The notes beneath the pieces were generated by a model that worked only from the letters and a program-made list of their open reading frames with translations, searched no databases and was not told the origin of the DNA. Of a stretch of 64,000 nt of DNA, positions 1 to 64,000 are shown in pieces. Every line of letters starts with the position of its first letter. The stretch's first letter is position 1. The position numbers were made by a program, and so were the translations under genes. The stretch covers positions 372,001 through 436,000 of IMG/VR virus record IMGVR_UViG_3300028920_000022. One strand, given 5' to 3'.

Positions 1-1386
1 CACCTTGGCGTGACCGGAAAATTGGGTGTGTACGATGGGTCATGGAGAGGATTGGGATCTGCGATTACCGGTGAGCAGTCAGTGGAATTTCACTGCAACG
101 ACACAGCCAACACGATCGAGGCTTACCGAACCGGCACCCTAGTTGGACAGGCTACTTACGGCGCATCCGTGGCGATGGGCGGAACCACTGCGCTGTTATC
201 GCACAATGGGCAAGCGGCTGGGTTTATTGATGGTTCCATCCAAGAACTCTGGGGCCGCGATTCCCTCATGTCGACCACCGAAATCTTCGAGTCCCGCGCC
301 GCCCGTGCAGCAAAGTATCCTACTCGGTGGGCTGATACTTTACCATTAGTTGTACCAGTGGGACCGGAAGGATGTTGGTTCGATACTAGTTCAGCTGATA
401 ATTTTGTATTGGATGGCACGGACATCATCGTCGCCAAGGACTGCAGCCGGCAGATTGACGATCCGCTGGTGGACGGTGACATGGAAGCGGTGGGGACCGC
501 TAACTGGGCGTCACTGTCCGGCGCCACGATCACGAAACAGGGCGGCGCATATCAGGGCGCACAATGCCTGCGTGCCGCTCTCGCCGTCGCTGACACGTTC
601 GGGGCCGCCCGTCAGGTGGCGTTGACGGTCGGCGAGCGGTATTTGGTCGAAGGTGTTGCTCAGGGTGACGGCACCAACGGTTTCCCGCGTCTATATTTTG
701 GCGGTTCTCAGAACCTGTGGAACGGCACAACGGCCAACGCTTGGCAGGAGTGCGTAGCGGTCGAAACGGCTGGGTTCACTCAACTGGACTTGGGCGTCGG
801 TGGTGTCAATGGCACGGCTGACTATGCTGAGTGGGATGCAGTCACCATCACCCCCGGAAACCACGGCTACCAGGCTACGAGCGCGAACCGGCCGACGTAT
901 GACGTAGCCAACAAATGCATGACATTCACGGCGGCGAACAGTGAACTTCTAGACTGGGTGGTCCCGAACGCAAGCGCGGGAACATTGTTGGGGTGGGTTA
1001 AGTTCGGGGGTGTGCAACAAACACTGGCTGGATCATGGGATACCAGCGACTATTGCTTGCTCGAATTGGACGGCGCACAAAAGGTTCGGGCATATGTCGG
1101 AACACACGTTATCGTTAGTACAAACACACTGTCTACTGGTGTGTGGCACCTTCTGGCTATAACGTGGGACGGATCATCTGAAACGTTATACATTGACAAC
1201 TTGCCCCCGCAGTCTAAATCAGACGGGGACTCTGCCAGCACCCGTGCCTTGACCGTTGGGGCGCGTGATTTCAACGGTGCGATCGATTGGTATTTGAACG
1301 GATCGATCAGCGACGTACAGCTTCGTCCCTACGCAATCACGGCGGCTGAGTACGCCTACCTCTACGGCATCGGGCGCAACCCATGA
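1..1386 (+). CDS. Tail fibre / receptor-binding-like protein with carbohydrate-binding and C-terminal LamG (ConA-like) domains; 5'-partial
   Basis: Frame is open from base 1. C-terminus has a LamG pattern (WHLLAITWDGSSETLYID...LNGSISDVQL). Visibly GC-richer than the rest of the window. Confidence 0.6.
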   Translation, partial: HLGVTGKLGVYDGSWRGLGSAITGEQSVEFHCNDTANTIEAYRTGTLVGQATYGASVAMGGTTALLSHNGQAAGFIDGSIQELWGRDSLMSTTEIFESRAARAAKYPTRWADTLPLVVPVGPEGCWFDTSSADNFVLDGTDIIVAKDCSRQIDDPLVDGDMEAVGTANWASLSGATITKQGGAYQGAQCLRAALAVADTFGAARQVALTVGERYLVEGVAQGDGTNGFPRLYFGGSQNLWNGTTANAWQECVAVETAGFTQLDLGVGGVNGTADYAEWDAVTITPGNHGYQATSANRPTYDVANKCMTFTAANSELLDWVVPNASAGTLLGWVKFGGVQQTLAGSWDTSDYCLLELDGAQKVRAYVGTHVIVSTNTLSTGVWHLLAITWDGSSETLYIDNLPPQSKSDGDSASTRALTVGARDFNGAIDWYLNGSISDVQLRPYAITAAEYAYLYGIGRNP

Positions 1387-1447
1387 CCCGTCTCGCCGCG
1401 GTCGCCCCGTTCGTTGCGGAGCCGACCAACAAAGGTTATCGCAAAAC

Positions 1448-2131
1448 ATGAAAGAGGAAATGGAGAAACTGCTGATACGAATTATACTTCTTATTACCGC
1501 TTGCACCCCGCCAATACAACAACCAAATCCCGAACAATCGGCAGCAGTCCTGCTACGTCTTAATCACCCATATTGTGGCGCCGTGGCGGTTAGTCCACAC
1601 CACCTCGTAACCACCGAACATTGTATGATGGGAGCTACTATAGTAGAATACCTGGATCAAGATGGTTGGCGATTCTGGAACCCACATTCGGCAACATTAA
1701 TACGTACCGATAAACCACGAGACCTAGCCCTGCTCGAAACCGAATACCCGCTTACTTCATGGAGTAAACCTCGCACCGAAGAATTAGTTGCGGGTGAACC
1801 GGTATGCACCAGTGCTCGATTTACTTGGATCTGCGGCAAGGTAATACATCCACTCACGCTTGCATGTGTGGATCGTGGAAATGGTAAACTATGTTCGAAA
1901 AAATCCATCGAAGCCCAAGAATGGTTGACTGAAACAGATTTGCCCACTTGGGTTGGATTGAGCGGATCGGGTGTGTGGGATGCACAAGGTAGAATTGTGG
2001 GAATTACAGTTGCAGCCACAAACAATAGAGGATTGCACGTCCGACCCCGGGCAATACTGTTTTTTTTAACAATACCCACAAAAGGAAGACCGCTTCCCCT
2101 CATTTTAGGTGAGGGACAGTCACAGCAATAG
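1448..2131 (+). CDS. Trypsin-like serine protease, possible lipoprotein
   Basis: TTEHC, RDLALL and GLSGSG give the catalytic H/D/S; N-terminal hydrophobic stretch ends in LITAC. Confidence 0.75.
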   Translation: MKEEMEKLLIRIILLITACTPPIQQPNPEQSAAVLLRLNHPYCGAVAVSPHHLVTTEHCMMGATIVEYLDQDGWRFWNPHSATLIRTDKPRDLALLETEYPLTSWSKPRTEELVAGEPVCTSARFTWICGKVIHPLTLACVDRGNGKLCSKKSIEAQEWLTETDLPTWVGLSGSGVWDAQGRIVGITVAATNNRGLHVRPRAILFFLTIPTKGRPLPLILGEGQSQQ

Positions 2132-2163
2132 GCATATTTGACTATATTCCATAGGAGATAGAT

Positions 2164-2487
2164 ATGGCAGCTGGTGGTATTAATAAAATTACTCAAGGCA
2201 TAGATCATAATACTTTCAAACGGGTAAATGTAAACTATGACTCTTTTGATACACTGTCTGATGTGGTTTTTAAATATCGTCATAGAAATCTAAGTTTTTC
2301 TATGGTATTTGAGGGCACAGGAACAATTCAATACTCTTTCAATGGTAATACCGTACATGGCGATATGCAGTCCGGAACAGCTACAGCCTCCATATTCTTT
2401 GATAATAGAAATGTCTCCGGGATATGGTTTAGACGTAGCGCTGGCGATGGCGGCAATGTTAGAGTAGAAGGTTGGGCTAATCCCTAA
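2164..2487 (+). CDS. Hypothetical beta-rich protein
   Basis: 107-aa ORF with an AGGAG RBS. Confidence 0.6.
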   Translation: MAAGGINKITQGIDHNTFKRVNVNYDSFDTLSDVVFKYRHRNLSFSMVFEGTGTIQYSFNGNTVHGDMQSGTATASIFFDNRNVSGIWFRRSAGDGGNVRVEGWANP

Positions 2488-2488
2488 T

Positions 2489-3166
2489 ATGTTATGGGAA
2501 GACCTTGAAGCTGTTGTTCCTGCCGTCATGTCCATTCCAGAACGTGCCGATTCTGTAAAAGAACTATTATCCCAACTAGGTAAACAATGCCATGGAATAG
2601 TCACACATATTATTCCACAATGGCATAATGGACCCAATAGTCGAGATGCTTTTGAATCCTTAGAGAGGGGTTTACAAAGTATACATAAACCTTGGATTTT
2701 ATATTTTGAAGATGATGCAGAATTGGCGCCAGATTTTGGGGAAAAAGCTCTTCCAATAATTGAATCTATAGATAAGCAATGTGGAGTAATTTCCTTTTTT
2801 TCCTGTTGGAACCAGGATGTTCGTATGCATAAAGAGGGGGTATGTTTATATGAGCCTTTTCATGAGCCATTTACTTTTTCTCAAGGGGTGGCAATTCGTT
2901 TAGAGATAGCAAAACGTTGGCGAGAACAAATGTTACCTTGGTGGGATAATGCTAAAATGCCTTACCATCATGAGGCACAGGATCAGTTGCTAGGCGAATG
3001 CTGTTATGAAATGGGATATAAAATATTAACTTGTTTGCCCAATTTGGTCGAGCATAGATTTACACCTTCTGCATATGGTCATGATCATAATGTTCGATCC
3101 AAGACTTTTGGGGTTGTTTTGAAAGAAAAATATCAAAAAGCCCCCAAAAAGATTCTTTGGAAATAA
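2489..3166 (+). CDS. Glycosyltransferase (GT-A fold, GT25-like)
   Basis: ILYFEDD motif, D-x-L-L-G acceptor motif, PNLVEH. Confidence 0.65.
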   Translation: MLWEDLEAVVPAVMSIPERADSVKELLSQLGKQCHGIVTHIIPQWHNGPNSRDAFESLERGLQSIHKPWILYFEDDAELAPDFGEKALPIIESIDKQCGVISFFSCWNQDVRMHKEGVCLYEPFHEPFTFSQGVAIRLEIAKRWREQMLPWWDNAKMPYHHEAQDQLLGECCYEMGYKILTCLPNLVEHRFTPSAYGHDHNVRSKTFGVVLKEKYQKAPKKILWK

Positions 3167-3167
3167 T

Positions 3168-3196
3168 TTGACATTTGAAACATCTCGTTATATGAT
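3168..3196 (+). promoter_or_regulatory. Sigma70-type promoter, probably leaderless, for the deaminase gene
   Basis: TTGACA-17 nt-TATGAT, with ATG 5 nt after the -10 box. Confidence 0.7.
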
Positions 3197-3201
3197 AAGT
3201 A

Positions 3202-3537
3202 ATGTTATTGGAAGCAGTACGTTTAGCCGCCACCGATTGTCATACCAATAAGAATTTCTTCATTGGTTGCATAGCTTTACGTAGAGATGGAGTATATGTT
3301 CGTTCTAAAAATTCCCGAGTAAAAGATCCAAATCTTAACGGACATGCCGAAGCAAAAGCCCTTAAGAAAGCCGGAAGAGGATCTATATTATGGGTAGCTA
3401 GGGTCCTGAAAGATGGAAAAACCTGGGCTATAGCGAAACCCTGCAAAAAATGTCAAGCCTTGATTAAAAACAAGGGTGTAAAAAGAGTCTATTATACCAT
3501 AGGTCCTGGTGAATATGGTATATGGGATCCGGCATAA
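3202..3537 (+). CDS. Cytidine/dCMP deaminase family Zn-binding protein
   Basis: HAE and PCKKC motifs. Confidence 0.85.
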   Translation: MLLEAVRLAATDCHTNKNFFIGCIALRRDGVYVRSKNSRVKDPNLNGHAEAKALKKAGRGSILWVARVLKDGKTWAIAKPCKKCQALIKNKGVKRVYYTIGPGEYGIWDPA

Positions 3538-4070
3538 CAACACATATTGATATGGATTATAAGCAATTATCTAAAGCAACTCACAATTTTCAAAAACTTG
3601 CCCTGCAGTCTTCGCAATTCAATAACTCAACTATCGCTGATGCGTTGGTATCAGCAAAACTGGTAAAATATGCGGATGACTCTATGCAAGAGCCTACACT
3701 GGTTAACCCATATTATAATCTATTAATGGGGATTAATAAGCAATTTATTAAAATGGTTGAGCAATATAACCGTTTGGTTAAACAACCTTATTCTAAAGCC
3801 GTAGAAAGACAAATAAACCAATTAGAGGCGAAAATTAAATCTATGCTTGGGGATTATGGTGTAGCTGTAATTGCAACATCAAAAGGAAATGTACAAGTAG
3901 AGATAGGAAACATTCGTTATATTTCTAGGAATCCAAAATTAAACCTGGCATTTTCCGGGTTATCCAAGAAGATTCAATCTATAGTATCGCAGTATATAAG
4001 ATCTCAAAATTTTGCGGTAAATTCCAAGGCTGTATTAAATCTGATGCCACGGTTTAGTTTAGATTGGTAG
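3522..4070 (+). CDS. Hypothetical protein
   Basis: 182-aa ORF; the true start may be the second Met. Confidence 0.55.
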   Translation: MGSGITTHIDMDYKQLSKATHNFQKLALQSSQFNNSTIADALVSAKLVKYADDSMQEPTLVNPYYNLLMGINKQFIKMVEQYNRLVKQPYSKAVERQINQLEAKIKSMLGDYGVAVIATSKGNVQVEIGNIRYISRNPKLNLAFSGLSKKIQSIVSQYIRSQNFAVNSKAVLNLMPRFSLDW

Positions 4071-4449
4071 GACAGCACCATTTATTGGTGGCTAAATTTT
4101 TATTATTTTCGTCAGGAATCATATTACAATTATCCTGGGGCGGATCATATATTCTTGAGCAAACCATTGCTACTCCTTTATCACAGGAGAAGGCGATAGT
4201 AGTTTTACAACCGCCCCCACATTTGCCCACGGGACCGAAGCGGAAGTTTCCGTTATCTGCTGGGAAATCTGCGCCACACATTTGGTGTCCGGAGCATTCT
4301 CCACAGGATATTAATTCTGTTGGGTTTTCAGACCGAGGATCCTGATAAAAACCACATTCAGCTCTTACTTGAGTTTCGCAATACATTTCTTCAAACGTAC
4401 CACTTTGGTTCATTGTTAGCCAGAAAAGAATTAGTAGAATATTTTCCAT
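4054..4449 (-). CDS. Secreted Cys-rich hypothetical protein
   Basis: Signal-like N-terminus and many Cys; upstream - strand TTGACA-17-TATAAC at 4484-4456. Confidence 0.6.
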   Translation of the reverse strand: MENILLILFWLTMNQSGTFEEMYCETQVRAECGFYQDPRSENPTELISCGECSGHQMCGADFPADNGNFRFGPVGKCGGGCKTTIAFSCDKGVAMVCSRIYDPPQDNCNMIPDENNKNLATNKWCCPTNLN

Positions 4450-4499
4450 GACCTAGTTATAACCTAAAAGAAAACTCCTGTCAACTAGAATATTTCAGC

Positions 4500-5174
4500 A
4501 TGCCTATTATGAGCAAGGCAACCAGATTTTTAAACATATTGTCCTACAAATCTTCCGTAGATATTAAAGTAAAATTCAAAAACGAATCTACATTAATGAA
4601 AATTCTGTCGTATTTATTATTCTTCAACCGACAGTTCATGACAAAATATATAACTACAATTTCTGATACAATTTATTTTCCCACAAGTGAAATGTTTGAA
4701 TCCGATGATCACAGTAGTATTTCAATTGTAGCGCATGAATACGTACATATAATGGATTCTCATCAAGATAAATTATTTAAGGTCAAGTATTTATTGCCAC
4801 AAATTTTGGCGCCATTAATGTTATTGTGGGCATTTTTATCATGGTGGGTAGCGATTCCATTATTTGTATTATTTTTGTTACCATTGCCGGCATATTGGCG
4901 AAAAGAGTATGAAGTGCGTGGTTATAAGATGTCTTTATTTGTGGAGGGGGAATGGTCTAAGAATTGGGCAAAAGAAGATCGGGTCAGATATTTAACAGCT
5001 TTAGCCGATCATTATAATTCACAATTTACGAGTAGTGCGTATTATTTTATGTGGCCATTTGGAGTAAGTAAGCAATTGAATCAGATGGTAGAAAATATTG
5101 TTTCTGATGATATATTAGGAGATAGGACTTTATACGAACAAGTACGAAGTGCTTTAGAAGAATCTGAAGAGTAA
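4500..5174 (+). CDS. Membrane-associated zincin-like metallopeptidase
   Basis: AHEYVH motif, downstream E-x-x-G-Y, central TM hairpin. Confidence 0.6.
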   Translation: MPIMSKATRFLNILSYKSSVDIKVKFKNESTLMKILSYLLFFNRQFMTKYITTISDTIYFPTSEMFESDDHSSISIVAHEYVHIMDSHQDKLFKVKYLLPQILAPLMLLWAFLSWWVAIPLFVLFLLPLPAYWRKEYEVRGYKMSLFVEGEWSKNWAKEDRVRYLTALADHYNSQFTSSAYYFMWPFGVSKQLNQMVENIVSDDILGDRTLYEQVRSALEESEE

Positions 5175-5182
5175 GGCTCAGA

Positions 5183-6391
5183 ATGAAAAGATATGATATT
5201 GGCATTATTGGTGCTGGGATCTCAGGCGCTTTTGCTGCCCTTAGAGCAGCTGAACAGTTTCCAAGTTCAAAAACCATAATATTTGATTTAGGCAGACCAC
5301 CAGGAAAACGGCGAAGACAACTGGAAGGATGGTTGGGTTGTTTTCCAACCGGAGATGGTAAAATTAGACCAAATGATACCGAATATATAAAAGAAATTAC
5401 TGATGGTCGTAAAGTGCGTCATGCCAATAATTGGGTTACAAACCATCTTAAAGAAGCAGGTCCCTTTAAACCAATTAAAGATAGACACTTACCTGCTTCA
5501 AAACAAAAGCAAATAATAGAGGCTGGATTTAAGGTAGTACAAAATGATTATGTGCAATGGTTTCCCAAAAGTGTCCATAAATTATCTAGAATCATTTCTG
5601 ATAAATTAGAAGAAGTTGGAAATATCGAATTTAGTTTTGATAATGAAGTTTATGTTATTTTTAAACAAAAACGTCATTTTGTGGTAAACACATCAGATGG
5701 GGATTTTTGGTGTAAGAAGATTCTTTTATGTGTGGGCAGAAGTGGTTGGCGTTGGGCAACCAAATTATATAAAGATTTAGGATTAAATGTTAATGATGAT
5801 GTGGCAAAATTTGGGATACGAGTAGAAATGCCAGCCCAATATTTAAAAGAATATAATCGATCACATTGTTCATTAGTTAGACCAGATTTAACTGTGGGAC
5901 CGTTTTGTTGGAATGGCACTATTATTCCGGAAGATCATGCTGATTTAGCCATCAGTGCTTTTCGGTCCAATGAAAACCGTTGGAAAACCGATAAAACATC
6001 TTTTAAAATAATTGGAAACCGAGTCTTTAAAAACGAAGGGGTGGCACAAACGGATAGGTTAGGGAAATTAGCCTTTTTGCAATTTAATGATCGTATTGGT
6101 CGAGAAAGAGTTAAAAACGTTGTTAAAAATAAAAGTATGTTATCTTTGCTCCCCGAATATGAGTGGTTAATAGAAAGTCTTAAAGAATTAGATTCTATTA
6201 TTCCAAATTTAATTGAACGGGGATATTTTCATGCTCCTACGATTAGTCCAATGGCGGCGCCAATTCGTATAGGATCAAATTTTGAAACGGAATTGGATGG
6301 GTTTTTTGTGGCAGGAGAAAGCGCAGGATTGCCGGGAATTTTATCTGCTGCCGTTTCTGGCTCTATTGCGCTGGATGGGGCATTGACATGA
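5183..6391 (+). CDS. FAD-dependent oxidoreductase
   Basis: IIGAGISG Rossmann motif; C-terminal GFFVAGESAG...GILSAAVSG. Confidence 0.8.
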   Translation: MKRYDIGIIGAGISGAFAALRAAEQFPSSKTIIFDLGRPPGKRRRQLEGWLGCFPTGDGKIRPNDTEYIKEITDGRKVRHANNWVTNHLKEAGPFKPIKDRHLPASKQKQIIEAGFKVVQNDYVQWFPKSVHKLSRIISDKLEEVGNIEFSFDNEVYVIFKQKRHFVVNTSDGDFWCKKILLCVGRSGWRWATKLYKDLGLNVNDDVAKFGIRVEMPAQYLKEYNRSHCSLVRPDLTVGPFCWNGTIIPEDHADLAISAFRSNENRWKTDKTSFKIIGNRVFKNEGVAQTDRLGKLAFLQFNDRIGRERVKNVVKNKSMLSLLPEYEWLIESLKELDSIIPNLIERGYFHAPTISPMAAPIRIGSNFETELDGFFVAGESAGLPGILSAAVSGSIALDGALT

Positions 6392-6729
6392 TACAAGAAA
6401 AGTTTTGTGCTGAGGAAGAATATAGTGAAGGAGAACATGCCGAACCGCTATCCCAAACACTTAGAATAGATACAGAATTATTTAAAGAAGAAGACGATAT
6501 TGCTCAGAATGTCATTAGTGTAAAACGTGTTGATCTCCCTAAAGGTGGAGAAGATTGGGAAATAATAGATAACAACTTAGCTGTTCTTACTTTAAAAGGT
6601 ATGCGATTTTCTAAGAAAGAAAAATTGTTCTTGCGTACTCCTAAAGGTTTTTTGTTTCTTATGGATGGTTATAAAAATGGTTGGAAAACTATAACCAAAT
6701 TTAAAAAAGAAATCAAGAGATATATATGA
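6388..6729 (+). CDS. Hypothetical protein
   Basis: ATGA-coupled ORF. Confidence 0.6.
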   Translation: MIQEKFCAEEEYSEGEHAEPLSQTLRIDTELFKEEDDIAQNVISVKRVDLPKGGEDWEIIDNNLAVLTLKGMRFSKKEKLFLRTPKGFLFLMDGYKNGWKTITKFKKEIKRYI

Positions 6730-6917
6730 TTATATTTAAAGGAGCACATGTAGCTGCAAAGGGGACCAAATTTCTTCGGTTTGCCAATGAAGATCAGGTA
6801 GAAATCGACATTCCCGTAGAAGATGCGATTGCTGATCATATTGTTAGAAACCTGGAATTGTTGGTCAAAAAAGCCAAATCGCCTGTCGAGAGAGGAAACG
6901 ACGAGCCCTCGGAATAA
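6726..6917 (+). CDS. Hypothetical protein
   Basis: Coupled small ORF. Confidence 0.55.
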   Translation: MIIFKGAHVAAKGTKFLRFANEDQVEIDIPVEDAIADHIVRNLELLVKKAKSPVERGNDEPSE

Positions 6918-6931
6918 CCGAGGTAAAAAAA

Positions 6932-7573
6932 ATGAGCGATAGTTATATTCTCTATGTTTGCGATACCGAAACTACTGGAATCGAAGTTGGCAAACATGAA
7001 ATAATAGAATTGTCTTTAATTCGTTTGGTTTTGGATGATTCCGAAAAATGTGAGCAGAAAACCTGGAAACTGCGGGCATTAAAACCTGAAACCATCTCCG
7101 AAGAAGCTCTGCTTAAAAACGGACATAAAAGAGAAGATATTCTTTGCCTTTCCAAATATGGTAGGGAAAATTATCATCATCCAAATGAAATATTGCCGGA
7201 AATAGAAAATTGGATTGCCGAGGATAATATGTCTGCTCATGATAGGGTTCTTGGTGGTCAAAATATAGAATTCGATTATGAACATATGTTTGAATTATGG
7301 AAAGAACAGCAGGCAGAAGATACGTTTCCGTTTACTGTCGGTCATAACAAATTGGTGGTGGATACGAAACATTTGGCTATAATTATTGATTTATGTGTGG
7401 GAAGGAAAAGAGAGTTGTATAACCTTAGTGCCTTGGTTAAAGCTTTTGGAGTCAAGAAACAAAAGGCTCACAGGGCTGAAACTGATACTATTATGACTAA
7501 AGATCTATTGGTTTCTCAGCTTAATGGCATCAAAGCTGCCGCCAAAGAGGCTTTTGAATCGTGCTATAAGTGA
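6932..7573 (+). CDS. DEDDh 3'-5' exonuclease (DnaQ-like)
   Basis: DTETTG, QNIEFD and HRAETD motifs. Confidence 0.85.
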   Translation: MSDSYILYVCDTETTGIEVGKHEIIELSLIRLVLDDSEKCEQKTWKLRALKPETISEEALLKNGHKREDILCLSKYGRENYHHPNEILPEIENWIAEDNMSAHDRVLGGQNIEFDYEHMFELWKEQQAEDTFPFTVGHNKLVVDTKHLAIIIDLCVGRKRELYNLSALVKAFGVKKQKAHRAETDTIMTKDLLVSQLNGIKAAAKEAFESCYK

Positions 7574-8598
7574 TGCGAATTCTTTATGCTGCAGGTAATC
7601 GAATTGGCGCCAATAGCCAACTTTGTCGTTTTGTAGACGCCGCAGCTCCTCAACATGAAATTAAAAAAGCTGCCTACCTCCAGGCTAGTGGCTCCATCCC
7701 TCATATCGATTGGACCCTTGACGCGCTGCATCATAATATAATTACGAACAAGTGCAGCAAGGAGTTATTGAATTTATTTGGGCATTCCGGGGTGCCCATG
7801 GTAAACATTTACAGTGTCACTACATTTTTCAAAGAAGTGGAGGAATTCGAGCCAGAGGTAGTGATAAGTGATGGGGAACCGATAGCGGCGCACATAGCCA
7901 AGAGTTTAAATATAAAATTATGGTATTGCAGCCCCATACATTTACTTGACGGGGTCAGGTGGGATAAAGGTCAATTAAGGTACACAACCTTCTTAAATAA
8001 AATGAGACAAAACTTAATAAGGTTTCCTGAGCCTGACCGTGCTTTCGTATATTCCCCCTTCGGAGATATCAAATTCCGTCCGTTCCTAAATTCTGGGTTT
8101 GAATGGATTACCCCATATTATTTAAAATCTGAACTTGGAAATAATAATTGCCTTGCCGTTATCAACGATTATAATAGATTTTCAGAGTTATCGAAAATAT
8201 TAAATGGTGCTGCAAATGATATTACATTATATTCTCCGTATAAGGAAGAGTTTTCGAACATGAAAACTGGGTTAATAGGGGATCTTAAGAAACATTTGGA
8301 AAAAAATAGTTATCAATCTATATTTACTACGGGGGAAACTAGTTATATTGCGGATGCATTTTACTCTGGTTGTAATATATGTGTTAGTCCTACATTGGGG
8401 GATGTGGAGACATTATTAAATGCGATTTTGGTAAAGGAATATAAATTAGGAACTGACATACATCAGGTAGAATTTATGGAAAGTTATGCTTTAGACGAAG
8501 TAGAAAAGGCATTAAACAAGGAACCGGAAACAAATTATTGGAGTTTACAAAATCGTCCATTTTTACACGAAGCATTAGTCGAGCTGAAAAAGCAATGA
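7570..8598 (+). CDS. GT-B glycosyltransferase-like protein (MJ1255-like), possibly divergent
   Basis: MRILYAAG N-terminus; FEPEVVISDGEP. Confidence 0.6.
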   Translation: MMRILYAAGNRIGANSQLCRFVDAAAPQHEIKKAAYLQASGSIPHIDWTLDALHHNIITNKCSKELLNLFGHSGVPMVNIYSVTTFFKEVEEFEPEVVISDGEPIAAHIAKSLNIKLWYCSPIHLLDGVRWDKGQLRYTTFLNKMRQNLIRFPEPDRAFVYSPFGDIKFRPFLNSGFEWITPYYLKSELGNNNCLAVINDYNRFSELSKILNGAANDITLYSPYKEEFSNMKTGLIGDLKKHLEKNSYQSIFTTGETSYIADAFYSGCNICVSPTLGDVETLLNAILVKEYKLGTDIHQVEFMESYALDEVEKALNKEPETNYWSLQNRPFLHEALVELKKQ

Positions 8599-8615
8599 TC
8601 TCAACTAATTGAGTT

Positions 8616-8786
8616 ATGTTACTTATACGTAGATTTAAAAAAGATGAAGTTCTTAAAATTGTAGCGGAATATGCATCTCGGTCATTACCCGAGGAGAAGC
8701 AGGGGGTTATAGAATCTCGGGAAACCAAGGATGGAGGGGTAGAGGTATATTTTATTGAAGAAGACAGAGAAAAATCGATTAATTGA
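8616..8786 (+). CDS. Small hypothetical protein (56 aa, not in the ORF track)
   Basis: MLLIRRFKKDEV...EKSIN* fills the gap and abuts the next ATG at 8788. Confidence 0.45.
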   Translation: MLLIRRFKKDEVLKIVAEYASRSLPEEKQGVIESRETKDGGVEVYFIEEDREKSIN

Positions 8787-8787
8787 T

Positions 8788-8979
8788 ATGAAACCAGAAG
8801 AAGACATTTTAAATGTAGAGCTTGACAAATTGGTAAAGGACGGGTATGTATGGGCTACCTGCCCTCGGTGTGGGCTTTTTTTAGACTCAGCAGAAGCGAA
8901 TCATTGTGATATTTGCAAAACAGATTTTGTCAAAGAAGATATCGTTTTCGTGAAAGTGGATAAAGAAAAGACATGTTAG
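8788..8979 (+). CDS. Small Zn-ribbon protein
   Basis: CPRC...CDIC. Confidence 0.55.
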   Translation: MKPEEDILNVELDKLVKDGYVWATCPRCGLFLDSAEANHCDICKTDFVKEDIVFVKVDKEKTC

Positions 8980-9191
8980 AAACATTAACTGATTCTGAAG
9001 GAACTCTTTGGGAAATTGATCAGAAAGAGTTGACGGATCCTGAAGAAACTTGGTATTATTTGCGCAGGGCGGTAGATCGTCCAGAGTGGGCAGCGAGGAT
9101 TTCTAGCATTACCTTAAAACTTACAACGCGAGAGTCTATACATGTAGCTATAATAGAATGGTTTTTAGAAACTGTATCCAAGAAAATTTAG
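8973..9191 (+). CDS. Hypothetical protein
   Basis: ORF within the operon. Confidence 0.5.
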   Translation: MLETLTDSEGTLWEIDQKELTDPEETWYYLRRAVDRPEWAARISSITLKLTTRESIHVAIIEWFLETVSKKI

Positions 9192-9210
9192 ATCAAAACG
9201 GTGATCGTTC

Positions 9211-9579
9211 ATGGACAAAAGGGCTAAAAAACTAGAAAAAGATATAATTTCGATGATGCAATTTGCTGATATGCAACAGATTAGTACTGGTAGTATTGTG
9301 TGTGACAAAAAATTCAAACCATTCAATTATAATAATATTTATCTCTCATATGTTTTACCCCACAAAAAGATAATTCTTCATGGATATTATGGAAATGATG
9401 TAAAACTTATTATTGTCACTAAAAATAACAAAGTTATTCCTAAGAACTCAAAATATTATTACCAAGCTTTGCAATTTATTCATCAAGTATTGCGTCCAAA
9501 ATATTTAAAAGTTGCCGAACGAAAAATGAAAGAAGAACAAACCTTGGCATTCTTAAAAGAAAAGGGTTTGCCAATATGA
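9211..9579 (+). CDS. Hypothetical protein
   Basis: ORF within the operon. Confidence 0.55.
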   Translation: MDKRAKKLEKDIISMMQFADMQQISTGSIVCDKKFKPFNYNNIYLSYVLPHKKIILHGYYGNDVKLIIVTKNNKVIPKNSKYYYQALQFIHQVLRPKYLKVAERKMKEEQTLAFLKEKGLPI

Positions 9580-10214
9580 ACAAAGTAACTACTAAAAAGA
9601 TTAGCACATATGAGTGTTTTGAAAAAACAATCAAACACCCCAAACATGGTACTATTATTTGTTCTGAAGGGTTTGTAAACGGCATAAAAACAGACCAAAG
9701 TTTTCGTTTAAAAAAGCCAAACCATGAAGGGTACGAGCCTGAAAGGATGACATTTATTTATTATGGTGGACCAATAGATACCCACAAAGTTAGCGAAACA
9801 CATTTTGATGATGATTGTAACTACGGTTTGACACAGGTTTTTGTTGAGGATTTAGAGAAGTTTTCAGATTTCAAAAACCTATATTGTCTCTGGATGAGCA
9901 TGGATAATAACATTTTTCGTTTAACTGATCCACGACCACTTCCTGTTGTAATGCGGTGTGAATTATGGCAAACCAAATATGATCTAGATGCCGCAGCTAA
10001 AAAACTTTCTTCTCGCAAAGACGTGAGGAATATTATACGTACCAACAACTGTGTACAGAATTGGGACATTTGCGGAAAACATAATTTGGTTTTTGATTAT
10101 TATTCTTCACAAAAAACTGTGTGTGATCTTAATGGTGTTATTTGTGAGCGCGACCGTATGATCGCAGACATAGTTGGTGTTGGAAAGTTTCGATATGAAG
10201 AAAAAGAAGACTAA
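9576..10214 (+). CDS. Hypothetical protein
   Basis: ATGA-coupled 212-aa ORF. Confidence 0.6.
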   Translation: MNKVTTKKISTYECFEKTIKHPKHGTIICSEGFVNGIKTDQSFRLKKPNHEGYEPERMTFIYYGGPIDTHKVSETHFDDDCNYGLTQVFVEDLEKFSDFKNLYCLWMSMDNNIFRLTDPRPLPVVMRCELWQTKYDLDAAAKKLSSRKDVRNIIRTNNCVQNWDICGKHNLVFDYYSSQKTVCDLNGVICERDRMIADIVGVGKFRYEEKED

Positions 10215-10628
10215 ACGTAGTAGCTCCTACGAAACACGCTTGTTAATATTCCCCAAACCAAAACGAAAACGCCCCATTAATCCTCCAGGTCCTGCGAGTG
10301 CATACGATTTAGCTACTAGACCAAAGTGGGATAATTGAAAGGGAAAACCCATATGACATTAAGACAATGGTTGGCTGGCAAATGGTTTCTATTATTGGGG
10401 CGTTGTCCTGCTTGCAAATCAAACCCTTTTGTAAAGAGATGTGGAATATGCGAAAAGAGTTTTCCATTATATGGATACCCTGTACAACAATATATATGGA
10501 GACAATATTCATGCTGGTTACAAAGCCATCAATACTATCTACTGTCTGTAAGAAAACAAACTGCGCATAAACGGTTTCAAGCTAAAGAATACGAAGAAAC
10601 ATATTCGTACAATTGAAAGAAAAAAGAT

Positions 10629-12098
10629 ATGCCCGCAAAAGTTCAAAAAACTCCTTTGCTTAAGGAAGGCGAATATACCATAGCCGATGTTTCAGATTGG
10701 AACTTTTTTGATCTTTCAGGCGAAAACGCCCACACTTTTGGCACGTCCAACAAACAATATCACATAGAAATGCACATAGGTAAAAATGGTAAGTGTCAGA
10801 TCTTTACCATGTTTGGTCCAACCGGGGGTACCCAAACTAAAAATTGGCGCTACTTTGACTCTGAAGTTGCCGCCCGTAAAGAATTGGCGTCAATGAAGAA
10901 AAAAAGAGTCAAAAAGAATTATAAAGAAATTAAAGTTGCCATTCGTGCTTACGGTACCGAAGAGGCTAAAAAGATCACTCAAGCTGTTGAGTTCAACAAC
11001 TCAGATATAAAACCCTCCAGCAATCTCCATAAAGAAACCCAACGATTAATGCGGGTTCTCTTTGGTGCAACCGAACACTTCGTTGTTACCACTTTGCGCT
11101 GCCCTCTGGGTCAATTAACCAATGAACAAGTAGATGAGGGTTATAAACGCCTAAATGAAGCAAAAAAATTAATTTCTAATGGTTCACCAAATGCTAAACG
11201 GATTGAAACACTTACCAACGAATTTTATGCTATTATCCCCCACAATTTAGGAGCCGGTGCGAGAGGTAAAATGATGAACCTCTTGCTGGATACTCCACAA
11301 AAGATTGCTCAAAAAGAATATGATTTAGAAACATTATTGGACGCCAAATCGGTTGGAGCTGCCCTGGAAAAGGGCTCAACCGTTGATGATCAATATAATG
11401 AATTGAATACCGATTTTGATTTTATTGATCATAACGATCCTTTATTTCAATGGGTAAATAGGATTGTTTTGGATACTCGGGCACACAACCATAATACTTT
11501 GGGTAAGATTACAGTATTGAATGCTTGGAAATATAATCGTCATGGCGAGAGAAACGTTTTTGAAAAGAGGATGAAAGAGATTGCCAAGGAGTGTAAAAAG
11601 CCGTTTACGCCTAAAGTTTTGAGGAATGCTGTTGAAAATCGGTTAGATATTCCAGATGGACAGGGAGGATTATATAAAAAGGCTAATGTGTTGCCATTAT
11701 TTCATGGAACCCGGACTCAGAACATTGCTGGAATTACGAAGAAGGGATTGTTGATAAGACCTTCGGGTGTGATTTTAGAAGGTTCATGCTACGGTAGTGG
11801 TGTTTATTATGCAAACAACAGTAGCAAAACGATCAACTATAGTAGTGTTCGGGGGGCTTATTATACCCACGGCAAAGACGATCGTGGTTATATATTCATA
11901 GTAGATTGCGTTCTAGGCGACACTTATGTTCCAACTACTGCAGCAAACTACACCAAGGGTAATATTTCCCCCAACCATTCAGTGTGGGCAAAGGGAGGAT
12001 ACTCTGGCGTAATTAATGATGAGTATGTGTTGTTGGACATAAATCAGCATAATATTAGATACTTAGTGGAGTTTACTTGCGGGAAAAATGGAATATAG
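10629..12098 (+). CDS. Poly(ADP-ribose) polymerase-like protein 1 (WGR + regulatory + catalytic domains)
   Basis: WGR-like N-terminus, CPLGQL, FYAIIPH regulatory domain, catalytic FHGT / YGSGVYYA / NDEYV (H-Y-E). Confidence 0.9.
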   Translation: MPAKVQKTPLLKEGEYTIADVSDWNFFDLSGENAHTFGTSNKQYHIEMHIGKNGKCQIFTMFGPTGGTQTKNWRYFDSEVAARKELASMKKKRVKKNYKEIKVAIRAYGTEEAKKITQAVEFNNSDIKPSSNLHKETQRLMRVLFGATEHFVVTTLRCPLGQLTNEQVDEGYKRLNEAKKLISNGSPNAKRIETLTNEFYAIIPHNLGAGARGKMMNLLLDTPQKIAQKEYDLETLLDAKSVGAALEKGSTVDDQYNELNTDFDFIDHNDPLFQWVNRIVLDTRAHNHNTLGKITVLNAWKYNRHGERNVFEKRMKEIAKECKKPFTPKVLRNAVENRLDIPDGQGGLYKKANVLPLFHGTRTQNIAGITKKGLLIRPSGVILEGSCYGSGVYYANNSSKTINYSSVRGAYYTHGKDDRGYIFIVDCVLGDTYVPTTAANYTKGNISPNHSVWAKGGYSGVINDEYVLLDINQHNIRYLVEFTCGKNGI

Positions 12099-13651
12099 AA
12101 AAAGTTAGAAAGCTTGTGGAAAAGCGTGGTGGAAAACTTTTAACGACCGAATATATTAATCAACACAAAAAGCTAGATGTTATTTGTGAAAAGGGACATT
12201 TATGGCACCCATCTGGAGAAGCATTACGAAAGGATCGTTGGTGTTCTTTTTGTCGTGGTAGCAGAATTAGCAAATCCAAAATAGATCCCAACAAAATATA
12301 CAAAATAAAGCAGGTAGCTAAGGAACGGGGAGGCGAATGTCTGTCGGATATTTATGTCAGTGCGTTGGCAAAATTAAAATTCAAGTGTAAAAATGGTCAC
12401 ATCTGGGAATCTAATTATAAATCTGTTTATAATAGAGGGTCTTGGTGTCCAATATGTTGTTTTAACCCCTCAATTTATCCCCAAAAGGGGGAAACATTTG
12501 TTCAGGCGTCACTAAAGCATGCAGCAAATATAGCCAAGAAAAGGGGTGGAAAATGTTTATCGATGGATGCTAAGACGTTGGGAAAATTAAGGTGGCGATG
12601 CGATCAGGGGCATGAGTGGAAAGCCACATATGCCAATGTTATTAATGGATCTTGGTGTCCCACATGTAAAATAACAATTTCCGAATACATTTGTAAGGGA
12701 TATTTGGAACACTTGTTTGGCGCTAAATTTTTAAAAATGAGACCACGATGGTTAAAAAACCCACACGGTGGATTATTAGAGTTGGATGGTTATTGTGAGG
12801 AGCTAGGTGTTGCCTTTGAGCATAACGGTAGGCAACATTATCATCAAGCGTGGTTTCAAACAGAATACGAATTTACCTCTCTTCAAAAACGCGATAAAGT
12901 AAAAAAAGAATTATGCGAACAAAACGGGGTTAAATTAATTATTATTCCAGCCATTGCTTATATGACTGAAATTGAGGATTTGCCCAAAGTAATAAAGGAA
13001 GAGTTTGTCAGGTTAAATATTAATAACATAAAAACATTTCCGCCGGTAAAAGAAGCAATAGACATTGATCAATATTATATGGTAAATTGGGATGATTATT
13101 TTGAGAAAATAAAGTCTATTATGGAATCGCATGGATGGGAGTGTTTATCCAAGGAATATAGGGGCGGTTTATATAAGTTAAAAATAAAATGCAATAAAGG
13201 ACATGTTTTTGACGAGTTTCCATGCAATATCAAAAAGTGGAAAGGGTGTCTAGAGTGTAAAAAAGAGAGAAACAGAGAGTCCATGCTTGTCAAAGCTTAC
13301 GCATTAGCAAAGAATCGGGGCGGAGAATGTTTATCTTCTGAATACAAAAACAACCATTCAAAGATGTTGTGGAAATGTAGTTGTGGCAATATTTGGGAAG
13401 CCAGTTACAATTGTATTCAGCGAGGAACGTGGTGTCCTCCATGTTCTATTATAAGGCGGGCAAACAAAAAACGACTGGGTATAGATGTTTATCAAAAAGC
13501 GGCGAAGAAAAAGGGAGGAAAATGTCTTTCCAAGGAAGTAAGTAGTTGTTTTGACGAGATAGAATTCGAGTGTGGGCAAGGACATAGATGGTTTGCGCGA
13601 GCGGATCAAGTGAAAAATACGGACAGCTGGTGTCCGAAATGCAACTACTAA
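12077..13651 (+). CDS. Zn-ribbon-repeat PD-(D/E)xK endonuclease (homing-endonuclease-like)
   Basis: Repeated C..GH.W....WCP.C units around LELDGYCEELGVAFEHNGRQHY. Confidence 0.75.
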   Translation: MREKWNIEKVRKLVEKRGGKLLTTEYINQHKKLDVICEKGHLWHPSGEALRKDRWCSFCRGSRISKSKIDPNKIYKIKQVAKERGGECLSDIYVSALAKLKFKCKNGHIWESNYKSVYNRGSWCPICCFNPSIYPQKGETFVQASLKHAANIAKKRGGKCLSMDAKTLGKLRWRCDQGHEWKATYANVINGSWCPTCKITISEYICKGYLEHLFGAKFLKMRPRWLKNPHGGLLELDGYCEELGVAFEHNGRQHYHQAWFQTEYEFTSLQKRDKVKKELCEQNGVKLIIIPAIAYMTEIEDLPKVIKEEFVRLNINNIKTFPPVKEAIDIDQYYMVNWDDYFEKIKSIMESHGWECLSKEYRGGLYKLKIKCNKGHVFDEFPCNIKKWKGCLECKKERNRESMLVKAYALAKNRGGECLSSEYKNNHSKMLWKCSCGNIWEASYNCIQRGTWCPPCSIIRRANKKRLGIDVYQKAAKKKGGKCLSKEVSSCFDEIEFECGQGHRWFARADQVKNTDSWCPKCNY

Positions 13652-13860
13652 CTGATTTTTTAACCAAGCGCGGACACACAATAGACACACCATTACATGG
13701 GGTTTGGCGTATTTTTTGCGTCAATTGTGAACATTATTTCTATTACGATGAAGAGGGCATTTGGTATGGGGTGGATCTTGGCAAGTATTCAATATATTTG
13801 CGATACGATATTAACCCGATACCATGCAAAGAATTAATCATTCGGGATATCATCAAATGA
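13639..13860 (+). CDS. Small GH-CxxC protein with IIxxII tail, copy 1
   Basis: RGH...CVNC...CKELIIRDIIK*; start moved to the internal ATG. Confidence 0.7.
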   Translation: MQLLTDFLTKRGHTIDTPLHGVWRIFCVNCEHYFYYDEEGIWYGVDLGKYSIYLRYDINPIPCKELIIRDIIK

Positions 13861-14135
13861 TCAACGAACTTAAAAACTTCAAACAGTTTTTGTGTAATTT
13901 AGGTCACATACTGGTCGAGTTTGATATTGGTAGCGTACCTATAGACCCTGATGGATATTTTAAACCAGGAACATATCTTAGATGTGTTGAATGTGATTAT
14001 ATTTTTTGTTTATTGGACGGGGAAAATCACACTGATGTTTGGCATTGTTTACACAGTTGTTTACCGGAATCTTGGAATAAATATACTGAGCAACAAACCT
14101 GCAAAGAGTTGATTATCAAAAGCATAATCAAATGA
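13857..14135 (+). CDS. Small GH-CxxC protein with IIxxII tail, copy 2
   Basis: LGH...CVEC...CKELIIKSIIK*; ATGA overlap. Confidence 0.75.
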   Translation: MINELKNFKQFLCNLGHILVEFDIGSVPIDPDGYFKPGTYLRCVECDYIFCLLDGENHTDVWHCLHSCLPESWNKYTEQQTCKELIIKSIIK

Positions 14136-14431
14136 CCCACGAAGTAAAACAATTCATAAAGTTTTTGTCAGATTTGGGACACAAACCGTACAAGTTTGAT
14201 GTTTCAGCTGGTCTAAAATATGGACATTATTTCAAATGTAGTGAATGCGACTATGTTTTTTGCTTGTTATTAGAGAATTATGACGATACACATTATCACT
14301 ACAACTATGGAAGATATTGGTTTAGTTATTACCCAAGTTTTCCAGAAAGCTGGCGGTATAATAATTATGTGAACCCAGAATTGGAGCCAACAAGCTGTGC
14401 GGATATAATAATCAAAAACATAATAACATGA
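14132..14431 (+). CDS. Small GH-CxxC protein with IIxxII tail, copy 3
   Basis: LGH...CSEC...CADIIIKNIIT*. Confidence 0.75.
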   Translation: MTHEVKQFIKFLSDLGHKPYKFDVSAGLKYGHYFKCSECDYVFCLLLENYDDTHYHYNYGRYWFSYYPSFPESWRYNNYVNPELEPTSCADIIIKNIIT

Positions 14432-14697
14432 TTTCTTTCCAAAACCTATACAAACTAGGACACAAACTAAATACGTTTGATATTTCTAGTATAGTTTTAA
14501 CGGGTGTTCGGTTTAAACCTGGAATATATCTAAAATGCAGTGAGTGTGGACATATTTTCTATTTACTGAACAAAGCTAATTGTGATACAGATATTTGGTT
14601 TTGTGCGAGTAATGATATGCTTGATGGGTGGGATCTGTATAATCGCGGGAAACCGCCGACTTGCGATGAGTTAGTGATCAAAGAAATTATTAAATGA
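14428..14697 (+). CDS. Small GH-CxxC protein with IIxxII tail, copy 4
   Basis: LGH...CSEC...CDELVIKEIIK*. Confidence 0.75.
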   Translation: MISFQNLYKLGHKLNTFDISSIVLTGVRFKPGIYLKCSECGHIFYLLNKANCDTDIWFCASNDMLDGWDLYNRGKPPTCDELVIKEIIK

Positions 14698-14939
14698 CAG
14701 CTTTAGAAAAACTCCATATCGATGGGCACGACGTAGTAGAAACGGATCTTTCACACATACCACATTTAAATATAGGTTTTAATATTGGCAAGTATGTTTT
14801 GTGCAATAAGTGTGATCATATTTTTTGTGTTATAAATAATGATGTATGGTTTTGTGTTAGTCGCGAATTAATATATGGTTGGCGAAAATATAAAAAACAT
14901 ACGTGCAAAGAGCTTATTATTCAGGAAATTATCAAATGA
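14694..14939 (+). CDS. Small GH-CxxC protein with IIxxII tail, copy 5
   Basis: DGH...CNKC...CKELIIQEIIK*. Confidence 0.75.
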   Translation: MTALEKLHIDGHDVVETDLSHIPHLNIGFNIGKYVLCNKCDHIFCVINNDVWFCVSRELIYGWRKYKKHTCKELIIQEIIK

Positions 14940-15184
14940 TAACATTAGAAAGCCTGTCCACATTTGGTCATGAATTAACCGAGATAGACGTTTCTTCGCT
15001 AGAGTGGCTAAACTCCGGCACATATCTAAAATGTCAAAAATGCGATTATATTTTTTGTTTGTTGGATGGTGCAGAACAGAGTAGCGAGATTTGGTTTGGT
15101 AATGATTTAACTTACGGCTGGAAATTATACAACAATTTTCTGTACACTTGCGATGAATTAATAATCAAAGATGTTATCAAATGA
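14936..15184 (+). CDS. Small GH-CxxC protein with IIxxII tail, copy 6
   Basis: FGH...CQKC...CDELIIKDVIK*. Confidence 0.75.
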   Translation: MITLESLSTFGHELTEIDVSSLEWLNSGTYLKCQKCDYIFCLLDGAEQSSEIWFGNDLTYGWKLYNNFLYTCDELIIKDVIK

Positions 15185-15414
15185 GCCCAGAAGACGAAGT
15201 TAAGGAGATTCTTTCTGAGAAGGGACATAATATAATATTTGTGGAAGAATCAGTAAACGGAACTTGGTTTAAGTGTGTTAACTGTGGTTATTTTTTCCAC
15301 ATTTCTAAAAATAACATTACAATTTGGGTTTACGGAGAAAACATATATCCTTTTTTGTATGACCGTGATACAAATACCTGCAATGATTTTATCATCAAAA
15401 GCATAATTAAGTAA
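15181..15414 (+). CDS. Small GH-CxxC protein with IIxxII tail, copy 7
   Basis: KGH...CVNC...CNDFIIKSIIK*. Confidence 0.75.
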   Translation: MSPEDEVKEILSEKGHNIIFVEESVNGTWFKCVNCGYFFHISKNNITIWVYGENIYPFLYDRDTNTCNDFIIKSIIK

Positions 15415-15659
15415 TGGATTTTCATAATTTTCTGAAGGAAAGAAATCATACAGTTTCTTTTTATTGCGCCAAATACGATCAACAGTTTTTTGTTTGTTCA
15501 AAATGTGGATATTATTTTTATCAAAACGTGACTTTTAGGGATATAAATCAAATTTGGTTTTGCGATGACATTGACGGATGGTTTACGTTGTACAACGCCA
15601 CCGATGATAGGTTTAAACTAACTTGTGATGAGTTTATAATTATGGGTATTATAAAGTGA
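15414..15659 (+). CDS. Small (G)H-CxxC protein with IIxxII tail, copy 8
   Basis: RNH...CSKC...CDEFIIMGIIK*. Confidence 0.75.
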   Translation: MDFHNFLKERNHTVSFYCAKYDQQFFVCSKCGYYFYQNVTFRDINQIWFCDDIDGWFTLYNATDDRFKLTCDEFIIMGIIK

Positions 15660-15877
15660 TCAGTCAAGATTTTTATTCCACACTTTCTGCTTTGGGACAT
15701 AGTGTCACATTTGATTCTTCAATTATAAACGGGTTTTGGGTACGGTGTTTGAAATGCGATTGTTTATTCTATTGTGGGCAGGCGGAACAGAAAATTTTGA
15801 TAATTTTTGCTGATGGTTTTCAAGTATATAATGGAGAAACATGTTTAGAGTTGACTATTAAGGAAATCATCGAGTGA
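15656..15877 (+). CDS. Small GH-CxxC protein with IIxxII tail, copy 9
   Basis: LGH...CLKC...CLELTIKEIIE*. Confidence 0.75.
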   Translation: MISQDFYSTLSALGHSVTFDSSIINGFWVRCLKCDCLFYCGQAEQKILIIFADGFQVYNGETCLELTIKEIIE

Positions 15878-16122
15878 AAAATAGTTTAGAAGCGTTTCTT
15901 TCTGAACGTGGTCACAAAGTTATGGCGTGGGAATCAGAATCTCTTAAACACCTATCTCGTGGTGTATATGTAAAGTGTGTCAAATGTGAGTGCGTATTTG
16001 CTAAATTATTTAATAGTATAGAGTTTAATCGAATTTGGTTAAAGCCGGCAAAATTTTTCGGGTGGCAGGTATACGAGGCTGAGACTTGTGATGATATGAT
16101 TATTAAGGAAATAATTGAATGA
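15874..16122 (+). CDS. Small GH-CxxC protein with IIxxII tail, copy 10
   Basis: RGH...CVKC...CDDMIIKEIIE*. Confidence 0.75.
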   Translation: MKNSLEAFLSERGHKVMAWESESLKHLSRGVYVKCVKCECVFAKLFNSIEFNRIWLKPAKFFGWQVYEAETCDDMIIKEIIE

Positions 16123-16334
16123 TTACTAAACAGGAATTTTTGACCACGATTGCTCCGGCGGGACATTCTATCGAATGGTTTTCTGAAAATGTTTGTCACT
16201 GTGTAGTTTGTGGTTGTAGCTTTTTGGTCTCAAATAGTGGCTGGATGTTGATATCGATTGATGGTGGGCGAAATTATATTAACCACACCAACTTAACTTG
16301 CAGCCAATTAATAATACGAGCAATAATCGAATGA
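16119..16334 (+). CDS. Small GH-CxxC protein with IIxxII tail, copy 11
   Basis: AGH...CVVC...CSQLIIRAIIE*. Confidence 0.75.
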   Translation: MITKQEFLTTIAPAGHSIEWFSENVCHCVVCGCSFLVSNSGWMLISIDGGRNYINHTNLTCSQLIIRAIIE

Positions 16335-16561
16335 AGAATTATCTGAAAACATATTTGCAAAGAAAAGGGCATAAAGATTTAGAATGTCGTTTCGAGAATG
16401 CAGACGGTGTTGTTTTTCTTTGTCGAGACTGTAGTTGGTTGTTTCTTTATGATGGTTCCAACATAGCTATACACGGGTTTACAAATATTGTCATGGTTGA
16501 TGATTATGATGACAATTCCCCCTCTTGCCAGGAACTAATAATCAGAGACATTGTCACCTAA
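16331..16561 (+). CDS. Small GH-CxxC protein with IIxxII tail, copy 12
   Basis: KGH...CRDC...CQELIIRDIVT*. Confidence 0.75.
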   Translation: MKNYLKTYLQRKGHKDLECRFENADGVVFLCRDCSWLFLYDGSNIAIHGFTNIVMVDDYDDNSPSCQELIIRDIVT

Positions 16562-16826
16562 AATATTAACTCACAATGGACACGTAGGTGTCTTTTTGGA
16601 ACACTCTAGTTTGAGTGGTTTGGGAACAACTATTCCCATTGATGTGTACAAATGTCACAAATGCGAGCTTTGTTTCATAAAGGATGTTGAACATTTTTTC
16701 GCAGTGGTAAAGAGATTTTGGAGTCACAACAAATATGATTATTTTTGGGCACAATACGATTATCCAAAACCTGGAGTGTTATGGGCATGTGACGAAAAAG
16801 ATCGAATAATCCAAGAAATCATTTGA
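16551..16826 (+). CDS. Small GH-CxxC protein with IIxxII tail, copy 13
   Basis: NGH...CHKC...CDEKDRIIQEII*. Confidence 0.7.
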   Translation: MSPKILTHNGHVGVFLEHSSLSGLGTTIPIDVYKCHKCELCFIKDVEHFFAVVKRFWSHNKYDYFWAQYDYPKPGVLWACDEKDRIIQEII

Positions 16827-16899
16827 AATAATTCGTGCTTGCTTGTCGAGCGCAAGTAACCGTTGGAAGTATTGCTTGGCAGTTTTCGAAGGATAAAAC

Positions 16900-17904
16900 A
16901 TGGACGTAATACCAGGATATACGTTTGACGATGTTCTTTTAATTCCTAAAAAATCTAATATAGAAAGCCGAGAAGATATCGATCTTTCGGTAAAATTTAG
17001 AAAAGGAATAGAGCTTAAGATTCCTATTATTTCCGCCAACATGAAAAATGTTACCGGACCTAAAATGGCACAAAAGATTGCCAAGCTTGGCGGGATGGCT
17101 ATACTGCATAGGTTTGTAGATGGCTTATATGATTTTGTAAAACAATATACCGATTCTTTGGTTATGCCAGAAGATGTTAATCATATTGGTGTTTCGGTTG
17201 GTATCCATGATTATGACAAGAAGTTGGTTGAACATGCCGTTGGGGCAGGGTGCAAAATAATTTGTGTAGACGTTGCACATGGACATCATGATAATTGTTT
17301 GAGAATGTGTGAGTATATTGCGGGTAACTTTCCTGATGTTTTGTTAATTGCCGGCAACATTTCTACTGCGGAGGGTGCATTAGATTTAGTCAATGTTGGA
17401 GCAGATGTAATTAAGGGTGGAGTCGGATCCGGATCGTTATGTTCTACACGTATTGAAACAGGAAATGGAGTTCCACAACTAACAGCTTTGGACAATATAT
17501 ATCAAGTTTTAAAAAATACCGATGTTGTGATTGTCTCAGATGGGGGTGTCAAAGTTGCCGGAGATCTAACTAAATGTTTAGTGTTTTCTCATGCTGTAAT
17601 GTTGGGTAATCTTCTAGCAGGAACCGATGAAGCTCCTGGTGAAATTATTCAAGTTGATGGCTTGGAATTTAAACAATATGCCGGAAGTTCTACTCATAAA
17701 TCAAAACACATTGAAGGTGTAATTGGATTAGTTCCTTATCGAGGTCCAGTAGAAAAAGTAATTACTAAACTAATGGAAGGTCTCCAAAGTGGTTGTTCTT
17801 ATCAAGGAGCAAAAAATTTAATTGAACTTAGAAAAGATCCAAAATTTGTTTCTATTTCTAATGCTGGTTTGATAGAAAGTAAACCACACGACGTAAGATA
17901 TTAA
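16900..17904 (+). CDS. IMP dehydrogenase / GMP reductase family protein (no CBS domains)
   Basis: TFDDVLLIP, DVAHGH, GVGSGSLCSTR catalytic Cys, SDGG. Confidence 0.9.
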   Translation: MDVIPGYTFDDVLLIPKKSNIESREDIDLSVKFRKGIELKIPIISANMKNVTGPKMAQKIAKLGGMAILHRFVDGLYDFVKQYTDSLVMPEDVNHIGVSVGIHDYDKKLVEHAVGAGCKIICVDVAHGHHDNCLRMCEYIAGNFPDVLLIAGNISTAEGALDLVNVGADVIKGGVGSGSLCSTRIETGNGVPQLTALDNIYQVLKNTDVVIVSDGGVKVAGDLTKCLVFSHAVMLGNLLAGTDEAPGEIIQVDGLEFKQYAGSSTHKSKHIEGVIGLVPYRGPVEKVITKLMEGLQSGCSYQGAKNLIELRKDPKFVSISNAGLIESKPHDVRY

Positions 17905-17914
17905 AGAGGATGAC

Positions 17915-18397
17915 ATGAATTCAGTTAAAATAACAAACATGAACGAATTAGAAATGATTAGCGATGAAGTCAAAGAAATTTTTAATGATAAAGATTTGAA
18001 TATTTCTTCTATAATTAAAAAGTTAGCTGAAGAATTCGGTTCTGCGGCTACTTTAGAACAGATTTATAATATCTATACTTCGTATAAATTGCCATCAAGG
18101 GTTATTAATGGAAAAACTTATGTTGCCGGTTATAAAGGACAAGAACGTATCGGTGACGGTTGGTATAGTAATGCCACATTGCTTGATGTAAAACAAAGCG
18201 GCAAATCTTGTAAATTAATGTTTGGTTTAGACGGCAAGTTTATATATCAAACGTTAGATGAGTTTACATTAAATGAAGTTGTGGACTATGCTAAGGATAT
18301 AGGAAAGACATTTAAGATATTTGTTTTGTCAGAAACTATTCCTGCGACTGGTGATTTGCATGCAGTAATAGATAAGTCGGAGAAAGAAACTGGGTAA
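17915..18397 (+). CDS. Hypothetical protein
   Basis: GAGGA RBS; 160 aa. Confidence 0.6.
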   Translation: MNSVKITNMNELEMISDEVKEIFNDKDLNISSIIKKLAEEFGSAATLEQIYNIYTSYKLPSRVINGKTYVAGYKGQERIGDGWYSNATLLDVKQSGKSCKLMFGLDGKFIYQTLDEFTLNEVVDYAKDIGKTFKIFVLSETIPATGDLHAVIDKSEKETG

Positions 18398-18398
18398 A

Positions 18399-18749
18399 AT
18401 GTCGATATTAGTTTTAAAACATTCAGACGACAATGAAGAACGCAAAGTAGTTGCAAAGTGTGATTGTGCGTGGCCAGAACATTACGCCGAATTTTGTTGG
18501 ATAGAAACAGATTCAGTTTCTACCGATTGGTCAGAAATGCACATTCACATTGGAATGGCAAAACAAACGTTTTGGCGTAGAGTCTGGTTTGCGATTAAAT
18601 ATGTTTTTGGATATCAAAGCAGGTTTGGCGCATATGAGGAAGCGGCTTTGAGTGCCGAAGATGTAAAAGTTTTAGCAGAATATCTAACGGATGCCTCTAA
18701 AGTTTTGGCTAAACAAAACCAAGCGTTTGCAGATTCGTTATTGAAGTGA
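18399..18749 (+). CDS. Hypothetical phage protein
   Basis: CDC...H and FWRRVWFAIKYVFG pattern. Confidence 0.6.
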   Translation: MSILVLKHSDDNEERKVVAKCDCAWPEHYAEFCWIETDSVSTDWSEMHIHIGMAKQTFWRRVWFAIKYVFGYQSRFGAYEEAALSAEDVKVLAEYLTDASKVLAKQNQAFADSLLK

Positions 18750-19033
18750 CTGCTCCCTCACTTTTAGGTGAGGCATTGGTTATATACAGTATTATGGACA
18801 TAAAACCACCAAAGATTCCCGAGAAACGTTATTACACCATTGAACTTGAGGCGATGGTGCCGGCAACAATTAGATACCGTGTTTTAGCGGAAAGTCCGGA
18901 AAAAGCCCTAGAGCAGCTCGACAGAACTCCACCACTAGAACGCCCAAAAACTAAAATTGTGGGAATGCGTAAACAGGTGGCAAAAGTATATTTGTGGGGT
19001 ACAAATATGTTGCAGTATTTAAAGAGATTTTAG
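18746..19033 (+). CDS. Hypothetical protein
   Basis: ORF within the operon. Confidence 0.55.
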   Translation: MTAPSLLGEALVIYSIMDIKPPKIPEKRYYTIELEAMVPATIRYRVLAESPEKALEQLDRTPPLERPKTKIVGMRKQVAKVYLWGTNMLQYLKRF

Positions 19034-19067
19034 GTCGAGTATCGTTGGTTCATTTTATCTAATATGA

Positions 19068-19655
19068 ATGATTCATTATTATATAATTGACGTAGAAACG
19101 AATGGTCTAAAAGCTGGATATCATGAGGTAACACAGATTTCGATCATACGTTGTTCAGACAGAAACCAACTAAATAGATACATCAAACCTGAACATCCCA
19201 ATCGTACAACGCCAAAAGCATTAGAAGTGACGGGTAGAACTTACGCCGATCTTTCTAAAGGGGATGATAAAGAAACGGTTGTGGAGTTTTGTGATGCTTT
19301 TTTTCAAGAGGATTCAGCTACTCCAGAAGAACGATGTATTGTGGGGCATAATATCCACCGTTTTGATAAGAAGTTTTTGCATGCTTTGTGGAAATCGGTT
19401 GGTAAGAAATTTCCTGCCAATTTGTGGTTAGACACATTACCTTCCACCAAAAAGTTTGCTACCAACCAGGGAATATATTCGGAGAATTTTAAGTTAGATT
19501 CTTGTTTGAAAGTGTTTGGTGTCAAGCCCAGACCTGGCGGACACAATGCTGTGGTGGATACTCAAAACACGTATATTTTGCTCAAGAGATTAGAAAAGAG
19601 CGGAATAGACCTACTTCCGTTTACCCAAAGATCTGTACATATGGTCGATGCCTGA
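19068..19655 (+). CDS. DEDDh 3'-5' exonuclease, second paralog
   Basis: DVETNG, HNIHRFD, HNAVVD. Confidence 0.85.
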   Translation: MIHYYIIDVETNGLKAGYHEVTQISIIRCSDRNQLNRYIKPEHPNRTTPKALEVTGRTYADLSKGDDKETVVEFCDAFFQEDSATPEERCIVGHNIHRFDKKFLHALWKSVGKKFPANLWLDTLPSTKKFATNQGIYSENFKLDSCLKVFGVKPRPGGHNAVVDTQNTYILLKRLEKSGIDLLPFTQRSVHMVDA

Positions 19656-19875
19656 GGAAATCATGGGAAGCATAACTAAAAAAATACGCAAGAAGGCTGA
19701 AAAATATCAAAAAGCCCTAGAAATTGTTGAGAGCAGTTTAGATAACATAGAGATGCCTGAAAGTTTTGAAACGTATGATTTGGCTGATTCTGTTAAATCA
19801 GAAATTGAAAAAGCCAAAATCGATCGTCGTCAAGCAAGAAACAGGCGAAAGGCGGTGAAGCGTGGTCGTAGATAG
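19648..19875 (+). CDS. Small basic hypothetical protein
   Basis: Overlapping coupled ORF. Confidence 0.5.
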
Positions 19876-20410
19876 AACAAAGGGAGTTACTTTGTGGTTG
19901 ACCGGGTTATCTGGCGCAGGTAAAACTACTGTTGCCCAAGCGCTAGAAACTCGCTTGATTAATTATGATATCAATTGCTATCGGCTGGATGGTGACGAAC
20001 TACGTACAGGGCTGTGTTCTGGGCTGGGTTTTAGTAAAGAAGATCGCTCAGAAAATATAAGAAGAGTTGCGGAGGTTTCTAAATTATTCGCAAATGCAGG
20101 TTTAGTTTCTATAGTAAGTTTAATCAGTCCATATATTGAAGACAGGGACAATTGTCGAAAAATTCATGAAAACGCAAATTTACCATTTGTTGAGGTTTAT
20201 GTTGATGCCCCATTAAATGTATGCGAAAGTAGAGATCCGAAAGGATTATATAAAAAAGCCAGAGCTGGAGAAATAAAAAAGTTCACCGGAGTAAGTGATC
20301 CATACGAGGGACCATTGAATCCTGAAATAATATTACGAACAGCTGAAAATTCAATTAATGACTGTGTAGAATTATGTTTGAAATATTTGCAAGAAAATCG
20401 CTTGACATAG
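19862..20410 (+). CDS. cysC: Adenylyl-sulfate kinase
   Basis: [43 protein letters not shown]. Confidence 0.95.
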
Positions 20411-20430
20411 GCGGGTAGTTCGGCTATCGT
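20402..20430 (+). promoter_or_regulatory. Sigma70-type promoter of the Ro60/TROVE gene
   Basis: TTGACA-17-TATCGT, followed by a GGAGG RBS. Confidence 0.75.
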
Positions 20431-20447
20431 GGCGCGGAGGAAAAAAA

Positions 20448-22064
20448 ATGACTACATCATCTGATTTTGTGAAAAGTTTAATTGGGGACCAGGAAAAGGC
20501 AGAGGTTTTAGAGCCTTACCTGAAAAAGAACGAAGATTGGCGGTTCAGTGTTGCTCGTGTAATGCTAACCGGAATTCTCAAGAACCAGTTTTACCGATCC
20601 GCAGAAGATGCAGCCAAAGAAGCGTTGCCATTAATGCTTATGGCTGCAAAGAAGGATCCCGAATTCCTATTAAAGGCTGCCGCTTTTGCACGTGAAGCTA
20701 ATATGAAGGGAATGGTCAAACTGGGTCTGGCAGCTTTAGCAACTCAGGCTCCAGCCCAATTTTTAAATGATAATCGGGCTACTATTGTTGGTTTGTTAGG
20801 AACTTTTCACCCAGGACAATTACTTCAATTTGTTGAACTAATGAAGTCAAAAGTTTTGGGCAGGGGTTTTGGTGCCCGCTCTCAGAAATGGGTACAGTCT
20901 GTAATGCAGTCTTGGCGCCCAGAAAAGGTAGAAGAATATACCCTAAAATATCCAACTGCATACAAGGTTCTTCTGCGTCTTGTTCACCCATCATATAGTG
21001 ATGTGCGAAGTGGGTTGGTTCGATATTTATTGGACCCCTCAGAAAAATACCCAGAATATGGCACACCAGCGGGCAAGATTCAAAAAGCGGTTGAGCGCAT
21101 CAAAACCTCTAACGATGATGCGTATATTGCCAAAACCATGTTGGAATATGAAATTCCTTGGGATGTTGTCAAAGGATTCCATTCTATTAATGGAGATGTT
21201 GGTTTAGCAATGTTAACCCAGATGGGGCTTTCTGCTTTACTGTTAAACACACGCAGTTTAGAGAAAAATGGTGTTTTAAACACCCCGGATGGAGTCCAAG
21301 CGTTTGCTCTAAAGTTAAATGAGGTTAAAAACGGCAGATCTATTCCCATTGATTTTGCCAAACCATATATTTATTCTGAGAACCATCAGGTCAAGGAGTT
21401 ATTAGTAAAGGCGATTGTTGACACCTTGGGCAAAGAAATGCCTCATATTGAGGGAAGAAGCATTGGTGTCAGCGTTGATATTTCTGGTTCGATGAGCAAC
21501 GAACCATTACAAACTGCTGGGCTGTTAGCAATTCCATTTTTGAAAGCACGCAATTTGTGGTTTACCACGTTTGATACGCAGTGCTATGAAGAAGGAACCC
21601 AGGTACGCGGTCGAAGTTGGTATGGCGCTTTATCTGAGGGAAAATATATTTGTCCACCACTGAAGGGTTTGGAGCCGGAACAGCAGGTAAAGAATCTGTT
21701 AAGTTTGCGGGTAAATGGTGGAACTAATGTTTCTTCGTCTTTGGACAGAGCGTTGCAAAACAATATTAATTTGGATTTGCATGTTCTAATTACCGATGAG
21801 CAGCAAAATGCCGGAACTCCGTTGATGAGTGTTTGGCGTGAATATAAGCGTCGAATTAATCCACGAGCCGAGTTGTGGATAATCAATGCTACAAACTATG
21901 TGTGGCATTCTGCGGATTTCGATGATCCGAGCGTTACCGTTTATCAGACCATGACGCCTGCAATTTTTAAGAATCTACGATTTTTTGGTCAGGATTTAGT
22001 TTCTGCTATTAAATCGTATGATTTGAATAAGGTTCGTAGGTTGGGTAAGTTTAAGCCGGATTGA
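20448..22064 (+). CDS. Ro60/Rsr-like TROVE + vWA RNA-binding protein
   Basis: QFY and DPEFLLKAAAFARE N-terminal TROVE pattern, LLRLVHP, PWD, ALLLNTR; vWA MIDAS VDISGSM, GGTN, ITDEQ. Confidence 0.85.
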   Translation: MTTSSDFVKSLIGDQEKAEVLEPYLKKNEDWRFSVARVMLTGILKNQFYRSAEDAAKEALPLMLMAAKKDPEFLLKAAAFAREANMKGMVKLGLAALATQAPAQFLNDNRATIVGLLGTFHPGQLLQFVELMKSKVLGRGFGARSQKWVQSVMQSWRPEKVEEYTLKYPTAYKVLLRLVHPSYSDVRSGLVRYLLDPSEKYPEYGTPAGKIQKAVERIKTSNDDAYIAKTMLEYEIPWDVVKGFHSINGDVGLAMLTQMGLSALLLNTRSLEKNGVLNTPDGVQAFALKLNEVKNGRSIPIDFAKPYIYSENHQVKELLVKAIVDTLGKEMPHIEGRSIGVSVDISGSMSNEPLQTAGLLAIPFLKARNLWFTTFDTQCYEEGTQVRGRSWYGALSEGKYICPPLKGLEPEQQVKNLLSLRVNGGTNVSSSLDRALQNNINLDLHVLITDEQQNAGTPLMSVWREYKRRINPRAELWIINATNYVWHSADFDDPSVTVYQTMTPAIFKNLRFFGQDLVSAIKSYDLNKVRRLGKFKPD

Positions 22065-22065
22065 T

Positions 22066-22326
22066 GTGAAATATACACTTTTTATTCGCTACAGTGGTTG
22101 TGATATGGCATACGATCGTAAACTACAGAAAGTGGTTGGTCGTAAAGCCTGTAATACATCTTTCAATGGGCAGACTAACTGTAGCTTGCTTACTTTTGTT
22201 TTCAAGCAAAAATCTGCCTTGAAAATAGCTTTATCTAAGACAGCACGTTTGCGCAAACCGGGCATTGCTGTAAACGTTTGTGAAGAAACGGCTAATGGTT
22301 GTAGTTATAATTGTGAAAGCCTATGA
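22066..22326 (+). CDS. Hypothetical protein
   Basis: ORF after the TROVE gene. Confidence 0.5.
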   Translation: MKYTLFIRYSGCDMAYDRKLQKVVGRKACNTSFNGQTNCSLLTFVFKQKSALKIALSKTARLRKPGIAVNVCEETANGCSYNCESL

Positions 22327-22574
22327 GAGACTGGTCAAAACCTATTAGCAAGGGTAAGTTCTGCGATTACTGTCCATGTACTGCTTGTCAAACCGGCGAT
22401 GAAGAATGGGTCAGGACCGCAGGTAGAAATTACGAATGTGCGGATGGAACCCACATTTGCGGGGTTTGTCTTACCGAGGAACCATGCGGAGAAAACGGAT
22501 ATTTTTGTGATAGGTTTCCGTTATGCGAACACAAACCAAAACTAGCAGAATCTGAACTGAAAAAGTTTCGATAG
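22323..22574 (+). CDS. Cys-rich small protein
   Basis: Ten Cys, including CDYCPCTAC. Confidence 0.55.
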   Translation: MRDWSKPISKGKFCDYCPCTACQTGDEEWVRTAGRNYECADGTHICGVCLTEEPCGENGYFCDRFPLCEHKPKLAESELKKFR

Positions 22575-22592
22575 AAAACGTATTTTTATTTC

Positions 22593-22620
22593 GAAAGCCG
22601 GGGCTATGCTCCGGCTTTCT
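22593..22620 (+). terminator. Intrinsic terminator-like hairpin ending the TROVE operon
   Basis: GAAAGCCGGGGC-TAT-GCTCCGGCTTTC. Confidence 0.65.
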
Positions 22621-22640
22621 GCATATTATCGAATATTATT

Positions 22641-23144
22641 ATGGAACTTAAGAAAGCTGTATTTTTCGGCACCATATTACTAGTTGCATTATTTTGTTTA
22701 GACCTAATGATTAACATTAGTGCCTTGGCAATTTTATATATTTGTTTTATATTGTTTGCGTTATGGACAGATAATGAAAAATTTATATTTGGTACGTTAG
22801 TTATTAGTACGATATTAATAATGATAGCGTGGATATTTCACGGGGGTGGCACGGGATATGATAATGTCGCCAGATTGTTAGCGGGAGTAGTGATTTGGGT
22901 AACTGGGCTATTGTCAATTCAAAGAAAGCAGGTGGAAAACCGACTAAAGATGTTAAACGAAACATTAGAGCTTAGAGTAATGGCTAGAACCGCGGCATCA
23001 GAAGAAAAGTCTCGCCGATTAGAATTGCAGATTAAAGCCCTACAAGGTATTCGACATGCTGGGACAAAGAATTCATTATCTCAATTAGATGAAATTATCC
23101 ACAATTTGCAGGAAATTAGCAAACTTGAGGCTTTTGATGAGTAA
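22641..23144 (+). CDS. Membrane sensor-like protein (4 TM + signalling helix), no kinase domain
   Basis: Four hydrophobic segments followed by LNETLELRVMARTA. Confidence 0.6.
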   Translation: MELKKAVFFGTILLVALFCLDLMINISALAILYICFILFALWTDNEKFIFGTLVISTILIMIAWIFHGGGTGYDNVARLLAGVVIWVTGLLSIQRKQVENRLKMLNETLELRVMARTAASEEKSRRLELQIKALQGIRHAGTKNSLSQLDEIIHNLQEISKLEAFDE

Positions 23145-23544
23145 TAGTAGTACACCACCATATAGTAATGGAATTACTTTGAGATTTCTTGCTGATCAAT
23201 TTGCGCGCGGTTTTCAAGAATTACGTGATGCTGTAAATAATATACAAACCCAGGTTCAAGCTGGTGCTATAGATATGGCAGGAGTAAAAGCTGAGATATC
23301 TAACATGCAAGACAAAGTTGATGAATTACAGGTTTTAGTGCGTGGTTCTAATGATAGCTCGCTTACTTCAAAACTTCATACAATTGAAAAAGAATTGAAA
23401 CTTATTAATGAATGGGTAATCAATCAGAAAGCAATAAAATCTGAAAGTAGTAAAAATAAATTAGCTATCAAGGTTGCGGTAATAACTGGTAGTTTTGCTT
23501 TGTTGGCACAAATAGTAATGCAAATTATTCATTGGTTTAATTGA
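23137..23544 (+). CDS. Coiled-coil protein with C-terminal TM (holin/XhlA-like)
   Basis: Heptad-rich body and a C-terminal hydrophobic helix. Confidence 0.55.
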   Translation: MSNSSTPPYSNGITLRFLADQFARGFQELRDAVNNIQTQVQAGAIDMAGVKAEISNMQDKVDELQVLVRGSNDSSLTSKLHTIEKELKLINEWVINQKAIKSESSKNKLAIKVAVITGSFALLAQIVMQIIHWFN

Positions 23545-23603
23545 TTGGTGTTGTCGAGTGGCGTAAAAATGATTAACCATTAATAGTGGATGGGCGTTTT
23601 TCC

Positions 23604-23632
23604 TTGACATGGGAGCTTCGTTCGGCTAGCGT
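23604..23632 (+). promoter_or_regulatory. Sigma70-type promoter of the ncRNA locus
   Basis: TTGACA-17-TAGCGT; predicted +1 near 23639, which is the first base of hairpin 1. Confidence 0.7.
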
Positions 23633-23638
23633 AGGTGG

Positions 23639-23697
23639 TGTAACGCGAGGTTGATCTTTCATCTGCATTTTGTGGGTCTTCCGATTATTTCGTTACA
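23639..23697 (+). ncRNA. Y-RNA-like small RNA 1
   Basis: TGTAACG-C(bulge)-GA...TT-CGTTACA terminal stem, GATC/GGTC inner stem, TTTCATC loop, U-tract after. Confidence 0.65.
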
Positions 23698-23706
23698 TTT
23701 TCTTTT

Positions 23707-23782
23707 TGTGCATGGTGAGACTTGAACTTACAAATCCTCGGAAGATAGCGGTTTTTTAGACCGCCGTGTTTTCGCCATGTAC
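23707..23782 (-). pseudogene. Degenerate tRNA-Leu-type element with truncated D-arm (anticodon loop CTAAAAA)
   Basis: On -: GTACATG/CATGCAC-A acceptor, GCGGT/ACCGC anticodon stem, long variable arm, GTAAG-TTCAAGT-CTCAC T-arm. Confidence 0.55.
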
Positions 23783-23791
23783 ACATTTCCA

Positions 23792-23824
23792 AACACATGA
23801 TTTCTCAACACATGATTTCTCAAC
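23792..23824 (+). repeat. 15-bp tandem duplication AACACATGATTTCTC x2.2
   Basis: Read directly from the sequence. Confidence 0.9.
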
Positions 23825-23970
23825 TAAAACACTGGGGTTATTTTTCACTAGGAACAACGTTATTTTTGATACCATTTATTTTAATGCTAAGACCACCGTG
23901 GTATCTTAATGCGATGATGATGGTTGGTTTGGTAATGGTAATCCAAAGTACTAAGGTTGGAGAGAAGTAA
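23797..23970 (+). CDS. Small two-TM membrane protein (57 aa, not in the ORF track)
   Basis: MISQHMISQLKHWGYFSLGTTLFLIPFILMLRPPWYLNAMMMVGLVMVIQSTKVGEK*; no clear RBS. Confidence 0.4.
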   Translation: MISQHMISQLKHWGYFSLGTTLFLIPFILMLRPPWYLNAMMMVGLVMVIQSTKVGEK

Positions 23971-23999
23971 TTTCTACGCATATTTAGGATTCAGATTTG

Positions 24000-24060
24000 G
24001 GACGCGAGATTAGATCTTTCATCATTCATAGATATTTCGGGTCTAGTCGTTTTTTCGTCC
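24000..24060 (+). ncRNA. Y-RNA-like small RNA 2
   Basis: GGACG-C-GA...TT-CGTCC; 9-bp inner stem GATTAGATC/GGTCTAGTC; TTTCATC loop. Confidence 0.7.
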
Positions 24061-24065
24061 ATTTT

Positions 24066-24153
24066 GCGTTGTTCGTCTAAGTTAAGACATCCTTGTTAGA
24101 GCTTCTAAGCTATTACACAGGAAGATAGAGTATCGAATCTCTGCGACGCGCTA
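24066..24153 (+). ncRNA. tRNA-like element with expanded anticodon arm
   Basis: GCGTTGT/GCGACGC acceptor plus G-CTA end, GTCT/AGAC D-stem, TCCT...AGGA long arm, AGAG-TATCGAAT-CTCT T-like arm. Confidence 0.55.
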
Positions 24154-24154
24154 G

Positions 24155-24218
24155 GTAACGCGAAGTTAGATCTTTCATCATTTTCCAAGGTAAACGGGTC
24201 TAACTGTTTTTTCGTTAC
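24155..24218 (+). ncRNA. Y-RNA-like small RNA 3
   Basis: GTAACG-C-GA...TT-CGTTAC; inner stem AGTTAGATC/GGTCTAACT; TTTCATC loop. Confidence 0.7.
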
Positions 24219-24290
24219 ACTAATTTGACCCCTTTAAGACCATAAAAGGTTTGTTTTCGAAATACATTTAGACACAACATATCTTTTTAA

Positions 24291-24321
24291 AAGGCATGCC
24301 CTTTAAGGGTGTGCTTTTTTT
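24291..24321 (+). terminator. Intrinsic terminator after the ncRNA array
   Basis: GCATGCCC-TTTAA-GGGTGTGC followed by T7. Confidence 0.7.
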
Positions 24322-24325
24322 GTAT

Positions 24326-24411
24326 TGCGGGAATGTAGCAAAGGCGGCTAGCCAGTCTCATAAGCTGGCGTCCATTGATCGCGAAGGGTTCGATTCCCTC
24401 TCCCGCAACCA
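24326..24411 (+). tRNA. tRNA with CAT anticodon (Met or Ile2), encoded CCA, long variable region
   Basis: TGCGGGA/TCCCGCA-A-CCA; CCAGT-CTCATAA-GCTGG; GGTTCGATTCC. Confidence 0.85.
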
Positions 24412-24413
24412 GC

Positions 24414-24442
24414 TTGACATCGGGCATTATTTTTAGTATCAT
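24414..24442 (+). promoter_or_regulatory. Sigma70-type promoter of PARP 2
   Basis: TTGACA-17-TATCAT. Confidence 0.75.
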
Positions 24443-24468
24443 GGACCATCTTCTAAGGTGGTTATTTT

Positions 24469-25875
24469 ATGGGAAAATTGAAGGTGTGGAAAGTTGGCGC
24501 AGCTGGAGAACCCAGTTTTCCTGCCAATTTTGAGGTGGCTAAAAAAGCCGTTCTCCAAGTTACAGATATTAAAACAAATCGTAATAAGTATTATGCCATA
24601 GAACTACACTCTGCTGGCAATAAATATAGAGTGTTTACTCATTATGGTCGAACAGATGATCTGGACACGAATCCTAATGCTGGGGTGCGCGAGGTTCGTT
24701 ACGGCAACTTGTCTGAATGTGAAGCAACCTATCATCAGATATATAGTCAAAAAACTAGCGCAAGAAAAGGATATAAGGAACTTAGCTTAGCATCTTCGCG
24801 TATTGGTTCGTCTCAATCGGTTGGTAAATCTAGCGGACATGTTGATGACAAAACGCTTGAAAAACTAAACAACGGTAACAAGAAAGTGATAAAAAACAAA
24901 GTTTCTACACTTTCTCCCGTTGTACAAGATTTTGTTTCTTATATTTATGCTGAAGCCACTAATGCCCTAACTAGCACAATTAATGCCAGCATTACCGCTA
25001 ATGGTATCGAAACGCCTCTTGGTGTTTTGACACTGGGTCAGATTGATAAGGGGCAAAAGATTTTGGATGAGCTTTATGATTTATTCAATTCAAAAAAGAG
25101 CCAATCAATACGTGACCATATGGTAGAACTGAGTGGTGAGTTTTATACAGTAATTCCTCACAGAATAGGCAGAACTAGGGCTGCTGTAGAAGCTGCTGTT
25201 ATTGATAGTTTAGTAGATTTTAATGCTAAGCAAGACACATTACAACTTATGCGAGACATGTTAAGTGTTTCGGGTAAAGACTCCCAGGTACTTATTAACC
25301 CTGAAATTGATAAGAAATATAATGCTTTGGGTTGCGAAATTAAAACTGTAGATAATAAAAAGTATCAAGAATTGAAGGATTATGTAGAGAAATCACAAAT
25401 AAAAACCAGAAATATTAAAGTAAAGAATATATATTCATTATGCAGACCAGAAGAACAAAAGGTTTTTGCTGATAATATTTCAAATAAACGATTACTTTTT
25501 CACGGTTCTAGGGCAAAAAACTGGGTAGGTATTCTTTCCCGTGGTTTGTTGCTTCCTAAGATTGTGGTTAGCTTGGGTGTAAACCGAACTGACGCAGGTT
25601 GGCTTGGAAATGGTATTTATTTCGGAGATGCTGTTTGCACTACATTATACTACACGTCTCCTGGAAGGCAGAGAAACACCCGGATGATGGCGATAGCGAA
25701 TGTAGCATTAGGAAAGATGAAGGATTTTAATAGAATTACGTATGGATTAAAAGGACCACCCGCTGGATATCATAGTTGTCATGGTGTACGTGGAACCTCA
25801 TTTGCAGATGATGAATATGTAATTTATGACCAGAAACAGCAGAAACTTGAGTATTTAGTGGAGTATGTGTCATGA
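24469..25875 (+). CDS. Poly(ADP-ribose) polymerase-like protein 2 (WGR + regulatory + catalytic domains)
   Basis: NRNKYY...YGR WGR domain, TPLGVL, FYTVIPH, LFHGSR / LGNGIYF / DDEYVIY. Confidence 0.92.
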   Translation: MGKLKVWKVGAAGEPSFPANFEVAKKAVLQVTDIKTNRNKYYAIELHSAGNKYRVFTHYGRTDDLDTNPNAGVREVRYGNLSECEATYHQIYSQKTSARKGYKELSLASSRIGSSQSVGKSSGHVDDKTLEKLNNGNKKVIKNKVSTLSPVVQDFVSYIYAEATNALTSTINASITANGIETPLGVLTLGQIDKGQKILDELYDLFNSKKSQSIRDHMVELSGEFYTVIPHRIGRTRAAVEAAVIDSLVDFNAKQDTLQLMRDMLSVSGKDSQVLINPEIDKKYNALGCEIKTVDNKKYQELKDYVEKSQIKTRNIKVKNIYSLCRPEEQKVFADNISNKRLLFHGSRAKNWVGILSRGLLLPKIVVSLGVNRTDAGWLGNGIYFGDAVCTTLYYTSPGRQRNTRMMAIANVALGKMKDFNRITYGLKGPPAGYHSCHGVRGTSFADDEYVIYDQKQQKLEYLVEYVS

Positions 25876-26102
25876 GAACATCAGAACGTTTTAAAAATGC
25901 CCTTGTTGATTTTCCGGATATAGACGGTATTCCCATCACATTTACACGTGACGAGCTGCGCATAATGCTGATGTTATGCCAGTCTGTAGAACAATTGTGT
26001 AACGAGGCGGAATCGTACATAGACATTGGGTTTGATACGGACAATGAATCGGTTCGTTTACGGGAAGCTGTGCGTATTGTTCGAGAAACATTGTATGAAT
26101 AA
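25872..26102 (+). CDS. Hypothetical protein
   Basis: ATGA-coupled ORF. Confidence 0.55.
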   Translation: MRTSERFKNALVDFPDIDGIPITFTRDELRIMLMLCQSVEQLCNEAESYIDIGFDTDNESVRLREAVRIVRETLYE

Positions 26103-26399
26103 TTGATTCAAAGGGGAAGAGCTGCTATGATTAAGTTCACACAATATTTGCGACCGAACGGAATTAAACAAGCGGTAGAAATCAAAAGACCCAAAGCTGT
26201 TGAAGAAATGGCGGATAAGATTATAGAAGCCGGAGGAGAGTTTGAGGTAGAGGTTTTAAGCACCGGTACAATTTCGTTGGAGGTGGTGCGGGAAAAAGAT
26301 GGAGATATGGAAACGTTGTCTGCAGAAATTTGTGACAATGGTCCTGCTGTTTTGATTGCCGTAGACAAACTGGTAAAAGCGGCTTTTGATGCTTGTTAA
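26103..26399 (+). CDS. Hypothetical phage protein
   Basis: FTQYLRPNG motif; true start probably the internal Met. Confidence 0.6.
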   Translation: MIQRGRAAMIKFTQYLRPNGIKQAVEIKRPKAVEEMADKIIEAGGEFEVEVLSTGTISLEVVREKDGDMETLSAEICDNGPAVLIAVDKLVKAAFDAC

Positions 26400-26411
26400 G
26401 TTAGACGGGTT

Positions 26412-27038
26412 GTGGAGGAGTACATCATGAGTGCTGATTTTTCAAAATGCTGGTTCAATACTTGGGAAATAGAAGGATACATTAAATCACGCCCATGGCG
26501 TGATTGTTGGGGAAACCACCAACCAAACTTCAATTGTTTCTTTAGAAATAGTTGTGGCAAATTATTTCCAATGAACGATGCTGTTAAAGATGTCATGTCG
26601 TCCCACGCTCGTGAAATATTGAGCAGGCATCCACAGGTTCAGTTGTCAGAGTTTTTGGCAAGATTAGAAGATTCAAACAATTACATCTCTTTGCGGGATG
26701 GAATACTAGAATGGAAACGTCAATGTTTTGAGGAATATAAAAAATCTTTGGAACAAGAAGAATGTTACATCAAACATGCCCTGAAATATGGATATGATAA
26801 AGTTTTAGAATTGCCCATAGAAGATCAGGAATCGATAGATTTTACAGAAGGATCTGTGTTGTTGGAAGATGGCAAATTCTCTACCACCTTTCGCGATCAT
26901 AATGGTGATATTTTTATCATAAGTGGCGACACTGAGTTACCTCTTTCGATTAAAGAAGAATTTTTGAGCACCTATAATGGGCTAGGATCTGCCCAATATT
27001 CAGAAAACAGCGAGAAGCCCGAAGATGATCAAAGATGA
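26412..27038 (+). CDS. Hypothetical protein
   Basis: GGAGGAG precedes the internal Met. Confidence 0.6.
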   Translation: MEEYIMSADFSKCWFNTWEIEGYIKSRPWRDCWGNHQPNFNCFFRNSCGKLFPMNDAVKDVMSSHAREILSRHPQVQLSEFLARLEDSNNYISLRDGILEWKRQCFEEYKKSLEQEECYIKHALKYGYDKVLELPIEDQESIDFTEGSVLLEDGKFSTTFRDHNGDIFIISGDTELPLSIKEEFLSTYNGLGSAQYSENSEKPEDDQR

Positions 27039-27060
27039 TCAAAGCAGCTTTTGATGCGAT

Positions 27061-27303
27061 ATGAGAAATCACAGTTTCATTCGGGTGGAAACACCACAAA
27101 GTTACTCCGCTCACAAAACAGCACAGTATTATAGATGTCAAAGATGTAATTTATTAATGTATGACACTGGCATTTCTCGTTACGTTTCTTGTCTGCATGA
27201 TACTGGCATTATGCCAACGCCGCTTATGTCGCCAGACACAATAGACTGTGAAATGCAAGAAATAATATGGAAAGAAGAAATTATTAAGGACATAATAGAA
27301 TGA
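27061..27303 (+). CDS. H-CxxC small protein with IIKDIIE tail
   Basis: NH...YYRCQRC...EEIIKDIIE*. Confidence 0.7.
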   Translation: MRNHSFIRVETPQSYSAHKTAQYYRCQRCNLLMYDTGISRYVSCLHDTGIMPTPLMSPDTIDCEMQEIIWKEEIIKDIIE

Positions 27304-27548
27304 AACTTGGCACCCACGATTTTGTTGAAATATGCGAACCTATAAATAGTCCAATTTTTAACGCAGAATGTCAATATTATCGATGTATACGATGTAATCT
27401 TTTGATTTATAAAAGTAAGCTTTATCATCCGGGAGAGTGTGTTACATCATTGGTAGAGAGTAGTAGAACAGTCTCACCAGATAGTATCAACTGTGCCGAA
27501 CAAGAGAAAAAGTTTCGGTTACAATCGATTAAGGACATAATAGAATGA
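27300..27548 (+). CDS. H-CxxC small protein with IKDIIE tail
   Basis: GTH...YYRCIRC...QSIKDIIE*. Confidence 0.7.
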   Translation: MKLGTHDFVEICEPINSPIFNAECQYYRCIRCNLLIYKSKLYHPGECVTSLVESSRTVSPDSINCAEQEKKFRLQSIKDIIE

Positions 27549-27742
27549 ATCGAATGCACACCTGTGCTGAATGTGGAAATCTGTTATTAATTAGCAAAGG
27601 CCCAGACAGAACAAGAACAAACCGAGGAAAAACCATAATTTTACCTAACGATTTTGAATACGAATATTGCCCCAACTGCAAGGCTGAATGGATGACAGCA
27701 ACACAAATTAACGATCTAAGCGATTTGTTTGATGGTAAATAA
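27545..27742 (+). CDS. YgiT/MqsA-type zinc finger protein
   Basis: CAEC...CPNCKAEW. Confidence 0.55.
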   Translation: MNRMHTCAECGNLLLISKGPDRTRTNRGKTIILPNDFEYEYCPNCKAEWMTATQINDLSDLFDGK

Positions 27743-28199
27743 TAATACAACCCGCGAGTTCGGAACCATTGTTGGGACTTTGTTTGGTAAGGAACCAGAA
27801 CGTGGGTTTCTGGTGTGTTCAATAGATATTGAATTCGACAGCGGAGGAAGACAAACATTTTGTTTTGGCGTGCCAGATCTGAAATTTATTCCTATTCTGC
27901 GTAGAGAAATATGTGGTATGTTTGGGGTTACGAAAGAGAAAGCGCTGCTAAATCAAAAATGTTATGCTTTGAGATGTTTCCCTGGTAGAACTGAAATAAT
28001 AGAAGGTATCGCCACAGAATCTGGCGCAAAGTTTACACGTGTAGGTTGGGCTAAGAGAATGGGGCTGGAACAGGAAACAGTAATACAAGAAAAGTATACT
28101 GAGTACCAAAAATTAAAACAGTACCATCGTAAATGCCTAGATGAAATTGAAGACAAGATGACCAAAATAATGTTTGAATACGTAGATTGGGAAAAATAA
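27729..28199 (+). CDS. Hypothetical protein
   Basis: ORF within the operon. Confidence 0.55.
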   Translation: MMVNNNTTREFGTIVGTLFGKEPERGFLVCSIDIEFDSGGRQTFCFGVPDLKFIPILRREICGMFGVTKEKALLNQKCYALRCFPGRTEIIEGIATESGAKFTRVGWAKRMGLEQETVIQEKYTEYQKLKQYHRKCLDEIEDKMTKIMFEYVDWEK

Positions 28200-28861
28200 T
28201 GGGCGGAGAACTGTTTTTAGGAATCAAACGCGCAGACGGCAGAGAACAATGTTCTTTGCGTTGGACGAATATTATTCCTTATTTTTTTGCACATCCCGAA
28301 ATGTATGAGGAAGGAGCTATGTTTGAGGAGTTGTGGGATAGACCTAGCCCCAATAATAGTTGGCCACAATCTGTTTTAGTTACAAAAATAGTGCCGTCTG
28401 AATATGGTGCAATTTTCTATGATGGTGTCAACAAAAAGATTTTATCACTACAAGATTATTGCTCGATTGGATTATATTCGGTATCATTGCTGACGGAAGA
28501 TAGTTACGATTTGTTTGGTGTTCTACTAAAAGAAGGTAGAATTAATGGCTCAAAAGTTTTGGGAAACCATAGTTTCGAAGATGTTGACAAGAATACCACC
28601 ATTTCTGAGGTTCAACGGTGGATTAAGGAACGTCTTGATTATCCTGTTCAGTATTGCCAATTGGAAATTGACACCAGACCGTTTGATGTGGTACATAGGG
28701 GAGTATCTGCAGCACACAAATGGGGATATGTTCTAAACTGGCTGAAAGAAAATAATTGGAAAAGTTCGGCTTTGTCTCTAGACGAAGTGTGGGATCAGAA
28801 AGATATGCTTGAACATTATGACGACAAACAGTCATATACAAAACAATCTATGGAGTTGTAA
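28199..28861 (+). CDS. Hypothetical protein
   Basis: TAATG coupling. Confidence 0.6.
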   Translation: MGGELFLGIKRADGREQCSLRWTNIIPYFFAHPEMYEEGAMFEELWDRPSPNNSWPQSVLVTKIVPSEYGAIFYDGVNKKILSLQDYCSIGLYSVSLLTEDSYDLFGVLLKEGRINGSKVLGNHSFEDVDKNTTISEVQRWIKERLDYPVQYCQLEIDTRPFDVVHRGVSAAHKWGYVLNWLKENNWKSSALSLDEVWDQKDMLEHYDDKQSYTKQSMEL

Positions 28862-28863
28862 AA

Positions 28864-30006
28864 ATGATTAAATCTATGTTTGATGATGATCTTTACAAGT
28901 TCACAATGCAACAGATTATTTTGCATTTCTATGGAGACAAGAAAGCCGAATATAGATTTAAAAATCGTGGGAACACCAAGTTTAATGACAAGTTTGCTGA
29001 TAGACTTCAGGATGAGATAGAGAACCTTTCTCTGTTGGTTCCCGACAAATATGAACTAGAAGAGTTTGCGAAGATTCCGTTTATTAGAGGAGATTATGTA
29101 GAGTACTTATCAAGGTATCGTTATGATCCACGGCAGGTACAGTTTTCTTTGCGAGATGGAGATTTAGATCTTCGTATAAAGGGTCCATGGCATTCCGCTA
29201 TATTGTGGGAAGTCAAACTGATGGCGCTAATTAGTGAGATTTATTTTGCCCAACATAAAGCTACCTGGACAATGGATGGTCAAAAAGAAAAGCTTGATCG
29301 AAAAGCTCTTCTTTTAGAGGCGGTAGATGCTAAGTATGCCGATTTTGGTACTCGTCGCAGGCGTAGTTTTGAGGTTCAAGATTTGGTGGTAAGAAACCTT
29401 GTCAACAAACATGGGTTCCTGGGTACATCAAATGTACATTTAGCCATTAAACATGGTGTTTCCGCCGTGGGCACTATGGCTCACGAATGGGTTCAGGGTG
29501 TATCGGTAGCTGAGGATTTATTGCATGCTAATGGTATTATGATGGACAGATGGAATTCTTTTTATCAGGGACAGTTGGGTGTTGCTTTAACTGATACATT
29601 TACCACTCCGCACTTTTTATACAACAGTTTTGATGCCAAGCGCGCTGCTGCATTTTCTGGAGTTAGACAAGATTCGGGCGATCCGTTTTGGTTTGCGAAT
29701 CAGGTGATAAATCGATACCTACAACTAGGAATTAACCCCAAAACCAAAACCATTATTTTTAGCGATAGTTTAGATGCCAAAACTGCCGCCAAACTACAGA
29801 TCCATTGTGATGGAAAGATTAACTGTGCTTTTGGCATTGGCACCAATCTAACTAATGATTTTGACAATTTGAAACCAATTAATATGGTGATCAAGTTGTG
29901 GTCAATTGACGGAATTCCGGTAGTAAAGTTGTCAGATAATGCTGGCAAAAACAATGGCGATCTATGGATGCTTGGGGTTGCGAAGAGGGTGTTTGGGGTA
30001 TCATGA
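28864..30006 (+). CDS. pncB: Nicotinate phosphoribosyltransferase
   Basis: DDDLYKFTMQQ, DFGTRRR, GTSN, GTMAHEW, RQDSGDP, FGIGT, VKLSD. Confidence 0.93.
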   Translation: MIKSMFDDDLYKFTMQQIILHFYGDKKAEYRFKNRGNTKFNDKFADRLQDEIENLSLLVPDKYELEEFAKIPFIRGDYVEYLSRYRYDPRQVQFSLRDGDLDLRIKGPWHSAILWEVKLMALISEIYFAQHKATWTMDGQKEKLDRKALLLEAVDAKYADFGTRRRRSFEVQDLVVRNLVNKHGFLGTSNVHLAIKHGVSAVGTMAHEWVQGVSVAEDLLHANGIMMDRWNSFYQGQLGVALTDTFTTPHFLYNSFDAKRAAAFSGVRQDSGDPFWFANQVINRYLQLGINPKTKTIIFSDSLDAKTAAKLQIHCDGKINCAFGIGTNLTNDFDNLKPINMVIKLWSIDGIPVVKLSDNAGKNNGDLWMLGVAKRVFGVS

Positions 30007-30254
30007 GTACAGAAAAAAAGATACGTAAGGTGCTCCGAAAAATCAAAACTGCTGATAATGTTTTGCAATCTGAAACCGATTGGGAGTTCAAATATAACAT
30101 AATTTTTGGAATGGGCATCGTTGATGATTTGAACAATATAGGAATTCAACTTAATTATTACGATCCTGACACAACCTACGAGGAAGATGTGAGAGCATTT
30201 GTAGAAGCGTTGAATTGCATTAGTGGCGATCTTGAAAAAGCGTTAATGTTATGA
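30003..30254 (+). CDS. Hypothetical protein
   Basis: YYDPDTTYEEDV motif; ATGA coupling. Confidence 0.6.
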   Translation: MSTEKKIRKVLRKIKTADNVLQSETDWEFKYNIIFGMGIVDDLNNIGIQLNYYDPDTTYEEDVRAFVEALNCISGDLEKALML

Positions 30255-30508
30255 TTACCATATTTGAAGCAATCATGTTATTAATAATGTTCCTGATTAT
30301 TATAGGGGTGTATTTCGAAAAAAATATTCCTCGTTTAACGCAAGGTTCTACAATATTGATTGCGTTTAGTGTTTATGGCATTCTATGTGTTTTGGATTGG
30401 GTCGTATATGGTAGGAGTTCTTTAGTTTCATATGTTGCTGTTTGTATTGGAATAATAATTTCCATAAAGCGAATGAGGTTTGAAAAGAAATGGCAAAAAA
30501 CGAAATAG
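30251..30508 (+). CDS. Small membrane protein
   Basis: Three hydrophobic segments. Confidence 0.55.
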   Translation: MITIFEAIMLLIMFLIIIGVYFEKNIPRLTQGSTILIAFSVYGILCVLDWVVYGRSSLVSYVAVCIGIIISIKRMRFEKKWQKTK

Positions 30509-31020
30509 ACAATATGACCTCCGCCCAGCTATATGAGTTGGCAGAAAAAAAGAAAAAGGAAGAAGAATCCAGTTTTCTAATTGAACTGATGCGTAGTGAA
30601 TCAAAATTCAAGAAAAGCATAGAAGACAAGGTTCCAGCAAACACCTTATCATCGTTAGTCAAAACGTATAATACTGTTGTGGAAGGAGTTTCGTGGGATC
30701 AAGACGTTGTACTTAGAGTTACCGTTTCTACTAGTTTCTGGGCGGCTGTTAATGTTTCGTTAGAAAATAATTTATATTTTGAGTGGGAATGGTACAACTT
30801 AGAAGAAGTTGTCAATAAACAGTTAAATGAATGCGGAAAAAATAACAAAAAATTTCGTGATCTTACTAAGCGCATAGATGGTTTGAAAACAAAAATAAAA
30901 GAATGTGCCAAAAAGTACAAAGTGAAAGAAAAAGATTTGAAAAAATATTTAGAAAACTGTCGCAAAAAACCGCCTCCAACTTTCGAGTTAAATCAGCTTC
31001 CTCCAGGTACAACACTTTAG
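30490..31020 (+). CDS. Hypothetical protein
   Basis: 176-aa ORF. Confidence 0.55.
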   Translation: MAKNEIDNMTSAQLYELAEKKKKEEESSFLIELMRSESKFKKSIEDKVPANTLSSLVKTYNTVVEGVSWDQDVVLRVTVSTSFWAAVNVSLENNLYFEWEWYNLEEVVNKQLNECGKNNKKFRDLTKRIDGLKTKIKECAKKYKVKEKDLKKYLENCRKKPPPTFELNQLPPGTTL

Positions 31021-31033
31021 GAAAAAAAATACT

Positions 31034-32050
31034 ATGTCAAAGCGAAATCTGGTTAAGTCTCGTGTTCGTGGAGCTATTTTGGGAACCGCAATTGGAGACG
31101 CCCTAGGTGCTCCATTTGAAATGATGGAAAAAGAACAAATACATAACCTATTGCCGGTTCCGTGGACATGGGGACAACAGCAGAAGGGTATAGTGTTTTC
31201 CGAAAACTTTGCTCATCCAAATCTAGGAATCGGTCAATGGACCGATGATACTCAATTAATGCGCACTATTTTGTGGTCGATTATTGACGATCATGCCATT
31301 GATCCATATGGTATTGCTAAATATACCAGTGAGGTTTTTGAGAAAGAACAGCTTCGAGGATGGAGCAAATCCGTAATTTCTGCAGCAAAACGACTTTCTC
31401 GTGGGGTTCCGTGGTACGATTCTGCCAACGAATCCATCGGTATTGGCAACGGTATCGCCATGAAAGCTGCTCCTTTGGGTATTTACCTGGCTAAATACCT
31501 GAAAAACGATTACAACTATTCTACCCATGAGTTTGGCGCCAACCTTAGACATGCCATTGTGTCTATTGTTGGTGTAGGACAAATTACCCACCATGAGCTG
31601 GGAATCATGGGTGGCGTAATGCAAAGTGTCTTAGTTGGTCTTTCGTTCAATAATGTCAAGAACAAGAAGTTGATTCTTAAGGTTCTGGGCAATATTGAAA
31701 AGGAATTTTCTGGTGCCACACGGTTTACAGATAAGCTAAGAATTGCGCTAAAATACAATAGTATTGCGGATGTGGCTGATAATATTGGAACAGACAGCAA
31801 GGCAGACAAATCCTGGGTAACTGCAGCTGCTGTTTTTCTCAACACCAAGAGGCGCAGTGATGCTGCAAAACGCATGATGGAGCTAATCTGCCAGGGCGGC
31901 GATTGTGATACTACCGGAGCAATGTTCGGAGCCTTAGCTGGAGCCCGTTGGGGAATTTCTGCTTTTCCCACGAATCTCAGGAAAGAAGTCGAGGCAAGCA
32001 AGGAACTGTTAAAGTTAGCAGATGGTTTGTATGGAGTGGTTTCTACTTGA
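31034..32050 (+). CDS. ADP-ribosylglycohydrolase (DraG/ARH family)
   Basis: GTAIGDALGAPFE, WTDDT, GNGIAMK, ITH, GGDCDTTGAMFGALAGA. Confidence 0.92.
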   Translation: MSKRNLVKSRVRGAILGTAIGDALGAPFEMMEKEQIHNLLPVPWTWGQQQKGIVFSENFAHPNLGIGQWTDDTQLMRTILWSIIDDHAIDPYGIAKYTSEVFEKEQLRGWSKSVISAAKRLSRGVPWYDSANESIGIGNGIAMKAAPLGIYLAKYLKNDYNYSTHEFGANLRHAIVSIVGVGQITHHELGIMGGVMQSVLVGLSFNNVKNKKLILKVLGNIEKEFSGATRFTDKLRIALKYNSIADVADNIGTDSKADKSWVTAAAVFLNTKRRSDAAKRMMELICQGGDCDTTGAMFGALAGARWGISAFPTNLRKEVEASKELLKLADGLYGVVST

Positions 32051-32212
32051 AAACCGGTGATTTTGTTGTTGTGGGGAAGGGGAATGAGGTCGAATTGCTG
32101 CGAATTTCGGGTGGAAAAATATACGTTTTAGGCAAACTGGTTAATACCCAAAAACAACAAACTGAGGCATTGGCATTTATGTTGGCGTCGCCTATGTTTC
32201 AACCCAACGAAT

Positions 32213-32920
32213 ATGAACCAAGTTGAGACCCTTAAAAGAATTCACCAAAGCAGGGGAGCCAATGGGTTTCTGGTAGATCTATATGGCGATTCTACGCCGG
32301 TTCCGTATGGGTGTGAAGCAAAACACCCATTAAATGCCACTTTGGCAGTTCACATGTTGGCACAAACAAGAATACCCGTATATGTGGTTTCTTATGAAGG
32401 ACAATTGCCCCACAAGAAAAAGAATTTTCTTGTACGATACGGGTCTTCGAGGATTAACGGATCTTTATCGCCAGAATCCTGGGAATCATTAATAACGTGC
32501 GCTAATTCGTATAATCTAGTTGTTGCAGGAGTATTGGACAAATGTGAGCTTGAACTTTTAAGGAACTGGGATCATTTTACCTTGATTGCCGATGCGTTTC
32601 TATTTCAGGACTATATGAAGTCAGAAATAGAGGCTATGTATCAGGAAAACATGGACCTTACCCAATCTTATGAAAAAGAGGTATGGGAAGGTCGTCCTAA
32701 ACAGGATGACACAATAAAAGACTTAGATATTACTTACAAAGAATTGGAGTGGGCATATACCAACAACCAGCGCACGCATATTTTAGACGGTGGTGATCCT
32801 GCAAAAAATGACAAGTGGTTTAAGTACACTGGAAGGCAGAAAAAGGTGCTGTCTAAGGTGTACAATATAGAAAGATCTACACGTTATAAAAAGCCATATT
32901 TGTATGACCAAAAAGTATGA
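32213..32920 (+). CDS. Divergent NAD synthetase (NadE)-like protein
   Basis: C-terminus VWEGRPKQDD..DLDITYKELEW and KSEI resemble NadE; the SGGxDS PP-loop is not recognisable. Confidence 0.5.
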   Translation: MNQVETLKRIHQSRGANGFLVDLYGDSTPVPYGCEAKHPLNATLAVHMLAQTRIPVYVVSYEGQLPHKKKNFLVRYGSSRINGSLSPESWESLITCANSYNLVVAGVLDKCELELLRNWDHFTLIADAFLFQDYMKSEIEAMYQENMDLTQSYEKEVWEGRPKQDDTIKDLDITYKELEWAYTNNQRTHILDGGDPAKNDKWFKYTGRQKKVLSKVYNIERSTRYKKPYLYDQKV

Positions 32921-34898
32921 AAAACGCCGTTATCAAGAGAGAACGGTTGAAGCGTTTAAACAGTGGTTTCCCAGTGATGAGAAGCTGGCTACTATTATAT
33001 TACCCACAGGCGCAGGAAAAAGTTTTGTTACAGCGTTGTGTTTGTCCAACGTCCCAGATAAAAAAATTCTTTGGGTAGCACACAGAGAAGAATTAATCAG
33101 TCAAGCACAGGACACGTTAGAAGAGGTTATTGAAAATCGTATTATAGACCGGGAAATGGCGGAGTATAAAGCTTCGTATCAAGCGGATATTATTGTAGGT
33201 TCTGTACAAACGCTTGCCAGAAAGCGTAAACATTTGGATAAATTTATTCCAGACATTATCGTTGTAGATGAATACCATCATCGTTCGGAAAAAAACGTTA
33301 CATACCAGGGTTTATTAGAAAGATTCCCGGAAGCTAAAGTTGTAGGACTTACAGCCACCCCATGGAGATTTTCTGGGGACCCACTTCCTTTAGGTGAAGT
33401 CCTATTTGATATGGACATTGGTACCGCCGTTGCTCATGGCTATTTAGTACCACCAAAACCAGAAGTTCTTAAATCAAACACTAGCCTAGCAAACGTTAAA
33501 ACTAGAATGGGCGATTTTGCTATTAAGGATTTATCTAACGCTGTAAATAATGAGAAAAGAAACCTTTTAATTGCTAAAAAAGTTTTAGAATACATTAAAG
33601 ATGATAAAAGGCAAGGTATATTGTTTGGCGTTGATGTTGCCCACGCCCATACGATGTATGAGCTTTTAAAGAATGATTGTAGGGCAATTGAAATATACGG
33701 AGACACTGATAAAGATGAACGTCGTTACAACATGGAAAAGTTACGTAATGGTGATGTTGACATCCTGATCAATAATCTTTGCGGGACCGAGGGGTTTGAT
33801 GTTCCTCATCTTTCCTTTGCTGCAATTGCAAGACCAACCAGATCTCTAGGTTTATATATTCAAATGGCTGGTCGTGTATTAAGAACCTCTCCAAACAAAA
33901 CTGATGCTATAATACTAGACATCTTTGATAAAATTAAGGTAAAACAGTCGCGAGCAACGTTTGTTGATATGGCAGCAGAGGGAGATTTATATGGGGAAAG
34001 AAAACGTGCCACTAGCTTGCTAGATGCAGAACTGGATGTTAAAAAGGTATCAAAAGGTTCTAGACCCGGCAAAGATGATGGCAAATATGCTAAAACGCTT
34101 GAACACTTTCCCGTGTTTATGCTTAAAAATGAAAACGATCGTTGGACGGCAGATGATGATTTTTTGCCCGTGACTTCTTGGGCTATTGCTACAGATCAGA
34201 GAATTGTTACTTGGACCGAAGAAGAGTTTGACCAAGATCTCCTAACCAAAGAAAAATATTCAGCATTCCTACGAAAACCCACACCATCCCAATGTAGGGA
34301 AAGAACGATAATAGTAAAACATGATAGGTTCGGAAAAGGTACAATTATAGACGACGGTATTGGAATTGAAGTAAGAGTTGAATTTCCTGCCACCGGTTGG
34401 AGACCAGAAAGACGCCTTTACATTCCTATTCATGACCTAAAACAACACGGTATAGTAAAGGAAATCAATCCTAATCCTAAAAAACGAAAAGTAGATAAGC
34501 TGTTCTATTTCTGTTTTCCTTCCGGAGCAGCACAGGGAAGAGTTATCGAAATGACCCGGGATAAATGGGAACTTATTGTTGACTCGGATCAAAAAATGAC
34601 CCTGGATGAAGCAAAATTCTTTATTGTCAAAAAAGCCAAAGACGCCGGAGTATTACCGCTGGTACGTTCTGATGCTTATTGGAAAAAAGCTACCGCCAGC
34701 GATAAACAAAAGGATTTATTAAAGAATTGGATAAAAGGCGGCAAGGTTGGTTTTGACCTTGATACCTCTGATGTAAGTAAAGGTGAGGCATCTGCAGTAA
34801 TTGATCAGTTAAAGTGGCAAACATTGATTAATAGAAAGTTTGGAACCAAATCTAAAGAGAAACTGTTAGGTTACGACAGATCTGCTGAAGATGTATAG
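32904..34898 (+). CDS. SF2 DEAD/DEAH-box helicase (RadD/YejH/Irc3-like)
   Basis: LPTGAGKS, VVDEYHH, GLTATP, TEGFD, QMAGRVLR. Confidence 0.9.
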   Translation: MTKKYEKRRYQERTVEAFKQWFPSDEKLATIILPTGAGKSFVTALCLSNVPDKKILWVAHREELISQAQDTLEEVIENRIIDREMAEYKASYQADIIVGSVQTLARKRKHLDKFIPDIIVVDEYHHRSEKNVTYQGLLERFPEAKVVGLTATPWRFSGDPLPLGEVLFDMDIGTAVAHGYLVPPKPEVLKSNTSLANVKTRMGDFAIKDLSNAVNNEKRNLLIAKKVLEYIKDDKRQGILFGVDVAHAHTMYELLKNDCRAIEIYGDTDKDERRYNMEKLRNGDVDILINNLCGTEGFDVPHLSFAAIARPTRSLGLYIQMAGRVLRTSPNKTDAIILDIFDKIKVKQSRATFVDMAAEGDLYGERKRATSLLDAELDVKKVSKGSRPGKDDGKYAKTLEHFPVFMLKNENDRWTADDDFLPVTSWAIATDQRIVTWTEEEFDQDLLTKEKYSAFLRKPTPSQCRERTIIVKHDRFGKGTIIDDGIGIEVRVEFPATGWRPERRLYIPIHDLKQHGIVKEINPNPKKRKVDKLFYFCFPSGAAQGRVIEMTRDKWELIVDSDQKMTLDEAKFFIVKKAKDAGVLPLVRSDAYWKKATASDKQKDLLKNWIKGGKVGFDLDTSDVSKGEASAVIDQLKWQTLINRKFGTKSKEKLLGYDRSAEDV

Positions 34899-34918
34899 TA
34901 TTATCTTCCCATATTAAT

Positions 34919-35500
34919 ATGGGACTAAAAAATCTGTTTTTGTTAGCAGGTTTGCTTGTATGTTGTTCCTCAAAACCATCTTTACCGGTAAAAGATACTA
35001 CATCGCCGGTAGTTGTAGAAAAAACTTCTTTTGCCAAAACTGATACTCTTGAGGAATCGGTTACTGGTGCAGTTTCTTCTATAAACTCAGCACAGTCGGT
35101 AATAGATTCATTATCTGCACAGTCAGCGGGGATAAACTGGAATGCGTTCGATTTAAACGAAGTAATGGATGTTATACATTCTGGCGGAATGGTGTTTGCA
35201 TATTTCTATATGAAAGACTGTCAGGCATGTAATAAAACAGAGAAAGAGATTTTTTCCGATGAAGAAATAATTTCTCTGATAAACGATCATACTTATCCAG
35301 TAAAAGCCGATGTTATTGAACGAACGGATTTGATACCGATTTATTCTGAAAAAGGAAGAGTTGTAACTCCAACTTTTATTATCATTCTTCCTAACGGAGT
35401 AGCAGTTAAAATAATGGGTTATGTCGAGCCAGAAAAGTTCAAATACCTTCTTCAGAAAATCATCAGCGTGAAAGAAGGATGGATCGTAGTAAAGCGCTAA
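34919..35500 (+). CDS. Thioredoxin-fold lipoprotein
   Basis: Lipobox-like LLVCC, CQAC, VTPT cis-Pro loop. Confidence 0.75.
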   Translation: MGLKNLFLLAGLLVCCSSKPSLPVKDTTSPVVVEKTSFAKTDTLEESVTGAVSSINSAQSVIDSLSAQSAGINWNAFDLNEVMDVIHSGGMVFAYFYMKDCQACNKTEKEIFSDEEIISLINDHTYPVKADVIERTDLIPIYSEKGRVVTPTFIIILPNGVAVKIMGYVEPEKFKYLLQKIISVKEGWIVVKR

Positions 35501-36099
35501 CCAACGTTCAAGCATATCTGCCTAATGACTCCGAAATCAATGACATAATAGAATTGTGTGATTTGGAGCCGGTTGGAGATTCTTGGCGTTTGTGGACCGA
35601 TAATGGCGGCTATACGCTTATTATTAAAAACGACAAAAATGTTATTGCTAAAAAAGATAACCCTACAGATAGACAGAATATTAAAATAAAAGATATTCAC
35701 TTCAAGTCTACCGCAAAACAAATTTCAAATAATAGCAAATGGGCAATGCTGTCTGTTGCTAAAAATACAGAAGATCCCAATGTAAATATGTGTTATATTT
35801 GGTTTTTGGGAAAAGATAACAAGTTGAGATTATTATGTTTTTTAAGAAATGAATGGGTCGAGAATCAAATGCCACTCAGTTCAGGTATTGGTTCTTTGAG
35901 AACTGTGGTACAAAATATCGAAATTGACGATTATAAAGTAATTTCAGGATCTCGATATATAAAAGGTACGTACTCAGGAAATGTGCTAAAATCCTGGGCA
36001 ACTAGGTGGCCACCCTCAAACCGTGTGACGTTAGATATGCTGTTGACAAATAGGACGCTTTTGCATAGAATCCTGACTGACTGTGGGGTACTCTCCTAA
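35479..36099 (+). CDS. Hypothetical protein
   Basis: 206-aa ORF. Confidence 0.55.
   Translation: MDRSKALTNVQAYLPNDSEINDIIELCDLEPVGDSWRLWTDNGGYTLIIKNDKNVIAKKDNPTDRQNIKIKDIHFKSTAKQISNNSKWAMLSVAKNTEDPNVNMCYIWFLGKDNKLRLLCFLRNEWVENQMPLSSGIGSLRTVVQNIEIDDYKVISGSRYIKGTYSGNVLKSWATRWPPSNRVTLDMLLTNRTLLHRILTDCGVLS
36043..36071 (+). promoter_or_regulatory. Sigma70-type promoter upstream of infA
   Basis: TTGACA-17-TAGAAT. Confidence 0.7.
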
Positions 36100-36326
36100 T
36101 GGCTGGCGACAAGATGGAATTCGTAGGGGTGGTAGAAAAAGCCCTGGGAAATGGCAACTTTCGGGTCAATGCCGAAGGTGTGTCCGTACCATTAAAATGT
36201 ACGCTATCTGGTAAAATTCGTAAAAATACAATTCGAATTATCGAAGGTGATAGCGTTAGAATAGAAGTTTCTCCATATGATATTTCTCGTGGAGTAATAG
36301 TTTACCGACTGAAATCGAAAGGTTGA
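36099..36326 (+). CDS. infA: Translation initiation factor IF-1
   Basis: GVVEKALGNGNFRV...LSGKIRKNTIRIIEGDSVRIEVSPYDISRGVIVYR. Confidence 0.95.
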   Translation: MAGDKMEFVGVVEKALGNGNFRVNAEGVSVPLKCTLSGKIRKNTIRIIEGDSVRIEVSPYDISRGVIVYRLKSKG

Positions 36327-36808
36327 TCATGGAATATAATAATCCATTCATGTTAGGCAAAATTAAAGAGGTAAAAGGTTGTGCATCTTTACCTCACACT
36401 TCAGATAGCCGCACTATTATAACAATAAACAATATGTCCGGCGAATATGAAAGTGTCGCTGGAAACGTTCCTATAGCAAAAGTATATCCCAGAGCCAAGG
36501 ATGAATATCGTAAATGGTGGAGAAACCAACAGGGATTTAAGTTGGGAGAAATTTTAACCACCCAGGTTCAAAGTGATACAGAAATTGCAAACGTCTTAAT
36601 TTGTGTCACAGATGAAGACGGTGACGATAGCTTAGAAGAAACAGCAGTAAAAGCTGCATTAAATAAATTAGGACAACATTGTTCTTATAATAAGCTAAAC
36701 GCACATATCAACAAGTTGCCAAACGATGATGCATGGAAAATTGTTGAAGACGGACTCAAAGAATACTTGGTAAAACGTGGAGTAAATGTAACCGTATATT
36801 CGGAGTGA
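36323..36808 (+). CDS. Macro-domain-like (Appr-1-p processing/TARG1-like) protein, divergent
   Basis: IITINN, IAKVYP, FKLGEILTTQV..EIANV, WKIVE, VTVY. Confidence 0.6.
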   Translation: MIMEYNNPFMLGKIKEVKGCASLPHTSDSRTIITINNMSGEYESVAGNVPIAKVYPRAKDEYRKWWRNQQGFKLGEILTTQVQSDTEIANVLICVTDEDGDDSLEETAVKAALNKLGQHCSYNKLNAHINKLPNDDAWKIVEDGLKEYLVKRGVNVTVYSE

Positions 36809-36813
36809 TTTAG

Positions 36814-37182
36814 ATGCTATCTGAAATTCGTACCATGACCGGTGTTTATTCCGGTTCAATTAAGCCGCAATCTGGAATGGCGGTTTCTGTTGGTGTTGTT
36901 AGCCACAAGATGCACTTTATACCGAAAGACAAAGCGCATCCTTTGGTGGGATACGTTGACAGAACGTGGTCAAATGGTAAGGAAATTTGGATAGTGGTGG
37001 TGTTAGCTTATCATACGTTTGTAACCACCGCTTATGATAAAAAAGCAAAATACCCACTAAACGCTAATTTGTTTATCAACGATGAGTGTTTGTTGACAAC
37101 CGCTCGTCCAAGTGAAGATTCTGAGCCATATGGTGTGGTTATTAATTACGACAGTGGCGATCTAACATTTGTGCAAACATGA
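36814..37182 (+). CDS. Hypothetical protein
   Basis: ORF within the operon. Confidence 0.5.
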   Translation: MLSEIRTMTGVYSGSIKPQSGMAVSVGVVSHKMHFIPKDKAHPLVGYVDRTWSNGKEIWIVVVLAYHTFVTTAYDKKAKYPLNANLFINDECLLTTARPSEDSEPYGVVINYDSGDLTFVQT

Positions 37183-37210
37183 CTCAATTAAGAAGTTTTA
37201 GTGAGGATCC

Positions 37211-37720
37211 GTGATCTATTGCATTCTCACTACTGGCGGATATGTTGAGTCTGCCCAGATAGCCACAATTATGTGGTGTACGGATCCTAGTTTGGTTATT
37301 CCGGCTCAGGCTGAAACAGCCGAAGATGCCTTAAAAAGCCTTGCAAACGATCTTCTAATGGAATATTTGGAAGAATGGATGAGAGATCATTTTGAGCCGG
37401 AAGAGTTTAGTGCCTGGGTTTATGACTTGGTTAAGATGGATTCTTGTAACGATGGTTTTCGTAGGTATGGAAAAGCAGCTGCTCCGGGACCGGACCATTG
37501 GTGGCCATATGTAAATTTGTCGACTTTTAGATCTTTTGATGTTGACCAAATATTGAATATACCTGAGAATTTTGAGATACTAGCAACGATGGCAATAGAC
37601 CCATTACTTATCAAGGACAAAGAGGGAAGAAAACATCTTATTCAATATCAAAAAGAATATGACGTAACCTATAAACAGGACGAGGACGGATATTGGGTGG
37701 CGGAGTTGGAGTATAAATAA
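37211..37720 (+). CDS. Hypothetical protein
   Basis: GAGGA RBS. Confidence 0.55.
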   Translation: MIYCILTTGGYVESAQIATIMWCTDPSLVIPAQAETAEDALKSLANDLLMEYLEEWMRDHFEPEEFSAWVYDLVKMDSCNDGFRRYGKAAAPGPDHWWPYVNLSTFRSFDVDQILNIPENFEILATMAIDPLLIKDKEGRKHLIQYQKEYDVTYKQDEDGYWVAELEYK

Positions 37721-38034
37721 TGTCAGGCAACAAATTTGTACGCAAAATTTATGTGGATATTTGCAGAAATGATCCGGTAGATATCAGGTGTGGTGGTGCT
37801 CCGGTTTTGGGTTTTGACTATACTGTAGACGCAGCATTACACAAAGAAGCGCTGAAAACCATTAAAGAAGAATTAGAACGCCAAGGTGTTAAGCCTATGG
37901 GAATACACTCTACTGGTAGGTATAAAGTTTTGGCTAGCAAAAAAACTTGGACTTTGTTGGGAATTAAACGCAATATAAGAAAAGAGTTCAAAGATTGGCT
38001 TTTAAGCGAATATAAAAGAGGCTCTTATGTTTGA
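37720..38034 (+). CDS. Hypothetical protein
   Basis: TAATG coupling. Confidence 0.55.
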   Translation: MSGNKFVRKIYVDICRNDPVDIRCGGAPVLGFDYTVDAALHKEALKTIKEELERQGVKPMGIHSTGRYKVLASKKTWTLLGIKRNIRKEFKDWLLSEYKRGSYV

Positions 38035-38272
38035 TTGGCTAAAACGTTTGCGCCATAAACACAAATGGGTAGCCACTCATCCAGGAATTCGGTGTGAGTT
38101 TTGTGATTTAGATTTATCTAAATCTTTGTTTCCCACTGGTCCGCATGGAATGGATACGCAAATTACCAATTATCATATTGAAAAAGGTTTATTTACACAC
38201 AGGGTACGGTTTGGGATTTTTATTGTAAATTACATGTTTCCCAAATGTCCCGGAAAAAAAGAAAAACTATGA
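38027..38272 (+). CDS. Small H-CxxC-C protein
   Basis: HKW...CEFC...CPG. Confidence 0.5.
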   Translation: MFDWLKRLRHKHKWVATHPGIRCEFCDLDLSKSLFPTGPHGMDTQITNYHIEKGLFTHRVRFGIFIVNYMFPKCPGKKEKL

Positions 38273-38565
38273 GCACCCAGGGTATTGACGCATATACTAT
38301 AGGTTGTGCTGAAAGTTATAGCCAAGGTTTGTGTCAAGAAAAAACTTTACGCAAATTGGGTAGAACTGATAATTATGATGGTGGCGCAGTTTTTAGGAGC
38401 AAAGAAAGTGCCCAGAAATTCATTGACGACAACAACTACAAATGGTATGCTGTTTTTGGACTAACGCTTCCAAATGGTTGGGAAACAGATGTAGACGAAT
38501 CTAAAGAAAAAGAAGAGGGTTTTTGTCGTCTGCTGAATAATGCTAAAATTGTGAGTTTAAAATGA
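38245..38565 (+). CDS. Hypothetical phage protein
   Basis: KLGR..NYDGGAVF motif. Confidence 0.55.
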   Translation: MSRKKRKTMSTQGIDAYTIGCAESYSQGLCQEKTLRKLGRTDNYDGGAVFRSKESAQKFIDDNNYKWYAVFGLTLPNGWETDVDESKEKEEGFCRLLNNAKIVSLK

Positions 38566-39011
38566 TAGTCAAACTAGGAATGGGACCAACCTCTATATTG
38601 CTTGATCAGTATCCGGAACAGCTAGTGGTTTCCATCTGTATCCGAGCCGACTGGGAACGTGAAGAAAAGGTCGGAGATGCTACGGACTGTGGAGAAGAGG
38701 GCATCTGGTATCGAGATCCTGACTTCTCCGAGGCGGGCAGTACAATCATTAAGCTAAAGCCTTTCCTGACAGAAGACGATCAGCATTTCTACGACATACA
38801 ACTTCCGTCCTTGGCTAAGCTGCATACTCTTAGCCAACACCGTTTTTTGGTCAAGTACTGGGATATGGACGTGTACCTTCCGGCGCTTAGGACTGCGAGG
38901 TTTTCAGTAGTAGAAGGTGTTGATGAAGATAACCAATCTTTTTGGGAACTTAGAGAGATCGGTATAACACTGACGGGATTTTCTTTGCAAACGAAGAACG
39001 CTGCGGAGTAA
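38562..39011 (+). CDS. Hypothetical protein
   Basis: ATGA-coupled ORF. Confidence 0.55.
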   Translation: MIVKLGMGPTSILLDQYPEQLVVSICIRADWEREEKVGDATDCGEEGIWYRDPDFSEAGSTIIKLKPFLTEDDQHFYDIQLPSLAKLHTLSQHRFLVKYWDMDVYLPALRTARFSVVEGVDEDNQSFWELREIGITLTGFSLQTKNAAE

Positions 39012-39123
39012 AATTGACTCAAACACTTTTGATCTGTCTTTTCTGTGGGTTGCACAACTACTGTGTGGATAACCCAGGATGTACAATAGTTGGCGAAACT
39101 GACGAATTAAGCGAGGACGAATA

Positions 39124-39801
39124 ATGACTAAAATAGAACTAGCTCAAACTATAGAACATACCATATTGAAAGCTGGCGCTACAGAAAGAGAAGTGCGCAA
39201 GGTTCTCAATGAGGTAGAAGAGTTTGGTTTTTGGGGCGCCTGTGTAAACCCTATTTATGTAAAATTAGCTAGAAAAGTACTATCAGAACATTTTCATGTT
39301 ATTACTGTGGTGAATTTCCCACTCGGAGCGTCTACTCTTTTTTCAGTTTGTGAGGATATGGCAAAAGCCTTTGATCATGGGGCTGACGAAATAGATATTG
39401 TAGCGCCACTTAATTTAGCTAAAGAACATAAATGGGATGCGCTTGGTGGATTTTTTGATTTAATACGAGATAAATTTATATTATCTAATAACTTAAAAGT
39501 TATTTTAGAAACAGGATTATTCACTCACAACGAACTATATGATTTAGTGGATGCTGTTTCTCCCATAGGTTTTTTAAAAACTTCTACAGGTTTTGGTCCA
39601 AGAGGAGCGTCGGTCACTGACATACAGTTTTTGTCAAATGTACTGAAAAGAAGAGAAAACTACACAAATACTAAAATTAAAGCATCTGGTGGTATAAAGA
39701 ACACCGAACAAGCCATTTCAATGATAGAAGCCGGAGCTTCTAGAATTGGAACATCTAGCGGAGTAGAGATTATTCGAGGTTTAGATGACAAAAATACTTA
39801 A
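39124..39801 (+). CDS. deoC: Deoxyribose-phosphate aldolase
   Basis: IEHTILK, VVNFPLG, GADEIDIV, KVILETG, FLKTSTGF, IKASGGI, RIGTS. Confidence 0.93.
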   Translation: MTKIELAQTIEHTILKAGATEREVRKVLNEVEEFGFWGACVNPIYVKLARKVLSEHFHVITVVNFPLGASTLFSVCEDMAKAFDHGADEIDIVAPLNLAKEHKWDALGGFFDLIRDKFILSNNLKVILETGLFTHNELYDLVDAVSPIGFLKTSTGFGPRGASVTDIQFLSNVLKRRENYTNTKIKASGGIKNTEQAISMIEAGASRIGTSSGVEIIRGLDDKNT

Positions 39802-40015
39802 AAACATGGCGCAATGCAAACTGTGTGGTGATATAATAGAATCTACACATGTGTACGATTTTAAGTTTTGCAAATGTGGCGCTATTTTTGTAGATGGTGG
39901 TAAAGAATATTTGCGTCGAGGTGGTAAAGATTTGAACTTAATTATAGAATTGAGCGTTAAAGAAGGTGAAAACAATATCATAACCGTAGGAGAACACAAA
40001 TGTCTGATTCAGTAG
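39785..40015 (+). CDS. Small Zn-finger phage protein
   Basis: CKLCGDIIES.H.DF..CKCG..VDGG..YLRR. Confidence 0.65.
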   Translation: MTKILKNMAQCKLCGDIIESTHVYDFKFCKCGAIFVDGGKEYLRRGGKDLNLIIELSVKEGENNIITVGEHKCLIQ

Positions 40016-40672
40016 TAATAGAAATTAGAGCTGCCGAAGGTGGCAAAGATGCACAACTTCTAGTAGAAGATCAGCTTAGGGCTTATACCAAAGCTGCGGA
40101 GCGGGAGTGTCTTTGACGCTACTCTGTTAGAACATAGACAGGCATTTGTTTCTGTATTATTTGAGGGAAAAGGGGCAAATAATTTATTCAAAAATGAGGC
40201 GGGAGGACATCGGTTTCAACGAGTCTCTCCCACCGAAAAACGAGGGCGTGTCCATACCTCTACCATTACCGTAGCAGTATTGGACGCCGATACCAAGCCT
40301 CAGTTCGAGCTTGACGAACGTGATGTAGAAATCATTACATCACGTGGCAGCGGACCGGGCGGTCAACACAGAAATATGACAGATAGCTGTGTTGTAGCTA
40401 AACACATACCAACTGGTATATCTGCTAAGATCGATTATAGATCTCAGTCACAAAGTAAACAGCTGGCGCTCAAAATTCTTGCCTCTCGTGTGGAGAATAT
40501 ACAGCAAGAACAATGGGCAAATGACCGAGATAAAAAGAGGAAACGACAGGTGGGTCGTGGACAACGTGGAGATAAGCGGAGAACGTATCGGGAACGGGAC
40601 GATCAAATTGTTGATCATGTAACCGGCAAGAAATGGAAGTTTAGTCGTTGGATGCGAGGGATTTGGTCCTAA
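40000..40672 (+). CDS. Class I peptide chain release factor lacking domain 1, expressed via +1 frameshift (about 223 aa)
   Basis: ORF1 40000-40116 (IEIRAAEGGKDA) ends CTT-TGA-C. The +1 frame from 40115 reads ...NEAGGHRFQRVSPTEKRGRVHTS...GSGPGGQH...RTY and joins the track ORF 40280-40672. Confidence 0.88.
40102..40117 (+). promoter_or_regulatory. prfB-type programmed +1 frameshift signal
   Basis: CGGGAG-TGT-CTT-TGA-C, compared with canonical AGGGGG-TAT-CTT-TGA-C. Confidence 0.88.
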
Positions 40673-41367
40673 ACCCCAGGTTGTCTAAGAAAGTTTAGCT
40701 TTCCTTCGTGGGAAACAATTTTTGCCAAATCTTTGTCCTGCAATATGTTGGATAAATCAACCATTTCCCATGTGCCACTATCATGAAGCCTTAAAGTACA
40801 TTTGGGATTGACTAACCTTAATACCTGACTGGCGTCCCGGTGTACATCGTTATGTGCAAAACCGGGAGATTGCCAACATTTTAACCCACGGGTAACGGCA
40901 TTGTATCTGGCTGTGGGATGAACCCAGCCATAGTTACAAGCTGTGTGGATGCCGTATTTTCCTTGCCCCAAACGGTTGCTGAGAACCCAGCTTTTTCCAA
41001 TAGTAGAAATTAGTTTTCCGGCACTATCTTTATCTAATTTTTTATCAATAGCAGCGCTGTAATCTTCAGAAGACGCTAATGCGGTTATTTTTCCGTTTAT
41101 TTGGGTTATTGGAGAAATACTAACCTCAGCATCAATAGAAATTAGATCCTCTATTTTTGGAGTGGTCATCATTAAACCAAGAGCATCAGCTAATTCTTGG
41201 GTTTCAATTGCTGTAACCATAAATCTGATCCCATCGATTTTGGCGGCATCAGAAAATACCTCAAAACATAACTCATCTCCATCTTCACCTACAGCCGTGA
41301 TTGACGAAAATGTGTATTTTATCTTGCCGTTATCCAGAGCGTTTTTGATATAGTCTCTCATTTTCAA
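40669..41367 (-). CDS. Hypothetical protein
   Basis: 232 aa with GKSWVL, NYGW, Q..G.AH...H.D.SQ motifs; may be a peptidoglycan-acting enzyme. Confidence 0.6.
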   Translation of the reverse strand: MKMRDYIKNALDNGKIKYTFSSITAVGEDGDELCFEVFSDAAKIDGIRFMVTAIETQELADALGLMMTTPKIEDLISIDAEVSISPITQINGKITALASSEDYSAAIDKKLDKDSAGKLISTIGKSWVLSNRLGQGKYGIHTACNYGWVHPTARYNAVTRGLKCWQSPGFAHNDVHRDASQVLRLVNPKCTLRLHDSGTWEMVDLSNILQDKDLAKIVSHEGKLNFLRQPGV

Positions 41368-42092
41368 TACCCCAATCTGTGCATGGAATCTACGATTTCT
41401 TCGATTTCTTTCATATCGATTCCAGCTGTATCTATTTTACCACGCTTTAAGTGGTAATGGTTAACCAATCCTGTGTATTTTTCTGGTTCACTTAACACTG
41501 TAGTTATATAATTACCGTTTTTATCTCTAGGAAATTTTGAAGGTATTTTGGGGAACAGTTCTGTATATCCCCAAATCAAAGCCTTCAGCGAATTCATTTG
41601 AGCTTTTGTAGGCAAAAATACCTTCAGTTTGGTGCCATGTATTGGGGCTGTTACTGTATCATGGTCTGGTACATCATATTTTTTGCGATTAGTTTTCGAG
41701 TATAAATTTGGGTGTGACCATTTCTGTGGCATGTAGGAAATTTCTACACCAGCACCTAAAGCATTAAATTTTCCACCTTGACTCCACCCACCGTGTTGTA
41801 TGGGCAAACACTGGTAAATTGTAGCATATCCGCTTTCATCTTTATCGTCATCGATCATGAAGTTGCAGGACAACCCTCGGGCAATTAGTCCGCTTTCCAT
41901 ATGTTTGGCACGATACGTTACAGACCAATGGACAGTAAACTGGGTCAATATATTAGATAGTTGATCAAAGCTTATGTCTCTTTTTGTATAACGATTATGT
42001 GGAAGGAAATTTATTCCTTCTTTTTCATCCCACAGGATTACACGGCAGCCAATATTGAAAGTTTTGTCGCAGGCAACTATACTAGTGTTCAT
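41364..42092 (-). CDS. N-acetylmuramoyl-L-alanine amidase (Amidase_2-like)
   Basis: VHW, LSCNFMID, GVEI, PT.AQ..SL, NHYH...KID. Confidence 0.75.
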   Translation of the reverse strand: MNTSIVACDKTFNIGCRVILWDEKEGINFLPHNRYTKRDISFDQLSNILTQFTVHWSVTYRAKHMESGLIARGLSCNFMIDDDKDESGYATIYQCLPIQHGGWSQGGKFNALGAGVEISYMPQKWSHPNLYSKTNRKKYDVPDHDTVTAPIHGTKLKVFLPTKAQMNSLKALIWGYTELFPKIPSKFPRDKNGNYITTVLSEPEKYTGLVNHYHLKRGKIDTAGIDMKEIEEIVDSMHRLGY

Positions 42093-42424
42093 TGCGCTTT
42101 CCTCATCACTATGGACTTAAATTCTGGCGGACCACCAATCACAACAACATCTTCAGCATTATACTGGCATGGAACTTTTTCAAACCATAAGTTATCAAAA
42201 ACTGTATCTGTACTTGGGCTTCCTATAATATATGAGTTGAATACACGTATCGTTATTGGGTTAATTTGTGAGTAAGGAAACGCAAAGTTAGCCTTAAAGA
42301 CATGTTTAAGTCTGCATATATCAAAACGAATAATATCGCTAAAGAACAGATTATTGTCTCTCCACAGATTTCTGGCGGTACCGACAATCACCCCTTCACA
42401 TTCAATTAGAATGTTTGTTGACAT
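42089..42424 (-). CDS. Hypothetical protein
   Basis: Coupled ORF. Confidence 0.5.
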   Translation of the reverse strand: MSTNILIECEGVIVGTARNLWRDNNLFFSDIIRFDICRLKHVFKANFAFPYSQINPITIRVFNSYIIGSPSTDTVFDNLWFEKVPCQYNAEDVVVIGGPPEFKSIVMRKAQ

Positions 42425-42690
42425 TATTGTATTATGTTTTTTATAACGTATTCGTCACAAGAATACAAATCACCAACACAAGAATATAAATCACCAACAT
42501 ATATAATGTTATTTTCTGTTTTTAAACTGCACGCGAAAAACCCACACTTTTTACATTGATATTGTATAGCAACCTCAAACACATTATTATCTATAACCTC
42601 AAAATCATGTGTGCTTAATTTTTCATTATTTATGGGATAATGATTCCACCGTCTTTTTATGATTTCGGAAATATTAATTTTGTGCATCAC
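42424..42690 (-). CDS. H-CxxC small protein with VIKNIIQ tail
   Basis: THDF...CKKC...CDEYVIKNIIQ*; internal 7-aa (21-bp) duplication VGDLYSC. Confidence 0.7.
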   Translation of the reverse strand: MMHKINISEIIKRRWNHYPINNEKLSTHDFEVIDNNVFEVAIQYQCKKCGFFACSLKTENNIIYVGDLYSCVGDLYSCDEYVIKNIIQ

Positions 42691-43511
42691 CAGCAGCCTT
42701 CAAATAGCGTAGATAACCAAGCCAAAATTCCACCAAAGAGTAGAATAACTGCTGCTGTGGATCCTTTATGTGATTTTGGGTCATCGTAGTAGTCTGATTC
42801 TTCGTCATTTTCCACCGTGCGGTCTGCGTTTACAAAGTATTCGTATATTGAATTTAACTGTAGTTCGGCTGCTTGTACTCTAACTTCCTTCAACTCTTCT
42901 TCAGTAAAGGTTTCTTCTGATTCTATTTCTACTGGCTTTGTTGGCTTCCAGGATAATAGTTTTTTGGCTTTTTTGTTAAATTCATTAGTTAGTCTTACTA
43001 CACCCTTTGTGTATAGAGACACCGAAGCAGTGTAATATCCGGCCAGGCTTAGCTCTTTTGAATATGCTTCTGGATTCCCCTTTATTACTTCTTGCCACGC
43101 TTTAGCGTAACGGCTTTTTTTAGATACAAAACGTATGTAATCTTCTGCTCCGTCAGTTGAGGTTTTGTACGCCCTAAAATGGGTTTGAATGTGGGGCGGA
43201 TCAAACATTACCTGCTTTTTATTTATAATTTCTCCACACCTGAACATTGTAAATAATTGTCCGTCATCAGTAATTTTATATTTAGGATTTGCATGACGCT
43301 TTTTTATATTACCAAAATTATAATTTCTAATTATTGACCATCTTCCTGTTTCCAATGCACTCTGAGCCCACAACAAAGCAAGGGATTTATTACTAGGATA
43401 AGACTTATATATACGTTTCCAGGCATTTCTGAGAGCAACAGCTGCCTCTCCTTCGCTGAGTTCTGTAATCTGTAACGGAATGTATTGTTTATCTTTGTAA
43501 TAATTAACCAT
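42687..43511 (-). CDS. FlgJ/GH73-like muramidase/glucosaminidase with C-terminal TM
   Basis: AQSALETG, NYNFGNIK, FRAY, AGYYTA. Confidence 0.85.
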   Translation of the reverse strand: MVNYYKDKQYIPLQITELSEGEAAVALRNAWKRIYKSYPSNKSLALLWAQSALETGRWSIIRNYNFGNIKKRHANPKYKITDDGQLFTMFRCGEIINKKQVMFDPPHIQTHFRAYKTSTDGAEDYIRFVSKKSRYAKAWQEVIKGNPEAYSKELSLAGYYTASVSLYTKGVVRLTNEFNKKAKKLLSWKPTKPVEIESEETFTEEELKEVRVQAAELQLNSIYEYFVNADRTVENDEESDYYDDPKSHKGSTAAVILLFGGILAWLSTLFEGCW

Positions 43512-43548
43512 TGTATTCTCCTTACTTTAGAAGAATACTGTACTATTG

Positions 43549-44004
43549 CTACACAATTATATCCTCAATAACCACATCATCGTCGGTGTACGAACAAGGA
43601 ATTGTCCACCACTCTAGTGCTTCATTTAGAACTGCATTTCCGCTGGGATGATAACAAGAACCACCAGCAATACTTTTCAAATATGGAACTACTATTTGCT
43701 CACCTTGGATGGCGCTAGCATGCAAATGTTTACCGGGGTTAGTTGAAGCCAATATTCTACATTTTTTGCATATACAACTATATTCTCCAAAATTCCATAT
43801 TGTTGTTGCACTAACCGACCTGCCTTTTACAATAATCTGTGCCAAATCGTGTTTTTCGTCAAACTCACCGTAACGCAAACTTGTTACACATCCTTTTGAA
43901 TCACGTGCATACCAACGAACCCCACACTTCACACAGAAATCATAAGTCATTCCGTTATAACTAAATTGATGCGGTTTCATTATTTTAGGAATTCGTAATC
44001 CCAA
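43549..44004 (-). CDS. Double H-CxxC protein with VIEDIIV tail
   Basis: Two H...CxxC units; ends C....DDVVIEDIIV*. Confidence 0.6.
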   Translation of the reverse strand: MGLRIPKIMKPHQFSYNGMTYDFCVKCGVRWYARDSKGCVTSLRYGEFDEKHDLAQIIVKGRSVSATTIWNFGEYSCICKKCRILASTNPGKHLHASAIQGEQIVVPYLKSIAGGSCYHPSGNAVLNEALEWWTIPCSYTDDDVVIEDIIV

Positions 44005-44639
44005 TTTTCCGTATCATCGTATAGTTTTTCGTATAATCCACGCAATTCCATTTTTATATTTCTTTCCGCTTTGTTATAATACTTTTCTTGAAAATACATC
44101 GTATAGAAAATTGGTCCTTTCAATATGCGCTCCAACAACGCCGCTCTTCCTAAAGCAAAATCCCGTGGCGATACATTGGTTCTGGAATACTCTTTGATAA
44201 TTCCTTTGCGGTACTGTTCATATTCCTCTTCCCCCGCCCCTAAAATTGACATATCTACATCGGCAACAATCTTTGCTTCTGCCCTTTCTGGCTCTAAATC
44301 GTGCTTTGTTGCAATAATGAATTCGGCAGTGTCGTTTATTAATTTCTGATCAGATTTTCCTGCCATCAAACACACTCTAGCGATTGCTGCACTTTTCTCT
44401 TCGTTTTCCGTACCAAGAGGATCCAAAATGATATCGTGGAACCAAATAGCCATCAGTGTGTTTTTTAAATCTAGTTTTTCCGCAATACCACTTAATTCCT
44501 GTCGGCATCGTAATATATGGTTTAGGTTGTGATAAGCTCTTCCTTCGTACATCAGTTCAATCGAACGCCATATACTTAAAACACAATTAACGTCAAGTCC
44601 CAGCGTATTCCAATCTTCTTTGAAAATATCCTCTTCCAT
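43980..44639 (-). CDS. HD-superfamily phosphohydrolase
   Basis: RAYHNLNH, WFHD, ENEEKSA, ATKH, DVDMSILG. Confidence 0.85.
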   Translation of the reverse strand: MEEDIFKEDWNTLGLDVNCVLSIWRSIELMYEGRAYHNLNHILRCRQELSGIAEKLDLKNTLMAIWFHDIILDPLGTENEEKSAAIARVCLMAGKSDQKLINDTAEFIIATKHDLEPERAEAKIVADVDMSILGAGEEEYEQYRKGIIKEYSRTNVSPRDFALGRAALLERILKGPIFYTMYFQEKYYNKAERNIKMELRGLYEKLYDDTENWDYEFLK

Positions 44640-45193
44640 TACAGCTCCAAATAACAGGTAATCAGACCCCAGTGCAATATTATGTTGTCCTCACCAAATC
44701 GTTTATTCAAATCATTAATAAGTTGGCTATATTTTTGTTTGGCTTCGTTTATTTCTTGCTGGATATCTTCTGGTGCCCAGTTTGTTGCCATCGAATTACG
44801 ATCTATAGAAAACGTCCTATACATTAGCGGCAAATAGTAAGCTACTTGTTCATCTTCTTCTTCGGGGAAATTGTCGCCGAAATGTAATGGTTCTATATGG
44901 TGTTTTTCGCATATATCATCTACTTTAATAGGTGGTAATAGTTTTGGGTCGGATTGTTCAATGTTAGCCTTAATTTTACCACCGCAACATGAACAAAACT
45001 TCTCTACCGGTTCACCATCTATGGAAAACCATTTAGGATAAAATTGGCGATTGCATTTGTTGCATTTATAGATAGTTATTGGCTCCGTTAATAGTTGTAA
45101 TTTGCCATAAACACACTCCAAATATGGACCAATATAAAACCCTGTAGTTGGAGCGTAATGTAAGTTTGACTTAATTGGTTGGCTTTTAAACAT
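44639..45193 (-). CDS. Zn-ribbon hypothetical protein
   Basis: CNKC...FCSCCG. Confidence 0.55.
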   Translation of the reverse strand: MFKSQPIKSNLHYAPTTGFYIGPYLECVYGKLQLLTEPITIYKCNKCNRQFYPKWFSIDGEPVEKFCSCCGGKIKANIEQSDPKLLPPIKVDDICEKHHIEPLHFGDNFPEEEDEQVAYYLPLMYRTFSIDRNSMATNWAPEDIQQEINEAKQKYSQLINDLNKRFGEDNIILHWGLITCYLEL

Positions 45194-45443
45194 CTGTTTC
45201 CTTTCTAGGATCGCGAAATGGTCTCAACCACTTATCATCTTCAGGATCGTTTGCTCCATGCCGGCACGAATGACAAAACCCCTCTTTTGCTACTATTCCA
45301 CCACACCCAGGACAGTTTAAATCCCTAGCCCTTCTCCTTGGATATGGAGACCACGCTTTTTCGGCTCTTAATTGGCGTAGCTCCTTGAGCCACTCAATCA
45401 ACTGCTCGTCTTTATAATGATCTATTGCTTCGTCTAATGTCAT
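45186..45443 (-). CDS. Small Zn-finger protein
   Basis: MTLDEAIDH..QLIEWLKEL; CPGC..CHSC. Confidence 0.55.
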   Translation of the reverse strand: MTLDEAIDHYKDEQLIEWLKELRQLRAEKAWSPYPRRRARDLNCPGCGGIVAKEGFCHSCRHGANDPEDDKWLRPFRDPRKETDV

Positions 45444-45847
45444 TTGTTTTCCAAATATTCCGGAGGAAACGTTCCCTTGACCGCCATCTTATATGCTTCA
45501 CTCTTATTCCTTGGAGGTTTTTTACCTCGCTTCCAGGGAATCGATACAACAAATAAATGATTTGGCCAAATCCTGCCAATGGGCTCGGCACTAACTAAAT
45601 TAGGCTCTCCGACCAGTATTTGATACCCACATCCCCAACCCCGCTCAGCAAACCCACAATCCGCACAAATCCTATACGGAGGAGTATGATTGTATCCGTA
45701 TGGGTCGTGTTTGTACTCTATTTCTGTAGTGTTCTTATGCTCACAGTTAAGCTGCATTTCAATGCGAGCTTCTTCAAGTGTCGCCGAAGCTACCTGAAGT
45801 GCTTGTTTTGCGCGATTGTACTTATTCCTCAGATTTAGCTTCTTCAT
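45440..45847 (-). CDS. Hypothetical protein
   Basis: CEH...ICADCG. Confidence 0.55.
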   Translation of the reverse strand: MKKLNLRNKYNRAKQALQVASATLEEARIEMQLNCEHKNTTEIEYKHDPYGYNHTPPYRICADCGFAERGWGCGYQILVGEPNLVSAEPIGRIWPNHLFVVSIPWKRGKKPPRNKSEAYKMAVKGTFPPEYLENK

Positions 45848-45873
45848 ATCAAGATTCGAAATTGTTTATGGTT

Positions 45874-46371
45874 TTAATACCAACTTTTTTCAGGAGTTTC
45901 CCAATCGAAAAATACCGTGTCGCAAATTAATGAAAAGATTCTATCCTGTGGAGGAAGGGTGTCGACTTCATATTTTACGTCTAATCGTGCACATTTATTT
46001 TCCAATCGTTTAATATCACGATTGAAAACGTTTAGCTTCGTTTGCGTTTTCTTTGCAACCGCCTTTAGAACTTCAGAACCGATGTGAACATCCGCATCTT
46101 CCTGATCCATATCCAACCTAGCAGTCATTCCATCATCCCAAACCAGATAAGTCGTTATATCGACACTAGTTTTAACGTTTACTTGACAAGATATTTTTTG
46201 CGGTTCAGATAAACGTAAACATTCCCGAATAAGCGGATATAACTCGGTTTTCGTTGGCGCCTTTAAATCTTCTTTTTCTAGTTTTTCTATTACTGCATCA
46301 TAAACAGCTCTAGGTCTCTGGTTTTTGTTTAGGTATTTGATTCCTTTGCCAAACGAAAAATCCATGCTCAT
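45874..46371 (-). CDS. Hypothetical protein
   Basis: Coupled to the AAA gene. Confidence 0.55.
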   Translation of the reverse strand: MSMDFSFGKGIKYLNKNQRPRAVYDAVIEKLEKEDLKAPTKTELYPLIRECLRLSEPQKISCQVNVKTSVDITTYLVWDDGMTARLDMDQEDADVHIGSEVLKAVAKKTQTKLNVFNRDIKRLENKCARLDVKYEVDTLPPQDRIFSLICDTVFFDWETPEKSWY

Positions 46372-47189
46372 TCCTCTCCCTCAATCTCATCACCCATGTT
46401 CTGTAACCGTACTATCGCTTCCCGATAGTCCGTATCAAAAAACGCCACAGATATGAATAACTCCTTCAAATGAGCTAAACTTAATCCCTCGGAATCTTTT
46501 GACCACACATCAATGGGAAGTTGACTAAAATCCTCAGATTGATTTATTAAATGCTGTAAATAAGCAAATCTCACCTTTTCACTAGGATACCCAATCTCTA
46601 CACACCGATCAAATCTGCTCGGTCTGTCCTTTATTCGCCCAGCTAATGCCCCAATGTTGTTCGTTGTAGCTAAAAACACTACCTTGTCATATCCACCAAT
46701 TCCATCCAACATGTTGAGAATGTCAGATTCGTCATAATACTCCAGCAAATGATCTATATCTTCCATCACTACTACTATGGGAGTCTCCGGTTGAACATTC
46801 CTAAATGACCCCATGTTGGCGGTAAAAACATTATAATTTTTGCAAAGAACCCCTATTCCTCCAGCCGCCACTACATCATTTAATATCATCTTGATCGCAC
46901 AGCTTTTGCCAGTCCCGTGCGGTCCATAAAATAAAATCCCCCGCCTAAATGTAAAATTGTTTCGCCTGAATAATTCTTCTTTTTTCCAAAATGACGATAT
47001 TTCTTTTACTATTTCATCGATTATTGAATCTTCAAATTTAACTAAATCTGTGTTTTCTTCAATTTTAGATAGATAAGCCTCTCCCATCCCGTTGGCAGAC
47101 GGTAAGTATATCCCAGATGGCAGATTCTCAAATTTAGTGTGCTCTTGCCTGGGAAAAAAATCTATGTTGTTCTTGGTCTGCCAGTGCAT
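46368..47189 (-). CDS. AAA+ ATPase
   Basis: GPHGTGKS, VVMEDID, ATTN, RPSRFD. Confidence 0.9.
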   Translation of the reverse strand: MHWQTKNNIDFFPRQEHTKFENLPSGIYLPSANGMGEAYLSKIEENTDLVKFEDSIIDEIVKEISSFWKKEELFRRNNFTFRRGILFYGPHGTGKSCAIKMILNDVVAAGGIGVLCKNYNVFTANMGSFRNVQPETPIVVVMEDIDHLLEYYDESDILNMLDGIGGYDKVVFLATTNNIGALAGRIKDRPSRFDRCVEIGYPSEKVRFAYLQHLINQSEDFSQLPIDVWSKDSEGLSLAHLKELFISVAFFDTDYREAIVRLQNMGDEIEGEE

Positions 47190-47355
47190 CCTAGTCCCAG
47201 CCGAAACGCAATCCTACCACCCACTTCGCCTTAAAGTCAAGCACAAATTAATACTCTTTTTCTTAGCTTCCATTTCCATAATACATTAGATGTGTCAACC
47301 GTTTTTATATGGGATGTGTCAATCGTTCCTATTACTTTCCCATTAACTATAATGT

Positions 47356-48060
47356 CTACTTTGTCGGAGATTTCCATGTTCTGCAACTCCAATTTTCCGG
47401 AACTATAAATTCAGGATCCTGCTCCGCTATCTTCTTTACAAAATTGTCCACATGCCGACATCGACGAATTGCTTTCTTGCCTACCCAATATTTGCCGTTC
47501 CGCCGTGGTGAACATTTTCCCCTGCCATAAGAATCTATCCATACCGCAGGAGGTCCCCCACAATCCCTCTTGTATTTCTCCAATAAAGCATAAGCAAATG
47601 CTACATTCGTTGCTGGATCCCTTAGTTTCTTTAATGTTAAGCCCGCCCAAGGTCTCCCAATCTGTGGATCCATCTCTTCCCATGTTTTAACCCAGCTAGG
47701 AGCCATTCTACTAATCTGCATCGGTCCAATGCTCTGCCCTACACTTTTGGGTTTTAAACTTATATTACAGGGTCCTGGACGGGTACATGATAAATATCCT
47801 CCCACTACCCTCGGATCCCCGTCCCTCCCATGCCGACGATACCTCGATTCCTCAAATGACATCGCCGCCAATATCGTCGGATCTATGTACTCGTTTACTA
47901 ATTTCCCACGAGATCCAGTCTCACTGAAATATTCCCCCAACGCTTGAACATCTTCTCGGTGTTGGATATGAATCTTTTTCTGAGAATGTTCAATTGTGGG
48001 AGCTTCTTTGTACAATAAAGAAAACATGCATAAAATTAATAGTTTAGTGTAGGTTATCAT
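47356..48060 (-). CDS. Lytic transglycosylase (SLT-like) with signal peptide
   Basis: FEESRY, IGPMQI, L.DPATNV, Y motifs. Confidence 0.7.
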   Translation of the reverse strand: MITYTKLLILCMFSLLYKEAPTIEHSQKKIHIQHREDVQALGEYFSETGSRGKLVNEYIDPTILAAMSFEESRYRRHGRDGDPRVVGGYLSCTRPGPCNISLKPKSVGQSIGPMQISRMAPSWVKTWEEMDPQIGRPWAGLTLKKLRDPATNVAFAYALLEKYKRDCGGPPAVWIDSYGRGKCSPRRNGKYWVGKKAIRRCRHVDNFVKKIAEQDPEFIVPENWSCRTWKSPTK

Positions 48061-48833
48061 TCGTTGTCCTCCAATAGTTGTTTTTGCTCTTCAAGACATA
48101 ATCTGGTTATTACTGTCCTCGATACACCTAAGTTTTTTGCCATGTCCCGCCTGGATACTTTGGCTCGTCTCCATTCCCTAATCTTCGTTAATAACTCAGG
48201 TGTACTCTCTAAATATACATTCTGCTTTCGATTCTCTATCTTGGCATGCTTTATCCCAGTAACAGAAGATCGGTTCCTGCCACTTAGAATTGCTTGAACC
48301 GTTGCCATCGAAATATCAAATATTCCCGCTAATTCGTCCTGAGTCTTGTCCGTTTCCTTGGACATTCTTACCAACTCTAATACCTCTTTGTCGTCTAATT
48401 GTTTGCGAGGTGGCGTTATTATGGCGGTCACTGGGTCCCATCCATTTCTAATTCTTAAGTATAAAGCATTAGGGCTTAACCCCTTTACTTCCGCCCACTC
48501 TGGAATTGTTTTTGTTACGCTTCCAATAGTTATTTTAACCGTATCTTCGCGATTTAGGTTTTGCTCCTGATTTGTTGCCCAACGGCAATTACCGGGTTCA
48601 TAGTTTCCATTATTATCTATACGTTCAATAGATTGTTCTGATGAGCGTTCTCCCATATCTTCTTTAAATGCTTCAAAAGAATTCCTCCACCTTTCACAAA
48701 TTTGAACCCCTCTACCCCCGTATCGGTGGTAACTTTTATGTTTGGGGTTTGTGCATCTTTGAATCATTGCCATCCAGGTGATGTAAGTTGGGGTTCTAAA
48801 ACCGGGTGCTGCGTGTCCGTGATGTTTTGACAT
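48057..48833 (-). CDS. HNH-type homing endonuclease with HTH domains
   Basis: W.AM.QRC, YGGRG, SIERIDNNGNYEPGNCRWAT. Confidence 0.85.
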   Translation of the reverse strand: MSKHHGHAAPGFRTPTYITWMAMIQRCTNPKHKSYHRYGGRGVQICERWRNSFEAFKEDMGERSSEQSIERIDNNGNYEPGNCRWATNQEQNLNREDTVKITIGSVTKTIPEWAEVKGLSPNALYLRIRNGWDPVTAIITPPRKQLDDKEVLELVRMSKETDKTQDELAGIFDISMATVQAILSGRNRSSVTGIKHAKIENRKQNVYLESTPELLTKIREWRRAKVSRRDMAKNLGVSRTVITRLCLEEQKQLLEDNE

Positions 48834-48907
48834 TTTTTATTCCTTATGTTAGGGGGAACGGAACTGTTCCCTACTCTAACATATATCACGGCAACGTCAA
48901 GGCTGCA

Positions 48908-49588
48908 TCATAATTTTTTTTCGTTTTTTTCGGTAAAGCAACATCTTCCCGATGTGTCATAGTAATGCCAATATGGGGAATGAGAAGTAATCAAAGCAGC
49001 GCAACTTCTCGGTTCAGCCCAAAATCTAGAAGCCAAGCACCAACCTTCTTGCCCCTGGTTACACCGCACCCACTCTTCGGCATTTCCCATCATATCCCAA
49101 GCGCCACTTTGGGAAACGCAGGATTTACGATTACCAGCAGGTTCGCTTTGATCCAGGTATTCCATTTCTTTTTCATCGCGAATAAAGACTTTATATTCAT
49201 CAGCTCCGCGATATCTTTTATCATAATTGCACAAACCGGTATTATCGCCAGGAACGAATTTAGGCAATTCATCGCCGAAGGGATATTTTTTACCTTGAGG
49301 ACCTTCGCAGGCAGCGATCCATTCTTCTGCGGTACAGGGTCTTTTTCCTACGGATTTACAAAGTTCATCAATATTCATTATTTTATCGTCATCGTAAGGT
49401 TCTGGCAGGGCACTCAGACCTAGGAGAGGTTTATGACCTTTAATATTTGGCCATTCGTATTTATCTATACAGGCGGTTGGGGTAGCTGGGACCATACCTT
49501 CTGGGCAAGGATTTTTAGGAGTAAAAGTGCCACCTAAACTACTAAATAGTAAAACGGCGGTCAGAGTTGTGTAAGCAATTCGTTTCAT
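48908..49588 (-). CDS. Formylglycine-generating enzyme (FGE-sulfatase) domain secreted protein
   Basis: CPEGMV, CIDKYEWPN, GKRPCTAEEW, YPFG, DMMGNAEEW, GRCC. Confidence 0.8.
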   Translation of the reverse strand: MKRIAYTTLTAVLLFSSLGGTFTPKNPCPEGMVPATPTACIDKYEWPNIKGHKPLLGLSALPEPYDDDKIMNIDELCKSVGKRPCTAEEWIAACEGPQGKKYPFGDELPKFVPGDNTGLCNYDKRYRGADEYKVFIRDEKEMEYLDQSEPAGNRKSCVSQSGAWDMMGNAEEWVRCNQGQEGWCLASRFWAEPRSCAALITSHSPYWHYYDTSGRCCFTEKNEKKL

Positions 49589-49742
49589 GGTCTCCTTTTG
49601 AGGTGTAAAACGGACCGTACTTCTCTTTCGAAAAGGTCTCTCCTGGACAGTCGCACCGGCAGAATTCCTCGCCTAAGCGGACCTAGTGCTTTCTATGTTA
49701 TTTATGATTAATAATTAGCATATTTGAGGTAGGGAAATGTAA

Positions 49743-49988
49743 TTATTTGTAGTTTTTCCAATCTGCGGTAGATTTGAAGATTGGTGGATTTTGTTTTTCT
49801 TTTTTGACTCTTTGTTCGCTTTCTTGTTTAAGGCGGGCGATTTCTTTTGCTGCGATTTGATCCAGATATCCGCACATATCGCATGCATACCCTGGAGTAT
49901 ATATTCCCAGATATTGTCCTTTAGTTGGGTAGCCACATTTGGGACAATCTTCGTTACTAGCGGTGTGATATTTTTTGAACCAAGACAT
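49743..49988 (-). CDS. Small Zn-ribbon protein
   Basis: CPKCG...CDMCG. Confidence 0.55.
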   Translation of the reverse strand: MSWFKKYHTASNEDCPKCGYPTKGQYLGIYTPGYACDMCGYLDQIAAKEIARLKQESEQRVKKEKQNPPIFKSTADWKNYK

Positions 49989-49999
49989 TTTGACCTTTG

Positions 50000-50254
50000 T
50001 TATGTAATTATGTTCTGAATTATAAAATCATTACAATTTATTTGTTCAGGATTCAATGCCGTAGCAATACTTATCTGAGAAATATAAAAATTTATTTCAT
50101 TTTGAAATATTCCTTTAAATATTATTAATCCGCAATTCTGGCATTGCCAATATTTTGGACGAATATCGTTAATCAAATTAATACCATCATTAAGTTTTGC
50201 AACCTCTTCTGCTGTTAACTCCTTCAGTTCGTGTGTACCTATTTTGAGACTCAT
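50000..50254 (-). CDS. H-CxxC small protein with IIQNIIT tail
   Basis: GTH...CQNC...CNDFIIQNIIT*. Confidence 0.7.
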   Translation of the reverse strand: MSLKIGTHELKELTAEEVAKLNDGINLINDIRPKYWQCQNCGLIIFKGIFQNEINFYISQISIATALNPEQINCNDFIIQNIIT

Positions 50255-50658
50255 TCTATTATATCTTTGATTATTTTTTCATTTTCGGTTAAAAATTCTT
50301 CTCTATACACGTTATCTGCTACCCACGATACTCTTAAAGAATTGCTATGAGAATATCCAGTTAAGATAGCGTTACAAACATGGGTAATATATTTTTTATG
50401 ATTTTCTTTCCAACCGAACATAAAATGAAATTTATTATCCACACTGGTTCCACGAAAACGTTCTTTTACAAAATGTTCGATATCAAAGTTTTCGTCAAAT
50501 AAAATCAAACCTTCTAATTCACCATGAACATCTTCATATCTTCCGCAATATTCGACGGTCATGGTGAGGCTATAAGCCCAACCGATAATTTCTTCGTTGT
50601 ACAGTACTTGAACACTATTCGATAATGTAGCGAATGTCGATATTAGTTCTACAGGCAT
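50251..50658 (-). CDS. Hypothetical protein with IIKDIIE tail
   Basis: Ends ENEKIIKDIIE*; no CxxC. Confidence 0.65.
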   Translation of the reverse strand: MPVELISTFATLSNSVQVLYNEEIIGWAYSLTMTVEYCGRYEDVHGELEGLILFDENFDIEHFVKERFRGTSVDNKFHFMFGWKENHKKYITHVCNAILTGYSHSNSLRVSWVADNVYREEFLTENEKIIKDIIE

Positions 50659-51001
50659 CGCACAGAGTACGATGCCAGCTTAATTCGTCTCGAAGTTTTC
50701 CTGGTTTACCACAATCTTCGCAAACGTGGTCGCTTTTATTTTCGGCTTCCATAACCAAATCTTGAACTATTTTAATTTCTTGTTCCGTTACATTTGGGTA
50801 ACTTAAATATCTATAACCAAATCTCAAACCTCCCAACTTTTCTTTAATGTAGGTAGCTTCAATTTTAATATCTGTTTTTTGAATTTCTATACATAATTCA
50901 CGCAGGAGTTCGTACCAACCATCTCCGCACCCTATGTAGACGTGGGATACAAAGATTTTGGGGAATTCTTGACGCAATTTGTCGGTTAATTCTGGGCTCA
51001 T
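50615..51001 (-). CDS. Conserved phage protein (GDGW...KEKLGGLR...CEDCG) with IRYIIE tail
   Basis: Motif pattern; ends CRTNIDIRYIIE*. Confidence 0.65.
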   Translation of the reverse strand: MSPELTDKLRQEFPKIFVSHVYIGCGDGWYELLRELCIEIQKTDIKIEATYIKEKLGGLRFGYRYLSYPNVTEQEIKIVQDLVMEAENKSDHVCEDCGKPGKLRDELSWHRTLCDACRTNIDIRYIIE

Positions 51002-51432
51002 TCTATTATATCCTTAATGATACGTTCGTTTTCGTTTTTTTCTACGTCTTGTGGAAGGAACTTGTAAATTATAAACATGCATGGTTCGGTCAAAATATTC
51101 TTTGCATTACACTTTTCTAAAATGTCAAAAATAATAATTATAATAATAGGCAGTAAAACTATTGGATATGCCCACAAAAGTAAAAACAGAATTATCGGCG
51201 GGTATTCTTTGAAAAAACCATTAATACCAGCCTGGACATCTGTTTTGTATATTTTGTCGCCTGCGTGTAATTCTATTTTGTATATCATTTCTGTAAGTAT
51301 AAATGCCAAACAAAAAGGGAATCCCATAAGATACATAGTCAGCAATCCCCACGGCATAGGGGACAATTTAGCAACTCCCATGCCGGCGAGGAAGAAAATG
51401 ATGCTACCTATTAGAAAGTTTCTTATTTTCAT
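50998..51432 (-). CDS. Membrane protein with IIKDIIE tail
   Basis: About three TM segments; ends ENERIIKDIIE*. Confidence 0.65.
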   Translation of the reverse strand: MKIRNFLIGSIIFFLAGMGVAKLSPMPWGLLTMYLMGFPFCLAFILTEMIYKIELHAGDKIYKTDVQAGINGFFKEYPPIILFLLLWAYPIVLLPIIIIIIFDILEKCNAKNILTEPCMFIIYKFLPQDVEKNENERIIKDIIE

Positions 51433-51582
51433 TTCTAGCTTTTTCGCTAATGCCCGTCCCCAAACAGCCTGGACATGTCTTCATTTTTCCTGTAAAAACG
51501 CATTCTATAAACTCTGAGCCAAATGTAGAGCGGTATATTACTTCGCATACCGTTTTGTTCCCCTCACAAATTCCGCAATAAA

Positions 51583-52329
51583 TCATTCCACATAAGGCGC
51601 CGCTATTTTCAAACATGCCTCAACCTTTTCTAAATCAAATTGGAGATCGTTATCACTTCTGACATTGGTTTCCATATCGATCCATATAGGATGATCACCT
51701 ACCAATGCCGATATTTTCTCCAATTGTTGCTGTAAGTTGTTTGGTCCAAGCCCACCAGCGTATCCGCACATTACGTTTGGAAAAGGTTTTGGCCAATCTT
51801 CTGGCAAAACACCACCCCCATGAGATAAATCAAAGAGAGGTACAGCATCAACATTTCTTCGGAGCATCCCCCAGAATAGGGTTTCGTTTACTCCATCTGC
51901 TTGGAAGATGTATTGTTTCCCAGAGTTCTTTAGCTGAGTTGGCAGATCTTGGTAGAATTCTGGTGTTGGGGTTTGAGGAATTCCGTGGAAATTGATTTGG
52001 ATCCTTTGGAACATATCAAAAATCCATGGTTCCATTTCCGACTCATCAGGCAGTTTTCCTCTCACAAAATTGCTTACAAGTTTACCACAGAAATGTCCGG
52101 AAAGTTCCAGTTTAGTGGAGAGAGGTGGCGGGATTCTAGAGGGTGGATATTTAATTATTGAGTTTAGATCGTGTAGCCAACCACCAGAGGGGAATCTTGG
52201 AAAACCTTGAGATTTTGAGGACAGCAACAGAGCCCATTCAACGAATGGGTATTTTTGTTTTAGAACGAAGAGTTCTACGGGTTGGATACTATCATCTGCA
52301 CCAGTAATGGTTACTTTACGGAGTCTCAT
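51583..52329 (-). CDS. TrpF-like TIM-barrel protein (phage family)
   Basis: TITGADD, RIQIN, LFDLSHGGG, GYAGGLGP, WIDMET. Confidence 0.7.
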   Translation of the reverse strand: MRLRKVTITGADDSIQPVELFVLKQKYPFVEWALLLSSKSQGFPRFPSGGWLHDLNSIIKYPPSRIPPPLSTKLELSGHFCGKLVSNFVRGKLPDESEMEPWIFDMFQRIQINFHGIPQTPTPEFYQDLPTQLKNSGKQYIFQADGVNETLFWGMLRRNVDAVPLFDLSHGGGVLPEDWPKPFPNVMCGYAGGLGPNNLQQQLEKISALVGDHPIWIDMETNVRSDNDLQFDLEKVEACLKIAAPYVE

Positions 52330-52717
52330 TTATACCTTTTAGTTTCTTTTCTGCCGTTACAACAATGGGCTTAGATTCTAGTGACTCAACACATTTGCCG
52401 CATTCTGCGCATTCAATAATTTCTTTTTCATTCAAACTATCAAGCGTTTTAGTTGTGCCAGAAATGGTAACATCCTTTTTTGATTTGTCACATACATCTC
52501 GCACAAATCGGAGTGCCATAGCGGCTACTTGAATAGCTTCCTCTCGCATGCGTTTATTGCGGTTTTCACATTCTTGCATGCGAACAGCTTCCCACAGCTC
52601 ATCAACTTCTTCTAGAAGAACAGCATATCCTTCATGCCCATTATGAAAAGAGCCGAATTTCTTTTCAGCTCTTTGTAATTCTGCGGCAATTTCTTTTAGT
52701 TGAGGTATTTTTCTCAT
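52316..52717 (-). CDS. MazG-like nucleotide pyrophosphohydrolase
   Basis: HEGYAVLLEEVDELW...EEAIQVAAMA. Confidence 0.7.
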   Translation of the reverse strand: MRKIPQLKEIAAELQRAEKKFGSFHNGHEGYAVLLEEVDELWEAVRMQECENRNKRMREEAIQVAAMALRFVRDVCDKSKKDVTISGTTKTLDSLNEKEIIECAECGKCVESLESKPIVVTAEKKLKGINETP

Positions 52718-53070
52718 TTGATATTTCCTCTGCGGCGCGATCGTTCTACAACGAGTCTGTCTCTATATTTGCGCCATTCGTCTTCTTTTACTCTTTGCAA
52801 AGCAGGACGCCAAGGCTCGATTTCTTCTCCTCCAATATAATCTCTTACCTCAACTGGTATTTGGAATTTTTCAAATAACCAGTCTAGGCAAAATTCGCAT
52901 AAAGAAAACCTATATTCAACGGTATCATCTAAGGCGCCATATCCGTTTCCGGCGGTAGAATCATAACCGCCACACACATATGCGTCTATGAGACCCATAT
53001 CATTGTTGAGAGAGGATTCTTCCGGCGGAGAACAAGGAAAACCGCACAAATTACAGATATGCTTACCCAT
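52714..53070 (-). CDS. Zn-binding hypothetical protein
   Basis: CNLCG...GGYDS...FSLCEFC. Confidence 0.6.
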   Translation of the reverse strand: MGKHICNLCGFPCSPPEESSLNNDMGLIDAYVCGGYDSTAGNGYGALDDTVEYRFSLCEFCLDWLFEKFQIPVEVRDYIGGEEIEPWRPALQRVKEDEWRKYRDRLVVERSRRRGNIK

Positions 53071-53072
53071 CA

Positions 53073-53149
53073 GGTCCCCCAGATAGGATTCGAACCTATA
53101 TTATTCACAGATTAGAAATCTGGTGCCATGTCCATTAGGCGACTGGGGG
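53073..53149 (-). tRNA. tRNA-Arg(TCT)
   Basis: On -: CCCCCAG/CTGGGGG-A acceptor, CAGA-TTTCTAA-TCTG, ATAGG-TTCGAAT-CCTAT. Confidence 0.85.
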
Positions 53150-53656
53150 CTACGTTATATACTGTCGGAAACTCTTATAGTCCCCAAACTCTTGCCTAAT
53201 TTCTTTCAAAACTTTTTCTTGGTTGCCGCCAACATATTTCTTTAACAAATAGGCAACCAAATCATCCTGAGCAATTTCTTTTAGTTGACACAGTGGACAC
53301 CGTTCGCTGGGAAGATCATATCCACTACTTTCTGGCTCATACAGATCATTAATAGCATCTTCGTGATCTTTATATAGCTCTTCGATTACATCGTCTCCTG
53401 CTGATTCGAGCATTTTTAATTTGACGTCATCGTGGCGAAATATTTGATTTAGATCTGCACGTTTTCCCTCAAGTGACAGATCTCTTTCTATTTCCTCGCC
53501 GGGGAGCAAATATTCTGCCAAAAACTCATGTCCGCAAACACATTCGGCAGTAGGTTCCTCATATTCTCCATCCCAGCCCGCAAGTGTAATTCCGCTTACT
53601 TGGCATGTGAAGCTGCTAGAACTGCTGTTAGAAACGAATCCTGTTCTTATTTTCAC
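53150..53656 (-). CDS. MKIRxxFVSNSSSSS-family protein 4 (Cys-containing)
   Basis: MKIRTGFVSNSSSSSFTC..SG, CVCGH, CPLC. Confidence 0.75.
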   Translation of the reverse strand: MKIRTGFVSNSSSSSFTCQVSGITLAGWDGEYEEPTAECVCGHEFLAEYLLPGEEIERDLSLEGKRADLNQIFRHDDVKLKMLESAGDDVIEELYKDHEDAINDLYEPESSGYDLPSERCPLCQLKEIAQDDLVAYLLKKYVGGNQEKVLKEIRQEFGDYKSFRQYIT

Positions 53657-53657
53657 G

Positions 53658-54026
53658 CTAATATCCTCCTTCGTGTTCCATTATGAAATCTTCGGTACGT
53701 ATGTTCAAATCGGTATTACACAGTAACGATTCTACTTCTTCTCCACCATTACCACAATCATCAAAACTTCCGATATAAACGAATTTGCCCTTTTTCTTTA
53801 ATTCTTCTTGGTATTCTGGCTCGTAATAATTCCAGTCTTCAGAATCTTGACACAATTTTGCTTTAGTAAAAATGGTATCAATTATTTCTGAAATCACCTC
53901 ACGTAGTGGGTGTCGTTTAGTGACACCGAAAGATTTGATTAGCATCTGTTTTGTAAGTTTTCGTTTTGTAACAATAACGAAAGATGAGGAAGATGAATTA
54001 GAAACGAATCCTGTACGTATTTTCAC
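53658..54026 (-). CDS. MKIRxxFVSNSSSSS-family protein 3
   Basis: MKIRTGFVSNSSSSSFVIV; body unrelated to the other three. Confidence 0.75.
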   Translation of the reverse strand: MKIRTGFVSNSSSSSFVIVTKRKLTKQMLIKSFGVTKRHPLREVISEIIDTIFTKAKLCQDSEDWNYYEPEYQEELKKKGKFVYIGSFDDCGNGGEEVESLLCNTDLNIRTEDFIMEHEGGY

Positions 54027-54547
54027 AGCTCTACCTTTTCCACATATTTTGCAAACTCTTTATACGAAGAAAAACGGGAGAATATTTCCTTATCAACAGC
54101 TTCTAAAGTGCCCTTGTCTCCCAGTAATTCTTTTACTAGAAAGCGTATTCTGTCATTTATAGCGATTTTTTCAAAATGACAAATGGGACAACAAGTAGAC
54201 GGCAGCTCATAAAATCTATATTCTCCCCAGGAATCACTTAATGCGTCGTTTAGCGAACCGATAGAATTATCGAAAATTCTATTTATAGCAGCATCATCAA
54301 GTTCGTCGCCATAATCGCAAAAATACCGACTCAACTCTTCAGAGGTTAGAAATTCTTTCTTTTCATCGGTGGTTAGATTTTTATCCAGCTTTCTCACAAA
54401 GTTGGGAGCAAAGGCGTGACCACAAAGACATTCCATTGGATAAAAGTCTTCATATTCGCCGTCACGTCCGGAAGTAACATCCCCACTTATCTGACATACG
54501 AAACTACTGGAACTACTATTTGAAACAAAACTGGTACGTATTTTCAT
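54023..54547 (-). CDS. MKIRxxFVSNSSSSS-family protein 2 (Cys-containing)
   Basis: MKIRTSFVSNSSSSSFVC..SG, CLCGH, CPIC. Confidence 0.75.
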   Translation of the reverse strand: MKIRTSFVSNSSSSSFVCQISGDVTSGRDGEYEDFYPMECLCGHAFAPNFVRKLDKNLTTDEKKEFLTSEELSRYFCDYGDELDDAAINRIFDNSIGSLNDALSDSWGEYRFYELPSTCCPICHFEKIAINDRIRFLVKELLGDKGTLEAVDKEIFSRFSSYKEFAKYVEKVEL

Positions 54548-55113
54548 TTTTTATTGTCCATTGCTTTTTTGAAGGCACTATACGTGCCGAATTTATTTCG
54601 TAGTTCTTTTATGACAGTTTTTCTGGCACGTCTTCCCAACAGGTATTTCAGCAACTCATCATCTGGCACATCATCAAAAGCACAAACTGGGCACATGAAC
54701 CCAGGAAGTTCGCCAATGTATGAATCGTACTTATCTTTTTGAGCATTTATGTGGCTCAAGAAAGATTTTGTATTTAGGTGCGTAAATGCCTCATCTATTT
54801 TAGCATCGGCTCGTTTTTTGTTATATCCCCACATTTTGTTTACGAGGTTATGTCCGTCTTCTGACAGTATTTCGGTATCGAAATCGCCGTCAACTTCAAA
54901 AGCCAAGGAAATCATCTGCCACTTATCTTCCGAGGACATATTACGTGGTATTTCACACTTAATATATTCGTAAAGAAAGTTGTGTCCATTACAGCAACTT
55001 GCCATCGGTGGACCATCCCAACATCCATGGGAATTCACGCTAGTGGTACCGCTAATATCGCAAGTGTAACTTGAGGAGCTAGAATTTGAAACAAAACCCA
55101 ATCTAATCTTCAT
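54544..55113 (-). CDS. MKIRxxFVSNSSSSS-family protein 1 (Cys-containing)
   Basis: MKIRLGFVSNSSSSSYTC..SG, CCNGH, CPVC. Confidence 0.75.
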   Translation of the reverse strand: MKIRLGFVSNSSSSSYTCDISGTTSVNSHGCWDGPPMASCCNGHNFLYEYIKCEIPRNMSSEDKWQMISLAFEVDGDFDTEILSEDGHNLVNKMWGYNKKRADAKIDEAFTHLNTKSFLSHINAQKDKYDSYIGELPGFMCPVCAFDDVPDDELLKYLLGRRARKTVIKELRNKFGTYSAFKKAMDNKK

Positions 55114-55303
55114 TCTTTTGATCTCCGCACTTTTTGATCATTTTCCAAAACGATTTTTTGCTGAGAATTAAAACAGCATCGGCAAGATAGGGAGCTTCTA
55201 GATCCTCAATGTGAACTGAGTCAGAATATTGAGTAATTTTAATGTGTTTGTCTTCAAATAGTGTTTTAAATTTTGGCATACTTATTGCCCTTCAAAAGAT
55301 TTT

Positions 55304-55576
55304 CTACCGTTTCACGTCAATTACATGAAAGGCGTATGCATTATTTAATACAAGTTCAGCTACGCTTTCAATTTTACGACATTTGGCAATATCGTCCCAA
55401 ACTCCATTTTCAGACATGTTGCGGCAGCATGCGTATACACCATCAGGCAACTTTGGAACGGCAACTTCCGCAATTGACTCATATCCGCCAGAAGCATCCA
55501 TTTCCACAAGACGTTTTCTGTTTTTAAACAACCATTTGGTTATTTGCTTTACCCAAGGCTGTACCACAAATCTCAT
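55304..55576 (-). CDS. Hypothetical protein
   Basis: ATG abuts the left end of the TnpB element. Confidence 0.5.
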   Translation of the reverse strand: MRFVVQPWVKQITKWLFKNRKRLVEMDASGGYESIAEVAVPKLPDGVYACCRNMSENGVWDDIAKCRKIESVAELVLNNAYAFHVIDVKR

Positions 55577-55580
55577 TTAA

Positions 55581-56810
55581 CCTAATCAAAAAAGAAGTCC
55601 TCTACTTTTAAGTGGAGGATGAATTTTTTCTTCCGTATCTACGCATAATTATTCATATTTTTGAAGATATGTTGGTTTACAAATACAGACTCTATCCCAG
55701 TAAAAAGCAGCAAGAAAAACTGTGGATACATGCGAATAAATTGAATTGGATCTATAACCAGTTTCTAGATCAGAAAATTAACACATATAAGAATACAAAA
55801 AAGAATCTCTCCAGATACGATCTACAAGCGCAATTACCGAAACTTAAACAACGAGATCCAGTAATTAAAGAAATACATTCGCAAGTTTTGCAACAGGTGC
55901 CCAAGCGTTTAAACCAAGCATTTAAAGATTTTTACAAAAGAGGAAACAAAGGATTTCCAAACTTCAGATCTAGTTTGAACTTCTTCGGTATTTGTTATCC
56001 TCAGAGCGGATACTCTATATCAGGAAATGTCTTTAGAACGAAAATATACGGTAAAATGTCGTTTCTCAAATATCGCCCTATTCGTGGGAATATTCGACAA
56101 GTGTATATTACTAGTGAGAAAAATGGCTGGTTCATTTGTATAACAACTGACTATGAAAAAGATATTCCGAAAGCAACGGATAAGATCGGTATTGATGTAG
56201 GATTAAAGGATTTGGTTGTAACATCCGAAGGAAAACATATTAAAAACTGTAGTCATGCGAAATATTTTGACAAACAGATAGCGAAGATATCGTCAAGAAT
56301 AGATAAGAAAAAGAATAAGAAATCCAGATCTCGAAAGTTTCTGTGTAAAGTTCGGCGCAGATTGTATGATGTGAAAAAACGTAAGATTAACGATTTTCAA
56401 CATAAAGTCTCGAAGAGACTTAGTTCCGAATGCGATACAATATTTGCTGAGAATTTGAGTGTAAAGAAGATGAGTGAAGGAGAATTGCGGAACTTAAACA
56501 AGAGCATTCGAAATGCCAAATTAGCTAATTTCATTTCGTATCTATCATACAAGACCAACACATTGGTGTTGGTCAATCCGAAGAACACAAGCAAGACATG
56601 TAATCATTGTGGGAATATTCGAGAGAATTTGAAGTTATCCGAGAGGACGATTACATGTGACAAATGTGGTGAAGTATATGATAGGGACGAAAATGCCGCT
56701 AAGAACGTTTATTGCCTGGGACAGGCTATTCAGGATCTACAGTTAGAACCTGAGTATGCTGAATTATTTACGATTCAGGAAGCTCTTGCCTTAAGGCAAG
56801 AGTAGTTCAC
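55581..56810 (+). mobile_element. Non-autonomous IS200/IS605-family element (tnpB only)
   Basis: Left hairpin GTCCTCTACTT/AAGTGGAGGAT; right hairpin GCTCTTGCC/GGCAAGAGT followed by AGTTCAC; no tnpA. Left boundary is 55581 or 55587. Confidence 0.8.
55669..56805 (+). CDS. tnpB: RNA-guided endonuclease TnpB
   Basis: YKYRLYP HTH, IGIDVG (RuvC-I), FAENL (II), CNHC/CDKC Zn finger, DRDENAAKN (III). Confidence 0.92.
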   Translation: MLVYKYRLYPSKKQQEKLWIHANKLNWIYNQFLDQKINTYKNTKKNLSRYDLQAQLPKLKQRDPVIKEIHSQVLQQVPKRLNQAFKDFYKRGNKGFPNFRSSLNFFGICYPQSGYSISGNVFRTKIYGKMSFLKYRPIRGNIRQVYITSEKNGWFICITTDYEKDIPKATDKIGIDVGLKDLVVTSEGKHIKNCSHAKYFDKQIAKISSRIDKKKNKKSRSRKFLCKVRRRLYDVKKRKINDFQHKVSKRLSSECDTIFAENLSVKKMSEGELRNLNKSIRNAKLANFISYLSYKTNTLVLVNPKNTSKTCNHCGNIRENLKLSERTITCDKCGEVYDRDENAAKNVYCLGQAIQDLQLEPEYAELFTIQEALALRQE

Positions 56811-57160
56811 TCCTCCGCCAGGGTTTGGATTACTTTAGGTTCAGTTACTACGCCATTTTTTATGCGTAAACCGCTAGCAGATCCGTCTTCCCAGGTTAAG
56901 ATTACTTCTAAATGCCCCTGAATTTTTGGCGCAATGTTCTTAACAAAATTATCCCAAAAGTGTCCAGAACATGTACCACCCCACATAAAGTCTTTTAGAA
57001 CAAACTTGCCTTCTTGTGCTATTTTGAACGGCTTTGCTTCGTACAAGAAGTGTGTTTCTGGCAAAAGGTCTTCTTCGTTATCTAAAATCCACTCCACGTC
57101 CGTGGCTGAAATCCAGGCATCACACTTTAGTGTGTGGCAATGATTTATGTTACAACTCAT
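56807..57160 (-). CDS. Hypothetical protein
   Basis: W.G..SG...WEDG pattern; its stop codon is supplied by the IS right end. Confidence 0.6.
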   Translation of the reverse strand: MSCNINHCHTLKCDAWISATDVEWILDNEEDLLPETHFLYEAKPFKIAQEGKFVLKDFMWGGTCSGHFWDNFVKNIAPKIQGHLEVILTWEDGSASGLRIKNGVVTEPKVIQTLAEE

Positions 57161-57162
57161 TT

Positions 57163-58212
57163 TTATACCTCAAACAACGGACATGTTCTACAAGAAAACG
57201 AATTGCTTTCCCTGGTTTTTAATAAACTATTACGGAATGCAACCATTCTTTCGTGGTTCCACACATCTTCAATAAATGAATTGCAGGAGACTACGTCCAT
57301 TCCCCGCGCCCACTCTACACAACCCTCGGCAAAAGAGCAAGGAAAAGCTTCACCCTTCCAGTTGATAAATATGGAAAACAATGAACTCTCGCAAGGCTCC
57401 ACATACTCAGCTATCTTGTCAAAATCTTTATGGTTTTTAATTGTGTTCAAGAATTTGAAAGCGGAACAACTATCGAAACCAAGCCCAACATTATTTGAAG
57501 TAGCTTGGTAAACCAAGTAAGCAAACTTGTTTTGTGACAGTTTGTGATAATGTTTCCCTCGCCCCTTTTGCTTTAAAGATAGCATAACAATAGCTTTTAC
57601 AGGATCCAAACGAGAATCTTTTACCTTGTCTCTAATGGTTTCCCGAGTAAGATTAAATGTTTCCTCACTGATCATACAATGAATGTTAATTTGTTGCAAC
57701 CCATGTTTGTGCAATTTTTGAATAGAATCGTAGCAAATATTTTTATTTTCGTAACGGCTGACAGCAACAGCCCCACAAACTTCTGCTAGTTTTGCTGCAG
57801 TTTCGTCTGAAATATCGGCAACGGTGATGTTTGGTATAACCCCATTGTTTCGACAATACCACATCATATCGAAAAGTTCGGGGTTTGATGTGGCATTACT
57901 ATCCGCACCAAAAGCAATTTGCGTTAGTATTCGGTTTTCTGTAATTTTGTCGAAAACTTTTTTAAAGGTATCCAGGGACATGTTGTTGCCAACCGGAGTA
58001 TTAGATTTGTAGCAATGTTTACAAACCTTTCCACCTACACCTTTACATATGGTGGTTACTTCGATGTCAGCAATCTCGGGAGACGGCGACATCTCCGGGT
58101 CTTCTTTTTTAGAGCTGCCCCAACGAATAAAATATCCAGAACCTTTATGGAACCGGTAATTATAATTAGGAGAGCGAACTGTTTTATGGTGTTTGCTTTC
58201 AGTAATTTTCAT
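57163..58212 (-). CDS. Radical SAM protein with SPASM/Twitch domain
   Basis: CKGVGGKVCKHC (CX7CX2C), PNIT, C-terminal PCES...PCSF...CRTCP. Confidence 0.85.
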   Translation of the reverse strand: MKITESKHHKTVRSPNYNYRFHKGSGYFIRWGSSKKEDPEMSPSPEIADIEVTTICKGVGGKVCKHCYKSNTPVGNNMSLDTFKKVFDKITENRILTQIAFGADSNATSNPELFDMMWYCRNNGVIPNITVADISDETAAKLAEVCGAVAVSRYENKNICYDSIQKLHKHGLQQINIHCMISEETFNLTRETIRDKVKDSRLDPVKAIVMLSLKQKGRGKHYHKLSQNKFAYLVYQATSNNVGLGFDSCSAFKFLNTIKNHKDFDKIAEYVEPCESSLFSIFINWKGEAFPCSFAEGCVEWARGMDVVSCNSFIEDVWNHERMVAFRNSLLKTRESNSFSCRTCPLFEV

Positions 58213-61200
58213 CCATTGCGTACCCTTCGGAGATATTGCGCCAAGTTTTCATTAGGTTTCGGCGCGTAATCTCCAAGGTACTCTAGCTTTTCTTCCATGT
58301 CAACACCAATAATTTTTCCAAAATTTTCCAGCTCTTTCTTTGCGTTTCCCCACAAAGCATTCTTATTTTTGAGGAACCAAACCAGCGCTATTTCTTCAAT
58401 ATTTTTACCATTAAATCTGGCATCCGGATTCAGAATATAGGTAGAAAAGAATATTTCCATAGCCTCAGCAAATTCGTTTTCTCGTTCTTGGTAAGCTATA
58501 TTGCGTGCCATTCCTTTTGGAATATTGGCAACCATTTCTTTATATTCTTCTGGCAATTGGTATACATTTTTTGCAATCAGTCGTAAAGCGGTTCCTATAG
58601 GCATCCATTTTGTTTTATCTTGTTCGAAAAGTCCGCTCATTTCTGCTGGGTTAATTTGTCCTATTTCTTTTCCTTGCAGCTGAATTCCCTTAATATTTTT
58701 GATATTAATTGGTCTGTGAACAACGCCCTGATTTTCTCCCAAATCGTTCATTTCGCCTTTTTCGTTATGTCTGGTGTCGTCTGGGTCAATCTCTATCCAA
58801 TTGAGCGGAATTGCCATTTCCAGTACCACTGGATCTCCGCCATCTTCTTTCGCGGTGTGATTAGCATAGAGCCAGGCGCCTGTAAAGCCTTCCAGCTGAC
58901 GGGTGACGTAGATACCTGGGCTTACTGATTCCCAATTAACGTAATTTTCGGCAATAGAGGGGTCCAGGGAGCCATGTTGAACAATAAGTGCCAATTTCTT
59001 AGACGAGGTACCGTGGTAAACAATTACCTTGTGTTTTCCAGCAGCCTCTCTAAATTCGGGATCGTGTAAACTTCGGACTCTACCCAGCTCTAGTGGCAAA
59101 GCCCTCTTAGAAAAAGCCAGGGACTGTTTCAATAAATTATGTCGTATAAATGCCTTTATTGTTGTATCAGTTTCTTTTTTCAACATTTCTTTAAGGTTAT
59201 TATTATCAAGCTTTGTGGCAATTTTAATTCTTTCTTTTTTGTCTTTTTTAGATATTAATTTAACCAAAGGGTCTTTGGTGTCATTGGTATCTTCCTCGTC
59301 TTCATCTTCTCCGCAGCCACATTCTTCACAATGTTCAGTTTCGCATGGGCAATCTTCACAATGACATCCACAGTTTAGACAATCATCGAAGCCACATCCA
59401 CAATTTGGACATTCTTCAGTTTCGCAAGTGCAGTCTTCACAATGGCAGCCACAATTTTCACAGTTATCATAGCCACATCCACAATCTGGACACTGTTCTG
59501 TTTCGCAAGTACAATCTGGACAATGACATCCACAGTTAGGACATGGGTCTAATCCACAACCACACTCTTCACATTGCTCTTCATCGCAATTACAATCCTC
59601 ACAATGACATCCACAATTTTCACAGTTATCAAACCCACATCCACAATTTGGACATTCTTCAGTCTCGCAAGTGCAGTCTTCACAGTCACACTCGCAATGT
59701 GGACAAATGGCTTCAGGTTTTATTCTCATACGAACGGCTCTAAACTTAGCATAAAGCTTGGCATATTCATTGCCTACCATCTTGTCTTTTATGATATTTA
59801 ATACTGAATATTGAGCTTTATGGTTTAGAATTTCATTACCCAGCATTTTACGTAGATATTGGTAATCAATTCTTTTTGCAACAGCTCCGCGAACATCTAC
59901 TGAAGGATCATCCATGAGTAATGTTAAATATTTTTTATCTACTCTTTGGGCCACAGCATAACGCACCAGTTGGGTATCCCATATGGGGCTATCAATGAGA
60001 AGGTGTAAACTTTTCTCTGGCAAGCGTTGAGCCAGCTTTCCTAAAGCATCCAAGTTTTTAATATTTTTTGTCAAGATTTGTGGGAGATATTTTTCCAGCA
60101 GCTCGGGTTTTGTTTTCATAAACAACTGCCCCATTGCCATATATTCAATTGGTCCCAAGTCTTGCCTATTCAATAATTCTTCAAATACATTAGAAGTATC
60201 TTTCATTTTATGTAATGCAGCAGACACTGTGTCTAAATTATCACTTTTGACCATTGCTTCCAAATCTGATTCGTCAGCAACCTGTTGAACAAAAAGCTGT
60301 TGCACTCTAAAATTATTGTCATGCATCATAAAAGACTTAAGTACTTTATGATATTTTTTAGCTATATTTTTGTCGTAAACCAGTTTACTATATGCTGATA
60401 AACGTACATTTTCATCTTCCGATCTCACAAAATGGAAAGCTTCAAGTATTGGTAGGCGATTAATGGCTGCTTGTTGTGCGTTTGGTGTTGTGTTTTTTAA
60501 TAAATCTATATGATCTTGCAGATCCTGGTAGTTCATTGACGTAGCTGCATAATATTGATTTGACGGATCGTCAGAAGACAGATGTTCAACTCGCCTCATA
60601 CGCTCTCGTAACACCTCTAATACTCGTGGGTTTTTTTCCGTCTTCATCATTAAAGATATTTGGTTGTAAGGTATTCGTTGTGCTACGGAATCTCGTACAG
60701 TTTCGGACTGGTCTTTCACCATTAATATCAAACGATCTCTGGGTATTTTTTGTGCTACTATGTTGCGAACACCAACGCTGGGATCTTTCATCATTTCAGG
60801 TAGATATTTTTCATCTATAGTGTTAGCTATTTGAACTCGTATAGGCTCAAATTCATCATGAATAAATTTAGGCAAATATTTTTTATCCACTTGTTTGATG
60901 GCAGCGTATCTTGCGTTATCATTAGTGCTTTCAAGTAGTCTTACCCAAGGAATTTTACTATATATAACCTGTGTTACAGCAAGATCTATATCTCCATTTT
61001 TGCGATCAAGAATTTTGTTTAAATACTCTTCAGAATATTCCTCATAACGATGGTTATCTATATAAGCAACAACCACATCATCATCCGGGTCGTTTTTTAA
61101 TGTTGTTAGTTTTTCTTTCAACTCTTGTGTTTGAGCAGGAACGTTTTGTGCTATCCACATGCGGATTTTAGTGATTGGACTTGTGGATAGCTTTACTAAT

Positions 61201-63392
61201 ATATCTACGGTTTCTTCATTGTATCCATATACATTCGTAAGAGTTTTTAGGGCGTATATCCTGGTATCAACATTCATGTTTTCATCAGTGGATATTTGGT
61301 GTAGCTCTTCTTCTGAAGCATGAGAGAGAGCCTCTCCTTTAATATACAGATAACCTTCTGACAAACTATCATCGTGTAGTATTAATTTTAGAATTTCTGA
61401 ATCTATATCGCTACGCAACGCAATTGCTGCTTTTATTTTATCGGTACCATTTAGATACATTTCTTTAAGGTACTTTGCGTCTATTCTTTTTGCTACAATT
61501 CTTCGAACATCTTCATCTGGATGATCTTTGAAAGGAACCACCTTATCTTCTGGAACATATACCAAAGCCGTTAAAACCACAGAAACGCTTGGGTCATTAA
61601 GCAGTTTTACACATATTTCTGGAGGAGCCACACTTGCCAACTCTGCCCTTACACTTGGGTTTGGATCATTCAACATTCCTGCTAGAACTGCCACATCCCC
61701 GTTAGCAGCCAAAACTTTTACAGCTTCCTTGCGCACACGAGTGCTTTTCATAAATTTAGCTAATTGGTGAGGATATTTTCTTACAACATCACTTAAAAAC
61801 ACTTCAGATGAATAATTTTCTTCGTTAATATTTGTTTTATTATAAAGAGCCTCCATGTACGCTAGTATAGTGTTTTCATTGGCGTTTGCGTTCAAAAACT
61901 CTCTGAAGGGTATCAGGTTATAGGTGCGTGCAGCCGTCCACACTTCTTCCGGTACTGATTGTGATATTATTTTTTTACTTTGTTCTAATAGCGTATTTCT
62001 ATATGATTCATTTATATGTGGATTTTGGGCGGCAGCGATAACTACTGGATAATCTCTAATGTGTCGTTTTAAAACCCTATAAAACAAATCCCCATCATAT
62101 CGCTTGATAAGTTCGGCAAGAACAGATATACTGGAATCATTATACATGGTTTCGATAATGTCCATATCAGCTCGCTGTGCCACCTCTAGGCGTACTTTTT
62201 CCGATGGATCATCTACCAACAACCCCAGATCTCTGGATAAAAGACGTTTTGCTATAAATAACCGTTCAGCTGGAGTGGCTTCTTCTGTAATTAAATGAAT
62301 TAAATGTTCTTTTTTAGTTTTTTTATATTTACCTAAGTCTATAGGTCCAGTGGATTCTGTTAATAATTCTTTTAATTCATTTTCAACTTTATATACGGGT
62401 TTTTTTGTTTTAGGATTAATTCCTTCCCATTTTGGTTTTTCTCTATAAGGGTTTTTGATAATATCGATCACATCTATGGCATTTGTTCCAAAGTAGGCGC
62501 CCTGATAAGGTTCGTTGGTATGTATTGTTCCGGTTCCTGGATCATGTACCCCAGAATAGCCCAAACTGGTAAGAATACGTCTAAACAAAAACTTATTCTC
62601 AATATTCAATCCCAGCTTTCCAACCGAATTATGAACAAACCTTACAATATAAAATAATTGTGACGCAACCGTGGCTACATTTCTAGAACCTTCGCTTTTA
62701 TTATACAACTTGTCAACAATTTTATTTATTTGGTTGGGGACCTTAGAGGTATCATCTCCCAGATATTTTTGTTTTAATTGATGTAATTCGTTTTGAAGTT
62801 TGTATTCTGATTGATTAGCTTTTACTAACTCCAAAGACGCTTGGGACATACCTTCTTTATCGTCTTTTTCTTCAAAACTTCTGTAACGTTCAGCAAAACC
62901 AGCCTTCTCTTCTTGTATTTTTTGTAATCTAATTTCTGCTTCTTCTATTTCTTTCTTTCGTTTTTGTTGAGTGCCTAAAACATAAGGCACAAGTATGTTT
63001 TTTATTTTTTCTACATCTCTTTCTAGATCGCCCTCGTTATACTTGCCAACGTCTAAAACAGTTTCGGGATTTCTGGCTTTAAATATAATAACACCAGGGC
63101 TATCAGCTTTAAAACGAATAATTTTTCTAGTACCATTAATAAAGTCTTCAACGGTTTTTTCTATAATAGGAAAACCATAAATTCCTACAGGAGTATCATA
63201 ATGAGATTGTAGATATAATCCCCAAATGAGTTTTTTATCTTGATTTCGGTTTGCCCAAGGATTTACGGTTTCAGAAAAATGCAAATAATGATAGGGTTTA
63301 ACATAATTCTTGATAATTCCCACCGCAGGAGGAATGTGGATATCCTCTTTTATATGCCTACGTTTCGCTTGTTTATAACTCATTTGTCCCAT
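58209..63392 (-). CDS. 1727-aa polyvalent protein: ART-like N-domain, HEAT/LRV repeats, Cys-rich repeats, C-terminal ART-like domain
   Basis: Repeated DPSxxVRxxVA; five 27-aa Cys repeats; VYHGTS...PGIYVT...YA..VVLE; N-terminal TPVGIY...LGYSGVHD.G.GTIH.NEP.Q. Confidence 0.7.
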   Translation of the reverse strand: MGQMSYKQAKRRHIKEDIHIPPAVGIIKNYVKPYHYLHFSETVNPWANRNQDKKLIWGLYLQSHYDTPVGIYGFPIIEKTVEDFINGTRKIIRFKADSPGVIIFKARNPETVLDVGKYNEGDLERDVEKIKNILVPYVLGTQQKRKKEIEEAEIRLQKIQEEKAGFAERYRSFEEKDDKEGMSQASLELVKANQSEYKLQNELHQLKQKYLGDDTSKVPNQINKIVDKLYNKSEGSRNVATVASQLFYIVRFVHNSVGKLGLNIENKFLFRRILTSLGYSGVHDPGTGTIHTNEPYQGAYFGTNAIDVIDIIKNPYREKPKWEGINPKTKKPVYKVENELKELLTESTGPIDLGKYKKTKKEHLIHLITEEATPAERLFIAKRLLSRDLGLLVDDPSEKVRLEVAQRADMDIIETMYNDSSISVLAELIKRYDGDLFYRVLKRHIRDYPVVIAAAQNPHINESYRNTLLEQSKKIISQSVPEEVWTAARTYNLIPFREFLNANANENTILAYMEALYNKTNINEENYSSEVFLSDVVRKYPHQLAKFMKSTRVRKEAVKVLAANGDVAVLAGMLNDPNPSVRAELASVAPPEICVKLLNDPSVSVVLTALVYVPEDKVVPFKDHPDEDVRRIVAKRIDAKYLKEMYLNGTDKIKAAIALRSDIDSEILKLILHDDSLSEGYLYIKGEALSHASEEELHQISTDENMNVDTRIYALKTLTNVYGYNEETVDILVKLSTSPITKIRMWIAQNVPAQTQELKEKLTTLKNDPDDDVVVAYIDNHRYEEYSEEYLNKILDRKNGDIDLAVTQVIYSKIPWVRLLESTNDNARYAAIKQVDKKYLPKFIHDEFEPIRVQIANTIDEKYLPEMMKDPSVGVRNIVAQKIPRDRLILMVKDQSETVRDSVAQRIPYNQISLMMKTEKNPRVLEVLRERMRRVEHLSSDDPSNQYYAATSMNYQDLQDHIDLLKNTTPNAQQAAINRLPILEAFHFVRSEDENVRLSAYSKLVYDKNIAKKYHKVLKSFMMHDNNFRVQQLFVQQVADESDLEAMVKSDNLDTVSAALHKMKDTSNVFEELLNRQDLGPIEYMAMGQLFMKTKPELLEKYLPQILTKNIKNLDALGKLAQRLPEKSLHLLIDSPIWDTQLVRYAVAQRVDKKYLTLLMDDPSVDVRGAVAKRIDYQYLRKMLGNEILNHKAQYSVLNIIKDKMVGNEYAKLYAKFRAVRMRIKPEAICPHCECDCEDCTCETEECPNCGCGFDNCENCGCHCEDCNCDEEQCEECGCGLDPCPNCGCHCPDCTCETEQCPDCGCGYDNCENCGCHCEDCTCETEECPNCGCGFDDCLNCGCHCEDCPCETEHCEECGCGEDEDEEDTNDTKDPLVKLISKKDKKERIKIATKLDNNNLKEMLKKETDTTIKAFIRHNLLKQSLAFSKRALPLELGRVRSLHDPEFREAAGKHKVIVYHGTSSKKLALIVQHGSLDPSIAENYVNWESVSPGIYVTRQLEGFTGAWLYANHTAKEDGGDPVVLEMAIPLNWIEIDPDDTRHNEKGEMNDLGENQGVVHRPINIKNIKGIQLQGKEIGQINPAEMSGLFEQDKTKWMPIGTALRLIAKNVYQLPEEYKEMVANIPKGMARNIAYQERENEFAEAMEIFFSTYILNPDARFNGKNIEEIALVWFLKNKNALWGNAKKELENFGKIIGVDMEEKLEYLGDYAPKPNENLAQYLRRVRNG
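59310..59705 (-). repeat. Five tandem ~81-bp repeats encoding CxxCxCxCxxCxC....CxxCGCG
   Basis: Seen in both DNA and protein; nine Cys per unit. Confidence 0.9.
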
Positions 63393-64000
63393 AAATCTGG
63401 ATTGAATTCTGTAACCGTGATTTCTCCACCATATCTTCCACGCAACATTTTACCCACATATTTAGCATTCTGAGACGCTTCTTCGATTGTTGGATAGCCC
63501 GTTACACCTGCTAAAACCGGAACACTACCAATCAGTATCTTCTTAGCCGTAGCTCCGGCACGATGCACCTTTTTCTCATATATAACCCCATTATCGGTTA
63601 TATGGATCCTTCGCCGTGGTAATACTCTAGCTGCTACCCAGGCAGGGTAAATATACATCGAGACGCCGTCAGGATGGTTTTTTTTATATAGTGCATACAT
63701 CTTCTGCGCCTTTTCAAAAAGATCCAGAGAAAACTCCATATAGTTTTTGCCTGAAAATAATCTTTCTATTTGTTGGTCTACCGCTTGTTTTGCAGCTTTA
63801 ACCTGAGATAGCTTCATACCCTCCATAGGCTTTAGAGCAAACATCTGTACCCGGTTGTTGTTGTGTCCTTGTTTAATCCCAGAAATAGCCAAAACTGTAT
63901 CCGTATCTCGGTCAATCGTAATTACTACTTGGCTAATCTTACCCAACAGTTTGTGAAATAATTCGTCCGGAATAAACTTAAGAGCACCTAAAAATGGGAT
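63380..64000 (-). CDS. Hypothetical protein, probably 5'-partial
   Basis: Frame stays open to the window edge. Confidence 0.55.
   Translation of the reverse strand: MPFLGALKFIPDELFHKLLGKISQVVITIDRDTDTVLAISGIKQGHNNNRVQMFALKPMEGMKLSQVKAAKQAVDQQIERLFSGKNYMEFSLDLFEKAQKMYALYKKNHPDGVSMYIYPAWVAARVLPRRRIHITDNGVIYEKKVHRAGATAKKILIGSVPVLAGVTGYPTIEEASQNAKYVGKMLRGRYGGEITVTEFNPDLWDK

What the first reader, a model, noticed from the sequence alone, without database searches (positions are those of the whole stretch)
53150..58212. Four tandem MKIRxxFVSNSSSSS proteins downstream of an atypical radical SAM/SPASM enzyme
Seen: four adjacent genes share a near-invariant 16-aa N-terminus with mixed Ser codons (TCN and AGY), which indicates protein-level selection. 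Three continue into a C..SG / CxxGH / CPxC metal-binding body; one has an unrelated body. A radical SAM gene with CX7CX2C instead of CX3CX2C lies upstream on the same strand, separated only by small ORFs and the IS. Established: SPASM enzymes typically modify peptides or proteins, including Ser/Cys to formylglycine. Inference: a phage post-translational modification system in which the SNSSSSS motif is the substrate or recognition tag. I know of no assigned function for this motif.
Basis: partly seen in the sequence, partly recalled or inferred. Interest (0 to 1): 0.75.

Follow-up and report, generated by a model that had tools for sequence, protein, structure and literature searches.

The report
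Phage radical-SAM enzyme with tagged client proteins
A giant phage from marine sediment carries a radical SAM enzyme next to four small proteins that all begin with the same 16 amino acids; the same enzyme-plus-tag pairing recurs in hundreds of phages, including cultured T4-like Klebsiella and E. coli phages, and most likely marks an undescribed protein-modification system.

Summary
Four tandem minus-strand genes (53150-55113) start M-K-I-R-x-G-F-V-S-N-S-S-S-S-S-F/Y, with 6-11 of 16 codons differing synonymously between copies. A radical SAM gene (57163-58212) lies upstream on the same strand.

- Of 66 non-redundant viral loci chosen only for the enzyme, 60 carry tagged ORFs within 10 kb. All are on the enzyme's strand, and the nearest tagged ORF typically starts about 200 bp from the enzyme gene.
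- T4-like isolates such as KP15 and RB43 have the enzyme plus two tagged genes about 20 kb away.
- A 489-aa protein elsewhere in this genome fuses a tagged domain to a related radical SAM domain.
- A complex model puts tag residues 1-10 into the enzyme barrel (ipSAE 0.67, best control 0.02).

The proteins behind the tag are unrelated: 118 clusters, with no profile homology between the large ones. So the tag is portable. The tag family has about 25,500 50%-identity clusters, the enzyme family at least 4,484 clusters at 90% identity, and neither has a Pfam, NCBIfam or literature assignment.

Two corrections. CX7CX2C is a lineage-specific loop insertion. The C-terminal domain conserves cysteines for one auxiliary cluster, so it is Twitch-like rather than full SPASM.

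The chemistry is unknown, and formylglycine formation is only one candidate.

The parts
57163..58212 (-). Radical SAM maturase, 349 aa, phrog_7293 family. It has a 45-aa N-terminal beta-sheet extension, a C-x7-C-x2-C cluster loop, and a C-terminal Twitch/SPASM-like domain with four family-invariant Cys.
56807..57160 (-). orf117, an untagged small ORF directly downstream of the enzyme gene. Function unknown.
   Evidence: No Pfam, PHROG, NCBIfam or PADLOC hit. No homolog in the related loci L011-L044.
55612..56805 (+). TnpB / IS605-OrfB transposase-like gene on the opposite strand. It is probably an insertion that separates the enzyme gene from its client array. Single copy in the genome.
   Evidence: PF01385, PF07282 and PF12323 hits, phrog_506. 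Single copy. In relatives the tag genes start a median of about 215 bp from the enzyme gene.
55103..55576 (-). orf90 (55304-55576) and orf58 (55103-55279): small untagged ORFs between the IS and the array.
   Evidence: No family hits.
54544..55113 (-). Tagged client protein 1, 189 aa, zinc-ribbon body (cluster 0).
54023..54547 (-). Tagged client protein 2, 174 aa, zinc-ribbon body (cluster 0). This copy was used in the complex model.
   Evidence: Complex ipSAE 0.67 against a best control of 0.02, with partner residues 1-10 at the interface.
53658..54026 (-). Tagged client protein 3, 122 aa, unrelated body (cluster 4, ends in EHEGGY). Its paralog lies at genome position 102425-102796.
53150..53656 (-). 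Tagged client protein 4, 168 aa, zinc-ribbon body (cluster 0), GTG start.
53073..53149 (-). tRNA-Arg (anticodon TCT), abutting the stop codon of the last tagged gene. Whether it belongs to the module is uncertain.
   Evidence: ARAGORN and Rfam RF00005 at 56.3 bits.

Best explanation
This is a two-component phage protein-maturation module.

- The enzyme is a Twitch/SPASM-class radical SAM protein of the phrog_7293 family.
- Its clients are many otherwise unrelated small proteins. Each starts, exactly at residue 1, with the near-invariant tag M-K-I-R-x-G-F-V-S-N-S-S-S-S-S-F.
- Inferred mechanism: the freshly made client offers its N-terminal strand to the enzyme. The strand pairs with the enzyme's small N-terminal beta-sheet, much as a RiPP leader pairs with its maturase, and threads across the top of the SAM-binding barrel.
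- A 5'-deoxyadenosyl radical would then abstract a hydrogen from a residue in or right next to the tag. The core R-x-G-F-[VA]-[ST]-N-S-S-S, shared with the fused family, is the most likely site. The result would be a covalent modification that all clients need.
- The variable bodies (zinc ribbons and over 100 other clusters) would supply the different downstream activities.

Shown: the tag, its protein-level conservation, the gene linkage, the fusion, and the unrelated bodies.
Model-level: tag residues 1-10 lie in the barrel.
Inferred: that a modification occurs, and where.

The chemistry is open. Candidates are Ser C-beta oxidation (formylglycine-type), a Phe7-x-Ser9 cyclophane or other cross-link, and epimerisation.
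For: 1. Forward linkage. Of 34 viral loci found through the tag alone, 20 have an ortholog of the window enzyme (35-53% identity) within 10 kb. Three more have it elsewhere in the record, and one complete genome has only a remnant.
2. Reverse linkage. Of 80 loci found through the enzyme alone, 67 have tag ORFs, plus 2 with variant tags. After de-replication that is 60 of 66 enzyme clusters. All 267 tag ORFs are on the enzyme's strand and none on the other. Downstream copies number 190 and upstream 32. The nearest tag ORF starts a median of 215 bp from the enzyme gene.
3. Isolates. The enzyme is in 172 INPHARED records, and the two tagged genes (KP15_97 and KP15_102 homologs) are in 174-175 records with nearly the same genus distribution.
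4. No third partner. Tagged families are the only gene families that recur beside the enzyme across 100 loci.
5. Fusion. Genome position 166922 encodes a 489-aa protein with a tag-bearing N-domain plus a radical SAM domain (PF04055, 2.6e-17). This architecture gave 1,931 hits at E <= 0.001 among 8,000 scored candidates. Its N-domain body is homologous to free client cluster 8 (hhalign 96.8%, E 2.5e-10).
6. Portable tag. The other large body clusters show no profile homology to one another (all below 35% probability).
7. Complex model. ipSAE is 0.67 (runs 0.61-0.68) against a best control of 0.02. Only partner residues 1-10 make confident contacts. They touch enzyme residues 24-37 and barrel positions, many of which are invariant columns of A2: G25, G31, D48, Q97, A99, N127, T129, G146, N175, H177, L210, D246, E271.
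Against: - No modified protein has been observed; everything here is genomic or modelled.
- The complex model gives no atom-level geometry, so the target residue is unknown. The Ser run itself (residues 11-15) is not among the confident contacts.
- In the AF2 model of the fused protein, the N-terminal strand is confident (pLDDT 84), so it may be a packed structural strand rather than a free substrate.
- One complete genome keeps a tagged gene but only a remnant of the enzyme (G018). One 88%-complete record has a tag gene and no enzyme of this family (G017).
- The fused relative lacks auxiliary-cluster cysteines. This argues against a single oxidative chemistry that needs that cluster.
- The isolate co-distribution reflects a single clade, so it counts as one evolutionary event.
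Confidence: 0.65

Rival explanations
1. Leader-only (RiPP-like) reading. The tag is purely a recognition leader for the enzyme, and the modification is installed in the variable body, for example on the Cys-rich segment of the zinc-ribbon clients. The tag itself is not modified.
For: A conserved N-terminus with variable downstream sequence is the RiPP precursor pattern. The closest folds are leader-binding maturases such as SuiB, SkfB, CteB and ChlB. Confident contacts include the enzyme's N-terminal sheet, residues 24-37.
Against: The bodies are 66-390 aa and fall into 118 clusters with no common motif that one active site could target. Tag residues 1-10 are modelled in the barrel itself, touching invariant residues, not only on a peripheral domain. 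No RRE/PqqD domain is detected. Invariance extends through S15-F16, further than docking alone would seem to need.
Confidence: 0.15
2. Structural or catalytic-strand reading. The tag is the first beta-strand plus a Ser-rich, phosphate-loop-like turn of the clients' own active or binding site. The radical SAM protein is a functional partner or complex subunit, not a modifier of the tag.
For: The fused family has further invariant polar motifs in its N-domain (D92-H93-Q-S95 and G136-G137-N-D139-N) that look like an active site. Several free clusters carry an acidic 'G-D-E-x-G'-type strand and an 'E-H' motif by eye. AF2 models residues 2-7 of the fused protein as a confident strand.
Against: Bodies of different clusters share no profile homology, and some are too short for a common fold. 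The tag always starts exactly at residue 1 in free clients (146 of 150). The complex model buries residues 1-10 in the enzyme's barrel, while controls score 0.00-0.02.
Confidence: 0.12
3. Sorting-signal reading. The tag is a targeting or turnover signal, such as a capsid-targeting propeptide like those of T4 internal proteins, a secretion signal or a degron. Its linkage to the radical SAM gene is incidental.
For: A shared short N-terminus on unrelated proteins is what T4 capsid-targeting sequences look like (my own knowledge, not tested here). The clients are small, numerous phage proteins.
Against: Linkage to the enzyme is tight and directional: 60 of 66 clusters, the same strand in all 267 cases. 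The fusion exists. No head, protease or secretion gene recurs beside the module. By inspection the tag has no hydrophobic core, lipobox or twin-arginine.
Confidence: 0.05

Closest known systems
RiPP radical SAM/SPASM maturases that bind a precursor leader (SuiB-SuiA, SkfB, CteB, ChlB-ChlA, PqqE)
   Different: The clients are folded proteins of 66-390 aa in over 100 unrelated families, not short peptides. The 'leader' is only 16 residues and starts at Met1. No RRE/PqqD domain, protease or exporter accompanies the module. Only one auxiliary cluster's worth of Cys is conserved. The module is essentially phage-borne: only 12 zinc-ribbon-type tag loci, all in MAG contigs, were found among 185,579 species genomes.
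Anaerobic sulfatase-maturating enzyme (anSME/AtsB), which converts Ser or Cys to formylglycine
   Different: The tag has no (C/S)-x-(P/A)-x-R motif. anSME has two auxiliary clusters, whereas here four invariant Cys suggest one. No anSME NCBIfam model is hit. The clients are not sulfatases. The fused relative has no auxiliary Cys at all.
Twitch-domain radical SAM dehydrogenases (BtrN, SpeY)
   Same: BtrN is the nearest true sequence match among solved structures, through the C-terminal W..FR...C..C segment. Both have a single auxiliary cluster with the C-x12-G-x4-C hairpin.
Glycyl-radical enzyme activases and their R-V-x-G-[FYW] substrates
   Same: A radical SAM enzyme acts on a short conserved protein motif that contains an invariant Arg, Gly and aromatic residue. 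The tag has R4-x-G6-F7.

Membership tests
Radical SAM superfamily | Three-Cys motif (canonically CX3CX2C) that binds the SAM-cleaving [4Fe-4S] cluster, on a partial TIM barrel | tested here: met
SPASM subfamily (two auxiliary clusters) | Seven-Cys motif CX9-15GX4C ... CX2CX5CX3C ... C | tested here: not met
   The Pfam SPASM domain is hit above its cutoff (26.5 bits against 21.5). However, only C248, C273, C291 and C343 are invariant. The C-x12-G-x4-C hairpin is present, but the CX2CX5CX3C block is absent.
Twitch-type radical SAM (one auxiliary cluster) | Truncated SPASM with a CX9-15GX4C hairpin and about four Cys for a single auxiliary cluster | tested here: met
   There are four invariant C-terminal Cys, including the C273-x12-G286-x4-C291 hairpin. 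BtrN is the best true sequence match among solved structures. Cluster content itself cannot be tested with these tools.
anSME / formylglycine system | Substrate motif (C/S)-x-(P/A)-x-R on a sulfatase, and enzyme membership in the anSME models | tested here: not met
   The tag consensus lacks the motif. The only NCBIfam hit for the enzyme is a weak one to a tungsten-cofactor maturase model (26 bits against a cutoff of 380). The clients have no sulfatase domain.
RiPP maturase with RRE | PqqD-like RiPP recognition element that binds the leader | tested here: inconclusive
   No PqqD/RRE Pfam hit. However, the 45-aa N-terminal four-strand sheet aligns with the N-terminal region of SuiB and SkfB (model range starts at residue 3 or 7), and it contacts the tag in the complex model.
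Glycyl radical enzyme / activase pair | R-V-x-G-[FYW] fingerprint in a C-terminal glycyl-radical domain | tested here: not met
   The tag reads R-x-G-F at residues 4-7, at the N-terminus. No Gly_radical domain was found in the clients.
Three-residue cyclophane (triceptide) maturases | Aromatic-x-x motif cross-linked by a radical SAM/SPASM enzyme | not testable with these tools
   F7-V8-S9 (F-A-T in the fused family) fits an aromatic-x-x pattern. FxsB, XyeB and WgkB are cited as cyclophane formers in PMC10114670. Only mass spectrometry or NMR can test for the cross-link.
IS200/IS605 TnpB (the intervening element) | OrfB_IS605 core, zinc-ribbon TNB domain and N-terminal HTH | tested here: met
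   PF01385 at 3.7e-15, PF07282 at 4.5e-15, PF12323 at 5.6e-10.

The most novel reading that the evidence does not exclude
Large phages share a general 'N-terminal tag plus dedicated radical SAM enzyme' pathway. It would install a not-yet-described covalent modification, such as a Ser-derived aldehyde, a Phe-Ser cyclophane cap or a similar cross-link, on the first ~16 residues of many unrelated proteins per genome (up to 13 in one viral locus, 14 in one MAG contig). That would amount to a phage-wide protein activation or protection system, comparable in scope to leader-guided RiPP maturation but acting on whole proteins.
Probability: 0.45. Interest if true: 0.88.

Novelty: new variant of a known kind. 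Interest (0 to 1): 0.78.

Why it matters
- **Scale.** The tag family is very large and unannotated: 25,521 50%-identity clusters in a 1.84-billion-protein library. Its partner enzyme family has at least 4,484 clusters at 90% identity.
- **New function for many proteins.** If the tag is a radical SAM substrate, thousands of 'hypothetical' phage proteins gain a shared maturation step. Radical SAM protein chemistry would also gain a substrate class of whole proteins addressed by a 16-residue N-terminal tag.
- **Testable now.** Cultured T4-like phages carry one enzyme and two clients. These include RB43, Lw1 on E. coli BL21(DE3), phT4A and KP15/KP27.
- **Possible tool.** A short portable tag recognised by one enzyme could also be useful for protein engineering.

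Tried and rejected
- Pfam, NCBIfam, PHROGs and PADLOC on the four clients gave nothing except phrog_7397 positions 1-21, which is the tag itself. Pfam on 40 client representatives gave nothing consistent.
- Megablast and tblastn of the window's region and of a zinc-ribbon client against cultured phages found no match.
- PDB profile searches with the client alignment and with the fused family found no solved relative of the tag domains.
- The ESM Atlas returned only unnamed viral clusters.
- Literature searches for the motif strings and for phage radical SAM modification systems found nothing relevant. [quoted passage not shown]
- I tested whether all client bodies are one divergent fold. hhalign rejected this, except for cluster 8 against the fused N-domain.
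- I tested for a third conserved partner such as a protease, exporter or RRE protein. None was found.
- The FGE-sulfatase gene 3.5 kb downstream looked like a lead for formylglycine chemistry, but it is absent from all related loci.
- The promoter and terminator scan was no better than shuffled sequence.
- The search for related loci on genome contigs with the enzyme alignment failed for lack of a conserved stretch, so I used the client alignment instead.
- No RNA-seq run holds the region, so expression was not examined and read laying was not used.
I removed it and did not resend it elsewhere.


Full report
**Setting**

The window is positions 372001-436000 of a 458,729-bp virus record that CheckV rates as complete. 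The only sequencing runs that hold it are marine-sediment metagenomes. It is a very large phage with about 38% GC.

**The observation**

Four back-to-back minus-strand ORFs all begin M/V-K-I-R-[TL]-[GS]-F-V-S-N-S-S-S-S-S-[FY]:
- 53150-53656 (168 aa)
- 53658-54026 (122 aa)
- 54023-54547 (174 aa)
- 54544-55113 (189 aa)

TCN and AGY serine codons are mixed. Between any two copies, 6-11 of the 16 codons differ synonymously, and only 28-35 of 48 nt are identical. Selection therefore acts on the peptide, not on a DNA or RNA element.

Three copies share a body with C18, CxxGH and CPxC. In relatives this body reads FICxxCG ... CxxGH ... CPxC, which looks like a zinc ribbon. The 122-aa copy has a different body.

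The upstream gene at 57163-58212 is a radical SAM protein with C-x7-C-x2-C. It has a Pfam SPASM hit above threshold and matches phrog_7293 at 2e-104. Between it and the array lie one small ORF, a TnpB/IS605-OrfB gene on the other strand, and two more small ORFs.

**The tag elsewhere in this genome**

A six-frame scan of the whole genome finds the tag seven times, always at a real ORF start:
- the four tandem genes;
- a 124-aa paralog of the 122-aa copy at position 102425;
- a 90-aa protein at 442376;
- a 489-aa protein at 166922. Its N-terminus carries a close variant of the tag (R-L-G-F-A-T-N-S-S-S-S-H-S), and its C-terminal half is a canonical CX3CX2C radical SAM domain (PF04055, 2.6e-17).

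**Linkage in other phages**

I searched IMG/VR with the tag alone and recovered 34 loci. They hold arrays of up to nine tagged genes. Twenty of these loci have an ortholog of the window enzyme (35-53% identity) within the 10-kb flank.

I checked the records without a full-length ortholog in the flank:
- three have the enzyme elsewhere in the record;
- one complete genome has only a C-terminal remnant;
- one 88%-complete record has none;
- the remainder are fragments no more than 49% complete.

The reverse search used an alignment of the enzyme only. It found 202 viral relatives, of which the best 80 were kept.
- 67 have tagged ORFs in the flank, plus 2 with slightly variant tags.
- After collapsing to 66 enzyme clusters at 80% identity, 60 have tags.
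- All 267 tag ORFs are on the enzyme's strand and none on the opposite strand.
- 190 lie downstream and 32 upstream.
- The nearest tag ORF starts a median of 215 bp from the enzyme gene.

The only gene families that recur beside the enzyme across 100 loci are tagged families. There is no protease, exporter or other partner.

**Cultured phages**

The enzyme occurs in 172 INPHARED records of T4-like enterobacterial phages, including KP15, KP27, RB43, Miller, CfP1, GAP161 and Lw1. There it has no tagged neighbour within 10 kb. However, each genome tested carries exactly two tagged genes about 20 kb away on the same strand. In KP15 these are KP15_97 and KP15_102, both annotated as hypothetical.

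Their homologs occur in 174 and 175 records, with nearly the same genus distribution as the enzyme. This is one clade, so it counts as one evolutionary event. Its value is that it provides tractable material.

Among 185,579 species genomes, only 12 loci encode zinc-ribbon-type (A6) tag relatives, and all are MAG contigs.

**Size and annotation status**

- A profile of 39 diverse clients finds 25,521 50%-identity clusters at E <= 0.001 in 1.84 billion representatives. The listed best matches nearly all begin at residue 1.
- The enzyme family has 4,484 clusters at E <= 1e-10.
- The fused architecture gave 1,931 hits at E <= 0.001 among 8,000 scored candidates.
- None of the three has a Pfam, NCBIfam or PADLOC family or a named Atlas cluster.
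- The open literature I could search contains neither the motif nor a functional study.

**Is the tag a portable module or part of one fold?**

The 329 distinct clients in my loci fall into 118 body clusters. I compared profiles of the 12 largest clusters with the first 18 residues removed. No homology appeared (all below 35% probability), with one exception: cluster 8 matches the N-domain of the fused protein at 96.8% (E 2.5e-10).

So the tag is attached to unrelated bodies. The fused protein is a normal client joined to a radical SAM domain, which is a Rosetta-stone argument that the two work together.

In unbiased positions the tag is close to invariant: G6, F7, V8, S9, N10, S11, S12, S15 and F16. 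Positions 5, 13 and 14 tolerate change. The core shared with the fused family is R-x-G-F-[VA]-[ST]-N-S-S-S.

**The enzyme**

Alignment A2 shows invariant C55, C63 and C66, and a first loop of variable length. About half of the orthologs have CX3CX2C, and others have CX7 or longer. The window's CX7CX2C is therefore a lineage-specific insertion, not a family trait.

Downstream only C248, C273, C291 and C343 are invariant. C273-x12-G-x4-C291 forms the SPASM/Twitch hairpin, and the CX2CX5CX3C block is missing. That points to one auxiliary cluster. The fused family conserves no cysteine beyond the SAM cluster.

|---|---|
| SuiB | 23.8 (310 residues aligned, starting at model residue 3) |
| SkfB | 22.1 |
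| anSME | 19.2 |
| CteB | 19.0 |
| TigE | 18.4 |
| ChlB | 18.2 |

Viperins and PqqE follow. The enzyme is therefore built like peptide- and protein-modifying maturases.

**Does the tag dock?**

I modelled a complex of the enzyme, two [4Fe-4S] clusters, SAM and the 174-aa client. It scored ipSAE 0.67 (three runs: 0.61-0.68). Two unrelated partners scored 0.00 and 0.02, and an unrelated enzyme scored 0.00.

The only client residues with confident contacts are 1-10. On the enzyme they touch residues 24-31 and 34-37, which form the last strand of the N-terminal sheet and the conserved RWG segment. They also touch barrel-lining positions 46, 48, 97, 99, 125-129, 145-149, 173-177, 205-210, 246 and 268-271. 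Many of these are invariant columns of A2.

This is model-level support only. The tool's own calibration (58 of 80 true complexes and 2 of 110 mismatched pairs reach the mark) holds only roughly here, because I supplied my own alignments and ligands.

**Interpretation**

Four independent lines point the same way: two-way linkage, the fusion, the portable tag, and docking of the tag in the active-site barrel.

What the enzyme does to the tag cannot be decided with these tools.
- Formylglycine-type Ser oxidation is chemically reasonable for a Twitch-like enzyme. Against it, the canonical motif is absent and the fused relatives have no auxiliary cluster.
- A Phe7-x-Ser9 cyclophane, another cross-link, or epimerisation are equally open.
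- A glycyl-radical reading (R-x-G-F) fails the fingerprint spacing and the domain test.

The main rivals are listed with their tests in the Rival explanations section: tag as leader only, tag as a structural or catalytic strand with the enzyme as partner, and tag as a sorting signal.

**Verdict**

The system is an undescribed variant of radical SAM protein and peptide maturation, with an unusually large and uniform client tag. It can be tested directly in cultured T4-like phages.

Noticed in passing
G000:C1:166922-168391 (L008:6922-8391, + strand), outside the window: A 489-aa protein fuses a tag-bearing N-domain (invariant N-S-S-S, H, S, D-H-Q-S and G-G-N-D-N motifs) to a CX3CX2C radical SAM domain with no auxiliary-cluster Cys. 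This architecture gave 1,931 hits at E <= 0.001 among 8,000 scored candidates, and a few members carry a LAGLIDADG/intein domain.
   Followed up: yes
G000:C1:102425-102796 (+) and G000:C1:442107-442376 (-), outside the window: Two further tagged genes lie away from the array. One is a 124-aa paralog of the window's 122-aa copy. The other is a 90-aa client of a third body type.
   Followed up: partly
window 48908-49588 (-): A 226-aa protein with an N-terminal hydrophobic signal-like segment and an FGE-sulfatase (SUMF1-like) domain (PF03781, 4.7e-7) lies 3.5 kb downstream of the tag array. It is a tempting link to formylglycine chemistry, but it has no homolog in any of the related loci.
   Followed up: yes
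window 53073-53149 (-): A tRNA-Arg (anticodon TCT, which reads AGA) starts one base after the stop codon of the last tagged gene. Two of the four tags use AGA for the invariant Arg4.
   Followed up: no
window 58209-63392 (-): A 1727-aa protein lies directly upstream of the radical SAM gene and overlaps its start codon. It has HEAT/LRV-type repeats and a block of about six C-P-x-C-G-C-G ... C-x-C-E-T-E Cys-rich repeats near residue 1300.
   Followed up: no
L016:7188-8246 (547,943-bp IMG/VR contig): This enzyme ortholog has an in-frame TGA exactly at the family-conserved Trp of the R-W-G motif. That hints that this very large phage reads TGA as Trp.
   Followed up: no
G018 (144,173-bp complete IMG/VR genome, L025), positions 113097-113336: Only an 82-aa C-terminal remnant of the enzyme gene remains, with an internal TAA, yet a zinc-ribbon tagged gene is kept. 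This may be a decaying module.
   Followed up: partly
Cultured relatives: Cronobacter phage leB (H20) and Klebsiella phage Kpn35c1 (PMC9960720): The enzyme gene is split into two pieces in some isolates. In Kpn35c1 a GIY-YIG homing endonuclease is reported at that site.
   Followed up: no
window 1-2000: GC content is 54.7%, against about 38% for the rest of the window.
   Followed up: no
L141 (MAG contig CAZLSE010000020.1), positions 3084-10885: Fourteen tagged genes lie on one strand within about 8 kb. This is the largest array seen.
   Followed up: no
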